Source: Geosiphon pyriformis uo1 (taxonomy: Eukaryota > Fungi > Glomeromycota). Taken from it: a stretch of 64,000 nucleotides of DNA. The notes under the pieces were generated by a model. The model searched no databases. It was given only the letters and a program-made list of their open reading frames with translations, and was not told the DNA's origin. Of this stretch, positions 1 through 64,000 are shown piece by piece. The stretch's first letter is position 1, and each line of letters begins with the position of its first letter. The translations under genes and the position numbers were made by a program. The stretch covers positions 636,787 to 700,786 of the forward strand of contig JAAOMT010000183.1 of NCBI GenBank assembly GCA_016748015.1, in the 5' to 3' direction.

Positions 1-3000
1 TAAGAGCTATGTTTACTGGAACTGTAAATCGTTCAGTTGAACCAAAATCTTGAGTTCTTCTTTCACTTTTTCCCAATTGTTCTCTGTTGTTTACTGATTG
101 TAATCTCGAAATGTTAATTAAGAGTAAGTAAATTGCTTGAGCAATTTTTTCAGCATGTTCAATTTTGAATGGTTTGTCCGTCTCATTCTGTAATATAATG
201 GTAATGTCTCTAGTGTATCCTGCATCTATAACTTCTCCTTTAATATTAATTTCTTTGCTTAACAATGATGATCTGAAGGCAATTTGAACTATTGCTTCTG
301 GTGGAATTTCAAGAGCAATTTTGAGATTGATTTTTGTCAAGGACTTTGGTTGGAGAACCAAAGTATCTTTTCCTGGGTATCTTAGATCATATCCAGTATC
401 AATTTCGTGTGTTTTTTCTGGTCTGATTCCTTGGCCATGGTTGTCAAAATATTTAAGTTGTAGAGATGGTTGCTTTTCAAGAAGATAGATGAGGGTGGTT
501 GGTAGTTCTTCTACTAGTTCAAATACTCCAAATTCGATTTTATTTTCATCATTCTTATCTGGCAGAGGAATGCTAAGAGCATAACATTCTAAACACCATT
601 GGTCATCACAAAGCATAACACATTTTTCACACAATTGAATGTTCATTTGCTCTAATCATTGAATTTAAGCTTCTTTGGTCAGATATGTGTGGCTTGCAAT
701 TTGGTAATAGGTTTCTACTTTATCTTCATAATCAAATCCAGCTAATTCCATAGTATACTCAATATATTCAGCTTCTTTCATTTGGCAGACATCTTCTTGG
801 GTGGCTCTATTAATCAATGCCATTGCTAGGTCAAAAATTATTTCAGCATCATAAGGATAGTGGTAAAGTTTATTAAGAGCACTGTTGTATGTTGCATCAA
901 ATGGTATTCTTTTTCTGACTTTTTCCGAAATTGATAGAGCATATTGACAGGTTTGATTACATACTTCTTCTCTCATTGCTACATCAATCCAATTGCATTC
1001 TTCTGGTAGCATTTCTCCACATGTAAGACAAGGTGTATTGTCCCATTTTCCACTTCTTTTTGGAGATCCAAATTGTTCTCTATGACATGCTTTGCAAAAG
1101 TAACAAGTACGAGTTTCATATTCCTCTTCTGGAGAAATATATGCTTCCATTGATGAAAGTTTTTTGTTGCAATCTTTGCATTTGAGTAGAATATAGAGTG
1201 GTTGTTTCCATGGTTCTGGTGTAGAATATCTAACTTTCTTCCATCTTTTTGATTCTTCAAAAATCTCCTGTTTTGTTTCTTCAGCCCAATTGGATGTTGC
1301 TCTAAGAGCCATGTAGGTTTTAGTAAGTGGCATTTTTTTCTCCTCTTCAAATTCAAATATTGGGGCTTTTTCTAATCGTTTGTTAAAAGTACCACAGGTT
1401 GCAGGTACTATAGTATATTGTTTTTGGTATGAGATTTTAAGTTCTTGAGTTTCCCAGTTCAGGTTTGCATTGGCCTTAAGAAGCCAATCATTTCCAACTA
1501 GAGCTTAGTATTAGGGTGCATCCATAACAAAAACTTTAACTGGAATGGTGATTCCATCAATTGAAAAAGGGAAATCATCAATTTCTCCTACTAGAGTCTT
1601 CTTTATATCATTAGCTATGACAATAACTGTTTGAGCTGGTCTGTCTACATTTTGTTTAAGTTGTTGCATCAGCTGGTAAGTGATGATACTTCCAGCCAAT
1701 CTACTATCTAAGATTAAGCGAATGGGTTTTTTTTTTACTGTAGCTTCTGTGTACATAGCAGTAATTGCTTTCTGTTTATTGACTGCTGCATTACTAAGCA
1801 GAAATGGTGATTCATTTGCTTCAAACTCAAAAGGGAATATATCTGAAAGGTTAGTGTTTTCAGCGATTCTGGCTGGTGGGATTGTGGTAGGAGTATAGGA
1901 AGGGTTTTGTTGTTGTGCTGCAGCTCTACCTTCCAAAGATGCAATATAGTAAAAATCCTGTTTTTCTGGCATTGTTAAATAACTGGGTTGAGTGTGGTAG
2001 TGGTTGGGTCTTGGTTCAGTGAAATTTCGGGGAACCAATTGGTTGTTTGAATTGATTTTGTTGTGGTTACTCTGTAATTGATTTTGGGGTGTGAATTGGT
2101 TATGTTGAACCAATCTTCTGGCTGGTATTTGATATTGTTGAGTGGGTAGTGTCTGATATGGCTGAATTGATAAAAGTTGCTAATATTGTTGCTGCATTGG
2201 TTGTGAAGCTGGTGGATAGTAACTGTTTTGATTTTGTGGTCTTGGTAAATAATAGATTGGTGATAGAGATTGGTAATAGGATTGTTGTGGTGAAGAGTAA
2301 TATTGATTACTCCTGTTTTGTTGGTCTCTTTGTAATTTCCTACAATCTCGTTTTCAGTGTCCTAGAATTCCACAATAATGACAATTTTGAAGTTGGTTGT
2401 TGGATGGTGATCCAAAATTGTTTTGGTTGTGTCATTGTAGGGGTTGATATCTTTGTGGTTGTTGTTGCTGTTGTTGTTGGTTTGTAAAGTAGCTTTCAAC
2501 CTTTTTTGTGAGTTGGTCTATCTTCTCTTCAGCTGCTGAGCTGGTTTCTCCAATTGCAAGGTTTACAAGCTTGGTGTGATTTGCTTTTTCCATTGCCATT
2601 TCATAGCTCTTTGCATGTCTAATAGCAGTTGCTAAGTCTGTTGGAGCATGTGAACAGACTTTCTTAATCAGTTTGTCTTTTAATCCTGCTATAAACTGAT
2701 CCAGAATTTGAGCATCAAAATAGTAGTCATTGGTTTCCAATTGTCAGATTTGTCTGAGAAGTTTGTTAAATCTTCCAAGATAGGTTATAACAATTTCAAA
2801 TGTTTTTTGTTTAATATTGTGAAAGCAGTTTCTGAGAGTGATAGAGGTATTGTTGTCAGTGAATTGTTGTAGAAAAGCATCTTTGAATGCTTGCCAGTTT
2901 TCAAATGGTTTTTCTAAGTTCTCAAATCATTTTTCTGCTGTTCCTTGGAGAAAGTAGGAAATTGCTTTGAGCATTCTTGCTGCGATCCAACCATTTGCAT

Positions 3001-3814
3001 CTTCTGCTTTTTGAACTTTGTCAAGCCATTTTTGAGGACTGGTATCATTGTCTTCACCAGTGAATTCTGGGATTTTTGCAATGTAAGCAGTTGCCATTTT
3101 TTCTTTGTTTTTTGTAATTTCTTCTGGTTCTGATTCAGTTTCTTCACTTTCCAAGCTTTCTGAGTGATTACTTTCGTTTTCTTGTAAGTAATTAATGATA
3201 TTGGCACTTGTTGATATTGGTTCCTGTTGTTGAGTAGGATTTCTAGGTGACTGAAAATCTTTTGGTCTGGAGAAATGATTAAGTGGTGAACTTGGTGTTT
3301 GTGGTTAAACAAGTGAAATTAGAAATGGTGTAATAGAAAGTGGTAATTTGACACTGGTTCTTTGTTCAGGTGTTTGCAAGTGTCTGGCAGTTGTCTTTTG
3401 TAATGTTGGAGTGTTTGGAGTGGTTCTTGAGTATTGCTTCAATCTTTGTTTGCCTTTGTTGTTTGTTTTTGTCTCTGATTCAAAGTCAAAAGAGTATTTA
3501 GACTGTACTGGGTATTTTTCTTCACAATACTCAATAATATTAAAATTAAGTTCTTGGAAGTAGGTAGCAAGTGTTTCACTGTTCAGGTTTTGTATTCCCA
3601 ATTGTAAATAGTGCACTAAATTATTGTAGAGGTTGCTTCTAACTTCTGAAATGTTGTAGTTTCCAAAAAGATAATTGTTGATGTGGTTTTCAATGTATTT
3701 TTATACTGATTTCTTGACAACTTCAATTCTGTCTGGAATGTTGAATCTTTGCTTGCAGTGGATGTAAATTGACTAATAATACTCTAGAGTTGTTGTGTTT
3801 GGTGTGGTCGTCAC
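1..3814 (-). pseudogene. gag-pol: A1 gag-protease-Cys-rich-dUTPase polyprotein, interrupted by stop codons
   Basis: MATAYIAKIPEFTGE capsid start, QFIAGL motif, LILDS(G) aspartic protease, CxxC region 665-1333, dUTPase-like GYDLRYP near 390. Confidence 0.88.
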
Positions 3815-3840
3815 TTTGAATTTGTTGTTGTTGTGTTATT

Positions 3841-3857
3841 TCCATGGGAGAGCACCA
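3841..3857 (-). promoter_or_regulatory. Primer binding site of A1
   Basis: TGGTGCTCTCCCATGG, 2 nt inside the LTR end; starts with TGG, the complement of tRNA CCA. Confidence 0.85.
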
Positions 3858-3859
3858 AA

Positions 3860-4830
3860 TGTTACTAGAAATTTTTGGTCTCTTTTCTTGAATATTGTAA
3901 ATGTCTGTTGGTTGCAAATTCACGTTTTTTAAAAGTAGTTGAACCTCCAATAACTGAATTTATCTTCAAATTATCTTCTATAATTTGAACTGCTGGGCTT
4001 ATAGGTAGAATGACCAATTCTTTGCCAGTTATTTTATGTAGTTATATTGTAGTAAATGTCAACTCTTTTCCAGGAATTGCTCATTTGGAAGCTCACTAAA
4101 ATGTGTAGTTACTTTGTTGTGAAAGTCAACTCTTCTACAGGAATCTCATCTGTAGGCTACCCTAATGATTATAATAAGAAAAGAAAAGAAAAATAAAAGA
4201 AATGTAAAAGAAATAGAATTCTGTCAAGAGAAACGTTTTTTATTCAGGCCTGGAATCACTAACAATTTACTGAAATTGGTAGCTAATCAATTTCAAAATA
4301 TTAGTTGGGTTTTGGGGATTTTCCAAGTGCAATAATTAAAAAATTTGGTTTTTTCAAATTATTTGATATTTATTTTTTTTTGTGTATATAGGAACAGTTC
4401 TAAGAGATAAATCTAAAGTAAGATACATTTTCTTGAAGAAAAAAGCTTTTTTTTTATACAACTTGTTGTAATACTAGTCTATGAACTTGCACTTTTTCTT
4501 TTTGTTCAAATTTTGGCAAACTAAAGATACATTTTAATGAACTACAAGTTATTTTGCTGAACTATTAATTAATTTGGGTGAACTATTCATAATTTTGGCA
4601 AATTTCTGTAAATTTCGGTGAATTTTAGAATGTTACAAAGTTCAAAGTATTGTGTAATTTGATCATCCTACTTTCTGTTATACTAATTAGATTATTTTAA
4701 TTAAATCGTAATATGTGATAATTGATTAAATAATAAATGATAATTTGAAATGATATTAATATACTAATTAATTATAGGAATTATAAGGGTAATTTCATGC
4801 TAATTAATAGCTAAAATTCTATTGGTAACA
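3860..4830 (-). repeat. 5' LTR of A1 (about 971 bp)
   Basis: TGTTAC...GTAACA termini; closely similar to 30269-31230. Confidence 0.93.
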
Positions 4831-5698
4831 ACGTAGCTTTTCTTCTATAAACTAGTTCAAATAGTGTGAAGTGTGTCGTATTTTGCTTTAGTGTTTGGTA
4901 TGCAAAGAGTACTGAAGGTATGAATAAGTCTCATTCTTGTTCATTTTCTTGACTTATTTTTGCTAGTGTTTCACAAAGTATTTGGTTAAACTGTTCTATC
5001 AGTTCATTAGTTTGTGGGTGGTATGGTGACAATAAAAGACATTTTATACCAAACTATTGGCTTAATTCTGTTAACATATTATTAATAAAATGTGTTCCTT
5101 GATCAGATAACAATTCTTTTGGACACTCATGTTAGCAAATTAGGTCTTGATGTATGAACTCGGCTACTGTTTTGGCATTAGCCACTTGAATTGCTCTGGC
5201 TTCTGGCCATTTTGTAAGATAATTAATGACTACAGTGATATATTGATTTTTTTTGGATGTAATTGAGAGAGAACCAACCAAATTGATCTCAATTCTATTA
5301 AATAAATTTCCAACTGGAATGAATCAAAGTGGTTCTGTTGATCTTGCTTCTCCTTTTCGCTGGCATGTGTTATAATTGAACACATATTCGAAAATGTCTT
5401 TGTATATTATTGGTCAATAGTATAAATTTAGTGTTCTTTCGAGAATAGCATCTTTGTTAAAGTGTTCTGACATTGGATCTGAGTGCATGCTATATAGTAT
5501 AGTTTCTTTTTTACTGTTCTTGATTAGTTGTTGTGGGGTGGAGTGGTTTCAGCATTCTTGTTGATATAGTTGGTTGTCTTGAATAAAATAATTTCAGGCT
5601 TGTTTTCATATGGTACTTTGTTCCTGTTGAGATAATATCTCCTTGAAATGTAGTGTTGATAGGTACTGATGTAGTCATTAATAAGTGAGTGTGTCTAT
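4831..5698 (-). pseudogene. int: B1 integrase, N-terminal and core part
   Basis: Colinear with the B2 integrase: HSD...H...C..C zinc finger, SDQGTHF, PYHPQTN. Confidence 0.88.
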
Positions 5699-5708
5699 AG
5701 GTCTGGGA

Positions 5709-7567
5709 TTAAGTTTGTGGCATTCTCGACAAACTGTTAGCATTGGTGTTCTTGAATTCTTCTTTGTAATGAACTTTGAGTGAGAATTGTTGCAGATAAG
5801 TACTCTATCTTGCATATTTTCCTTTTAGTTGTGGATTGTTGAGTAATCAAATAAGTTCTTTGTGGTTGGTATATAGGTCAAATGGTTAATTGAGGTAATG
5901 TTTTCAAGTCTGTATGGCCCAATAAATGGTAAGACATTCCAGATCTGTTGTGCTGTAATTTTTTTCTGCTGGGCTCGTGCTACAACTGACATAGGCAACT
6001 GGATGTTTTCTATTGTCTGGTTCTATCTGTGATAAGACTGCTCCTAGAGCATTTTTTGAGACATCTATAGTAACAATAAACTATTTAGTGAAATCTGGGT
6101 AAATCAGGATTGGGGAAGTGATCAATCACTGCTTGAGATAATCAAATGCCTTCTGTTGATCTTCCTTTCACAAGTACAGTACATATTTGAACAACAAATA
6201 ATGGAGTGGTTTTGTGATGTTCAAAAAACCTTTGACAAATTGATGATAATATTCTGCCAATTCTAGAAATCTTTGTAATTCTTTGAGGTTGATTGGGGCT
6301 AAAAAATTTTTGACTTTTTGGACCTTATCTGGATTGGGTTTGACTCCATCTTTGCTGATTATATGTCTTAAGAATTTTAACTTGGTTTTTCCAAAGAAGC
6401 ATTTATCGGGGTTGAGTTTCAATCTGGCATTATGAAGGTGTTCGAAGACTTGTTGCAGATGGAGCAAATGATTGTCAAACATTTCAGAGAAAACATTGGT
6501 GTTGTCTAGATATACTATGACTGATTTCCACAGGATTCCTTTGTATATGATATTCATGAAGCATTGGAATGTGGCAGAAGTGTTGCAGAGTTCAAAAGAC
6601 ATTACATTAAACTCGAAGTTTCCATCTCAAGTAGTAAACACTGTTTTTCCTTTGTCTTTGGGGTCCATTTCAACTTGCCAATAACCACTTGCTAGATCTA
6701 ATAACAAGAACCATTTCTTTTTTCCTAAATTGTCCAGAATTTCTTGGATAAGGGGAGTAGAATAACTATTTCTTCGAATGATGCTGTTTAGTTTCCTGTA
6801 GTCCATGCAAAATCATATCTTTCCATTTTTCTTAGTAACTAGGACTACTGGAGAGGACCAAGGGCTTAACAATTCTTTGATTAAACTATTGTCAAGCATT
6901 TGTTATACTTTTTGCTTAATTAAGTTATTACCAGATGGGGGTACTTGGTAAGCTTGTTGCTTGATAAGTCGAGCAGCTTCTGTGTTGATTTGGTGTTTTA
7001 TGATAGTATGTCCAAATTCATTTTCGCTGGCAAAAACATCAGCATACTGATTCAGAAGAACTTTGAGTTGCATCTGTTGTAGGATACTTAAGTTTCCTAA
7101 ATTCAATTTATTGATCTCTTCTGGTGTAAACAGATAACTTTTTTTTGGCAAATTCTATACTTGTGACATAATGTCACAGAATAAGAACAATTGTGCAAAA
7201 TTTGAAATAGACTGGGGTTTCTCAGGGTTCTAAATATCTGTGGATATAGAACTGATGAGGATTCCTTTAGGAATTTTTATAATATCTTTGGTTGGATTGT
7301 GAATAGAGATTTTGAAGTGTTTATGAGTTTTTACTGATAGATACAAGTTAGTGACATCAGTTAGAAAGCAAATTTCAGGATCGGTTTCAAATAGCAGGGC
7401 CTGGTCTTGAATTTTCTGATTCACTTTAAGGAGATATTGTCGATAAGGAGGGATGGAAATAATGGTGTCAGTGTAGATAAATTCTATCTGGTCACTGTCT
7501 TCCTTTGCAAAATTGACTAGTACATTTTTTCTTTTACTTGATCCGAACTTATTGATTCCTCGGGCAG
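5709..7567 (-). pseudogene. pol: B1 reverse transcriptase-RNase H (plus dUTPase C-terminus)
   Basis: SPWSSPV, DLASGYWQ, YLDN (YLDD-derived), RNase H ending ANSLSRMPQT*. Confidence 0.9.
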
Positions 7568-8550
7568 TGTTACCGGAGGTTTTTGGTCTCTTTTCTTAAA
7601 TGTTGTTAATGTTGATTTGTTGTAAATTCACGTTTCCAGGAAGTAGTTGGATCTCCAGTAACTGAATTTATCTTCAAATTATCTCCTATAATTTGAACTT
7701 GTTGGGCTTATGAGTGGAATGGCCAATTTTGTGCCAGTTGCTTTATGTAGTTATGTTGTAGTAAACGTCAACTCTTTCCCAAGAATTGCTCGTCTGGAAG
7801 CTTACTAAAAATGTGTAGTTACTTTGCTGTGAAAGTCAACTCTTCTACAGGAATCTCGTCTGTAGGCTACCCTAATGATTGTAATAAGAAAAAAAAATAA
7901 AAATAAAAGAAATGTAAAAGAAATAGGATTTTTATCAAGGGAAACGTTTTTCTATTCAGGTCTGGAGTCACTAACAGTTTACTGAAATTGGTAGCTAATC
8001 AATTTCAAAATGTTAGTTGGGTTTTTGAGAATTTTCTAAGTGCAATAATTTAAAAAATTTGGTTTTTCCAATTATTTGATATTAATTTCTTTTTGTGTAT
8101 GTAAGAATGATTCTAAGTGATAAATCTAAAGTAAGATACATTTTCTCGAAGAGAGAAGCTCTTCTTTTATACAACTTGTCATAACACTATTCTATGAACT
8201 TGAACTTTGCTATTTTCTACAATTTTGCTGAACTAAAGATATATTTCGGTAAACTACAAGTTATTTCTGTGAACTATTAGATATTTCGGTAAACTATTAA
8301 TTATTTCAGCAAATTTCTACAAATTTCAGCGAACTTTTGAATGTTACATAGTTCAGGGTATTGCATGATTGATCATCGCAATTAGGTTACATTTGTGTTG
8401 TGTACAAATTGGGTTATTAATTAAATGATAATTTTGAACATTTTGCTAATGTAATAAGTGATAATTTGAAACGATAATATATGCTAATTAATGATAGGAA
8501 TTATGAGATAGTTTCATGCTAAATGATATCTCTAATTTTGTCTGGTAACA
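7568..8550 (-). repeat. 3' LTR of A2
   Basis: TGTTAC...GTAACA; direct repeat of 16456-17438. Confidence 0.95.
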
Positions 8551-9238
8551 TAATCTCCTCCTCAAGACTGAGCTCTGTTGAAGTCCAAGTACTGTCTGTT
8601 ATTTCCAGATAATAATCCAAAATTATTGAAGAAATTTGGTCTGAAAATTGTTGAAATTTCAGTTCTGTAAGCTTTCCAATGTATTAAATCTTCAAAGGTT
8701 GAAAAATTGGGTTTTGTAGTACGTTTTCACAGATGTGGAATAGGTCATAAAGTCTAAGAGCAGCTCTAAGCCTATAACAACTGTTTGTTAATTCAGCTGT
8801 TGTCTTGAATTCATTGTGGAGTTGTTTCTGAATAGCTTTTTTTGTGAGGTTTGCTGTTGTAAGTTCCAGTTTCCATTCGTAGAGTGTTTTTCCAATGTGA
8901 AAATATCTATAGATTAGAGGATATTCAGTGTTTTTCTCATTGAGACACAGTTGAAGTTTTTGTTGACTTGTAGCATTTGGTGAGATACTAATCAGAATGA
9001 GCATTAGATTTTCTCTTAAAGCAAGCTTTAAAAGTTCTGGCAGGTGAATTCTAGTATAACTTCTTGTGTTCTTTTTATATGAATGATATTTTTGTGAATT
9101 TGGGGCTAAATTTGTAACTACTTCTGTTTGGGTATAATTTATGTGGTTTCCAGTAATAGTAATGGATAATTCAGGTATTGTTTTTAAAGCTAACATTAGT
9201 TTTTGGGATAATTGTTGAATGTTTTAAGGAATAGTCAT
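8519..9238 (-). pseudogene. A2 ORF3, unknown accessory protein (about 240 codons, two internal stops, runs into the 3' LTR)
   Basis: Extends ORF 8684-9196 in frame; similar ORFs at the same position in families B, C and D. Confidence 0.72.
8554..8563 (-). promoter_or_regulatory. Polypurine tract of A2
   Basis: GAGGAGGAGA just upstream of the 3' LTR. Confidence 0.8.
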
Positions 9239-9353
9239 TATAAGCACTTGAAAAAAATAAAAATTTATTTTTGGTTTATGGGTTTTTATGTTATTTTTGT
9301 TTTGTTTTTGTGAGATTGTTCTAAATTATAAAAGAATAACTAGTAAAATTAAA

Positions 9354-10739
9354 TTAAGTATTCAGGTTGAAAGGTTGTTTAATGATAACTATTGGTTCTA
9401 AGTTTCAGGGAATATCTTTGGGACTGATCAAAGGGGAATATGTACCAATTTGTGGAATTAATGGTTCAGAATTGTTTCTGGAATGATAGTGTTTCAAACG
9501 ATCTCCATGTGCAACTTTTGCTAGGATTTTGTTATCAAGTCTTAGCTTGTATGATCTATTGCCTAGGACTTTATGGATAAAGAATGGTCTATCCCATTTA
9601 TTTTCAAATTTTCCACTCCATTGTTTTTCAGCTTTAGTTCTGTGTAAAAGAACTTTGTTTCCAATTTTGAATTTATTGGTGACTGAATGTAATTTATCAT
9701 CATGCCGTTCTTTTTGTTGAGCTTGGGAGTGTTCAATATGGGTGGCTGCTATTTGTTGTTTTCCTTCCAATGTGCTAAGCAGAGTGTAGGCTCTTCGCTG
9801 AAGTGTTTCTTGGAAATTGTTTTCATCAATCAGTTGTGCTGGGTATGTTTCCACTGTGAAACTAATTGGTAATGTTGCCATCCTTCCATAAGTTAAATCA
9901 AATGGTGTGTGTTTTGTGGTATCTTGTTTTAATGTCCTATATACTAATAACACTGATGGAATAAAGAGATCCCATTCTTGCCCAAAATTGGTTGAGACTT
10001 TGGCTAATGACTCACACAATGTTCTGTTAAAATGTTCTACAAGTCTATTTGTTTGTGGATGATAGGACGAAAACAGAGGTCTTTTGACATTGAATCATTC
10101 GCAAATTTTTTGTATCAGGTTGTTCACAAAGTGTGTCCCCTGATCAGATAAAAGTTCAATTGGACATCCATGTCTACAAATGATGTCTTCATAGATGAAA
10201 TTTGCTACTGATTTTGCATCTGCTTGTTGAATGGTTCTGGCTTCGGGCCATTTAATAAGATAGTTTACAGCTACTGCAATATAACGGTTTCCTTGAGTGG
10301 TGATAGATAGTGGTCCGACTAAATTGATACCAATTCAGTCAAAGGGTTGTCCAACTTTGATTGGATTTAATGGTTCAGTAGAGTGTGTTCCTTCTCTTCT
10401 TTGACAACTATCACAAGATTCGACATATTCATGAATGTCTTTTCTCATTCGAGGCCAAAAGTAGTATTCTAATGTTCTTTGGGTGGTGCTATCTTTTTCA
10501 AAGTGTGCTGATAAAGGATCTGAGTGCATGTTGTATAATATGGTTTCTTTTTCTTGTTCTTGTATTAATCTGAGTGGTTTGTTTGGATTTTTGAAATTTT
10601 GATGATAAATAATGTTGTTGTGTAGAAAATATTGTTTGGCTTGTTATTGTAGTTAATGTTTTTCATCTGGAGACTAATCTGTTGGGATTGTTAATGTTTC
10701 CAAATATTGTTTGAGATTGTTGTAGTTTTTTGAATTCAT
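9354..10739 (-). pseudogene. int: A2 integrase (separate ORF)
   Basis: HHCC zinc finger (HSD...H...CDSC), SDQGTHF, GPF-type motif; own ATG at 10739. Confidence 0.9.
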
Positions 10740-10790
10740 TGTTTGTTGGCTCTTTTGGTTGGTTAAGTTGAGTGTTGGTTTTTGTGTTTT

Positions 10791-13700
10791 CTAATCTTGT
10801 CTCATTCTAGAAAGACAGTCAACATTAGTGTGGAGTTTTCCTGGTTTGTGATGTACTATGTATTAATAGTTTGCTAGAAATCCTGTTCATCAGGTTTGTT
10901 TTACATTCAGCTGAGTATTTTTGTTCTGAAGCCATTTGAGTCCAATATTATCAGTAATAATATCAAATTCTTTAGGCCTGAGATAAAGGTTGAAGTGGTG
11001 TAAAGCCCAAATTACAGCTGCTGTTTCTAGTTCTGTGGCAGAGTAGTTTTTCTCAGCTGGTTTTAATGTTCTGCTAGCATAAACAATTACTCACTCATTT
11101 TCATTGTCATCTAGTTGTAATAAGATGGCACCAAAGGCAGTATACGAAGCATCTGTAGCTAGTCAAAATCAGTTGCTGAAATCTGGGTAGGTGAGAATTG
11201 GAGCTGTTGTCAGTTTTTCTTTGAGAATTTCAAAAGCTTTTTGGTGTTCGGTAGTCCATTTGTATTCAACGTTTTTGGTGGTGAGCTGGTTGAGGGGTTT
11301 TGCAATTTTGGAGAATCCTTTGATAAACTTTCGATAGTAGAATGCTAATTCTATGAATCCTCTTAGTTCTGAAGTGTTTTGAGGAGTTTTGAAGTTTTTG
11401 ACAATGCTGATTTTTCTAGGATCCAGTTTGATTCCATCTTTACTAATGATATGCCCAAGGAAGACCAAGCTTGTTTTTCCAAAGTAGCATTTTTTGATGT
11501 TGAGTTTTAGTCCTGCTTTTTGTAATCATTGAAAAACTTTTCACAAGTGTTTTAAGTGTAATTCGAATGATGGAGAATAAACATCAGTATTGTCAAGATA
11601 AATGACTACTGACTTCCAAAAAAGTCCTTGGTACACAACATCCATTAATCTTTGAAACGTTGCTGGTGCATTGCATAATCCGAAAAGCATTACATTGAAC
11701 TCATAATTTCTGTCTTGGGTGGTGAATACTGTCTTGGGGCGATCTTTGAGATCCATAGCAACTTGCCAGTAACCACTTTCTAAATCTAGTGTTGAAAAGT
11801 ATTTGGATTTTCCAAGGGCATCTAACATGTCATCAATTCGGAGAAGGGGGTAGGCATCTCTAATTGTAACACTATTGAGTTGTCAATAGTCAACACAAAA
11901 TCAGATCTTTCCATTTTTCTTTTTAACTAACACTATAGGTGAAGCCCAAGGACTCATGGAGAGTTGGATGAGCCCATTGTTAAGCATTCATTGTACTTCT
12001 TTTCAGATGAATTGGTGGCTTTCTGAAGCAACTCGATATGCTTGTTGTCTTCTTGGTTTGGCATCTCTTGTATAAATTTGGTGTTGGACCAAATTGGTTC
12101 TTCCTAAGTCATTGTTGTTTTCAGCAAAGATATCGGCAAATTCTGTAATTAGCTCTTTGAGCTGGGTCTGTTGTTGTGGTTCAAGTTGTCCCATGTTGAT
12201 TTGAGACAATTTTTCCATAACAACATGGTAGTTTTTGGAGCTGGGGTTTGGGTTGATTTTTGGTAGTGAATGTTTGATAATTTCAGAGAAATCGGGAACT
12301 GTTTAGGGTAATTCTTGTTGAAATATATTACTGTGAATAACTCCAATTTCTAAATTATTTAATAAAATTATGGGGTAATTATTGGGGTTGTAAAAAGTAA
12401 CTTGGACTTTCTTTGTTCCTTCTGAAATATAAATGTTTGGGATCGAAATATTATGTTCCAAGCAGATTTGTTCATTGGATTCAAAAATTTGTTGTGTGGT
12501 TGTTGGCTTTGAGCAGATGTAGATTTCCGGATGTTTTTCAAAGGGTAAGATGGTAATTAGTTGTGGAAGTCTGAGAATCTGGTGGAATTCATTCTGTGTG
12601 TTAAGAGCTATATTAACTGGAACTGTGAATCGTCCAGTTGAACCAAAATCTTGGGTTCCTCTATCACTTTTTCCTAATTGTTCTCTTTGATTAACTAGTT
12701 GCAAACCTGAAATGTTGATTAAGGGTAGGTAAATAGCTTGGGCAATTTTTTCAGCATGTTCAATCTTGAATGGTTTGTCAGTTTCATTTTGAAGCATCAC
12801 TGTAATGTTTCCAGTATATCCAGCATTGATTATTCCTCCTCTGACATTGATTTCTTTGCTTGCCAGAAAGGACCGGAAGGTGATTTGAACTATTGCTCCT
12901 AGTGGGATTTCGAGTGCAATTTTGAGGTTGATTTTTGTGAGAGATTTGGGTTTGAGAACAAGAGTATCCTTGCCTGGATATTTTAGGTCATATCCAGCAT
13001 CAATTTTGTGTGCTTTTTCGGATTTTATTCCTTGTCCATTGTTGTTGAAGTATTTAAGTTGTAAGGCAAGCTGATTTTTGATAAGGTAGATGGATATTGT
13101 TTCAATTTCTTCTATTGCTTCAGGTTCTCCAAATTCAATTTCGTTTTCATCATTTTTGCTGGGCAAAGGAATACTAAGAGCATAGCATTCAGAACACCAC
13201 TGTTCATCACAAGGCATAATGCATTCTTCACATAGTCTAATGTTCATTTGCTCTAATCATTGAATTTGAGCTTCTTGGATTGGTTAGGTGTGACTTGCAA
13301 TTTGGTGGTAGACTTCTACTTCATCTTCATAATCGAATCCAGCTAATTTCATAGTGTATTTAATATATTCTGTTTCCTTCATTTGATGAACATTTTCTTT
13401 GGTAGCTCTATTAATTAATGCCATTGCTAGGTCGAAAATCATCTCGGCATCATAGAGGTAGTGATAAAGTTTGTTGAAAGCACTGTTGTATGCTGTATTA
13501 AAGAGTGTTCCTCTTTTTACTTTTTCTAAAATTGATAAAGCATATTGGCAGGTCTGATTGCAGACTCCTCCTCTTATGGCTACATCAATCTAATTGCATT
13601 CTTCTGGTAGCATATCTCCACAAGTCAAACAAGAGGTGTTATTCCATTTTCTGTTCCTTTTTATTAGATGGCCCCATTGTTTTCTGTGACAAGCCTTACA

Positions 13701-16409
13701 GTAATAACAAGTATGATTTTCATATTCTTCTTCAGGTGAAATGCAGGCTCCCATTGACAATAGTTTCTTGTGGCAGTTCTTACATTTAAAGGGAATATAG
13801 GGGTGTTGTTTCTTTGGTTCAGGTTTTGAGTAAGGGATATTCCATCCAGAGGTTTTGAGTTCAGAGTGTGGAATAAAATGTTCTTGTTCTGTTTCATCAG
13901 CCCAGTTGGACGTTGATCCAAGAGCCATGAATGTTTCAATGAGGGGTTTTTCCTCTTCCGGTTTGAATTCAAAAGCCGGGGTTTTTCCAGAGCATTTGTT
14001 GAATGTACCACAAGTGGCAGGTACCTGGGTGTGTTGTTCTTGGTAAGAGATTGTTAACTCTTGTGTTTCCCAATTCAGATTAGCATTGGCTTTTTGAAAC
14101 CAATCATTTCTGACGAGAGCTTGGTATTGGGGTGCATCCATTACAAGAACTTTGACTGGAATAGTGATTCCATCAAGAGTGAACAGAAAATTGTCAATTT
14201 CTCCTACTGGGGTCTTTTTCATGTTATCAGCAGTGACAATTACTGTTTGAGCTGGTTGGTTGACATTTCTCTTCAACTATTGCATTAACTGGTAGATGAT
14301 AATGCTTCTGGTGGATCCACTGTTTAGAATCAAGCGAATTGTCTTTCCTTCAACTTCTGTTTCAGTGTACATAGCTGTGATTGCTTTTTGTTCATTGGCG
14401 GCTGCATTGCTAAGCAGAAATGGTGACTCATTTGCTTCAAACTCAAAAGGGAATATATCTGAAAGGTTAGTGTTTTCAGCGATTCTGGCTGGTGGGATTG
14501 TGGTGGGAGTATAGGAAAGGTTTTGTTGTTGTGCTGCAGCTCTACCTTCCAAAGGTGCAGTATGGTAAAAATCCTGTTCTTCTGGCATTGTTAAATAACT
14601 GGGCTGAGTGTGGTAGTGGTTGGGTCTTGGTTGAGTGAAATTTTGGGGAACCAATTGGTTGTTCGAACTGATTCTATTGTTGTTTACTTGGTATCAGTTT
14701 TGTGGTGTAAATTGATTTTGTGTAATCAGTCTTTAAGCAGGTACTTGATAATGTTGTGTGGGTGGTTGTTGGTATTGCTGTTGGATTGGTTGTGGGGTGG
14801 GCTGATAATAGTTATTTTGGTATTGGGGTCTTGGTGGATAGTAAGCTGGTGGTAGTAGTTGATAATAAGATTGCTGTGGTGGAGGGTAACGTTGATTACT
14901 CCTATTTTGTTGGTCTCGTTGTAGCTTTCTGCAATCTCTTTTCCAGTGGCCAGAGTTTCCACAGTAATGGCAATTCTGAGGCTGGTTATTAGAAAGTGGT
15001 GCAAAGTTATTTTGATTTCGTTTTTGGGGTGGTTGATATCTTTGGGGTTGCTGTTGTTGTTGATTGGTGAAATAGTTTTCAACCTTCTTTGTAAGTTGGT
15101 CAATTTTTTCCTCAGCTGCTGAACTGGTTTTTTCAATTGCCAAATTTACAAGTTTTGTGCGATTGGCCTTTTCCATGGCCATTTCGTATCTTTTCGCATG
15201 CTGTATAGCAGAGTTTAAATCTTCTGGCGCATGTGGGCGAATCTTTTTAATTAGTTTATCTTTTAGACCAGTGATAAATTGATCCAAGATTAGAGCATCA
15301 GAATAATAATTGTTTGTTTTGAGTTGGTGAATTTGTCTAAGAAGTTTGTTGAATTTCCCAATATAAGTCATAACAGATTCGGAGGGTTCTTGTTTGATAT
15401 TTCGAAAACGATTGCGAAGGGTAATAGAGGTATTATTGTCAGTGAACTGTTTAAGGAAGGCTGCTTTGAAAGTGTTCCAATCATTGAATGGGATGGCCAA
15501 GTTTTCAAACCATTCTTCTACTGTTCCTTTAAGAAAGTAGGGAATTGTTCTTAACATTCTGGCAGCATTCCATCTATTTGCATCTCCAGCTTTAGTAACT
15601 TGGTCAAGCCATTCTTGGGGGCTGGTCTCAATGTCTTCTCCATTAAATTCAGGGATTTTTGTGATGTATGTTGTCATTTTGTCTTTTTCATTTTCACTGT
15701 CTATTGATTCTTTTTCAGATATTTCAGGTTCATTTTCTTCGTTCGCTGCTGTCTCAGAGTGTTCACTTTGATTTTCAGCTAGAAAGTCAAGGAGATTGGA
15801 ACTAGTTTGAAGGAATTCTTGTTGTCTGATGGGACTTCTGAGTGATGTAAAATTTTCTGGTCTTGCAAATCGATTCAAAGGTAAATTAGGCGTTTGTGCT
15901 TGTGCAAATGAAGCTAGAAAAAGTGTAATAGTAAGTGGAAGTTTTGAACTGGTTCCTTGTTCAGGTGTTTGTAAATAATTGGCAGTTGTTTTTGGTAGTG
16001 TTGGAGTATTTGGGGTAGTTTTTGAGTATTGCTTCAATTTGTTTTTGCCTTTGTTGCTTGTTTCTGTTTCCGATTTAAAATCAATAGAGTATTGAGACTG
16101 CACTGGATATATTTCTTCACAGTATTTGATAATGTTAAAATTAAGTTTGTGAAAGTAAGTGGCAAGTGTTTTGCTGTTAAGGTTTTCAGTTCCCAACTGT
16201 GAATAGTGTGCTAAATTATTGTAAAGATTGCTTCTAACTTCTGAAATATTGTAATTTCCAAAAAGATAATTGTTGATGCAGTTTTCAATGTATTGGTATA
16301 CTGATTTCTTGACAACTTTAATTCCATCTGGAATGTTGAATCTTTGCTTGCAGTGGGTGTAAATTGATTGGTAATACTCTAGAGTTGTTGCATCTGGTGT
16401 GGTTGCCAC
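10791..16409 (-). pseudogene. gag-pol: A2 gag-PR-Cys-rich-dUTPase-RT-RNaseH, one reading frame with nonsense mutations
   Basis: All ORF fragments share one frame; CCHC knuckle CHYCGNSGHWKRDC, LILNSGS, dUTPase, LDLESGYWQ, YLDN. Confidence 0.92.
12640..13020 (-). pseudogene. dut: dUTPase domain within A2 pol
   Basis: DAGYDL, RSFLA, GGIINAGYTG, KIAQ, RGTQDFGSTG match trimeric dUTPase motifs 1-5. Confidence 0.92.
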
Positions 16410-16436
16410 TTTGAATTTTGTTGTTGTTTTGTTATT

Positions 16437-16453
16437 TCCATGGGAGAGCACCA
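16437..16453 (-). promoter_or_regulatory. Primer binding site of A2
   Basis: TGGTGCTCTCCCATGG next to the 5' LTR. Confidence 0.85.
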
Positions 16454-16455
16454 AA

Positions 16456-17438
16456 TGTTACCGCAGGTTTTTGGTCTCTTTTTTTAAATGTTGTTAATGT
16501 TGATTTGTTGTGAATTCACGTTTCCAGGAAGTAGTTGGACCTCCAGTAACTGAATTTATCTTCAAATTATCTTCTATAATTTGAACTTGCTGGGCTTATG
16601 AGTAGAATGGCCAATTCCATGCCAGTTGCTTTATGTAGTTACGTTGTAGTAAACATCAACTCTTTCCCAGGAATTGCTCATCTGGAAGCTTACTAAAAAT
16701 GTGTAGTTACTTTGCTGTGAAAGTCAACTTTTCTACAGGAATCTTGTCTGTAGGCTACTCTAATAATTATAATAAGAAAAGAAAAAAAAAATAAAAGAAA
16801 TGTAAAAAAAATAGGATTTTTATCAAGGGAAACGTTTTTCTATCCAGGCCTGGAGTCACTAACAGTTTACTGAAATTGGTAGCTAATCAATTTCAAAACG
16901 TTAGTTGGGTTTTTGAGAATTTTCCAAGTGCAATAATTTAAAGAATTTGGTTTTTCGAATTATTTGATATTTATTTCTTTTTGTGTGTATAGAAATGATT
17001 CTAAGTGATAAATCTAAAGTAAGATACATTTTCTCGAAGAGAGAAGCTCTTCTTTTATACAACTTGTTGTAACACTATTCTATGAACTTGAACTTTGCTA
17101 TTTTCTACAATTTTGCTGAACTAAAGATACATTTCGGTGAACTACAAATTATTTCTGCAAACTATTAGATATTTCGGTAAACTATCAATTATTTCAGCAA
17201 ATTTTTACAAATTTCAGCAAACTTTTGAATATTACATAGTTCAGGGTATTGCATGATTGATCATCGCAATTAGGTTACATTTGTGTTGTGTACAAATTGG
17301 ATTATTAATTAAATAATAATTTTGAACATTTTGCTAATGTAATAAGTGATAATTTGAAACGATAATATATGCTAATTAATGATAGGAATTATAAGATAAT
17401 TTCATGCTAAATAATATCTCTAATTTCATCTAGTAACA
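16456..17438 (-). repeat. 5' LTR of A2
   Basis: Direct repeat of 7568-8550; adjacent PBS. Confidence 0.95.
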
Positions 17439-18186
17439 GCAGTGAGGCCTAACTTTTCACAAGTAGTAACCAGAGCTAATTGTGGTATTTTCATCAGAGG
17501 CAGGAAGATAGCTTAAGCTATTTTGTCATGTGATTCTATTTTGTAGAACCTATTTGAATTGTTTTGTAGCATCACAATGATATTTTCAGTATATCCAGCA
17601 TCGATGATTTCTCTTTTTACATCAATTTTTTTCTTTGCAAGGCTAGATCTAAATGCTACTTGTACCATAGTACTAACTGGAATTTCTAATGCTATTTTGA
17701 GATCTATGCTTACTAAGGAATGTGGGACTATGACTAGGGATAATTGTCTGAGATATCGTAAATCGAAACCAGCATTAGTGTCATGTGCTTTTTTGGGGCA
17801 GATTCTCTCGTTATTATTACTATACCATTTCAATTCTAATTCTTTGGAAAGGTCGGAATATGCAAGGTATTGTTTTGTTTTGGTAGCCTTATTTGGCTCT
17901 TGATATAGCATGTTCTCAGCTATTAACTCGGCTTCTTTTTTGGGTTCTAGTAGTTTGTCAATAGAGTATAATATTTTTGGCAGTGGATTGAACATAAGAT
18001 CACATTTATCACAGTACTAGAAATGGCAAGAGATCAGGTAATGATCACATAGTTTTGTGTTTAGGTCAGCTAGTCTCTGTTCCTGTTCTTCTCAGGTTGG
18101 GACCAATTCTTGGTAATGATTCTGAAATGCGTCTGGGTTGTCAGTGAAAAACTCTTTGGTAATGTAATCGGGTCCATTATATTCAG
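17439..18186 (-). pseudogene. dut: B1 dUTPase and Cys-rich segment
   Basis: ORF 17513-17995: AGFDLRY, RSSLA, IIDAGYT, KIA. Confidence 0.88.
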
Positions 18187-19025
18187 TGTTATGAAAGTGT
18201 TTTCTTGGTATATTTTAATTGTTGATCTTCTATTTTAATTGCAATCAGTCTCTTGTGAGTTTCTCTATTTTATGTGTTGGATATTTAATGATAATGTACT
18301 GAAAGTTTTCTCTTGATGTTGTGATGTAAGTCTTTTCTTTAATTCTAGTTGTCTTTGTATGTTTTGTACTCTTTCTCAGAGGCTAATCTAAAATCTATCT
18401 GCTGTTTTGGGGTTTTTTTTGAGGCTATTCTTGCAATTGTCTGATGTGTTTCTCTAATCTAGAAACACAGAATATTAATGGCCTTTTTGCAATTTCCCTA
18501 AGTATATAATAAAGCTTTTTTAATTTAATTAGTAACCACGTAAATAATTTTGATCAGGGATTATTTTTCCAAAGAATTTAAAGATGGAATGATAGTTTTA
18601 TTTCCTAGAGAGGATATGTGAATTCTATTGTTAATCTTGCAATTGTGATGTTCATTCACTTCTTTTTATTAATTCTTTTTTTTAAATAAAATTTTATTTA
18701 GATATTTGTTGCTTTGAGTTGAAGCTTGTTTTTCTTCATCATTAAAAACTATTGTATATATATATAATTATTGTTTTACAAAATAACGTTTTGTAATACT
18801 CTATATCCGTTATTTCTAAATAATACTTGTTGCTATTGTGAAATAGTGCTTGCTGCTATTGTAAAATAGTGCTTGCTGCTATTGCACAATAATGCTTGAT
18901 GCTATTGTAAAATAGTGCTTGCTGTTATTTGTAAATCATTTCTTTTTATAAATTGTTGCTGTGCTATTTCATGATTGGCTAATTTATATTATTTATAATT
19001 CTTATTAAATTTTTGAATTGTAACA
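18187..19025 (-). repeat. 3' LTR of C1
   Basis: Direct repeat of 26989-27828; PPT GAAAGGAGGGGA adjacent. Confidence 0.93.
18828..18928. repeat. About 23-bp tandem repeats in C-family U3 (also about 27631-27731)
   Basis: Repeated TGCTGCTATTGTAAAATAGTGCT-like units. Confidence 0.85.
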
Positions 19026-19709
19026 TTATCCCCTCCTTTCAAGATTGAGCTCTGTTGAAATCAAAGTTAATTTCTTCATTGATTCTATATTACTATAATA
19101 ATCTAATACTGTATTATTAATTTGTTGTTGTAAATTTTGAAATTGTAAATTGGTTAATCGTCCAATGCTATTAATTATTATAAGATTCATAGTTGGATTC
19201 AATAGTACTTTGTGACAGTTTTTGAAAGCCTTAAAAATTCTGTAAACAGCTTTTATATGAAGTATATTATTGGTTTTTTTAATAAAACTTTCCAATTATT
19301 GTATCATTGTTTTGCTGAATACTTTGACTGAATCTTTTGAGTATAATGTTTGTATGTTTAATTGTTTTCTCAATTGGTAATAACAATAATTAATGGAGAA
19401 TTTTTTCTTTAGCTATTCAAATATACTTGGTGTTAATTCTACTATGTTCATTTTTTCTGTTATCAATGTATTATCCAATACTATTTCTAAATTTTTAATG
19501 GTTTTGTCAATAAAGCTGTTACTGTTTTTGGCAATAGTAGTATATGGTGCAAAACTAGGTTTTTCATTTATCGTAGAATTTGGTATTATTTTTCTTTTAT
19601 ATAATATCTCGGAACTATTGATTGTAATTTCCAAATCTGAATTTGATTGTTGTAAGCTTTGACATAGTTGTTAGGTTAACTTACTAATGTTTTCTGGAAT
19701 ATATGTCAT
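19026..19709 (-). pseudogene. C1 ORF3, unknown accessory protein (about 228 codons)
   Basis: ORFs 19413-19634 and 19026-19295 are in frame with ATG 19709; similar to ORF3 of A, B and D. Confidence 0.72.
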
Positions 19710-19794
19710 TGTTTTAATTCCTAACTGCTTTTTGGACTCTTTTGCATGCATTTTTATGCTTTGTTAACTGTTTTTTGGTGTAATTTAAGATTAA

Positions 19795-21176
19795 TTATCT
19801 TTTTATATAATGTTCAATTAAAACTACTGGTTCTAAATTTCGTGGAATTTGATCTGGTAATACTAGTGGTATTTGTGTTCCAATTCTAAGTGTTTGTGTT
19901 GTTATTACTGGTTTATTGTAATATAATTTCAGCTGGTTGCCATGTGCTGTTTTTCTTAAAATTTTCTCATCTAGTCTTAACTTGTATGCTCTATTGCCAA
20001 GTATTTTATAAATATAGAATGATCCATCCCACTTGTGATCAAACTTTCCACTCCATTGCTTTTCTGCTTTGGTACAATGCAACAATACTTTGTCTTCTAT
20101 TTTATAGCTAATTATATTATCTGGTAACTGGTTATTATGTTTTACTTTTTGTTGTGCTTGTGACTGTTCAATATTTTGAGCTGCTTTTCTTCTTTTGTTC
20201 TCCAAAATTTCTATTAACTCATATGTTCTTCTAAGTATTGTTTCGTGAAATGTGGTTTCTGTAATAATTTCATTTGGATAAGTTGGAATAGTAAGTTCAA
20301 TTGGTAATATGGCTTTTTTTCTATAAACCAATTCAAATGGTGTGAATTGTATAGTATTTTGTTTTAATGTCTTATATGCTAATAAAACTGCTGGTATGAA
20401 CAAATCCTATTTTTTTTCATGTTTATTGCTGATTTTGGCTAATGCTTCACATAGTGTATGGTTAAACCATTCAACTAATCTATTTGTTTAAGGGTGATAT
20501 GGTAATAATAGTGGTCGTTTAATTCCAAATCTTTGGCTGAGCTTATTTAGTGTACTGTTTACAAAATGTGTCCCTTGGTCTGACAACAATTCTTGTGAAC
20601 ATCCATGGCAGCAAATTAAATCTTTATGTGTACAAAGTGGGCTACAGATATAGCATCAGCTGTTTGAATGACTCTGGCTTCTGGCCATTTAATGAGATAA
20701 TCTACTACAACTGCAATATAACAATTGTTTCTTGCTGTTATTGGTAATAGTCCAACTAAATTAATTTCAATTCTATCAAATAGTTGTCCAACTTTTATGG
20801 GTCTTAGTGGTTCTGTTGTTTTTGTTCCTCTTCTTTGTTGGCATGAGTCACAATTTCTTATGTATTAGATAATATTTAAGTGCATTTTTGGCCAATAATA
20901 ACGACTAGTTGTACATTAAATAGTTGTTTCTTTTCTAAAGTGGTCTGAATAGATATCTGAGTGCATGTTAAATAAGATAGTTTCTTTTTCATTTTCGGTT
21001 ATAATTCTCAATGGATTATCTGGATTTTGTTGATTCTGGTAATAAAGTATGTGGTTTTGAGTAAAATAATGTTTTGATAATTTCTGGAACTTAATTAGTT
21101 CTTTTATCGGTGTGTTTTCATCTAGCTGTAGTGTTCTCAAGTATTGGCTAAGATTTTTGTAAAGATAATTGTCCAT
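19795..21176 (-). pseudogene. int: C1 integrase (separate ORF)
   Basis: MDNYLY start, HHCC, SDQGTHF, KFDHKWDGSF. Confidence 0.9.
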
Positions 21177-21207
21177 TGTTTATGAATTGGTTGTTGTTTG
21201 ATGGTTT

Positions 21208-24200
21208 TTATGTGTGTCTCATTTGCAACAAGCAGTCAGCATTGGCATTTTTAGTATCTTTTTTGTATTTGATGATATAATTGTATGGTGCTAATATTTG
21301 TAATCATCTAGTATATTTTCCTTTCAGCACTTTCTTGTTATTTAACCAGACCAGACCTCTATAATCTGTGGTAATATCAAAAGGTTTGTATTGTAAGTAT
21401 GTGTCAAAATGAACACAACTCCCAACTACCACTAAGTATTCAAGTTCATGTGCTGTATAGTTTTGCTCTGCCATACTAAGACTTCTGCTGACATAAGTGA
21501 TTACATATTCTTTTCCATTATCATTTTTTTGTGACAGAATGGCTCTAAGTTCAGTTCCAGAGGCATCTGTGGTCAAAATGAATTTCTTGTTGAAATTCGA
21601 ATAGATCATTATTGGTGATTTAATGAGCTTTTGTCTAAGATACTCAAAAGCTTTTTGCTGTGTTTTGGTCCATTCAAATTTCACATTTTTGGATAGTAGA
21701 TAATTAAGAGGTTTGGTGATGTTTGAAAAGTTTTCTACAAAGTGGCAGTAGTAAGATGTGAGTTTTAAAAAACTTCTAACTTCTGAAACATTTTGAGGTA
21801 CTGGAAAATTTTTCACTTTGTCTATTTTTGATGGATCTGGTTTTATTCCATCTTTTCTAACTATGTGTTCTAGAAATGTTAGCTCATTTTTCTCAAAGAA
21901 ACATTTTTCTAAATTTAATTTAAGTTCAGCATGTCTCAATCTCTCAAAAACTTGTTGTAAATATTGGAGATGATCTGTGAATTTTGGTAAAAAAACATTT
22001 GTATTGTCCAAGTAGACAACAATGGATTATCACAGAATTCTGAAGTAAATTACATCCATTAGTCTTTGGAATGTTGTGGGAGTGTTTGTCAATCTAAATA
22101 GCATTACATTGAACTTATAATTGCCATTTTGTGTTGTGAATGCTGTTTTATGCTTGTCTTTTGGGTCCATTTCCACTTGCCAGTATCCACTGGTCAAGTC
22201 AAGTATAGAAAACCATTTTGTTCTTCCAAAAACGTCGAAGATTTTGTCAATTAATAGTATTGGGTATAAATCTTTGGTTGTTTTGCTGTTTAGTTTGCGA
22301 TAGTCAATGCAAAATCTTATTTTTCTGTTCTTTTTCTTTACTAAAACAACTGGTGAGAACCATGGGCTTATTGATGGTTGAATTATTCCTTTTTCCAACA
22401 TGCTTTGGACTTCTTCTCTGATAAAATTATGCTTCATTGGTGGAACACAGTAAGCATGTTGTTTTTCAGGTCTGGTGTCTCCAGTGGGAATTTGGTATTG
22501 AACCAAGTTGGTTCTTCCAAATTTGCTATTTCATGAAAATATATCAGAGTATTTTAAAATTAATGCTTTTAATTGTCACTGTTGGTCTGGATCCATTGTT
22601 CCAATGTTTAATTTGGCCAATTTTTCTGGCATAAATTGATAGTATTCCAATGGTTGTTGCCAATTTATTGAAGTGAGTTTACAGTAAAGAGCAATTTTTG
22701 AGAAATTTAGAATTTTTTGTGGTGTTGATGCGTTTTTTAGCTCCATTCTAAGGTATCTCATGATGGTGTTATCTGGAATGTATATGAGCTCTTCTGTGGT
22801 ATTTGTGATAGGAATTTTTATCCATTGTGTTTTGTCAGTTGGAATAAAAAGGTTAGTAAGTCCTATGGGAAACTGTTGACAAGTTTCTGGATGGGGCTCA
22901 AATATTAGATTTATATCTTTTATTGTTCTTTTTATTTTAATTTCTGATTTTCTATAAGGCATAAGTGTAATTGACCACTCAGTTTTAATTAATTTGCTTT
23001 TTTCTTCTATTGTTTCAGCAAAATTTGCTTCAATTTCTTTTTTTGTCGATCCGAAACCAAAAGTTCTTCTCATTGTTTGTATCAATTCCTCACAATTTTT
23101 GACTGGCACAAATTTCCCAATTTTTACCAATGATAAAAAAATTGCTTGTGCAATCTTTTTTTTAGATTTAATGGTATAAGGTTTTTCTGAATTGTTTTGT
23201 AGCAAAACCATCAAATTTCCAGTGTATCCGGAGTTAATTACTTCTTTTTGAATGCTTATTCTTTTTTTTGCAAGGCTTGATTGCAATACTATTTGAACCA
23301 TTATTCCTGGTGGAATTTCAACCACTATTTTCAGGTCAATTTTAGTAATACTCCTGGGTGGTAATGTCGTGGATTGGTTTTCCAGATACCATAGATCAAA
23401 TCCAGCATCAGTTAGATGGGCTCTTTTGGGTACTATTTCTAAGTGCCCATTATCATAGTACTGGATGCTAATCTCCTGATCTAGATCAGTATAGGCTAAA
23501 ATATTTTCTGACTCGGGACCGTTAGATGAGTTTTGTTGATTTATTGATTGATTTTGGTACTGCTGATTCTCAATTTTTTTTTTTTTTTTAAGTCTCTTTC
23601 ATATTAACACTTTTCACAGCACTGACTTGGCATAAAATAAGACAGTCTTTGCAAAGGTAAGTGTTAATCTGGGTGAGATACTGTTCTTGCTCTTGACGAA
23701 TAGAACATAGCTGTTGGTAGTTTTCTTGGAATTTGTTTACTGGGTCAAACATGTTGTAGTTGGTGACTTTGTTGGCTATTTAGACTGACATTTTCTAATG
23801 TCGTATTTCTTTGGCAGTTCCTCCTCTTACTTTGGTCTGTGTGGTGTTGTATAATTCATCCTCATCATGTGGGTAGTGCTGCAGTCTTCTTAATGCTCTG
23901 TTGAACACAGCTTTGAATGGCATTTCTCCTCTTACCCAATCACAGATGAGGATTGTGTATTGGCAAGTTGTGTCACATGTTTCTCCTCTGCCTGGCATGT
24001 CGATCCAGTCGCACCCTTTTGGCAATAGTTCTCCACAAGTGAAACACAGTTTTTCATTCTATTTTCCATGTCTTTCTGGATTACCATATTTTTCTTTGTT
24101 ACAATAATTACAATAGTAGTGGGTGGAGTTTCTTGGGTCTTCGTCTAGTGTGTTGCATGCAGTCATGGACAAGAGTTTTTTTATTGCAAACCGAACATTC

Positions 24201-26907
24201 TAGTTTTGGTCTGTATTGCTGGCGGTTTCTTTGTGGACTTACCTGGTTCTATTCAGATTTTCCTTCACTCTTTCAAGTTGGTATGGCCAGTAGTCCTGTT
24301 TTTTGGTCATTAGTCCATGAGAGCTGATAAGTTTTGATGGCTAGTAGAGCTGGATTTTTTTCAAATTTGAAGGTAGGTCTTTGGTTGGTGCTGGGTTTTT
24401 GGAAGTGGCCACATGTGGCTGGAATTCTGGCATGGTGGCCATTATAGCTGATAAGAAGCTCTTGGGTGGTCCAGTCTAATGTGGCATTGGCTTTTGTTAA
24501 CCAGTTATTTCCTACTAATGCTTGATATTGTGTAGCATCCATTACTAATACTTTTGTAGGTATTATTATGCCATTAATTTCAAAAGAAAATGAGTTGATT
24601 TATCCATAAGGCAGCTTGGTACTTCTATTGACTGTTATAATTTGGGATGTTGTAGCACGATTAACTTTGAAACCCAGTTGGTTTACTAGTTAAAGTGTTA
24701 CAATGTTTCCAGTAGATCCACTGTCTAAGATGAGTTTAATTGGCATGTTGTTTACTTTTGCTTCTGTGTATATAGCAGTAATTAGGCATTCTTTGTCCAA
24801 TGCTGCTTCACTAAACATAGTCTTTTTTTTCTCTAATTTAAAAGAAAAAATAGCTGCAAGGCTGCTATCTTTTATGACAATGACTGATAGTATTGTTTAG
24901 ATCAAGTTCTGGCTATTAGTAACATTTTTGGTTTCAGGTATGTTACCATTAATATTTCCGAGATTTAAGTTTTCCAATATATTAAGATAAATTGGCTGGA
25001 AATTTGGGTAGTTTGTGTTTGTTTGCTGATTAGGTTTTATGCGATTAGGATTTCTAGTAATAATTGCGTTTTGGTCTAATACTGGCTGGCTTCAAAACTC
25101 TGGACACCAGTTTGGATTTAGAATTGCTGATTATTGCTAGTAAGTTCCTTGATTTTGGTATGTAGTGGGGTATTGATGTGGTATTGGCGTGTATTGATTT
25201 TTGAGCATTTGGAGGGTGTGTAATAATTATTTTTGCATGTCTCTTGCATCATTTGTGTTCGACATTGGCCAATCAAATGTCCTATGTGTTTGCAAAAATG
25301 GTAGGTGTGTGTTTCTGTTCTGAAGTCCTAATGTGATGAGTAATTATTTTGGCTGTCACTGAATTTCTGGTTGTGGCTTTGAGGTGTTTGGTATGTGTTA
25401 TTTCTTTCTGGGTCTGAGATGAAGTAACTTTCTATTTTTTAGAGAGTTTTTCCCCTAATTGTGCTACTTTTTTCTCTAAAGTTTTTGTTTTATTTTCTTC
25501 AATCATCATGTTAACTATTTGACTATGATTAATTTCTTTCTCAGCTGATTCAAGAGCTCTGGCAAGCATAACAGCTTCTGGTAAGAAATTAGGGTGGACA
25601 GGACGTACTTTTCCTAAAATGCTGCTTTTTAATTCTCTAATAAATTGATTTAAAACCTGAGGATCAGTATAGTATCTTTGCTCAATTGCTTCAATCTGAC
25701 AGCAAATTTGATTGAATCGAGCAAGGTATTGGGTAACAGTTTCACCTGTATCTTGCTTGATAGTATTGAATTTGTTTTGCAGTTAGATTACGGCGTTTGG
25801 GTTGCTAAAATATTCTAAGAGTGCATCTTTGAATTTGGCAAAGCTCGTGGGTTTTGTTTCTAAGCTTTGATACCATGAGTCAGCAGTGCCTTTCAGAAAG
25901 AAAAATAATGTTTGGATTGCTCTTTGATCATTCCAGTTATTTGCTTGGATGGCTTTTTGTGCTTTTCTGAGCTATGTGTGCACGTCTATTTCTTTTTTCT
26001 CTCCTAAGAAATTCATTAATCGCACAATGTAAGGTGTGGCCATTTTGTTATTGTTTTTTGTTGGTGGGTTTATTGGTCTAAGAGGAGGTAGGATGATATT
26101 TTTTTGAGCATTTCTAAAGATGACTTCTCTTATATCCAGTTCTTTCTCTTGATTACGAGTTTCTTGGTTTTTGAACTGGCTGCTTGTTTCTGTGACTGGT
26201 CTTGTGCTTGTTTTTTCACTGGTTTCTTCGGATTCCGATTCAGACTCCTCTTTACGGTTTTCAAACTCTGCTCCAAATTTTGGTTGAAAAAAGAGTTTTT
26301 GGAATAGTGATGAATATCCTCCTATTATTGGTATATTTCCCCAATCACATTGTTTAAGTTTATCAGTATAATTAGGAGTTTTTGGTGTTTGTGGGGTTGA
26401 TGTAGATGATAATACAGCTCCTAATAGGAGTTGGATTTTATTATCTGGAGAAAAATGGTAAGATCTTTCTTTTGGCAAATGAAAGCATTGTTTTTTTACT
26501 GATTGCATAATGTTTTTTTTGGGCATTTAAGCAGATGTTCCTAATTTTTACTGATTTTTTTCATGATTAATTTCTGGATTATGGACATGTTTTCTGGTGT
26601 TCTTTGTGAATATTGGAAAATTTTTGTTGGTGTATTGCTCAATTTCGCAATAGATTTTAACAATAGTTGCAGCTATTACTGCTACTTTTTTTGTAGTGTA
26701 TTGTGATAATTCTCTATACAATCTAAGTTTCATATTGTGTAGTTTTTCTTTTTTTTCTATGTGGTAATTTATTCTGGCATTGATATAATAAGTGAAAGCA
26801 AATTCTGCTGGACAACACCCTTTTAGTAATCCAAGATCACTTTGATTTTGTGTGTAAATAGCATGGCAGAATTCAAGAACAGTAAGAGTAAAGGTTTTTG
26901 TTGCCAC
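21208..26907 (-). pseudogene. gag-pol: C1 gag-PR-Cys-rich-dUTPase-RT-RNaseH
   Basis: LILDSGS near 24730, dUTPase about 23045-23430, RT FCIDYRKLN and LDLTSGYWQ, RNase H TDASG. Confidence 0.9.
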
Positions 26908-26969
26908 TTTTGTTTTTTCTTTTTTAGCAATGAATTATTGCTAATTATTTTTTTTTTTTGATTTTCTTT

Positions 26970-26986
26970 TTTCGTAGGATTCACCA
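26970..26986 (-). promoter_or_regulatory. Primer binding site of C1 (differs from A, B and D)
   Basis: TGGTGAATCCTACG, 2 nt from the LTR. Confidence 0.75.
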
Positions 26987-26988
26987 AA

Positions 26989-27828
26989 TATTACAGGAGT
27001 GTTTTTTTGGTATATTTTAATTGTTAATCTCCCACTTTAATTGCAATCAGTCTCTTATGAGTTTCTCTATTTTATGTGTTGGATATTTAATGATAATATA
27101 CTGAAGGTTTTTTCTTGATGTTGTGATATAAGTCTTTTCTTTAATTCTAATTGTCTTTGTATGTTTTGTACTTTTTCCCAGAGACTAATCTGAAATATAC
27201 TTGCTGTTTTGAGGTTTTCTTTGAGGCTATTCTTGCAATTGTCTGATGTGTTTCTCTAATCTAGAAACACAGAATATTAATAGCCTTTTCGCAATTTTCC
27301 TAAGTATATAATAAAGCTTTTTTCAATTTAATTAGTAATCATGTAAATAATCTTGATCAGGGATTATTTTTCCAAAGGGTTTAAAGATGGAATGATAGTT
27401 TTATTTACTAGAGAGAGTATGTGAATTCTATTGTTAATCTTGCAATTGTAATGTTCATTCACTTCTTTTTATTAATTCTTTTTTTTAAATAAAATTTTAT
27501 TTAGATATTTGTTGCTTTGAGTTGAAGCTTGTCTTTCTTCATCATTAAAAACTATTGTATATATATATAATTATTGTTTTACAAAATAATGTTTTGTAAT
27601 ACTCTATTTCTGTTATTTTTAAATAGTACTTGCTGCTATTGTGAAATAGTGCTTGCTGCTATTGTAAAATAGTGCTTGCTGCTATTACACAATAGTGCTT
27701 GATGCTATTGTAAAATAGTGCTTGCTGTTATTTATAAATCATTTCTTTTTATAAATTGTTGCTGTGCTATTTCATGATTGGCTAATTTATATTATTTATA
27801 ATTCCTATTAAATTCTTGAACTATAACA
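26989..27828 (-). repeat. 5' LTR of C1
   Basis: Direct repeat of 18187-19025; termini mutated to TATTAC...ATAACA. Confidence 0.92.
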
Positions 27829-30268
27829 TTGGGTACAAACAGATTTTCTTTGATTTCTCGGATTTCACTGAGTGTAACACCTTCAGCTTTGGCACTTGCC
27901 ATTCTTCATATTTCGTGTTTATTGTGTGGGTACCTGTCCAATTGATTGAGTGCTTGTTTCCAAGCATCCTCAATTGGGGTTTCGTTTTGTACCCAATTAT
28001 TGATCAAGATAGTATATTGACATGCTTCATCACATGTCTTTTTTCTGCCAAATACATCATTCCAGAGTTTTTCATCTGGCAGGATTTTGTCACAGACAAG
28101 GCATGGTGTATTGTCCCATTTATCTTGTCGTTTTGGTCACCCAAATCTGTCCAGTAAACAAGATTTGCAGTAGTATTTGGTGGCAGTAGGCCATTTTTTG
28201 TTGTCTTTGATACATAAGCCTATAGTGGATAGCTTCTTTCCACAATCGACACATATGAGTTTTGGAAGTTGGTAAAATAAGTTTCTTTAATCCGAGGTTA
28301 TGTATTCTAGTGATGACAATTGGGATTCTTTTTCTGCTCTGCTTTTTTTTTTTCTTTCCAGGTTGGTGGTGGGGGTAGCTCAGTTTGATAATCATCTGTC
28401 CATGAAACCTGATAGATCTTGATAGTTGGTGGCAGTGGTGTGTCTTCAAATTCAATAAGGGATTCCTCAGTACATTGGGTTTTAAAGTGTCCACATGTAG
28501 CTGGGACTTAGATATGCTGTCTATTGAATGTGAGTTGAAGTTCTTGGTTGTTCTAGTTGAGAATAGCATTGGCTTTTAACAACCAATTGTTTCCTACTAG
28601 AGCTTAATATTGAGTAGCTTCCATGACAAATACTTTGGTAGAGATCTGGATTCTATTAATCTTGAAGGGGAAGTTGTTAATTTCTCCTATTGGGATTTTT
28701 GTGTTATTATCTATTGTAATAATCTAGGCGGTAGTGGCATGGTCTACTTGGCGATCTAATTGATCTATAAGTTGCTTTGTGATTATGCTACTGGCTGATC
28801 CACTATTCAGAATTAATTTAATGTCTATTCCTCTAACTCTAACATTGGTGTATAGGGCATTATTGGTTTATTCTAATTGATAGCTGCTCCACTAAAAAGG
28901 CTATGGGTGTTCAAATTATCAATGTCAAAAGAAAATATCACAGCTAAGGTGGTGTCTTTGGTAATAGTGGCTGGTAGAATATTGCTTTTTGTTTGCTTAG
29001 AAGGTTTGGAGGTTTGCTCTACATCCTTTCCTTCCATGGATGTAGATTTATTAAAACTCTGGTCTTCTATGAGACCAAAATAGGAAGCTTGATTCAGATA
29101 TCTGGTTGGTGCTGATCAAGATTGGATAGGACCGCAAGGGATTGGTCGAGATGGTTTATTGTTGGTTTGCACCTGATTGTTGTTGGGATTCCTCCATCCC
29201 TAATTATAATCTATAGCTCGAAATCTGGATGGGCTGTAAGGAAAAGTTGGATAATGAGGGATTGCTTGTGTCATTGGCAGTGATTGATAATAATTTTGGG
29301 ATGGTGGTTGAGTGTACGGGACTTATTGTACATATTGGGGCAGTTGATTTTAAAGTATGAGATATTGGGATACTATACTTTGCTGATATCTTGGTTGCTG
29401 GTATTGGTTTCTTTGATTTTGGTCTATGATCTTTTTTCTGCAGTTCTGAGCAATGTGTCTAGATTTCTGGCAGTAGTAACAGTTGCAGGGATCAGATCTC
29501 CAAGGTTGTTACTGTTGTTGATGGTTCTGTTGCTATTAATATCTGCTGTTGTTGTTATTTTCTCTTCATTGTAGTAATTGGTAAGTTTTTGCAGTTTTGG
29601 CTAAGAAGCCCTCAATTTTTTTCATTAATTTCTCACTTAATTGAGTTATCTTTGCATTGATGTCAGAGGTTCCATTGATGGCTAAGTTAACAGCTTGAAT
29701 ATGGTTTGCTTCTTGTTCGGCTGACTCAAAATCACAAGCAAGAGTGACTGTTTCTTGTAGGTTTGTTAAGTGGTGGGGTCTTACGGATTGAAGGAGACTG
29801 CTTTTTAATCCTTTGATGAATTGGTTAAGGATTTGCACTATAGTGTAGTAATTCCTTTCAATGGCCTAGATTTGACAAAGAATTTGGTTGAATCATCTAA
29901 GATAAGTGGTTACTGCTTCATGGTCTTTTTGTTTTATGATACTGAACTGATTTTGTAATCTGATAAGAGTGTTAGGGTCACAAAAATATTGCAGAAAGGC
30001 AAGTTTAAAGACAGCAAAGTCAGTTGGTTTCTCTGTAAGACTTTGATACCATAAGTCTGCAGTTCTAGTTAGAAAGAATAGCAGCACTTGAATAGCTCTG
30101 TTATCATCCCAGTTGTTGGCGGTAATTGCTTTCTCAGCTTTTGCAATCCACAAATACGTATTATCTTCTTCCCCCAAGAATTTTTCTAACTTAGCAATAT
30201 CTTGGTAAGCCATAATCCAGTTGATGAGTGAGGTGTTACTGGTTACATTTAAGGGGGTTGGTGTCCAC
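27829..30268 (-). pseudogene. gag-pol: B1 capsid/nucleocapsid-protease-Cys-rich segment
   Basis: MAYQDIAKLEKFLGEED, QFIKGL, zinc knuckle, LILNSGS. Confidence 0.88.
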
Positions 30269-31230
30269 TGTTACCAGAGGTTTTTGGTCTCTTTTCTTAA
30301 ATGTTGTAACTGTCTGTTGATTGCAAATTCACGTTTTCTAGAAGTAGTTGAACCTCCAATAACTGAATTTATCTTCAAATTATTTCCTATAATTTGAACT
30401 GCTGGGCTTATAAGTGGAATGGCCAATTCCGTGCCAGTTACTTTATGTAGTTATATTGTAGTAAACGTCAACTCTTTCCCAGGAATTGCTCATCTGGAAG
30501 CTCACTAAAAATGTGTAGTTACTTTGCTGTAAAAGTCAACTCTTCTACAGGAATCTTGTCTGTAGGCTACCCTAATGATTGTAATAAGAAAAGAAAAGAA
30601 AAATAAAAGAAATGTAAAAGAAATAGAATTCTGTTAAGTAAAACATTTTCTATCCAGGTCTGGAGTTACTAACAGTTTTACTGAAATTGGTAGCTAATTA
30701 ATTTCAAAATGTTAGTTGGGTTTTGGAGATTTTCCAAGTACAATAATTAAAAAATTTGGTTATTTAAATTATTTGATATTTATTTCTTTTTGTGTATATA
30801 GGAATGGTTCTAAGAGATAAATCTAAAGTAAGATATATTTTCTTGAAGAGAAAAGCTCTTCTTTTATACAACTTGTTGTAGTACTAATCTATGAACTTGC
30901 ACTTTTTCTCTTTGCTCAAATTTTGGCAAACTAAAGATATATTTTGATGAACTACAAGTTATTTCGCTGAACTATTGATTAATTTGGATAAACTCTTCAT
31001 AATTTTGGCAAATTTCTGTAAATTTTGGCAAATTTTAGAATGTTACAAAGTTCAGAGTATTGTGTAATTTGATCATCCTACTTTCTGTTATACTAATTAG
31101 ATTATTTTAATTGAATCATGATATATTAAATAATAAATGATAATTTGAAATGATATTAATATACTAATTAATTATAGGAATTATAAGGGTAATTTTGTGC
31201 TAATTAATAGCTAAAATTCTATTGGTAACA
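30269..31230 (-). mobile_element. Solo LTR of family A (A1 subtype) in B1 gag, TSD CCAC/CCGC
   Basis: TGTTAC...GTAACA, similar to 3860-4830, no PBS or PPT; flanks rejoin B gag. Confidence 0.93.
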
Positions 31231-31983
31231 CCGCATATTCAAGTATTTTTCAGGTGCTAATGCTGGTTGTTTCTCTTTGTCACTTGAACTACTAAGTTGT
31301 AAGATAGCTGTTTCTTCTATCAGGGGAGATGCTAATTCTGCTGAGTTTTGTGCTGGTGGTTGTTCCCAAGTTGACATGTTTTCTTCTGTTTGACTGGCTG
31401 TTAGGGTAAGATTTCCAAACAGTGATCCATATTCTTCTAGTGATTTGGTTCAACTGTGTTGATTCCAAGAATGTGGATTTCCAGGAGTTCATGGTGTTTT
31501 CAACTGGGTTTCTAGGGGTGGATTGAATACAATTCTACTTTGAGGTGTCTGATGATATGATGGAGTTGTTGGAGAGAGGACCCTTGGTTTCTTGTTGACC
31601 ATGGATTTGTTTTGGGCAGTTGTGAGATTATTGGGTCTGTACTCGTATTCCTCTGAATCAGATTCTACTGGTTGTTGTACTTGAGGGAATTGTTTTGTCA
31701 CATAGTGTTTAATGTCTGTATCAACTATATATAGGGTTTCAGCAATTGCTTAAGTAATGATAGTTGTTGAGTACTTTAGTAAACTTTGATGAATTTGTTC
31801 TCCAAGTCTTCTTGTGTCAGTTGTGTGGCCTAACAAGCAGTTAATCTTTGCATTAATATAGTTGCAAAAATCACTTTCTGTGATAGTGGTTTCTGCTGGA
31901 ATTTTTAGATCTTTTCGAAAGTATTGAAATAGTGCTCTTCTGTACAAGAAGTGGTTCTTTCCTATTGTTCTAATAGTTACCAC
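31231..31983 (-). pseudogene. gag: B1 Gag N-terminal extension
   Basis: Starts AAAA-GTG-G; colinear with B2 58730-59482. Confidence 0.8.
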
Positions 31984-32024
31984 TTTTGTGTATCTCTGGG
32001 GTGCTCTGTTTCTGTGAATTTATA

Positions 32025-32042
32025 ACCTCACAAGGAGCACCA
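32025..32042 (-). promoter_or_regulatory. Primer binding site of B1
   Basis: TGGTGCTCCTTGTGAGG next to the LTR. Confidence 0.85.
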
Positions 32043-32044
32043 AA

Positions 32045-32275
32045 TGTTACAGATAAACTTGGTAGGTATGAGAAATGTTAACGTTTAGTGCTCTCAATTA
32101 TTGATGATGCATCTTCCACGTAATTTTGTTGGCTTAGTCTTGATTATCAGTCTCTGAAAGTTTATTCCTAGATGTGATTTTACCTGTTGAGTTCTTTGGT
32201 TATAAGACACAGAGTTTGTCTTTCATCAATTGCAATGTTTTCCATAAATGTGAGCTTTCTTCTTTGAGCTAACAA
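32045..32275 (-). repeat. B1 5' LTR, U5 part (continues at 42444-43317)
   Basis: Matches the B2 LTR start; interrupted by D1. Confidence 0.9.
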
Positions 32276-33138
32276 TGTTACAGGGGATTATTTCTGCTGT
32301 TGAAGTAAATAACAACCTGTAACTTGGTGCTCAAAAGCTACTTTTGTTGATGATGTTCTGAAGGTGTTGTATCTGAAGGTTTTGATGGAGTTTTTTGTAT
32401 AATGAACAGAGATTCAATAGTGATGGTGTTCGTGTATATAGTTGTTTCCCAATTTCTTTCTCAGCTTGGTGGCCGGATTTATTCTGGCAGTCATGCTCTT
32501 CTGGTAAGCTAACTGATAATATATATAAATCTACCCTTATTTCTGGGTCTTTTATCAGGCTATCCGTGACATCAATAACTCAGCACTTTTAATCTTCAAT
32601 TTAATTAGTATGTACAATAATTAAATCAAAATAAAATAGAGAAAAGAAAAAGAAAAATAAAGAAAGAAAAGAAATAAGCCCAGGCGGTTTGGCAGATTAG
32701 TATTCCATCAATAGCCATGATCAAGAGCTATTGTTCCAGTGTGGTTAAGTATCAATTACTATCAACATAAAGTGTTGATAGTGGAGAGTGAATTGAGATA
32801 TGAAATAATTATTTATTTGATGATTTGGTTTCTTGGCTAAGGATTTTGTGGTATCGATTCTGTCTTTTTTGTTTCTAATACTACCACTATATATACATAA
32901 TTGGGATTCCTCAATTCCTTAATTTTTCATGACAGGAATCCTGGAATTCCTAGAATCCTGCGATTCCTTTGAGAGGAATTCTGGAATTCTGGAATCCTGC
33001 AATTCCTCATTGGGGAATCCTGAAATTCCTGGAATTCTGCAATTCCTGAGAGGAATCCTGGAATTCCACATTTACTACACTTACTTCTGATTGGCTAATA
33101 ATTATGCTAATATATTTCCTATATTTCTATGAGTAACA
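32276..33138 (-). repeat. 3' LTR of D1
   Basis: TGTTAC...GTAACA; PPT AAAAAGAGGGAA adjacent. Confidence 0.95.
32935..33068. repeat. GGAATCCT/GGAATTCC tandem array in D-family U3 (also about 42241-42372)
   Basis: Repeated quasi-palindromic units of about 9 bp. Confidence 0.88.
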
Positions 33139-33151
33139 TTATTCCCTCTTT

Positions 33152-33781
33152 TTAATATTGAGCTCTGTTGAAATCCAACTCATGTAATTCCCTCTCTTGA
33201 AGTATTTCTTGGATTTTGTTTTCGAGAATTACTTGTGTTATTTGGGTCTGTAATTCTTCAAATTAAGCATTGGTGATTTTCCCAATTGATTACTGGTAAC
33301 TATATCCATTGTTTTGTTGAGCAATATTTCTGGTTTATCCTGAAATGCTGTATGTATTCAGTATATGGCTTGGGCTTGTGTAGATAAGTTGTTCTTTCCC
33401 ACAAAATATTCTAATTGTTGTAGTATTTTTTTGTTGAATAATTGCTTTGTTTTATCTGTATATAGATTCTGGATATTTACATGTTGTCCTAAGTAAAAAT
33501 AACAATAGTTTTGTGGAAATTGTTGTATCCACCAATTCCAAGTTTTTTTTAGTCAACTCTTGATATAGTAACTCTTTTGTCAATTCTTTTATTGTTAATT
33601 TTACTTTTGCCATAATTTTGTCCACCATATTTTCAGTTTTCTTCAGTGTTCTGAGTTGCAATGTCTTTCTAGTATCTTGATATCAAATGGTTTGTTGATT
33701 GATTGTAATCTCCATTTTCTGGTGTTGGATTAATTGAAAAAGTTGTTGTGCTAGTGTGTGAATGTTGTCTGTAATTTCCAT
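33152..33781 (-). pseudogene. D1 ORF3, unknown accessory protein (about 210 codons)
   Basis: MEITDNIHTLAQQL...EITI...FVGKNNL...GKITNA.FEELQ; includes ORF 33452-33661. Confidence 0.72.
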
Positions 33782-33835
33782 TTTTCTGATATTTCCTGTT
33801 ATGTCTACTATGTCTTTATATATTCTTTTGATTAA

Positions 33836-35218
33836 TCAATTTAACATGTTGTTGTTGATAATAATGATTGGTTCCAGATCTCATGGAATCTCATCTGGTC
33901 GGACTAGTATTCTCTGTACTCTTAATTGTAGAATATTACTAGTAGATAGTAGTGTGATATCGCGATATGGCTTCAGTCGATCTCTATGTGCTGCTTTGGT
34001 TAAAATTTTGTTATCTAATCTTAATTTGTAAGCTCTATTTCCTAGAATTTCTTTTATGTGAAATGGTCCGTCCCATTTGGGGTCAAATTTTCCACTCCAT
34101 TGTTTTTCTGCTTTGGTACAATATAGTAATACTTTGTCTTCAATCTTGAATTCAACTGGTTTGTCTGGTAGTTAACTATTGTGTCTTTCTTTCTGTTTTT
34201 CTTGTGACTTTTGAATATTATCAGCTGCTCTTTTTTGTTTGTTTTCCAATGTTTCCATTAAGTCATATGTTTTTCTTAGCAATGTTTCTTGAAAATTTTC
34301 TTCTGTTATTGGTTTAGCTAGATATGTATTAATTTTTTTCTCTACTGGTAATGTTGCTGTTCTCCTATATACTAATTCAAATGGTATTGCTTGTGTAGTA
34401 TCTTGTTTCATTGTTCAATAAGCAAATAGTACTAAGGATATGAACAAATTCCAATCATTCTGGTTTTCTTGGCTGAGCTTAGCTATTGCTTCACACAGTG
34501 TTCTATTGAATTTTTTTACTAATCCGTTAGTTTGTGGATGATATGGTGATGATAATAGTCTCTTAATTCTGAATCTTTGGCTCAATTCTGTTAATGTTTT
34601 GTTCACAAAATGAGTTCCTTGGTCTGATAATAATTCTTTTGGACATCCATGTCGACAAATCAAATCCTAATGAATGAATTCGGCAACGGATTCTGCATCC
34701 GCTCTTTGAATTGCTTTTGCCTCTGGCCATTTAGTGAGATAGTCCATAGCTACCACTATGTATCTGTTTCCTCTGCTGGTGATTGTTAATGGTCTAACTA
34801 AATCAATTCCAATACAGTCAAATGATTGTTTCACTTTGATTGGTTTTAATAGTTCACTGGGTCTTGTTCCTCCTCTTTGCTAACAAGCATTACAATTTTG
34901 AACATATTGAATGATGTCTGAGTACATTGATGACCAATAATATCTCTTTCTGGTTCTTTTTATGGTTGTTTCTTTGTGAAAATGTCCTGCTGTTGGATTT
35001 GAATGTATGTTGAATAATATTGTCTCTTTTTCTGGCTCCATAATTACTCTAGTTGGTTGATCTGGATCCCTTCTATTTTTCCGATAAAATATATTTTGGT
35101 GAGTGATAAAATATTTTGATTGTTGTTTAATACTCTTTCATTCCGTTTGAGATAAATTCTTCTTGAACTGTTGAGTGTTTATATAATGTTGCAATTGTTG
35201 ATATTTTTGTATGTTCAT
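33836..35218 (-). pseudogene. int: D1 integrase (separate ORF)
   Basis: SDQGTHF, PYHPQTNGLV, KWDGPF; own ATG at 35218. Confidence 0.9.
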
Positions 35219-35281
35219 CTTTTGTTGTATTTTTCTGTTGGTATTGTTCTGGTTTTGTTATATTTTTGGGTTGAAATGTTC

Positions 35282-38200
35282 TTAGATTTGTTTCATTCAC
35301 GATAAACTGTCTGCATTTCCATTGTTTTTTCTTTTTTTATAATGTATAGTATACTTATATGGTGCAAGTGCCATTTTCTATCTTAACTGTCTTCCATTTT
35401 GACTGTCTTTCATCTCCAAATTTTTGTTTTTGAAGTGATGTTAATCCTTTGTGATCTGTGTACACTTCAAACTTCTGGCTCAAATATTCTTTCCATTTCA
35501 TGACTGACCAGTATATTGCTAAGTGTTCTTTTTTCAGTGTTCCATAGTTCTTTTCAGCCAGTGTTAAACCTCTGCTGGCATATGCCACTAGATGTTCTCT
35601 GCCATCTAGTCCTCTTTGAGATAGTATTACTCTTAATGCCTGGCCGGATGCATCTGTGGTGATGATGAACAGTTTGCTGTGATCTGCATAAATTAGTACT
35701 GGAGCTTGTATAAGCTTTCTTTTTAAAATATCAAAAGCTTCTTGTTGACTTTCGGTCTATTTATATTTTGTATCTTTGTTTTGCAGTTGGTTGAGTGGCT
35801 GCACTATCTTGGAAAAGTTCTTGATAAAATGTTGATAGTAGCTGGCGAATCCCAAAAATGATTTCAGTTCTGTCATATTGGTTAGCACTAGAAAGTTCTT
35901 TACTATCTCTATTTTCTCTGGATCCATTTTGATGCTGTCTTTGCTGACTATGTGTCCCAAGAACTTTAGTTCTGTTTTGCCAAAGAAGCACTTTGTTGCA
36001 TTTAACTTTAGTTCTGCTCTTCTTAGTCTTTCAAACACTTGTTGAAGATAATGCAAATGATTATTAAATGTTTTTGAGAATACATTGGTGTCATCCAAGT
36101 ATACAACTACTGATTTCCACAATAAACCAGTATAAACAATTTCCATTAGCCGTTGGAAAGTTGCTGGGGCATTGGTTAAGCTGAATGGCATCACTTCAAA
36201 TTCGAAATTCTCTTCTCTAGTAGTAAATGCTGTCTTCTCTTTGTCAGCTGGATTCATGGCTACTTGCCAGTAACTACTGTCCAAATCTAATGTTAAGAAC
36301 CATTTGTTCCCACTGAAAGCATCGAATAATTCTTGTATTCGTGGAGTTGGATAACTGTCTCCACGAATTATATCATTGAGTTTCCTGTAGTCTACACAAA
36401 ACCGGATTTTTCTATTCTTCTTATGGATGAGTACCACTGGTGATGACCATGGGCTTATTAATGGTTGAATTAGCCTATTGTCAAGCATTCTGTTTATCTC
36501 TTGACAAATGATCTTGTGACTGGCTGGCAACACTCTGTATGCTTTTTGTTTGATTGGCATTGTATCTCCAGTCTTGATCTGATACTAGATGATATCAGTT
36601 CAGCCAAACTCATTTTTGCTGGCAAAGATGTTGTTGAAATTGTTGAGTAACATCTTGAGCTGCATACATTAGAGTGGATCTAAGTTTCTCATGTTCATTT
36701 GTTTTAATTGTTCTGGTTGGAGCAAATAACATTCGTCTTGTCCATAGATTGTTTGTGATGTAATGTCAACATATCCACAAAGTTGTGGAAAGTCTGGAAT
36801 GGGGTTTGGTGGTTGGTCTTCTATTTCTGTGGTTAAATATCTGATGTTGGTTCCTTCTAGTATGTTGATGACATTGTCAATGTTGTTGTAGATGGGAATT
36901 TTTATGCTGCTATAGCTTTTGGCTAGTATGTGGAGATTGATCAACCCAATCTCTCCTGATTCACAAAAATTTGCTTCAGCTTCAAAAATTTGTCCTTGCT
37001 TCTTTTCTTTTCTTCCTATTGCTAGCATGTACTGGCTATATGGTGGAATGGAAATAGCTTGACCAGTTGAGATAATTTTTCCTTGGCAAACAATTTCTTC
37101 CTTCACTATATTAACTGGTACATTTATTCTACCCATTAATCCAAATCCTTGTATTCCTCTCACTGTTATTCCTAATTCTTCTCTCTTTCCCACTGACACT
37201 AACTGAGCTATTTTAACCAGAGGCAAGAATATTGCCTGTGCTATCTTTTTGTTGGGCTCTATTATATAGGCTTTTTTTGAATCATTTTGTAGCATGGCGA
37301 TGATATTTCTTATATATTCCACATCAATTATTCCTTCTCTTATATTAATCCCTTTTTTCGCTAAACTACTCCTAGATGCTAATTGAACCATTATTGTTGC
37401 CAGAATTTCTAGTGCTATTTTCAGATCAATACAGGTGCGTGAATGTGGTTCCAATTTGATGGCATCTTTTTCTAGATATCTTAGATCAAACCCTGTATCC
37501 ATATTATGTACACGTTCTGACATAATACCTTTTCCATTGTCACTATATCATTTCAAAATTTGTTCTTTGGAGAGATCTGGTAATGCAATGTATTGTTTGT
37601 AGTTTAAATCAGAGTTTGAATCTGAGTTAGAATTGGTATCATTGTTGTTGCCATATTGAATGGAGCTGGAACTGGTGTTTTCATCGTTGTCATTGTCAGA
37701 GTTTGAATCAGAATTGAAAATCGATTCTGATTCTAATGCACATCTGCTGATTGGTTTTTTCTCTTCAGGGATCATATAGATCATGTGTGGTGGTGAATTG
37801 TAAATGAGGTCACACTCATCACAATACTGGAAATCACAGGGAATTAGGCAGTATTGACATAGTTGAGTGTTCAACTGCTCTAACCATTGTTCTTGTTCTT
37901 CTCTTGTAGGTGCTAATTCTTGGTAATGTTCATAGAATTGTTCCGGATCCAGGAGATTTATGATGGGTTCTGCGTCCCAGTCAAGCTCTAAAGATTCTGG
38001 GGGGTTGTCTTTGATTGTTTTTATTTCCTCAGGCGATGTCTCTTTGATTTTGGCGAGTGCCATTTGCCAAATTTTGTTGTTGTCATGTGGACAACTGTCC
38101 AGTTGCTGTATGGCTCTTCTCTAGACTGCTTCTATGGGGTTTCTTTCCTTACCCAGTCACTTATTAGAATCATGTATTGACATGATACATTGCATGTTCT

Positions 38201-41200
38201 TCCACGTCCTGGGATGTTGTTCCACATCCCTTCATCCAGGAGAGTTTTTCCACAGACTATACATGGTGTATTATCCTATTTTCCCATTTGTTTTGGTCTT
38301 CCAAAATGTTTGATATGGCATGCACGGCAATAGAACTTGGTTGCCATCTAATATTTTTTATCGTCACTACAGCATGCACCCATTGATGACAATTTCTTGC
38401 CACAATCAGTGCATATTAGTTTGGATCAGCAATAGGTTAATGGTTGTTGTTAACTGTAGGTGTATGGAATATAAGTGTTGTTGGCTTGAGTGTTTTCTTC
38501 CTCCCTCTCTTTCTCTTTTCTCTTTTTTTCTTTGTTTTCTTCCCATTCCCAGCTTGAAGTTGGTTTGCTCTCATTGTTGTCAGTTCAGATTAAGTCATTG
38601 GTTTCTCAGGTAAGTTCTTCCTTTTGTTTCCTTTTTCCATTGTTGTTGTTGTCCCAGGAGAGTATTGGCAGCAGTTTGTTGTGCTCTTCATCAACCCACA
38701 ACACTTGGTAGGCTTCCCAGGTAGGTTTCTCTTTCTCCTTCTCCAGTTTGATTAATAGTTTCTCTTTTAGAGGAGTCTTAAAGTGGCCACATGTGGCTGG
38801 TACACGTATGTGTTGGCCCTGATATGTTAGCTGGAGTTCCTGGATGTTCCAGTCTAATGTCGCGTTGACTTTGAATAGCCAGTTATTACCAACGAGAGCT
38901 TAGTATTGAGTGGCATTCATCATTAGAACTTTAATAGGAGTCACAATACTATTGACTTCGAAAGGGAAGTCATTGATTTCGCCAATTGGAGTTTTGGTCA
39001 CTTCATTGGCTGTGATGATTCTGGTGCTGGCAGCTCAATCAACTCAGCAACCTAATTATTCTATGAGTTGCTGTGTGATGATACTGCCTGCTGAACTGCT
39101 GTCAAGGATCAATTTGATGGATTGTCCCTTGACTTTGACATCAGTGTACATTGCGGTGATTGGTTTGGCTTCAAGAGTGACTCCACTAAATAATGGCATT
39201 GTAGCTGTTTCCTCAAATTCAAATAGGAAGATAGCAGCCAAGGACTCATCTTCGGTGATGGTAGCAGGTGGAATATTACTGGTAAGTAGTTGTTTTTGGG
39301 CGAATGTCAAGTTATTGGTTGAGGCGTCTTCTGGGGTGACCAGGAGGCTTAAATAGTTCTGGGAATTCGGGTTTTAAGTTTGACCAGTACCTGAATTCTG
39401 CTGGTGTAATCCAGATGATTGCTGTGAAGAACTGGGGATCAGTTGATGGACTAACATTGCCAATCTCCAGCTCTGTTGAGTCATTCTCAGTCTTTAGGTT
39501 CCATTGAGTGGTAAGCTTTGGGGTGGTGTTTGGATTTGTTGGGATTGATAGATTATTTGTGGCTGCAGTTGTTGATAAATTACTTGTGGCTGTGGTTGAT
39601 AGATTGGAGCTTGGTACACCGGAAACTGATAGATAGATGACTGCGTCACTGGTAGGTAAGTGGGTTGGTTTTGATTTGGGTACTAATTCGGAGTTTGGAA
39701 CTGGCGATCGGGGTTTCAATATTGATTTCCTGATCATTGGTTATTTAAACGCTGGCGACAGTCAATTTGGATGTGTTTTTGTTTACCACAATAGTGGCAG
39801 ATATGTGATTCTTGTTGCCACCGTTGATTGGTCGATGAAGATGAATGTGGCTGATTTTGGGCACGATTAGAGTTTTCTTGATTATTGCGTCATTGTGGAG
39901 ACTGATAAATGGCATGATTGTCAGCTAAGTATCCTTCCATTCTCTTATTAATTAATTCACTGAACTTCTCCAATTTGGAATCCAATTCAGATGATCCATT
40001 CATTACTAGATTAATGGCTTGGGCATGGTTAGCCTCTGACTTAGCGGATTCAAAATCTCTGGCACATGTAACTGCATCTTAAAGGGTACTTGGATGCAAC
40101 AGATGTACATGTTGCAAGATACTGCTGCACAGGCCACAAATAAACTGATTGAGTATCTGTGGTGCTGTGAAATAGTTGGCGTTAATTGCTTGAATTTGGT
40201 GTAGGTTTTGATGGAAGTGTCCCAGGTAAGTGGTAACTGCTTCAATTTCTCCTTGTTTTATGGTGGTGAATGTATTGACTAGGTGATTGATGTTGTTATT
40301 GTTGCTGAAGTATCTTAGGAATTCCACTTTGAAGACATTAAAATCTTGTGGTTTATTAATCAAACTCTGGTACCATGAATCGGCAGTATCTTTGAAAAAG
40401 TAGGGAATGGCTTGCATTGCTTGAGCGTTATTCCATCCATTGGCTGTGATGGCCTTCTCTATAGCATTCAGCCATACTTGAGCATCATCCTCTTCGCCAG
40501 TAAAGTTGTCAAGTTTTGTGATTGGTGCATAGGCCATTGAATCTAAGTTAGGTGGTTGTGGTGGCTGTTGAAGTAGTTGTTGTTGTACTGGTTGTTGGGG
40601 TGGTAGTTGAAGTGGCTGCTGTATGGGTTTGGCTATGAGATTAATTGGCAGTTGATTGATGACAATTACCAGAGATAAGTTTTACTGATTAATTAATTTG
40701 GGGTTTGGATTGTTCTGCCTTTGATGATTCAGAGTTTCAATTTCCAAATTTTCTAGATCTGGATTTTGCTGAGTTTGAAAATTTGGGGTTTCAACTTCCA
40801 GGTTTTCAGTGATCGGGCGCTGGTAAGTGAATTCTTAATCCTCTGATTCTTCTTCTTCCTTTTCTGATTCTGCTGCTTCTCACAGATCAGAGATTCTGAA
40901 ATCTGGTGGAGGTGGTGGTGATCAAAGTTCTGATGGGGTTGATGATCACGAATTAAATCTCTCAAAGTATTTGTCATATGGTTCTAACAATTCTGTTTTC
41001 TTTTGTCTACTTTGGAATGGAAATCGTCCAAATGCTGATGTCACAGTTGATGGAAACGCGTCTGTTGATAATATGTTGATGGTGCTTCCAGGTCTATAGT
41101 GGTAGAATGGGTTGCTTGGGGATTCAACTCTGTTTTTCTTCCAAGCAAATGGCTGTATTTTTCTGGGTGTTACTGCTGGTGTTTGTAATTTTCCCTTGCC

Positions 41201-41518
41201 TTTACTAGCATATATAATTGGATATCTTTGTTGAGTGTAATGTTCAATTTCTTTGTTAATTTCAATGATGATAGATGCAAAATTATGATTTGTTGGTAGA
41301 TTGGTGTTTTGAATTAATTCCTTATAGAAAGTTTCTCTTGCTGATTCAATATTCACTGGTGTTCTTAATAAAAAAGAAATCTTTTCATTGACGTAGAAAT
41401 TGAAGGCTGATTCGGCAGATATATGATTGTGGTTTAATCCCAAGTATTGACAATAGTGTTAAAATAAGGATTTTGTGAATCCTAAATGGTTTGCTCCTAT
41501 ATTTTCTGATTTTGCTAC
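35282..41518 (-). pseudogene. gag-pol: D1 gag-PR-Cys-rich-dUTPase-RT-RNaseH
   Basis: MAYAPITKLDNF capsid, LILDSSS, dUTPase about 37130-37520, RT with intact YLDD, TDASG. Confidence 0.92.
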
Positions 41519-41560
41519 TTTTGGTTTGGTGTTGTTGGTGCTGGTTCTCTGTAGAATTAT

Positions 41561-41578
41561 ATCTCACAGAGAGCACCA
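41561..41578 (-). promoter_or_regulatory. Primer binding site of D1
   Basis: TGGTGCTCTCTGTGAG next to the LTR. Confidence 0.85.
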
Positions 41579-41580
41579 AA

Positions 41581-42443
41581 TGTTACAGGGGATTATTTCT
41601 GCTGTTGAAGTAAATAACAACCCATAACTTGGTGCTTAAAAGCTACTTCCATTGATAATGTTCTGAAGGTGTTGTATCTAAAGGTTTTGATGGAGTCCTT
41701 TGTATAATGGACAGAGATTCAATAGTGATAGTGTTTGCATATATAGTTGTTTCCCAATTTCTTTCTCAGCTTGGTGGCCAGATTTATTCTGGCAGTTGTG
41801 TCCTTCTGGTAAGCTAACTGATAATATATATAAATCTACCCTTATTTCTGGGTCTTTTACCAGGCTATCCGTGATGTCAATAACTCAGCACTTTTAATCT
41901 TCAATTTAATTAGTATGCACAACAATCAAATCAAAATAAAATAGAGAAAAGAAAAAGAAAAATAAAGAAAGAAAAGAAATAAGCCCAGGCAGTTTAGCAG
42001 ATTAGTATTCTGTCAATAGCCATAATTAAGAGCTATTGTTCCAGTGTGGTTAAGTATCAATTACTATTAACATAAAGTGTTGATAATGAAAAGTGGATTA
42101 AGATATAGAATAATTATTTATTTGATGATTTGGTTTCTTGGCTAAGGATTCTGTGGTATCAATTCTGTCTTTTCTGTTTCTAACACTACTGCTATATATC
42201 TATAATTAGGATTCCTCAATTCCTTGATTTTTCACAACAAGAATCCTGGAATTCTTGGAATCTTGCAATTCCTTTGAAAAGAATCCTGGAATTCTGGAAT
42301 CCTGCAATTCCTCGTTAGGGAATCCTGAAATTCCTGGAATCCTGTAATTCCTGAAAGGAATCCTGGAATTCCATATTTACTACACTTACTTCTGATTGGC
42401 TAATAATTATGCTAATATATTTTCTATATTTCTATGAGTAACA
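41581..42443 (-). repeat. 5' LTR of D1
   Basis: Direct repeat of 32276-33138. Confidence 0.95.
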
Positions 42444-43317
42444 GCAAGCACAGTTATTAGAGTTTGGCATTGTCTTTTCATTTTTCTGGTAAGCTAACAA
42501 GATAATATTAATATCTAAAACTTAGGAGAAGCTTCCCTCTTTTACCAGATTATTACAAAGTCTATTCCCAGACAGTCAATTTTACTATGTTGCCACTCCA
42601 CAAAAAATAAGAAAGAAAAAGAAAAGAAAAAGAAAAGAAAAGAAAAGAAAAGAAAGAAAAAATAAATTAGTATTGTCAATCACCATGATCAAAAGCAATT
42701 AGTCCAAATTGTTAATAGTTTAAGGCAGTTATATTAAGAGCATCTGTCCTAGAATGAAGATATGAGACAAAAGTTAATTCACATAAATTCCATGAAGTTT
42801 GAGAACATGAATTCGTAATTCTGATTTTTTTAATAATTGGTTTATTTCAGAAGATGAAATAGGGAAAATAATAAATAATGAAGGGGTATGGATATTTGAT
42901 TTTTGTTTAAAGATTCGTATTTATCTGTCTGTTTTTCTAACTTCTACAACTACTTGCTTTTATACATTCTTTTGGTTTTACAAGATTGTTTTCAATTGTT
43001 TCGCTATTGCTAACTATTGCTTCATTATTTTTGTTATTGCTTTATTTTTCTATGTTATTGCTAGTTATCTTATGTTATAATATGTTATTTGATATTATTA
43101 TATGTTATTCTGTGTTATCCTGCATTATAACACATTATCCTTCATTATAATGTGTTTATCCAATGTTATTGCACACTATTCTGTGTTATCTTGTATTATA
43201 ACACATTATCCTATGTTATAATATGTTATCCAATGTTATTGCATGCTATTCTGTATTATGTTACGTTTTAGTCACATTTTTTTATTACTTTGGATTGGTT
43301 TTTCTACTCGGATAATA
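42444..43317 (-). repeat. B1 5' LTR, remainder, with (GAAAA)n tract and TGTTAT repeats
   Basis: Matches the B2 LTR; terminus TACTCGGATAATA is a mutated TACTCGGGTAACA. Confidence 0.88.
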
Positions 43318-45072
43318 ATGTCTTATGGAAAATCAGAAATTAAAATAAAAAGGACAATAAAAAATATAAATCTAATATTTGAGCTCCACCCAAAAACTTG
43401 CCAACAGTTTCTCATAGGACTTACTAACCTTTTTATTCCAGCTGACAAAACACAATGGATAAAAATTCCTATCACGAATACCACAGAAGAGCTCATATAC
43501 ATTCCAGAAAACACCATCATGGGATATCTTAGAACAGAGCTAGAAAACATGTCAACACCACAAGAATTTCTCAATTTTCCAGAAATTGCTCTTTACTGTG
43601 AACTCACTTCAATAAATTGGCAATAACTGTTGAAATGCTATTAATTTACACCAAAAAAATTGGCCAAATTAAACATTGAAACAATAAATCTGAACCAACA
43701 GTAACAATTAAAAGCATTAATTTTAAAATACTCTGATATATTTTCACAAAATGGCAAATTTGAAAGAACCAACTTGGTTCAACACCAAATCTCTACTGGG
43801 GATGCCAGACCTAAAAAACAACATGCTTACTGTATTCTACCAATGGAGCATAATTTTATCAGAAAAGAAGTCCAAAGCATGTTGGAAAAAGGAATAATTC
43901 AACTATCAATGAGCCTATGGTTCTCACCAGTTGTTTTAGTAAGGAAAAAAAATAGAAAAATTAGATTTTGCATCAACTATTACAAACTAAACAGCAAAAC
44001 AACCAAAAACTCATATCCAATACCATTAATTGACAAAATCTTCGATGTTTTTGAAGAAGCAAAATGGTTTTCTACACTTAACTTGACCAGTGGATACTGG
44101 CAAGTGGAAATGGACCCAAAAGACAGACATAAAACAGCATTCACAACACAAAATGGCAATTATGAGTTCAATATAATGCCATTTGGATTGACAAATACTC
44201 CTGTAACATTCCAAAGACTAATGGACATAATTTACTCCAGAATTCTGTGGCAATTTGTTGTTGTCTACTTGGATAATACAAATGTTTTCTCACCAAAATT
44301 CATGGATCATCTCCAACATTTACAACAAGTTTTTGAAAGATTAAGACATGCTGGACTTAAATTAAATTTAAAAAAATGTTTTTTTGAGAAAAATGAGCTA
44401 GTATTTCTAGAACACATAGTTGGAAAAGATGGAATAAAACCAGATCCATCAAAAATAAACAAAGTGAAAAATTTTCTAGTACCACAAAACATTTCAGAAG
44501 TTAAAAGCTTTTTAGGACTCATATCTTACTATTGCTGTTTTGTAGAAAACTTTTCAAACATCACCAAACCTCTTAATTATCTACTATCCAAAAATGTGAA
44601 ATTTGAATGGACCAAAACACAGCAAAAAGCTTTTGAGTACCTTAGACAAAAGCTTATTAAATTACCAATAATAATCTATCTGGATTTCAACAAGAAATTC
44701 ATTTTGGCCACAAATGCCTCTGAAACTGAACTTAGAGCCATTCTTTCACAAAAAAATGATAATAGAAGAGAACATATAATTACTTATGCCAATGGAAGTT
44801 TCAGTATGGCAGAACAAAACTATGCAGCATACAAACTGAAATGCTTAACAATAGTTTGGAGTTGCGTTCACTTTGACACATATTTACAGTACAAACCCTT
44901 TGATATTATCACAGATCATAGAGATCTGGTCTGGTTAAATAACAAGAAAGTGCTGAAAAGAAAATATGCCAGATGGTCACAAATATTAGCACCATATAAT
45001 TATATCATTAAATACAAAAAAGATACCAAAAATACCAATGCTGATTGTTTATTAAGAATGAGATACACATAA
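43318..45072 (+). pseudogene. pol: C2 reverse transcriptase-RNase H
   Basis: 432-aa ORF 43774-45072 with LTSGYWQ, MPFGL, YLDN, ending ADCLLRMRYT*; catalytic residues mutated. Confidence 0.92.
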
Positions 45073-45084
45073 AAATCATGAACT

Positions 45085-45384
45085 CACCCATTAATTAAAG
45101 TAATTAACAAAGCAACAAAGCAGCAATCCAATAATTAGAAAGTTTTATTGAAAAAACCAACAGTATATTCCATTCAAAAAGCAGTTTACAGAATTTTCAA
45201 AGCATTTGAAAATTGTCACAAAGTATTACTGGATCCAACAATATTGGACAACTTACCAACTCACAGTTTCAAAATTTACAACAACAAATTAATAATACAA
45301 TATTAGATTATTATAGTAATATAGAAATCAATGAAGAAATTAACTTTGATTTTGATGGAGCTCAATCTTGAAAGAAGGGAATAA
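45085..45384 (+). pseudogene. C2 ORF3 3' remnant and polypurine tract
   Basis: KAVYRIFKAFENCHKVLL; GAAAGAAGGGA before the LTR. Confidence 0.7.
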
Positions 45385-46181
45385 TGTTACAGTTTAAGAA
45401 TTTAATAGAAATTATAAATAATATAAATTAGCCAATCATGAAATAGCATAGCAACAATTTATAAAAAAAAATGATTTACAAATAATAGCAAACACTATTA
45501 TGCAAAAGCAGCAAGCATTATTTCACAATAGCAGCAAGCACTATTTAGAAATAACAGAAATAGAGTATTACAAAACGTTATTTTGTAAAACAATAATTAT
45601 ATATATATACAATAGTTTTTAATGATAAAGAATAGAACAGTTTCAACTCGAAGCAACAAATATCTAAATAAAATCTTATTCAAAAAGAATTAATAAAAAA
45701 ATAATAAATTGAATGAACATCACAATTACAAAATTAACAATAGAATTCACATACCCTCTTTAGCAAATGAAACTATCATTCTATCTCTGAACTTTTTGAA
45801 AGAATAATTCTTAATCAAGATTATTTACGTGGTTACTAATTAAATTGAAAAAGTTTTATTATATACTTAGGGAAATTGCAAAAAGATCATTAACATTCTA
45901 TGTTTCTAAATTAGAGAAACACATCAGGCAATTGCAAGGATAGCCTCAGAAAAGACTCCAAACAGCAGGTAAATTTCAGATTAGCCTTTGGGAAGGAGTA
46001 CACAACATACAAAGACAACTAGAATTAAAGAGAAGACTTACATTACAACATCAAGAGAAAATTTTCAATATATTATTATTAATATATCTAATACATAAAA
46101 TAGAAGAACTTATGAGAGACTAATTACAATTAAAATGGGAAATCAACAATTAAAATATACCAAGAAAACACTTCCATAACA
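45385..46181 (+). repeat. 3' LTR of C2
   Basis: TGTTAC...ATAACA; reverse-complement similarity to the C1 LTRs. Confidence 0.92.
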
Positions 46182-46816
46182 GTGATTTTATAGAACCTAA
46201 ATTATGTATATATAGCAAAAGCATTAGAAGCAGAAAAAACAGAATAATTATCCAGATCTTTCCATTATTTTGTCTCTATTAGAATTATTAATATCAATAA
46301 ATAATTATTTACCATCTAAACTACTCTCTTTACTATCAACACTTTATGTTAATAGTATCAAATACTTAACCATGCTGGAACAATAGCTCTTGATCACGGC
46401 TATTGACAAGATACTAACATAATTGTCTTGACTAATTTCTTTATTTTCTTTATTATCTTTCTTTACTGTGATATTTTATTGTTATATATTAGTTAATTAA
46501 GGATTAAACACTAAGTTATTAATGTTACAGATAGCCTAATAAAAGATTTGAATAGAAGAGTACAGAGTGAGAATTTGAATAGCTTACCAAAAAGATATAA
46601 CTGCCAAAATAAACTGGCCATCAAGCTAAAAAAAGAAATTGGAAAACTCATTACAAAAGAAGTGCACACCATTGAATCTCTGTTCATTATATAAAAGACT
46701 CAACCAAAACCTTCAGATTGTAAAAACTTCAGATGTCATCATCAATTACAGCTCTTAAACACCAAGTTATGGGTTTGTTATTTGATTTGAGATTCCAAAT
46801 AATCATCTGTAACATT

Positions 46817-46834
46817 TGGTGCTCTCTGTGAAAT
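46817..46834 (+). promoter_or_regulatory. Primer binding site of D2
   Basis: TGGTGCTCTCTGTGA. Confidence 0.85.
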
Positions 46835-46876
46835 ATAATCTTACAAAGAACCAGCACCAACAACAACCATCCAAAA

Positions 46877-49800
46877 GTGGCAGAATCAGAAAAAATAGGA
46901 ACAAACCATTTAAGATTTACCAAATCTTTGTTTCAGCATTATTATCAACACTTGGGATTAATCAACAATTACCTATTAGCAGAATTCATCTTCAATTTTT
47001 ACATCAACAAGAGAATCTTATATTTGCTAAGAGTACCAGTAAAAACTGATTCAGCAAAAGAAAATTTTTACAACAAACTAATTCAAAACACCAGCCTACT
47101 AGCAAATCATAATTTCACAGCAATTTTTACTGAAATCAATAGAGAAATTGAACATTACACTCAACAAAGATACCCAATTATCTACACAAACAAAGACAAA
47201 GAAAAATTACAAATATCAGCAGTAATTTCTCAAAGAATACAACCACCTACTTGGAAGAAAACAAGAGTAGAATCTCCAATCAATCTATCATATCACTATA
47301 TACTCAGAAGCACCATTAATATTTTATTACCAGACATGTCCACCTCAAATGTAAAACCAGCAGTAACCCAAATTTCATTTCAAAATAAACAAAAAAAAGC
47401 AGAATTATTAGAAACCTATAATGATTATTTTGAAGGATTTAAATTGTGATTACCAATACCATTAAGATTTTAATCACTGCACTGCAAGTTATTCTATACT
47501 TTCTCCAAAATACTGCTAACTCATAATATCAAAGCTTGGCCAACAAACTTTAAAATTTTAATACATTCAAGCTTAAGTTCCTATAATATTTTAGCAATAA
47601 TAATAGTATTAATTGCTTAGCCAATATCTTCACCACTATTAAACAAGAAGAATCTGAAGCAATCACTACTTACTTAGGACACTTCTACAGAAACTTGCAC
47701 CAAATTCAAGTTATCAATGCCAATTATTTTACTATAGCCCAAATTTTAAATCAGTTTATTCACAGATTATGCAGTAGCATCCTACAATGCATATGCTCAT
47801 TATATCTAGCTAACCTTCAAGCCACAATTACTTATGTCAGAGATTTTGAAACCACCAAATTAGAAGCCAATCATGTTTAAGCCATAAATTTAGTAATAAA
47901 TAGATCATCTGACTTGGATTCTAAGTTAAAGCAATTCAGTAACTTAATCAATCAGAAATTAGAGAGATACTTAACTAACAATTAAGTCATTTATCAATCT
48001 TCACAATGACGCAATAATTAAAGAAATGTGAATTGTTCCCAACATTAGTTACATCTATCATCATCCACCAATCAGCAATGGCAAACTGAAATGCATAGTT
48101 GCCACTATTGTGGTAAACAAAAACACTTACAAATTAACTGTTACAACTACTTAAATGATTAATGATCAGGAAATCAATATTAAAACCCCAATTACCAGTT
48201 TTAAACTCTGAATTATCAACCAAATCCAGAATCATATCAACTGAATTACCTACCAATAACACAGCAGCCAATTTATTAACCATCTATTTATCAAACTTCA
48301 GCACCAGTTGTTTATCAACTACATCCACAAATAATTTATCAATCTTAACAAATCCAAACACCACCACAAATGACAATGTCTACTGGAAATTAAAGACCAA
48401 AAACTAGTCAACAAAACTGGAAATCGGCAATAATAGTTTATCAACCAATTCCCAGTTCATCAACTCCATAATCAAGACCATGCCAGTAGAATTTGGGAAC
48501 TAGGTACACCCAAAATCCGAATTTTTAGAACTATTTAAGCCTTCTTGTAACCTCAGAAAATATCCAAACCAACAATTAAAAAACTAACTAAATGTCACTT
48601 ACCAATAACATCTTATTAGCAACTGTTACCAATAACAAATTATTAGCAGCAATTTTTCTCTTCAAAATAGAGGAACCAGCAAAAACACCTCTTTTTAGTG
48701 AAGTCATTCTTAATGCAAAACTCATCACTACAATATACACTAATGCCAAAGTTGATGGTTAGTTTATTAAACTGATTCTTGATAACAGATCAGCAGACAG
48801 CATCATCACATAACAACTTATAAACCAATTAAGTTGCCAAGTTTATTGCACTGTCAGTGCCAGAATTATTACAGCTAATGGAGTGACCAAAACTCCTATT
48901 GGTGAAATAAACAACTTCCTTTTTGAAGTCAATAGCATTATCACTTCTATCAAAGTCTTAGTAATAGAAGCAACTCAATATTAAGCATTAGTTGGCAACA
49001 ACTGGTTGTTCAAAACCAATGCAGTACTTGATTGGACCATGTAGAAGCTCCAACTCAGTCAGAACAGTTAGCACACACATGTATCAACCACATGTGGCCA
49101 CTTTTAGACAAACACTATACCAATACTACTTATAGAATTGGAAGAAAAAGAGAACAAATCTACTTGAGAAGCTTATCAAGTGTTATAAGCTAAAGATGAC
49201 TACAACAAACTACTGCCAATTTTAATCTAGAAAGACAAAGAAAAAAAAAAGAAAAGAGAAAAAGAACTCACTTAAGCTACCACCTCCATTTACATTTTAT
49301 ATACTACACCTCAATCCAACTATTATCGACCAAAGTTAGTATGTATCAACTGTGACAAATTGTTATTAATGGGTGCATGTTGTGGTAATAATGAAGAATA
49401 GCCAACAGCAACAAAGTTTTATTGTTGTTTTTGTGTTCTTGAATGATTTAGACAACCAAAAAGGCAAGAAAAGTGAGACAATAAATTATGTTTCACTTAT
49501 GGAGAGACTCTATTAGATAAAAGAATATGGAACAACATTCCTAAATAAAGAGAAACTTGTGACAAATTGTGCTAATACATGATTCTAATTAGTGACTGGA
49601 TAAGAAAAAAAACTCCCATAGAAGCCATCTGGAGAAAAGCAGTCAAATGACTGGATGGTTGTCCACATGAAAATAACAAAATTTGGCATATAGCACTCAC
49701 CAAAATCAAAAAAACATTATCAGAAGAAATAAAAATGATCAAAAACAACCCACCAGAATCCATAAAACTCAATTGGGACCCAAACTCAAATACTGTTCTA

Positions 49801-50819
49801 GACTTTATATATTCAAATCAATTTTATAAACATTACCAAAAATTAGCATCCACTAAAGAAAAACAAAAACAATGTTTGGAGCAATTGAATACTTGATTGT
49901 GTCAACACTGCTTAATTTCCTATAACTTTCAATATTGTAATGAGTATAATCTTATTTACAATCTACTATTACAAATAATCTACATAATTCCAGAGAAAAA
50001 AAAACCAATTAGCAGCTGTGTATCAGAATTGGAATTGATGTTCAATTCTAATTTGAACTTTAACAAAGATAACAACAAAAACACCAGTTCCAGCTCTGTT
50101 TAAATGGGCAATAACAACAACAATAATCTAGACTCCAATTCAAATTCCAAACAATACATTGCACTTCCTAATTTTTTTAAAGAACAGGAACTCAAATAGT
50201 TTAGCAATAATAATAAAGGTATTATGCCAGAACACGTGCATAATACCAATGCAGAATTTGATCTAAGATATCCTGAAAAAAATGTCATCAAATTGAAACC
50301 ACATTTACACACTTGCATTGATCTGAAAGTAATATTGGAAATTCTAGCAACAACAATGATTCAACTAACATTCAGGAGTAGTTTAGCAAAAAAGGAAATC
50401 AATATAAAAGGATAAATAATTGATGCAGAATACATAGAAAATATTATTGCAATACTACAAAATAACTTACAAAAAATACATCATTGAACCAAATGAAAAA
50501 ATAGCATAGGCAATATTTTTACTTCTGGTTAAGATAACTCAGTTAGTATTAGTAAAAAACAAAGAAGAATTAAGAATAACAGCTAAAAGAATAAGTGAAT
50601 TCAGATCCACAAGTAAAATAGATGTACTAGTTAACATGACAGAGAAAAAAGTTATTGACAAAGGAGAAATTATCTCCACCTGTCAATTAATTTCTATTTT
50701 ACCATATAATCAGTACATGTTAGCCATAGAAAGAAAAGTAAAAAAGCAGGCTCAAATGTTTGAAGCAGAAACTACAATTTGTGAATTAAAAAAAATTAGA
50801 CTTATTAATCTGTACATAT
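46877..50819 (+). pseudogene. gag-pol: D2 gag-PR-Cys-rich-dUTPase, heavily mutated
   Basis: ORF fragments homologous to D1; dUTPase about 50224-50615. Confidence 0.85.
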
Positions 50820-51788
50820 TGTTATCAGATGAAATTAGAAATATTGTTTAGCATGAAATTATCCTTATAAATCTTATCATTAATTAGCATATATTATCAT
50901 TCAAATTATCACATATTACATTAGCAAAATGTCCAAAATTATCATTTAATTAATAACCCAATTTGTATATAACACAAATGTAACTTAAGTACAATGATTA
51001 ATCATGCAATACCCCAAAATATGTAACATTCAAAAGTTTGCTGAAATTTGTAGAAATTCACTGAAATAATTGATAGTTTACTGAAATATCTAATAGTTCA
51101 CAGAAATAACTTGTAGTTTGCCGAAATGTATCTTTAGTTCAGCGAAATTGTAGAAAAGAGCAAAGTTCAAGTTTATAGAATAGTGTTATAACAAGTTGTA
51201 TAAAAGAAGAGCTTCTCTCTTTAAAAAAATGTATCTTACTTTAGATTTACCTCTGAGAACTGTTTCTATACACACAAAAAAAAAAATATCAAATAATTCG
51301 AAAACCCAAATTCTTTAATTATTGTATTTGGAAAATCCTCAAAACCCAACTAACATTTTGAAATTAATTAGCTACCAATTTCAGTAAAACTGTTAGTGAT
51401 TCCAGGCCTGGATAGAAAACGTTCCCCTTGACAGAATTCTATTTCTTTTACATTTTTTTTATTTTCTTTCTTTTATCTTCTTATTATAATCATTAGGGTA
51501 GTCTACAGACAAGATTCCTGTAGAAAAGTTGACTTTCACAGCAAAGTAACTACACATTTTAGTGAGCTTCCAGACAAACAATTCCTGGAAAAGAGTTGAC
51601 ATTTACTACAATGTAACTACACAAAGCAACTGGCATGAAATTGGCCATTTTACTTATAAGCCCATTATAGGAGATAATTTGAAGATAAATTCAGTTATCG
51701 GAGGTTCAAACACTTCTCATAATTGTGAATTAACAGCATTACAATAAACATACAAAAGCTAAAAAGAAACCAAAAACCTTCAGTAACA
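50820..51788 (+). repeat. 5' LTR of A3
   Basis: TGTTAT...GTAACA; reverse complement of the A2-type LTR; TATAAAAG near 51200. Confidence 0.92.
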
Positions 51789-51947
51789 TTTGGTGCTTTT
51801 CCACAGAAACAACACAGCAAAAACAACTTCAAAGTGGCGACTACACTAGATGCAACAACTCTAAAGTATTACCAGTCAATTTACACCCACTGCAAGCAAA
51901 GATTCAACATTCTAGACGGAATTAAAATTGTCAAGAAATCAGTATAC

Positions 51948-53051
51948 TATTACGGATAAACTTGGTGGGTATGGGAAATAGTAACGTTTGGTGCTCTCAA
52001 TTATTGATGATGTATCTTCCACATAATTCTGTTGGCTTAGTCTTGATTATCAGTCTCTAAAGATCTATTCCTGGATGTGAATTTTACCTGTTGAGTTTTT
52101 TGGTTATAAGGCACAGAGTTTGTTTTTCATCGATTGCAATGTTTTTCGTAAATGTGAGCTTTCTTTTCCAAGCTAACAAGCGCAGTCGTTAGAGTCTGGT
52201 GTTGTTTTTTCACCCTTCTGGTAAGCTAACAAAATAATGTTAATATCCAAAACTTAGGGAGAGCTTCCCTCTTTTACCAGGCTATCATGAAGTCTATTCT
52301 CAGACAGTCAATTTTACTATGTTGCCACTCCACAAAAAATTAAGACAGAAAAAGAAAGAAAAAGAAAAAGAAAAGAAAAGAAAAGAAAAGAAAAGAGAGA
52401 AAAGATAAATTAGTATTGTCCATCACTGTGATCAAGAGTAATTGGTCCAAATCATTAATAGATTCGAGACGGTTATGCTAAGAGCATCTGTTCTAGAATG
52501 GAGATATGAGACAAGAGTTAATTCACGTAAATTTCACGAAGTTCGAGAACATGAATTCATGATTCTGATTTCTTTTAATAATTGATTTATTTCAGGAGAT
52601 AAAATAGGGAAGATAATAAAGGATGAAGAGGTATGGATATTTTAATTTCTGGTCTAGAAGTTCGTATCTATTTTTTCTTCTCTGTCTTTTCTCACTTCTA
52701 CAACTACTTGCTTTTATACATTCTTTTGGTTTTACAGGATTGCTTTCAATTGTCTTGCTATTGCTAGCTATTGCTTTGTTGTTTCTGTTATTGCTTCGTT
52801 TTTCTACATTATCATTAGTTATTCTATGTTATAACACATTATCTGATGTTATTACATGTTATTTTGTGTTATTCTGCGTTATAACACGCTATCCTACATT
52901 ATTGCGTGCTATTCTGTGTTATCCTGTGTTATAACACGTTATTCAATATTATAACATGTTATTCAATGTTATTGCGCGTTATTCTGTATTATGTCACGTT
53001 TTTGGTCACGTTTTTTTATAACTTTGGATCGGTTTTTTTACTTGGGTAACA
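51948..53051 (-). repeat. 3' LTR of B2
   Basis: Direct repeat of 59545-60643; PPT AAAAAGAGAGGGA adjacent. Confidence 0.94.
52818..52990. repeat. About 10-11-bp TGTTAT-based tandem repeats in B-family U3 (also about 43050-43260 and 60397-60585)
   Basis: Repeated TGTTATTCTG / TGTTATAACAC units. Confidence 0.85.
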
Positions 53052-53065
53052 TTATCCCTCTCTTT

Positions 53066-53799
53066 TTAAAATTGACCTTTTGCAAAACCATATGTATCTG
53101 TTATCGTGGCTTCGTTTGTGTAATGTTCGATTGTTGTCTCAAGTATTGCCTTTTGTAGGTCTTCAAACTGTTGATTGGTTATTCATTCTATGCTGTTAAC
53201 CATTATGGTTTTCATAGATCCGTTCAGTAGTACATTTGGACAATGTTGGAAGGTGGCATATAGTCAGTATGCTGCTTTGTAATGTAGGGTCAGGTTGTTT
53301 TTCCCTACAAATTTTTCTACTTGTTGTATTGCTTTTTTGTTGAACGTTTTCTGGCTGAGGTCTTCGTATGGTGTTTTCAAGTCAAGCTATTCTCCAATTT
53401 TGTAGAACCAATAAGCTGGAGGAAGTCTTTCTTTCTATTCTTGGGCATTGTCAGGTGTCTACTCCCCTGTTTTAGGGAGTTCGGTCCACGAGCTAAAGCT
53501 TGTTTTATTTCTTTGAGCTTGGGGACCAAGTATCTTCTTTTGTAACCTTTTTCTCATTCTTTGCCTTCTTCTTTTCCACCCCCTGCCTGAAGGCAATTTT
53601 TCTTCCCACATTGCCTTTTGGGTGGTGAGTAGGGGAGGGAATGTTTAGTTCTAATTGAACTCTCGTCCTCCCCTCTCCTGCTCTTATCTTTGTACTGTAT
53701 CTCTTTTTTATCAATTGTTATTTCTATTTGAGATGTCAATTTTTGAATTGTTTTAAATAATTGTTTAGATAATTTTAAAATTTGATTTGAAAGGTCCAT
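53066..53799 (-). pseudogene. B2 ORF3, unknown accessory protein (frameshifted)
   Basis: MDLSNQILKLSKQL...IEITI; C-terminal FVGKNNL..KAAY.LYATFQHC..ITNQQFEDLQ. Confidence 0.68.
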
Positions 53800-53879
53800 G
53801 TTAAAATTTCTATTGTTTTTTGCTGCTTTTCGGATGCTATATATATTTGAATTCCCCAATTTAATTTGCTGCCTGTTGT

Positions 53880-55247
53880 CTATGTTTCGATGACGATGAT
53901 TGGTTCCAAATCTTGTAGTATATCTTCTGGTCTAATTAATGAAATTTGTGTTCCTAGTTGAGGTACTGATGACGATGATTCCTGTTTTACATGATAAATT
54001 TTTAACCAATTTCCATGTGCTACTTTCTTTAAAATCCTGTCTTCCAATCGTAATTTGTAAGCTCCATTTCCTAATGCTTCATGTATGTGGAATGGACTGT
54101 TCCACTTTGGGTCGAACTTTCCACTCCACTGTTTCTTAGCTTTTGTATGATGTAATAGTATTTGGTCTCCAATCTTGAATTCCATTGGTTGTTCTGACAG
54201 GTGTTTATCATGTCTTTCTTTTTGTTGTTCTTGAACATGACTAATATTGTCAGCTGCTGTTCTTCGATTGTTTTCTAATGTTTCCATTAGCTGGTACGTT
54301 CTTTGGTGTAAGGTAGTCTCAAAATTCTCTTCATTGATTGTTTTTGTTGGGTATGACGGTATCACTCGTTCAATCGGTAACGTAGCTTTTCTTCTATAGA
54401 CTAGTTCGAATGGTGTGAACTGAGTCATATTTTGTTTCAATGTTCGGTATGCAAAGAGTACAGAAAGTATAAATAAGTCCAATTCTTGTCTGTTTTTATG
54501 ACTTATTTTTGCTAGTGCTTTGCACAGTGTTTTGTTAAACCGTTCTACCAGTCTGTTTGTTTGTGGGTGGTATGGTAATGATAAGGGTCTCTTTATTCCA
54601 AACCGTTGGCTTAGTTTAGTCAGCGTATTATTAACGAAGTGTGTTCCCTGATCAGATAATAATTTTTTCGGACATCCATGTTGGCAAATTAAGTCTTGAT
54701 GCACAAATTCGGTGACTGTTTTGGCATTGGCCACTTGGATTGCTCTGGCTTCTGGCCATTTTGTAAGATAGTCTACAGCTACAGCGATATAGTGATTTCC
54801 TTGGGATGTAATTGAAAGAGGTCCAACCAAATCGATCCCAATTCTATCAAATGGATTTCCAACTGGAATAGATCGAAGTGGTTCTGTTGATCTTGCTCCT
54901 CCTCTTTGCTGGCATGCGTCACAATTGAGCACATATTCGAAAATATCTTTGTGCATTGTTGACCAATAGTATAAGTTTAGTGTTCTTTCAAGGGTACCGT
55001 CTTTGTTAAAGTGTTCTGCAGTCAGATCTGAGTGCATGCTATATAGTATAGTTTCTCTTTCACTGTTCATGATTAGTTGTTGTGGATTGGGGTGGTTTCG
55101 GTGTTCTCGTCGATATAGTTGGTTGTCTTGAATAAAATAATTTCGGGCTTGTTTTTGTATGGTACTCTGTTCCTGTTGAGATAATATCTCTTTGAAACAT
55201 AGTGTCAATAGGTACTGATATAGTTGTTAATAAGTGAGTGTGTCCAT
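53880..55247 (-). pseudogene. int: B2 integrase (separate ORF, nearly intact)
   Basis: 442-aa open frame with HHCC, IGIDLVGP, SDQGTHF, LVERFN, KWNSPF; one stop near the N-terminus. Confidence 0.93.
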
Positions 55248-55257
55248 GGGTCTGGGA

Positions 55258-58200
55258 TTAGGTTTGTGGCATTCTCGACAAACTGTCAGCATTGGTGTTC
55301 TTGGATCTTTCTTTGTAATGGACTTTGAATGGGAATTGTTGCAGATAAGTACTCCATCTTGCATATTTTCCTTCTAGTTGTGGATTGTTGAGTAACCAAA
55401 TAAGTCTTTTGTGATTGGTATATAGGTCAAATGGTTGACTGAGATAATGTTTCCAAGTCTGTATGGCCCAATAAATGGCAAAACATTCTAAATCTGTTGT
55501 GCTGTAATTTTTTTCTGCTGGGCTAGTGCTGTGACTAGTGTAGGCAACTGGGTGTTCTCTATTGTCTGGTCCTATCTGTAATAAGACTGTTCCTAGAGCA
55601 TTTTTCGAGGCGTCCGTAGCGACAATGAACTGTTTAGTGAAATCTGAGTAAATCAGAATTGGGGATATGATCAATCGCTGCTTGAGATAGTCGAATGCTT
55701 TTTGTTGATTTTCCTTCCACAAGTATGGTACATATTTGGACAACAATTGATGGAATAGTTTTGTGATGTTCGAGAAACCTTTGACAAATTGATGATAATA
55801 TCTTGCTAATCCTAGAAATCCTCGTAATTCTCTAAAGTTGATTGGGGCTATAATGATGGGTGATTGTCCAGAGTATCATAGGTCGAAACCAGCATTGGTG
55901 TCATGTACTTTTTTGGGGCAGATTTTTTCCTCATTGTTGTTGTACCATTTTAGCTCTAGTTCTTTGGATAGGTCAGGATACGCAAGATACTGTTCTGTTT
56001 CAGTATCCTCAGTTGGATCTTGAAATGATATGTCCTCAGTGATCAATACCTCTTCTTCGGGTTCAGGTAGTTCGGTGATTGGAAACAGTATTCTTGGAGG
56101 TGGATTGAACATGAGATCACATTCATCGCAGTACTGAAAGTGACAGGGGATCAAACAGTGATCACATAGTTTGGTATTCAAATCGGCCAACCTTTGCTCC
56201 TGTTCCTTGCAAATCGGGGCCAATTCTTGATATTGGTTCTGAAATGCATCTGGGTCATCTGTGAAGAAATCATCCTTAGGATAGTTGGGTCCAGTATATT
56301 TGGGCATCCAAGAGTTGTCCTTAATTTCTCGTATTTTTTCGGGTGTGGCGCCTTTGGCCTTGGCACTTGCCATTCTCCAGATTTTGTGGTCATCATGTGG
56401 ATAACCATCTAGCCTGTTGAATGCTTGTTTTCAAGTGTCCTTGATGGGAGTTCTCTTTCATATCCAATTGTTGATTAATATGGTGTATTGACAAGCTTTG
56501 TTGCATGTTCCTCCTCTGTCAGGCACATCATTCCAAAGTCCTTCATCTGGCAAGATTTTGCCACATGTAAGGCATGGCATGTGGTCCCACTTGCCTTGTC
56601 ATTTTGGTCATCTAAATCTTTCCAGTAAACAAGGCCTACAATAGTATTTGGTGGCGGTGGGCCATTCTTTGTTGTCCCTAATACATGCACCCATAGTGGA
56701 TAGTTTTTTTCCACAATCAACACATATTAGTCTTGGGGATTGGTAAAATAAGTTTCTTTGGTCCAAGGTTACGTATCCTAGTGATGATGATTGGGGTTTT
56801 TCTTTGGCTCTGCCTTTTCTTTTTTCTTCCCAGGTTGGTGGTGGAGTTAGTTCAGTTCAATAATCATCCGTCCATGAAACCTGATAGGTCTCGATGGTTG
56901 ATGGCATTGATGTGTTTTCGAATTCAATAAGGAGTTCCTCAGTATGTTGGTTTTTAAAGTGTTCGCACGTAGTTGGAACTCAGACATACTGTCTATTGAA
57001 CATGAGTTGAAGTTCTTGGGTGTTCCAGTCGAGAGTAGCATTGGCTTTTGACAACCAGTCATTTCCTACTAGAGCTTGATATTGAGTAGATTCCATGACG
57101 AGTACTTTGGTAGGGATTTGGATTCCATTAATCTTGAAGGGAAAGTTGTCAATTTCTTCTATTGGGGTTTTTGTGTTCCCATCCACTGTAATAATCCGGG
57201 CGGTAGCAGCACAGTCTACTCGGCGACCTAGTTGGTCTATGAGCTGCTTTGTGATTATGCTACCGGCTGATCCGCTATTCAGGATTAATTTAATGTCTAT
57301 TCCTCCAACTCTGGCATCAATGTATAGGGCCGTTATTGGTTTATCCTGATTGATGGCTGCTCCACTAAAAAGACTATGTGTGTTCAAATTATCAATGTCA
57401 AAAGGAAATATGGCGGCTAGGGTGGTGTCTTCAGTAATAGTGGCTGGTGGAATATTGCTTTTTGTTTGCTTGGAAGGTTGAGAGATTTGTTTTATATTCC
57501 CCTCTTCCACAGGTGTAGATTTATCAAAACTCTGGTCTTCCATAAGACTGAGATAGGAAGCTTGATTCAGGTATCCAGTTGGTGTTGGTCGAGATTGGGC
57601 AGGACTGCGAGAGATTGGTCGAGATAGTCCACTGTTGGTTTGCACCTGATTGTTGTTGGGATTCCTCCATCCCTGATTATAGTCTATAGCTTGAAGTCTG
57701 GACAGGCTGTAAGGGGAAGTTTGATAGTGAGAGATTGCTTGTGTCATTGGTGGTGGTTGATAATAATTCTGGGGTGGTGTACGGGACTTGTTGTGCATAT
57801 AGGGGTGGTTGATTCTGAGATATGGAATATTGGGATACTATGTTTTGCTGATATTTGGGTTGCTGGTATGGGTTTTCTTGATTTTGGTTCATGATCTTCC
57901 TTCTGTAGTCACGGGCAATGTGTCCAGGTTTTTGGTAGTAGTAGCAGTTGTGGGGATCGGATCTCCAAGGTTGTTGCTGTTGCTGACAGTTCTGTTGCTG
58001 TGAGTATCTGCTGTTGTTGTTATTTTCTCTCCATTGGGGTGGTTGGTAAGTTTCTGTAGTTCCGGCTAAGAATTCCTCAATTTTTTGAGTTAGTTTCTCA
58101 CTCAATTGGGTTATCTTTGCATTGATGTCAGAGGTTCCGTTAATGGCTAAATTAATGGCTTGGGTATGGTTCACTTCTTGTTCTGCAGACTCAAAATCAT

Positions 58201-59482
58201 GAGCAAGAGTAATGGCGTCTTGTAAACTGATTGGATGGTGGGGTCTTACAGATCTTAGAATACTACTCCACAATCTTTTAATGAATTGATTAAGAACTTG
58301 CGCCATGATGTAGTAGTCTCTTTTGATAGCTAATATTTGATGCAGGATTTGATTGAATTGTCTGAGATAAGTAGTTACTGCTTCGTGATCTTTTTGTTTA
58401 ATTATGCTGAATTGATTCTGCAATTGGATTAACGTATTGGGGTCACAGAAGTATTGTAGAAATGCGAGTTTAAACTTGGTAAAGGAGGTAGGCTTCTCTG
58501 CCAGGCTCTGGTATCATGAATTGGTAGTTCTGGTCAGAAAAAATGGCAGTGCTTGAACTGTGTGGTCATTGTTCTAACCATTAGCAGTAATTGCTTTCTT
58601 GGCATCCACAATCCAAGAATATGCGTTATCTTCTTCACCAGAGAATTTTTCCAATTTAGCGATATCCCAGTAAGCCATGATCTGGTTAATGGGTGGGGTA
58701 TTACTGGTTATGTTTAAAGAGATTGGTGTCCACGTATTCGAGTGTTCTCCGGGTGCTAATGCTGGTTGCTTTCCTTTGTTACTTGAACCAATAGGTTGTA
58801 AGATAGCTGTTTCTTTTGTTAGGGAAGATGCTGATTCTGCTAGGTTTTGTGCTGGTGGCTGTTTCCAAGTTGACGGGTTTCTTTCTGTTTAACCAGCTGC
58901 TGGGGTAAGATTTCCAAACAGTGATCCGTATTTTCCTAGTGATTTGGTCTAACTGTGTTGATTCCAAGGGTGTGGATTTCCAGGAGTTCGTGGTGTTTCC
59001 GACTGGGTTTCCGGAGGTGAGTTGAATACAATTCTACTTTGGGGTGTCTGATGGTATAATGGAGTTGTTGGGGAGAGGACCCTTGGTTTCTTGTTGACCA
59101 TGGACTTGGCTTGGGCAGTTACAGGGTTGTTGAATTCGTTTTCGTATTCCTCAGGGTCAGATTTCACTGGTTGTTATACTTGAGGGAATTGTTGTGCCAC
59201 GTAATATTTAATGTCTGTATCAATTATGCGCAGAGTTTCAGCGATTGCTCGGGTAGTCGTGACTGTTAAGTACTCTAGTAAGCTTTGATGGATTTGTTCT
59301 CCAAGTCTTCTTGTATTAGTTGTGCGGTCTAACAAGCAGTCAATTTTTGCGTTAATATAGTTACAAAAATCACTTTCTGTGTAAGTGATTCCTGCTGGTA
59401 TTCCTAAGTCTTTTCGAAAGTATTGAAATAGTGCTTTTCCGTATGAGGAGTAGTCCTTTTCTATTGTTTTAATAGTCACCAC
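55258..59482 (-). pseudogene. gag-pol: B2 gag-PR-Cys-rich-partial dUTPase fused in frame to RT connection-RNase H
   Basis: Capsid, knuckle, LILNSGS, AGFDL, then INFRELRGFLGLA and RNase H TDAS...ADSLSRMPQT*. Confidence 0.9.
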
Positions 59483-59524
59483 TTTTATGTATTTTTGGGG
59501 GTGCTCTGTCTCTGTGGATTTATA

Positions 59525-59542
59525 ACCTCATAGGGAGCACCA
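59525..59542 (-). promoter_or_regulatory. Primer binding site of B2
   Basis: TGGTGCTCCCTATGAGG next to the LTR. Confidence 0.85.
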
Positions 59543-59544
59543 AA

Positions 59545-60643
59545 TGTTACAGGTAAACTTGGTAGGTATGGGAAATGGTAATGTTTGGTGCTCTCAATTA
59601 TTGATGATGCATCTTCCGCATAATTCTGTTGGCTTAGTCTTGATTATCAGTCTCTGAAGGTCTATTCCTGGATGTGAATTTTACCCGTTGAGTTCTTTGG
59701 TTATAAGGCACAAAGTTTGTCTTTTGTCAATTGCAACGTTTTTCGTAAATGTGAGCTTTCTTTTCTGAGCTAACAAGTGCAGTCATTAGGGTCTGGCGTT
59801 GTCTTTTCGCCCTTCTAGTAAGCTAACAAGATAATATTAATATCCAAAACTTAGGGGGAGCTTCCCTCTTTTACCAGGCTATCACGAAGTCTATTCCCAG
59901 ACAGTCAATTTTACTATGTTGCTACTTCACAAAAAATTAAGACAGAAAAAGAAAGAAAAAGAAAAAGAAAAGAAAAGAGAGAAAAGATAAATTAGTATCA
60001 TCAATCGCTGTGATCAAGAGTAATTGGTCCAAATCATTAATAGGTTCGAGGCAGTTATGCTAAGAGCATCTGTTCTAGAATGGAGATACGAGACAAAGGT
60101 TAATTCATGTAAATTTCACGAAGTTTGAGAACATGAATTCGTGATTCTGATTTCTTTTAATAATTGATTTATTTCAGGAGATGAAATAGGGAAGATAATA
60201 AAAGATGAAGAGGTATGGATATTTTTATTTCTGGTCTAGAGATTCATATCTATTTTTTCTTCTCTGTCTTTTCTTACTTCTACAACTACTTGTTTTTATA
60301 CATTCTTTTGGTTTTACAGCATTGCTTTCAATTGTCTCACTATTGCTAGCTATTGCTTTGTTGTTTCTGTTATTGCTTTGTTTTTTTATGTTATCACTAG
60401 TTATCCTATGTTATAACACATTATCTGACGTTATTACATGTTATTCTGTGTTATTCTGTGTTATTCTGTGTTATAACACGTTATCCTATGTTATTGCGCG
60501 CTATTCTGTGTTATTCTGCATTATAACACATTATCTAATGTTATAATGCATTATCCAATGTTATTGTGCATTATTCTGTGTTATGTCATGTTTTTGGTCA
60601 CGTTTCTTCATAACTTTGGATCAGTTTTTCTACTCGGGTAACA
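59545..60643 (-). repeat. 5' LTR of B2
   Basis: TGTTAC...GTAACA. Confidence 0.95.
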
Positions 60644-63600
60644 ATACCAATACATTAAAAACTGCATCAACAATTATCTTTTTGGAAATTACAATATCTC
60701 AGAAGTTAGAAGCAACTTTTACAATAATTTAGTACACTATTCACAGTTAGAAACTGAAGACCTTAATAGTAAAACACTTACCACTTACTTTCAAGAACTT
60801 AATTTTAACATTATCAAGTACTGTGAAGAAACATATTCAATACAGTCTCAATACTCCATTGATTTTGAATCAGAGACAAAAACAAGCAACAAAGGCAAAC
60901 AAAAATTGAAGCAATACTCAAAAACCACCCCAAATATTCCAATATTATCAAAAACAACTGCCAAACACTTACAAACATCTGAACAAAGAACCAGTTCAAA
61001 ACTTCCACTTACTATCACACCTTTTCCAGCTTTACTTGCACAAACACAAACACCTAATTTACCCTTAAATTGATTTGCAAGACTAGAAGATTTTACATTA
61101 CCCAGAAGTCCTACCAGACAACAAGAATCCTTTCAAACTAGTTCCAATCTCCTTAACTTTCTAGCTGAAAATCAAAGTGAACACTCTGAGACAGCAGCGA
61201 ATGAAAAAAACGACTCTGAAATATCTGAAGAAGAATCAATAGACAGTGAAAATGAAGAAGACAAAATAACAGCATATATTACAAAAATCCCTAAATTTAA
61301 TGGAGAAGACATTGAGACCAGTCCCCAAGAATGATTCGACCAAGTTACTAAAGCTGAAGATGCAAATGGATGGAATGCTGCCAGAATGTTAAGAACAATT
61401 CTCTACTTTCTCAAAGAAACAGCAGGCGAATGGTTCGAAAACTTAACCATCTCTTTTAATGACTAGACAGCTTTTAAAACTGCCTTTTTAGAACAATTCA
61501 CCAATAACAACACCTCAATCACACTTTGAAATTGTTTTCACAATATCAAACAAGAACCCTCCGAATCTGTTATGACTTATATTGGAAAATTCAACAAACT
61601 TCTTAGACAAATTTGCCAACTTAAAACTAATGATTATTATTCCAATGTCCAAATCTTGGATCAATTTATCACTGGTTTAAAAGATAAACTGATTAAAAAG
61701 ATTTACTCACATGTCCCAGAAGATTTAAACTCTGTCATTCAGCATGCAAAGAGATATGAAATGGCCATGAAAAAAGCCAATTGTATAAAACTCGTGAACT
61801 TAGCCATTGGAGAGACCAGCTTAGCAGCTGAAGAGAAAATTGACCAATTCACAAAGAAAGTCGAAAATTATTTCATCAATCAACAACCATAACAACCCCA
61901 AAGATATCAACCATCCCAAAGATAGAATCAAAACAACTTCATATCATTCTCTAATAACCAGCCTCAGAATTGCCATTACTGTGGAATCCCTGGCCACTGG
62001 AAAAGAGATTGCAGAAAGCTACAATGAGACCAACAAAATAGGAGTAATCAACATTACCCTTCACCACAGCAATCTTATTATTAACTGCCACCACCAGCTT
62101 ACTATTCACCAAGACCCCAATACTAAAGTAACTATTATCAGCCTGCCTTACAGCCAACCCAACAGCAATACCAACAACCATCCACACAACATTATCAAGT
62201 GTCTGCTCGAAGATAAATTCTGCAAAATCAGTTCACACCACAAAACTGATACCATGTAAACAACAATAGAATCAATTTGAACAACCAATTGGTTCCCCAA
62301 AATTCAGCTCAACCAAGACCCAACCACTATTATACTCAACCTAGTTATCTTACAATGCCAGAAAAACAGGATTTTTACTATACTGCACTTTCAGAAAGTA
62401 AAGCTGTAGCACAACAACAAAACCCTTCCTATACTCTTACCACAATTCTACCAGCCAGAATTGCTGAAAACGCCAACCTTTCAGATATATTCTCTTTCGA
62501 ATTTGAAGCAAATGAATCACCATTCTTGCTTAGCAATACAACGGCTAATGAGCAAAAAGCCATTATTACAATGTACACAGAAGCTAAAGCAGAAGAAAAG
62601 CCAATTCGTTTGATCCTAGACAGTGGGTCTGCTGGAAGCATTATCACATATCAATTAATGCAGCAGCTAAAAAAGAATGTTGACCAACCAGCTCAGACAA
62701 TCATTGTTACTGCTGATGGCATGAAAAAGACTCCAGTAGGAGAAATTGACAACTTCCCATTCACAATTAACAGAATTACCATTCCAGTCAAAGTTCTGGT
62801 CATGGATGCTCCCCAATACTAAGCTCTCATCAGAAATGATTGGCTCCAAAAAGCCAATGCTAATCTGAATTGGGAGACACAAGAGTTGACAATCTCCTAT
62901 CAAGGACAACATGTCTGGATATCTGCCATTTGTGGTACATTCAACAAATGTTCCAGCTTTTGAATTCGAACCAAAAGAAGAAAAACCCATCATTGAAACA
63001 TTTATGGCACTTGGATCAACCTCCAATTGGGCTGATGAAACTGAACAACAGTATTTTTCAACAAACAATTCTCTTGAAACAAAAGAACCAGTAACACCCA
63101 GATGGAATGTCACCTATTCAAAACCAAAACCACAAAAACAATGCCCTTATATTCCACTTAAATGCAAAGATTGCCACAAGAAACTCTCATTAATGAGAGC
63201 TTGTATTTTACCCGAGGAAGAATATGGAAACCATACCTGTTACTATTGCAAATTCTACCACTAAGAACAATGGGGACACCTAGTTAAAAGAAGTGAAAAA
63301 TGAGATAGAACACCCTGTTTGATTTGTAGAGAACAATTACTTAATGAATGCGACTGGATTAATGTTGCATTTAGAGGAGGAGTCTGTAATCAAACATGCC
63401 AATATGCCTTTTTAATTTCAAAAAAAGTAACAAAAGGAACCCCTTTTGATGCTGCTTACAACAGTGCCCTCAATAAACTGTATCATTACCCTCATAATGC
63501 CAAAATGATTTTCGATCTAGCAATGGCTTTAATCAACAAAGCCACTTAAGAAAATGTTTGTCAAATAAAAAAATCAGAATATATTGCATACACCTTTGAA

Positions 63601-64000
63601 ATCGCTAGATACAACTACAAAAATGAAATAGAAGTATATCACCAAATTGCCAGTTATACTTACCTGACCAAAGAAGCTCAAGCCCAATGGCTAGAGCAAA
63701 TAAACATTAAATTGTGTGAAGAATGCATAATGTCTTGCAATAAACAATAGTGCCCTGAATGCTATGCTCTTAGCATTTCCCTGCCTAGTGAAAACGATGA
63801 AAACAAAATTGAATTTGGAGAACCTGAAGCAACAGAAGAAATTAAAGCAACACCCATCTATCTCATTGAAAATAAATACTTCAACAACAACAGACAAAGA
63901 ATAAAACCCAAAAAAGCACATAAAATTGATACTGGATATGATCTAAGATATCTAGACAAGGATATTTTTGTTCTCAAACCCAAATCTCTCACAAAAATCA
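60644..64000 (+). pseudogene. gag-pol: A3 gag-PR-Cys-rich region up to the start of dUTPase (first codons at 51834-51947)
   Basis: QFITGL, CHYCGIPGHWKRDC, LILDSGS, GYDLRY at the window end. Confidence 0.9.

Follow-up and report, generated by a model that had tools for sequence, protein, structure and literature searches.

Integrase (IN) is encoded inside Pol in the standard plan of LTR retroelements, because its fusion to Gag-Pol sets the dose of the enzyme and also packages it. In a large lineage without this fusion, IN must be translated and packaged in another way. Eukaryotic ribosomes seldom reinitiate after a long ORF. The TAV gene of CaMV has its own 19S promoter, and the accessory genes of foamy viruses have their own promoter at the 3' end.

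Several related systems are described in excerpts of the papers cited here. CaMV is reverse-transcribing and carries several separate long ORFs at variable spacing on a single RNA, with one of its genes set apart, and reinitiation with TAV (P6) is distance-independent; it has neither integrase nor LTRs (PMC5972666; PMC10275272). In LINE-1 (ORF2), SART1 and CHV1, which are non-LTR elements or RNA viruses, a second ORF is reached after a long first ORF, with a 63-nt spacer in LINE-1 and a UAAUG overlap in SART1 (PMC5972666). Cis-acting reinitiation after long ORFs, as known from such excerpts, fails beyond ~30 nt. Foamy viruses make the enzyme apart from Gag and package it through RNA, but their Pol, which is translated from a spliced RNA, has kept IN within it (PMC7828637). 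In the Oikopleura Gypsy elements Tor3b and Tor4b, the third ORF, an Env, is made from an internal promoter (PMC4402516). Gypsy elements with a dUTPase between PR and RT have been described before, from fungi (PosPlaTy3-5, Phanerochaete elements, Tuber Tmt1), rotifers (Juno/Vesta/TelKA) and planarians (Burro), and in the same excerpts no separate integrase is described for them (PMC2864245; PMC5408684; PMC6431247). The rotifer elements also have non-Env ORF3s, their ORF3s being of Env, GDSL, DEDDy or TM types. Most fungal Gypsy elements are chromoviruses (PMC3248453).

Here we analyzed a window of 64,000 nt from Geosiphon pyriformis, in whose genome LTR elements make up 41% (PMC11952901). The elements in this window follow the order of yeast Ty3, LTR-PBS-gag-PR-RT-RH-IN-PPT-LTR. 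In contrast to Ty3, IN lies outside the polyprotein, gag and pol share one frame, a conserved ORF3 is present, the chromodomain is missing and the target duplication is 4 bp. The likeness to CaMV is one of DNA layout only, and unlike in LINE-1, SART1 and CHV1, the junction splits Pol itself. On balance, we lean towards a Glomeromycotina Ty3/Gypsy lineage in which IN is a separate gene, likely translated by reinitiation, and ORF3 is likely expressed from its own internal TATA promoter. No description of this layout was found in the literature outside subscription journals, the Geosiphon genome paper and Repbase reports.

Structure of the element and its sister families

The element A2 is a decayed Ty3/Gypsy element with three genes: gag-PR-dUTPase-RT-RNaseH, IN and ORF3 (Table 1). 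Its LTRs have TG..CA ends and are 94.7% identical, and 48 of their 52 differences are C>T or G>A. RIP was rejected as the mutator because the changes are spread over CA, CT, CC and CG contexts. The frame of ORF1 likely opens inside the 5' LTR. Six of its 19 stops before the RNase H end were compared with two other A copies and all six are sense codons in at least one; the other 13 lie outside this comparison. The first catalytic D of the integrase core reads N. No Pfam family matched the Cys-rich region, and the beta linker was unsupported as a second dUTPase fold (hhalign probability 0.3%, from three broken copies). No tRNA genes were found within the window.

Table 1. Features of element A2 and its sister elements, in window positions
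Feature	Position	Strand	Details
A2, complete element	7568..17438	-	Family A
5' LTR	16456..17438	-	983 bp; TATA box at LTR position 380
Primer-binding site (PBS), TGGTGCTC...	16436..16453	-	2 bases past 5' LTR; common to three of four families
ORF1: Gag-PR-Cys-dUTPase-beta linker-RT-RNase H	10791..16457	-	Single frame; decayed, 19 internal stops
Gag: extension, then capsid and CCHC zinc knuckle	14931..15677 (capsid/knuckle)	-	Pfam Retrotrans_gag E 4e-14, zf-CCHC
Aspartic protease (PR)	14050..14420 (ends approximate)	-	Active-site D -> N in A2; Pfam matches in sister copies
Cys-rich region	13185..13784	-	Visibly conserved in families A, B and D
dUTPase	12633..13020	-	Pfam PF00692 E 9e-20
Linker ("beta domain")	12305..12632	-	Beta-rich; between dUTPase and RT
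Reverse transcriptase (RT) and RNase H	10794..12038	-	Interrupted by stops
Conserved stop and Pol-IN spacer	10740..10793	-	TAG at 10791-10793; 51-nt A/C-rich spacer, 0 AUG; junction comparison
ORF2: stand-alone integrase	9354..10739	-	Own ATG; HHCC, core, SH3-like end
IN-ORF3 spacer	9239..9353	-	115 nt; TATAATT only, without strict TATAWAW
ORF3	8519..9238	-	239 aa; crosses PPT into 3' LTR; two stops in A2
Polypurine tract (PPT)	8551..8563	-	Adjoins 3' LTR on its upstream side
3' LTR	7568..8550	-	LTR comparison
Target site duplication, GCAG	7564..7567 (left), 17439-17442 (right)		4 bp; flank comparison
B1, sister family element, A2-type layout	18187..27828	-	IN ATG 21176; ORF3 ATG 19709; TATA 100 nt upstream of ORF3
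C1, sister family element, A2-type layout	32276..42443	-	IN ATG 35218; ORF3 ATG 33781; TATA 41 nt upstream of ORF3
D1, fourth family	51948..60643	-	Most of dUTPase and RT deleted; IN ATG 55247; ORF3 ATG 53799; TATA 46 nt upstream of ORF3

The window holds four families, three of them with a complete element (A2, B1 and C1). The RT and dUTPase of the fourth family are kept in an older copy broken up by later insertions (4834-7563, 17443-18183, 27844-30268, 31236-32275 and 42445-43319). A sequence-only reading of this window had given all four families, lettered there differently from the A-D used here, one layout. The order holds in the three complete elements, while that of the fourth family could only be pieced together from two partial copies. 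The same reading found the LTRs largely unalignable between families, and in the inspected portion of our LTR comparison, matches between families are limited to short AT-rich tracts. The RT-RNase H of A2 is 50-54% identical to that of the other families, and ORF3 is homologous across all four (A2 against B1, 27% over 234 aa, E 4e-21).

Paired TG..CA LTRs, a PBS, a PPT, a target duplication and the PR-RT-RH-IN order identify these elements as Ty3/Gypsy. When relatives of the window elements were queried against solved structures only, Ty3 RT (E 9e-108 for the relative L027) and Ty3 IN (E 2e-49) outranked caulimovirus-type and foamy enzymes. Chromovirus membership was rejected on the IN C-terminus: no Pfam chromo match was found on three window IN ends, and the tail beyond the SH3-like end is ~42 residues long in A2 and shorter in relatives.

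Intact database homologues served as relatives, and DNA loci were taken from the best 80 of 573 matches. Members that look intact occur in Rhizophagus irregularis. None of these 80 loci, 18 of which span PR to RT, carries a dUTPase. This distribution indicates that the dUTPase is a local addition and not a hallmark of the lineage. The sequence-only reading had set these elements apart from typical Gypsy elements by their dUTPase, which does not hold as a lineage mark, since dUTPase-bearing Gypsy elements were already described.

Separation of integrase from Pol

In all six window copies that hold the junction, drawn from four families, a stop codon lies 4-5 codons past the end motif of RNase H. 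The codon is TAG in A2 and TAA in the remaining copies. The IN of the four families has its own ATG 51, 31, 63 and 10 nt past the stop; it shares the Pol frame in two families but not in the other two. Fusion of Pol and IN was then assayed on the DNA of the best 80 of 573 matches. IN was unfused in 48/48 relatives with both RNase H and IN, lying in another frame in 35 and in frame with intervening stops in 13. Across 60 junctions, frame offsets of 0, +1 and +2 occurred 14, 25 and 21 times, the stops were TAA (41), TAG (14) or TGA (5), and the distance from stop to IN start ranged from -20 to 446 nt. These patterns indicate that the split between RNase H and IN is real, conserved and retained by selection. 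With no fused copy among the 48 relatives and stops in all six window copies, these are variant Ty3/Gypsy elements and not ordinary members.

A collapse into a single Pol ORF, which the sequence-only reading had named beforehand as evidence against itself, was not seen. Its proposal of an old, coherent clade is supported, as is the retention of the split by selection, by the window junctions, the relatives and their trees (FastTree, unrooted; one left out 7 near-duplicate rows).

It is very improbable that readthrough, frameshift or a stop-removing intron joins IN to Pol. A2 and C1 do have a single in-frame stop, and one subclade appears to use UGA-CUA readthrough, though between PR and RT. 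However, every frame and every stop codon is represented among the best 80 of 573 matches, and as many as 16 in-frame stops lie between Pol and IN. No donor site recurs near the RNase H end (at most 4/47 at one offset), and a conserved Met in start context would be needless in a fusion.

IN in these LTR elements sits behind RNase H, which distinguishes them from Ginger-type DNA transposons, in which IN would stand without RT and LTRs. Such a free IN could be miscounted as a Ginger DNA transposase in surveys that use the rve domain alone (PMC5751038).

Signals at the integrase start

The signals below were drawn from relatives, and the spacers of the window fit them. A purine at -3 is present at 65/71 IN starts compared to 220/364 internal Met codons. 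In 39 spacers of 11-200 nt, only 4 AUGs were found, while 31.8 were expected from dinucleotide shuffles (lowest shuffle 20). The depletion is seen within each spacer group (4 vs 31.6 and 0 vs 14.2 expected), and also in the part of the spacer farther than 50 nt from the IN ATG (1 vs 17.9 expected). The AUG-free zone starts no more than 30 nt from the stop and lengthens with the spacer (Spearman 0.72). Upstream of the stop, out-of-frame AUGs are at synonymous expectation in 14/15 group-by-bin tests, the exception being the last 30 nt before the stop in plain-spacer loci (3 vs 10.2 expected). The four Pol-IN spacers of the window have no AUG with only 0.4 expected, which is consistent but too G-poor for a test. 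TATA boxes showed no excess upstream of IN (12/58 vs 8.0 expected) or in the 400 nt before the Pol stop. Spacers purged of AUG from the stop onward, with no excess of TATA boxes, make termination-reinitiation likely for IN.

By this route, ribosomes on the full-length RNA would terminate at the Gag-Pol stop and then initiate again to make IN. The small subunit would keep to the RNA after termination, scan 10-200 nt and start at the first AUG. Reinitiation would hold IN below RT in amount, replacing the frameshift these elements lack, and for packaging, the free IN would have to bind RNA or Gag-Pol, in the manner of foamy virus Pol. A TURBS-type stop/restart, with stop and start within ~20-30 nt, was rejected for most loci: stop and start are at most 30 nt apart in 13/60 junctions and in one of the four window families, with 51 nt in A2. 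An overlap of the UAAUG type, as in SART1, is present in loci L047 and L051.

An unlikely but real contender is that IN has its own subgenomic RNA, which would either start at a TATA-less promoter close to the Pol stop or arise when the 5' LTR is spliced to an acceptor in the same area, a strategy for which foamy Pol is a precedent in excerpts of the literature (PMC7828637). An AUG-free stretch is also typical of a 5' leader, a U-rich tract opens many spacers, and a branch-plus-YAG pattern occurs in the AUG-free zone of 21/53 loci compared to 13 on the other strand. Seven spacers longer than 165 nt, which were set apart, have 38 AUGs vs 44.9 expected, with depletion confined to the last 50 nt (1 vs 7.5), as could be the case in a subgenomic leader. 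(L032 and L033 were kept outside the 39 spacers by clade, and L035 is probably mis-measured.) These long spacers would need a different route to IN. A subgenomic RNA is at odds with the way the AUG-free zone follows the stop and tracks spacer length. It is also at odds with nine overlap loci, in which an AUG persists 7-34 nt ahead of the IN start, since an AUG there would be incompatible with scanning along a subgenomic leader. Eight spacers longer than 20 nt have no AG at all, and seven AUG-free zones have no YAG. The only recurrent YAG (12 at -5) is part of a hairpin stem and covaries to CGG in 2/21.

This hairpin is a conserved motif with a covarying 6-bp stem, ending 0-50 nt before the IN ATG in 28/80 loci (best 80 of 573), all of one clade. 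Only the inner stem is supported, the outer stem being 29% paired on the alignment. No Rfam family covered the motif in 8 loci, and no exact match was found in viral contigs. Structured RNA at the IN start could be a landing site for internal ribosome entry or shunting, but we consider this route to IN quite improbable. The window and the plain-spacer clade lack the motif, and the purge of AUGs extends to the region ahead of the hairpin, although internal entry would not require it there.

ORF3 and its putative promoter

ORF3 belongs to a family of 574 clusters without a Pfam entry. In 34 proteins, its length is 131-239 aa and its pI 5.2-9.7. None of the 34 exceeds Kyte-Doolittle 1.6, and no hydrophobic 19-mer is above 1.32. 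Two models (pLDDT 80.7 and 92.7) are mostly helical. With no membrane segment and a mostly helical prediction, ORF3 is, as modelled, a conserved soluble protein and not an Env. Errantivirus or retrovirus membership, with env as ORF3, was therefore rejected, as ORF3 lacks features of a membrane fusion glycoprotein. The sequence-only reading had called the layout retrovirus-like, a description that fits neither this protein nor a dUTPase known from Gypsy elements and absent from the relatives. Purifying selection is seen in 9/9 ORF3 pairs (pS 0.64-0.89 vs pN 0.27-0.42). Foldseek searches of PDB and BFVD with the models gave no match at E 0.001 (best VIA Z 4.6 and 5.3). Sequence searches of Pfam, PHROGs and PDB gave scattered weak matches only, and Atlas with the homologue P0344 gave nothing at 0.9. 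These results establish neither a novel fold nor a role for ORF3.

In contrast to IN, ORF3 has TATA boxes upstream. TATAWAW is present within 150 nt upstream in 29/33 loci vs 6.5 expected. In non-coding spacers, a strict TATA box occurs in 15/20 for ORF3 vs 4/39 for IN (Fisher p 1e-6, a value that overstates independence, since the loci share ancestry; the evidence throughout consists of sequence patterns). Where the spacer is at most 5 nt, IN ends in Tyr-Lys, whose codons can spell a TATA box, in 5/7 loci vs 1/22 others. TATA-like words also occur on the opposite strand in 20/33 loci, because the words are partly palindromic. AUGs are depleted only in the last 50 nt upstream of ORF3 (4 vs 12.0 expected; 18 vs 14.9 beyond). 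The TATA box makes an own promoter likely for ORF3, a likeness to Tor3b/4b, though A2 itself has no strict TATA box there. With this putative promoter as an internal control, the dozens of natural junction variants could be used in reporters.

ORF3 is present in 0/7 loci of the overlap/readthrough clade compared to 24/27 others with at least 700 nt downstream, an association that amounts to one or two phylogenetic contrasts. Its absence where stop and start tightly overlap suggests that ORF3 may help reinitiation, as TAV does in CaMV, although TAV is much larger. That ORF3 acts in trans, enabling restart across variable spacers, is a tentative idea that we think is rather unlikely to be correct. 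Less likely still is a full caulimovirus-like plan. In it, Gag-Pol and a free, reinitiated IN would both come from a single RNA, ORF3, from its own internal promoter, would be a new fungal reinitiation factor for 30-200-nt spacers, the hairpin would be a new RNA structure of one clade, and the ORF3-less clade would use tight overlaps.

For ORF3 alone, the chances are about even that it is a nuclear or RNA-binding accessory protein rather than a translation factor, such as an activator like foamy Tas, a silencing suppressor or a packaging adaptor for free IN. Its own 3'-end promoter is as in foamy accessory genes, and conserved basic residues lie on several helices, R95 being found in 93%. The host genome is depleted in CpG, which makes silencing a likely pressure. 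However, the wide range of pI does not favor such a role, which also leaves the absence of ORF3 from the tight-overlap clade unexplained; as an adaptor, it would be expected in that clade, where IN is still free. In Geosiphon and other AM fungi, ORF3 is annotated among the host "hypothetical proteins".

An integrase ORF separate from Pol

The minus strand carries A2, a complete LTR element that is now dead; its 983-bp LTRs are 94.7% identical, and a 4-bp target duplication flanks it. A single frame (ORF1) runs through Gag, protease, a Cys-rich region, dUTPase, a linker, reverse transcriptase (RT) and RNase H. For six ORF1 stops, two further copies of the family allowed comparison; at least one of them has a sense codon at every such position, and these stops are therefore lesions. 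The stop between Pol and integrase (IN) is genuine, as the sequence-only reading proposed. It lies 4-5 codons past the same RNase H motif in all six window copies with this junction, from four families (A-D), although the RT-RNase H of the other families is only 50-54% identical to that of A2. IN has its own ATG 51, 31, 63 and 10 nt past the Pol stop in the four families, two in frame and two out of frame. The best 80 of at least 573 matches from a metagenome DNA scan were retained as relatives (L001-L080), and RNase H and IN were fused in none of the 48 that hold both domains. Since every frame and every stop codon is represented among 60 junctions, with start-stop distances of -20 to 446 nt, one conserved readthrough or frameshift is excluded. 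IN starts -20 to +5 nt from the stop at only 10 of the 60; stop/start overlap is one junction type, not a general rule.

The Met codon shared by all four families 4 codons ahead of the Pol stop may open a mini-ORF, or it may reflect plain protein conservation. Eight related loci carry a TGA codon in frame between protease and RT; the next codon is CTA in seven and CCA in L073. TGA-CTA fits the UGA-CUA readthrough signal. In seven others, Pol runs 250-400 residues beyond RNase H; this extension has an acidic stretch as well as a Cys/His motif (CDxxCDxENHHxHxxC), and a Pfam search with it gave no match.

Coordinates of elements and features in the window and in related loci
Feature	Location	Remark
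A2	7568-17438 (-)	element under study
B1, C1, D1	18187-27828, 32276-42443, 51948-60643	sister-family elements
Target duplication sites	7564-7567, 18183-18186, 32272-32275, 51944-51947, 30265-30268	insertion flanks
Nested array	4830-43319	
Gag frame across LTR end and PBS	16456-16760, 41579-41900, 59547-59850	
C and D LTRs	41579-42443, 59547-60646	
Met before Pol stop	10791-10805	also at sister junctions
RNA motif	L037:1121-1188, L045:435-510, L053:3754-3829	25 more loci; directly before IN ATG
TGA between protease and RT	L011:2498, L012:2882, L015:870, L058:3290, L062:902, L079:7930, L080:780, L073:3109	
Extended Pol	L027:4279-5163, L039, L044, L056, L069, L074, L077	
NUDIX hydrolase ORF	L031:1945-2886	Pfam E 2e-10

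Translation of integrase

A purine occupies position -3 at 65 of 71 IN starts vs 220 of 364 internal Met codons. Only four AUGs occur in 39 pol-IN spacers of 11-200 nt (6 near-duplicates, L032 and L033 omitted), compared to 31.8 in dinucleotide shuffles, and the depletion is present in each of both spacer groups. More than 50 nt from the IN start, one AUG was found vs 17.9 expected. Out-of-frame AUGs 5' of the Pol stop match expectation; plain-spacer loci are the exception, in the 30 nt closest to the stop. Overlap loci retain AUGs 7-34 nt ahead of the IN start. The related loci examined had no recurrent donor site and no excess of TATA upstream of IN. An AUG-free zone spanning stop to start is what restart by scanning after termination would require, and we slightly favor termination-reinitiation as the source of IN: the ribosome would terminate at the Pol stop, scan the AUG-free spacer and restart at the IN ATG. 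Four points weigh against it. Seven long spacers hold AUGs, save in their last 50 nt; acceptor-like words are slightly in excess (21 vs 13 of 53 loci); according to excerpts of reviews, cis-acting restart after long ORFs fades past ~30 nt, with LINE-1 and TAV, the CaMV translation transactivator, as exceptions (PMC5972666, PMC10275272); and the spacers in the window contain too little G for the AUG test.

In 28 of the 80 loci (E 2e-4 or better), an RNA motif with invariant flanks ends shortly 5' of the IN ATG. It consists of GUGAAAGC..AAG, a 6-bp stem and a CANNGUGA loop. Five of the six stem pairs show changes on both sides, and 99% of cells are paired. One carrier, L053, lies outside the main clade. 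No Rfam family matched the motif in eight loci, and it does not occur within the window. Such a hairpin could slow scanning, bind protein or mark RNA for packaging. Spacers of L001, L005, L009, L014 and L017 have, by eye, recurring short words near the IN ATG (ACGGA, GGAYTACCC and TTGATTTAAC).

ORF3

A third ORF downstream of IN is common to all four families, which upholds that part of the earlier reading. In 30 other loci, the ORF behind IN can be aligned with the Geosiphon protein (profile probability 92%, E 6e-7). The family comprises 574 clusters at 50% identity, and all nine pairs compared show purifying selection.

ORF3 shows an expression signature opposite to that of IN. A TATA box lies within 150 nt upstream in 29 of 33 loci vs 6.5 expected, clustering 35-63 nt ahead of the ATG; three of the four window families have it, and A2 does not. 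AUG depletion in IN-ORF3 spacers is confined to the last 50 nt. Tyr-Lys at the IN end, able to spell TATA, occurs in five of seven loci with spacers of at most 5 nt vs 1 of 22 others. This combined pattern makes an internal promoter of its own likely for ORF3. Excerpts of PMC4402516 report an internal promoter for env in Oikopleura Tor elements.

One clade holds most tight overlaps and the long AUG-containing spacers; ORF3 was found in none of its 7 loci but in 24 of the 27 other loci, a contrast amounting to one or two evolutionary events. This is the pattern expected of a TAV-like reinitiation helper; we consider that role rather unlikely, and roles in transcription, anti-silencing or packaging together rank above it. 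Within the ORF3-less clade, L011, L015, L029, L033 and L042 have pol-IN spacers of 192-446 nt with many AUGs. Other ORFs stand in ORF3's place in L031 (NUDIX hydrolase), L073 and L080 (Cys-rich) and L017 (132 aa).

Relationship to known elements

A2 works like a Ty3/Gypsy retrotransposon, and the best match to the enzymes of related elements among solved structures is Ty3. In Ty3/Gypsy elements IN is usually inside Pol, whereas here it is separate; this layout is a real variant of Ty3/Gypsy. The element has no chromodomain and no Env. The label retrovirus-like is not supported, given the lack of Env, the absence of a membrane segment in the ORF3 proteins examined and their confident, helical structure models. 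A dUTPase is already on record in Gypsy elements: excerpts of published work place it between protease and RT (PMC2864245, PMC5408684, PMC6431247). Neither dUTPase nor the Cys-rich region was found in the 80 best-matching loci. The literature compared, in excerpts that also include PMC11952901, PMC5751038, PMC2774666, PMC3248453 and PMC7828637, with Repbase and the Geosiphon genome paper outside its scope, contains no description of a Gypsy lineage with separately encoded IN.

The proposed coherent clade was recovered in quick, unrooted trees, where the four window families group with L003 (support 100 on IN, 98 on RT). The ORF3 protein search gave 179 matches; the 120 listed are all annotated Geosiphon pyriformis, at most 91% identical, and many are full-length (239 aa). 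Further homologues are assigned to Funneliformis, Gigaspora, Glomus and Cetraspora. The IN search, restricted to 246-784 aa and thus alone no proof that IN stands free, gave 948 matches; the 120 listed measure 359-451 aa, most of those printed start with Met at the same position, and five are named Rhizophagus irregularis. Two gene models of that species, P0367 and P0293, join IN to ORF3, each with gaps in IN. The fusions are likely artefacts, and the models show IN and ORF3 as genomic neighbours.

Insertion history and LTRs

Five insertions are compatible with 4-bp target duplications (two exact, two with one transition, one with two). In the nested array, A2, B1, a solo A LTR and C1 interrupt an old D-family element; D1 lies within an A copy. 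The Gag frame appears to begin within the 5' LTR and cross the LTR end and PBS; in A2, no in-frame ATG occurs for ~260 codons past the LTR. The C and D LTRs share, by eye, a pyrimidine tract followed by GATAGCCTGGTAAAAGA and TTAGCTTAC.AGAAGG, a possible RNA hairpin or processing signal.
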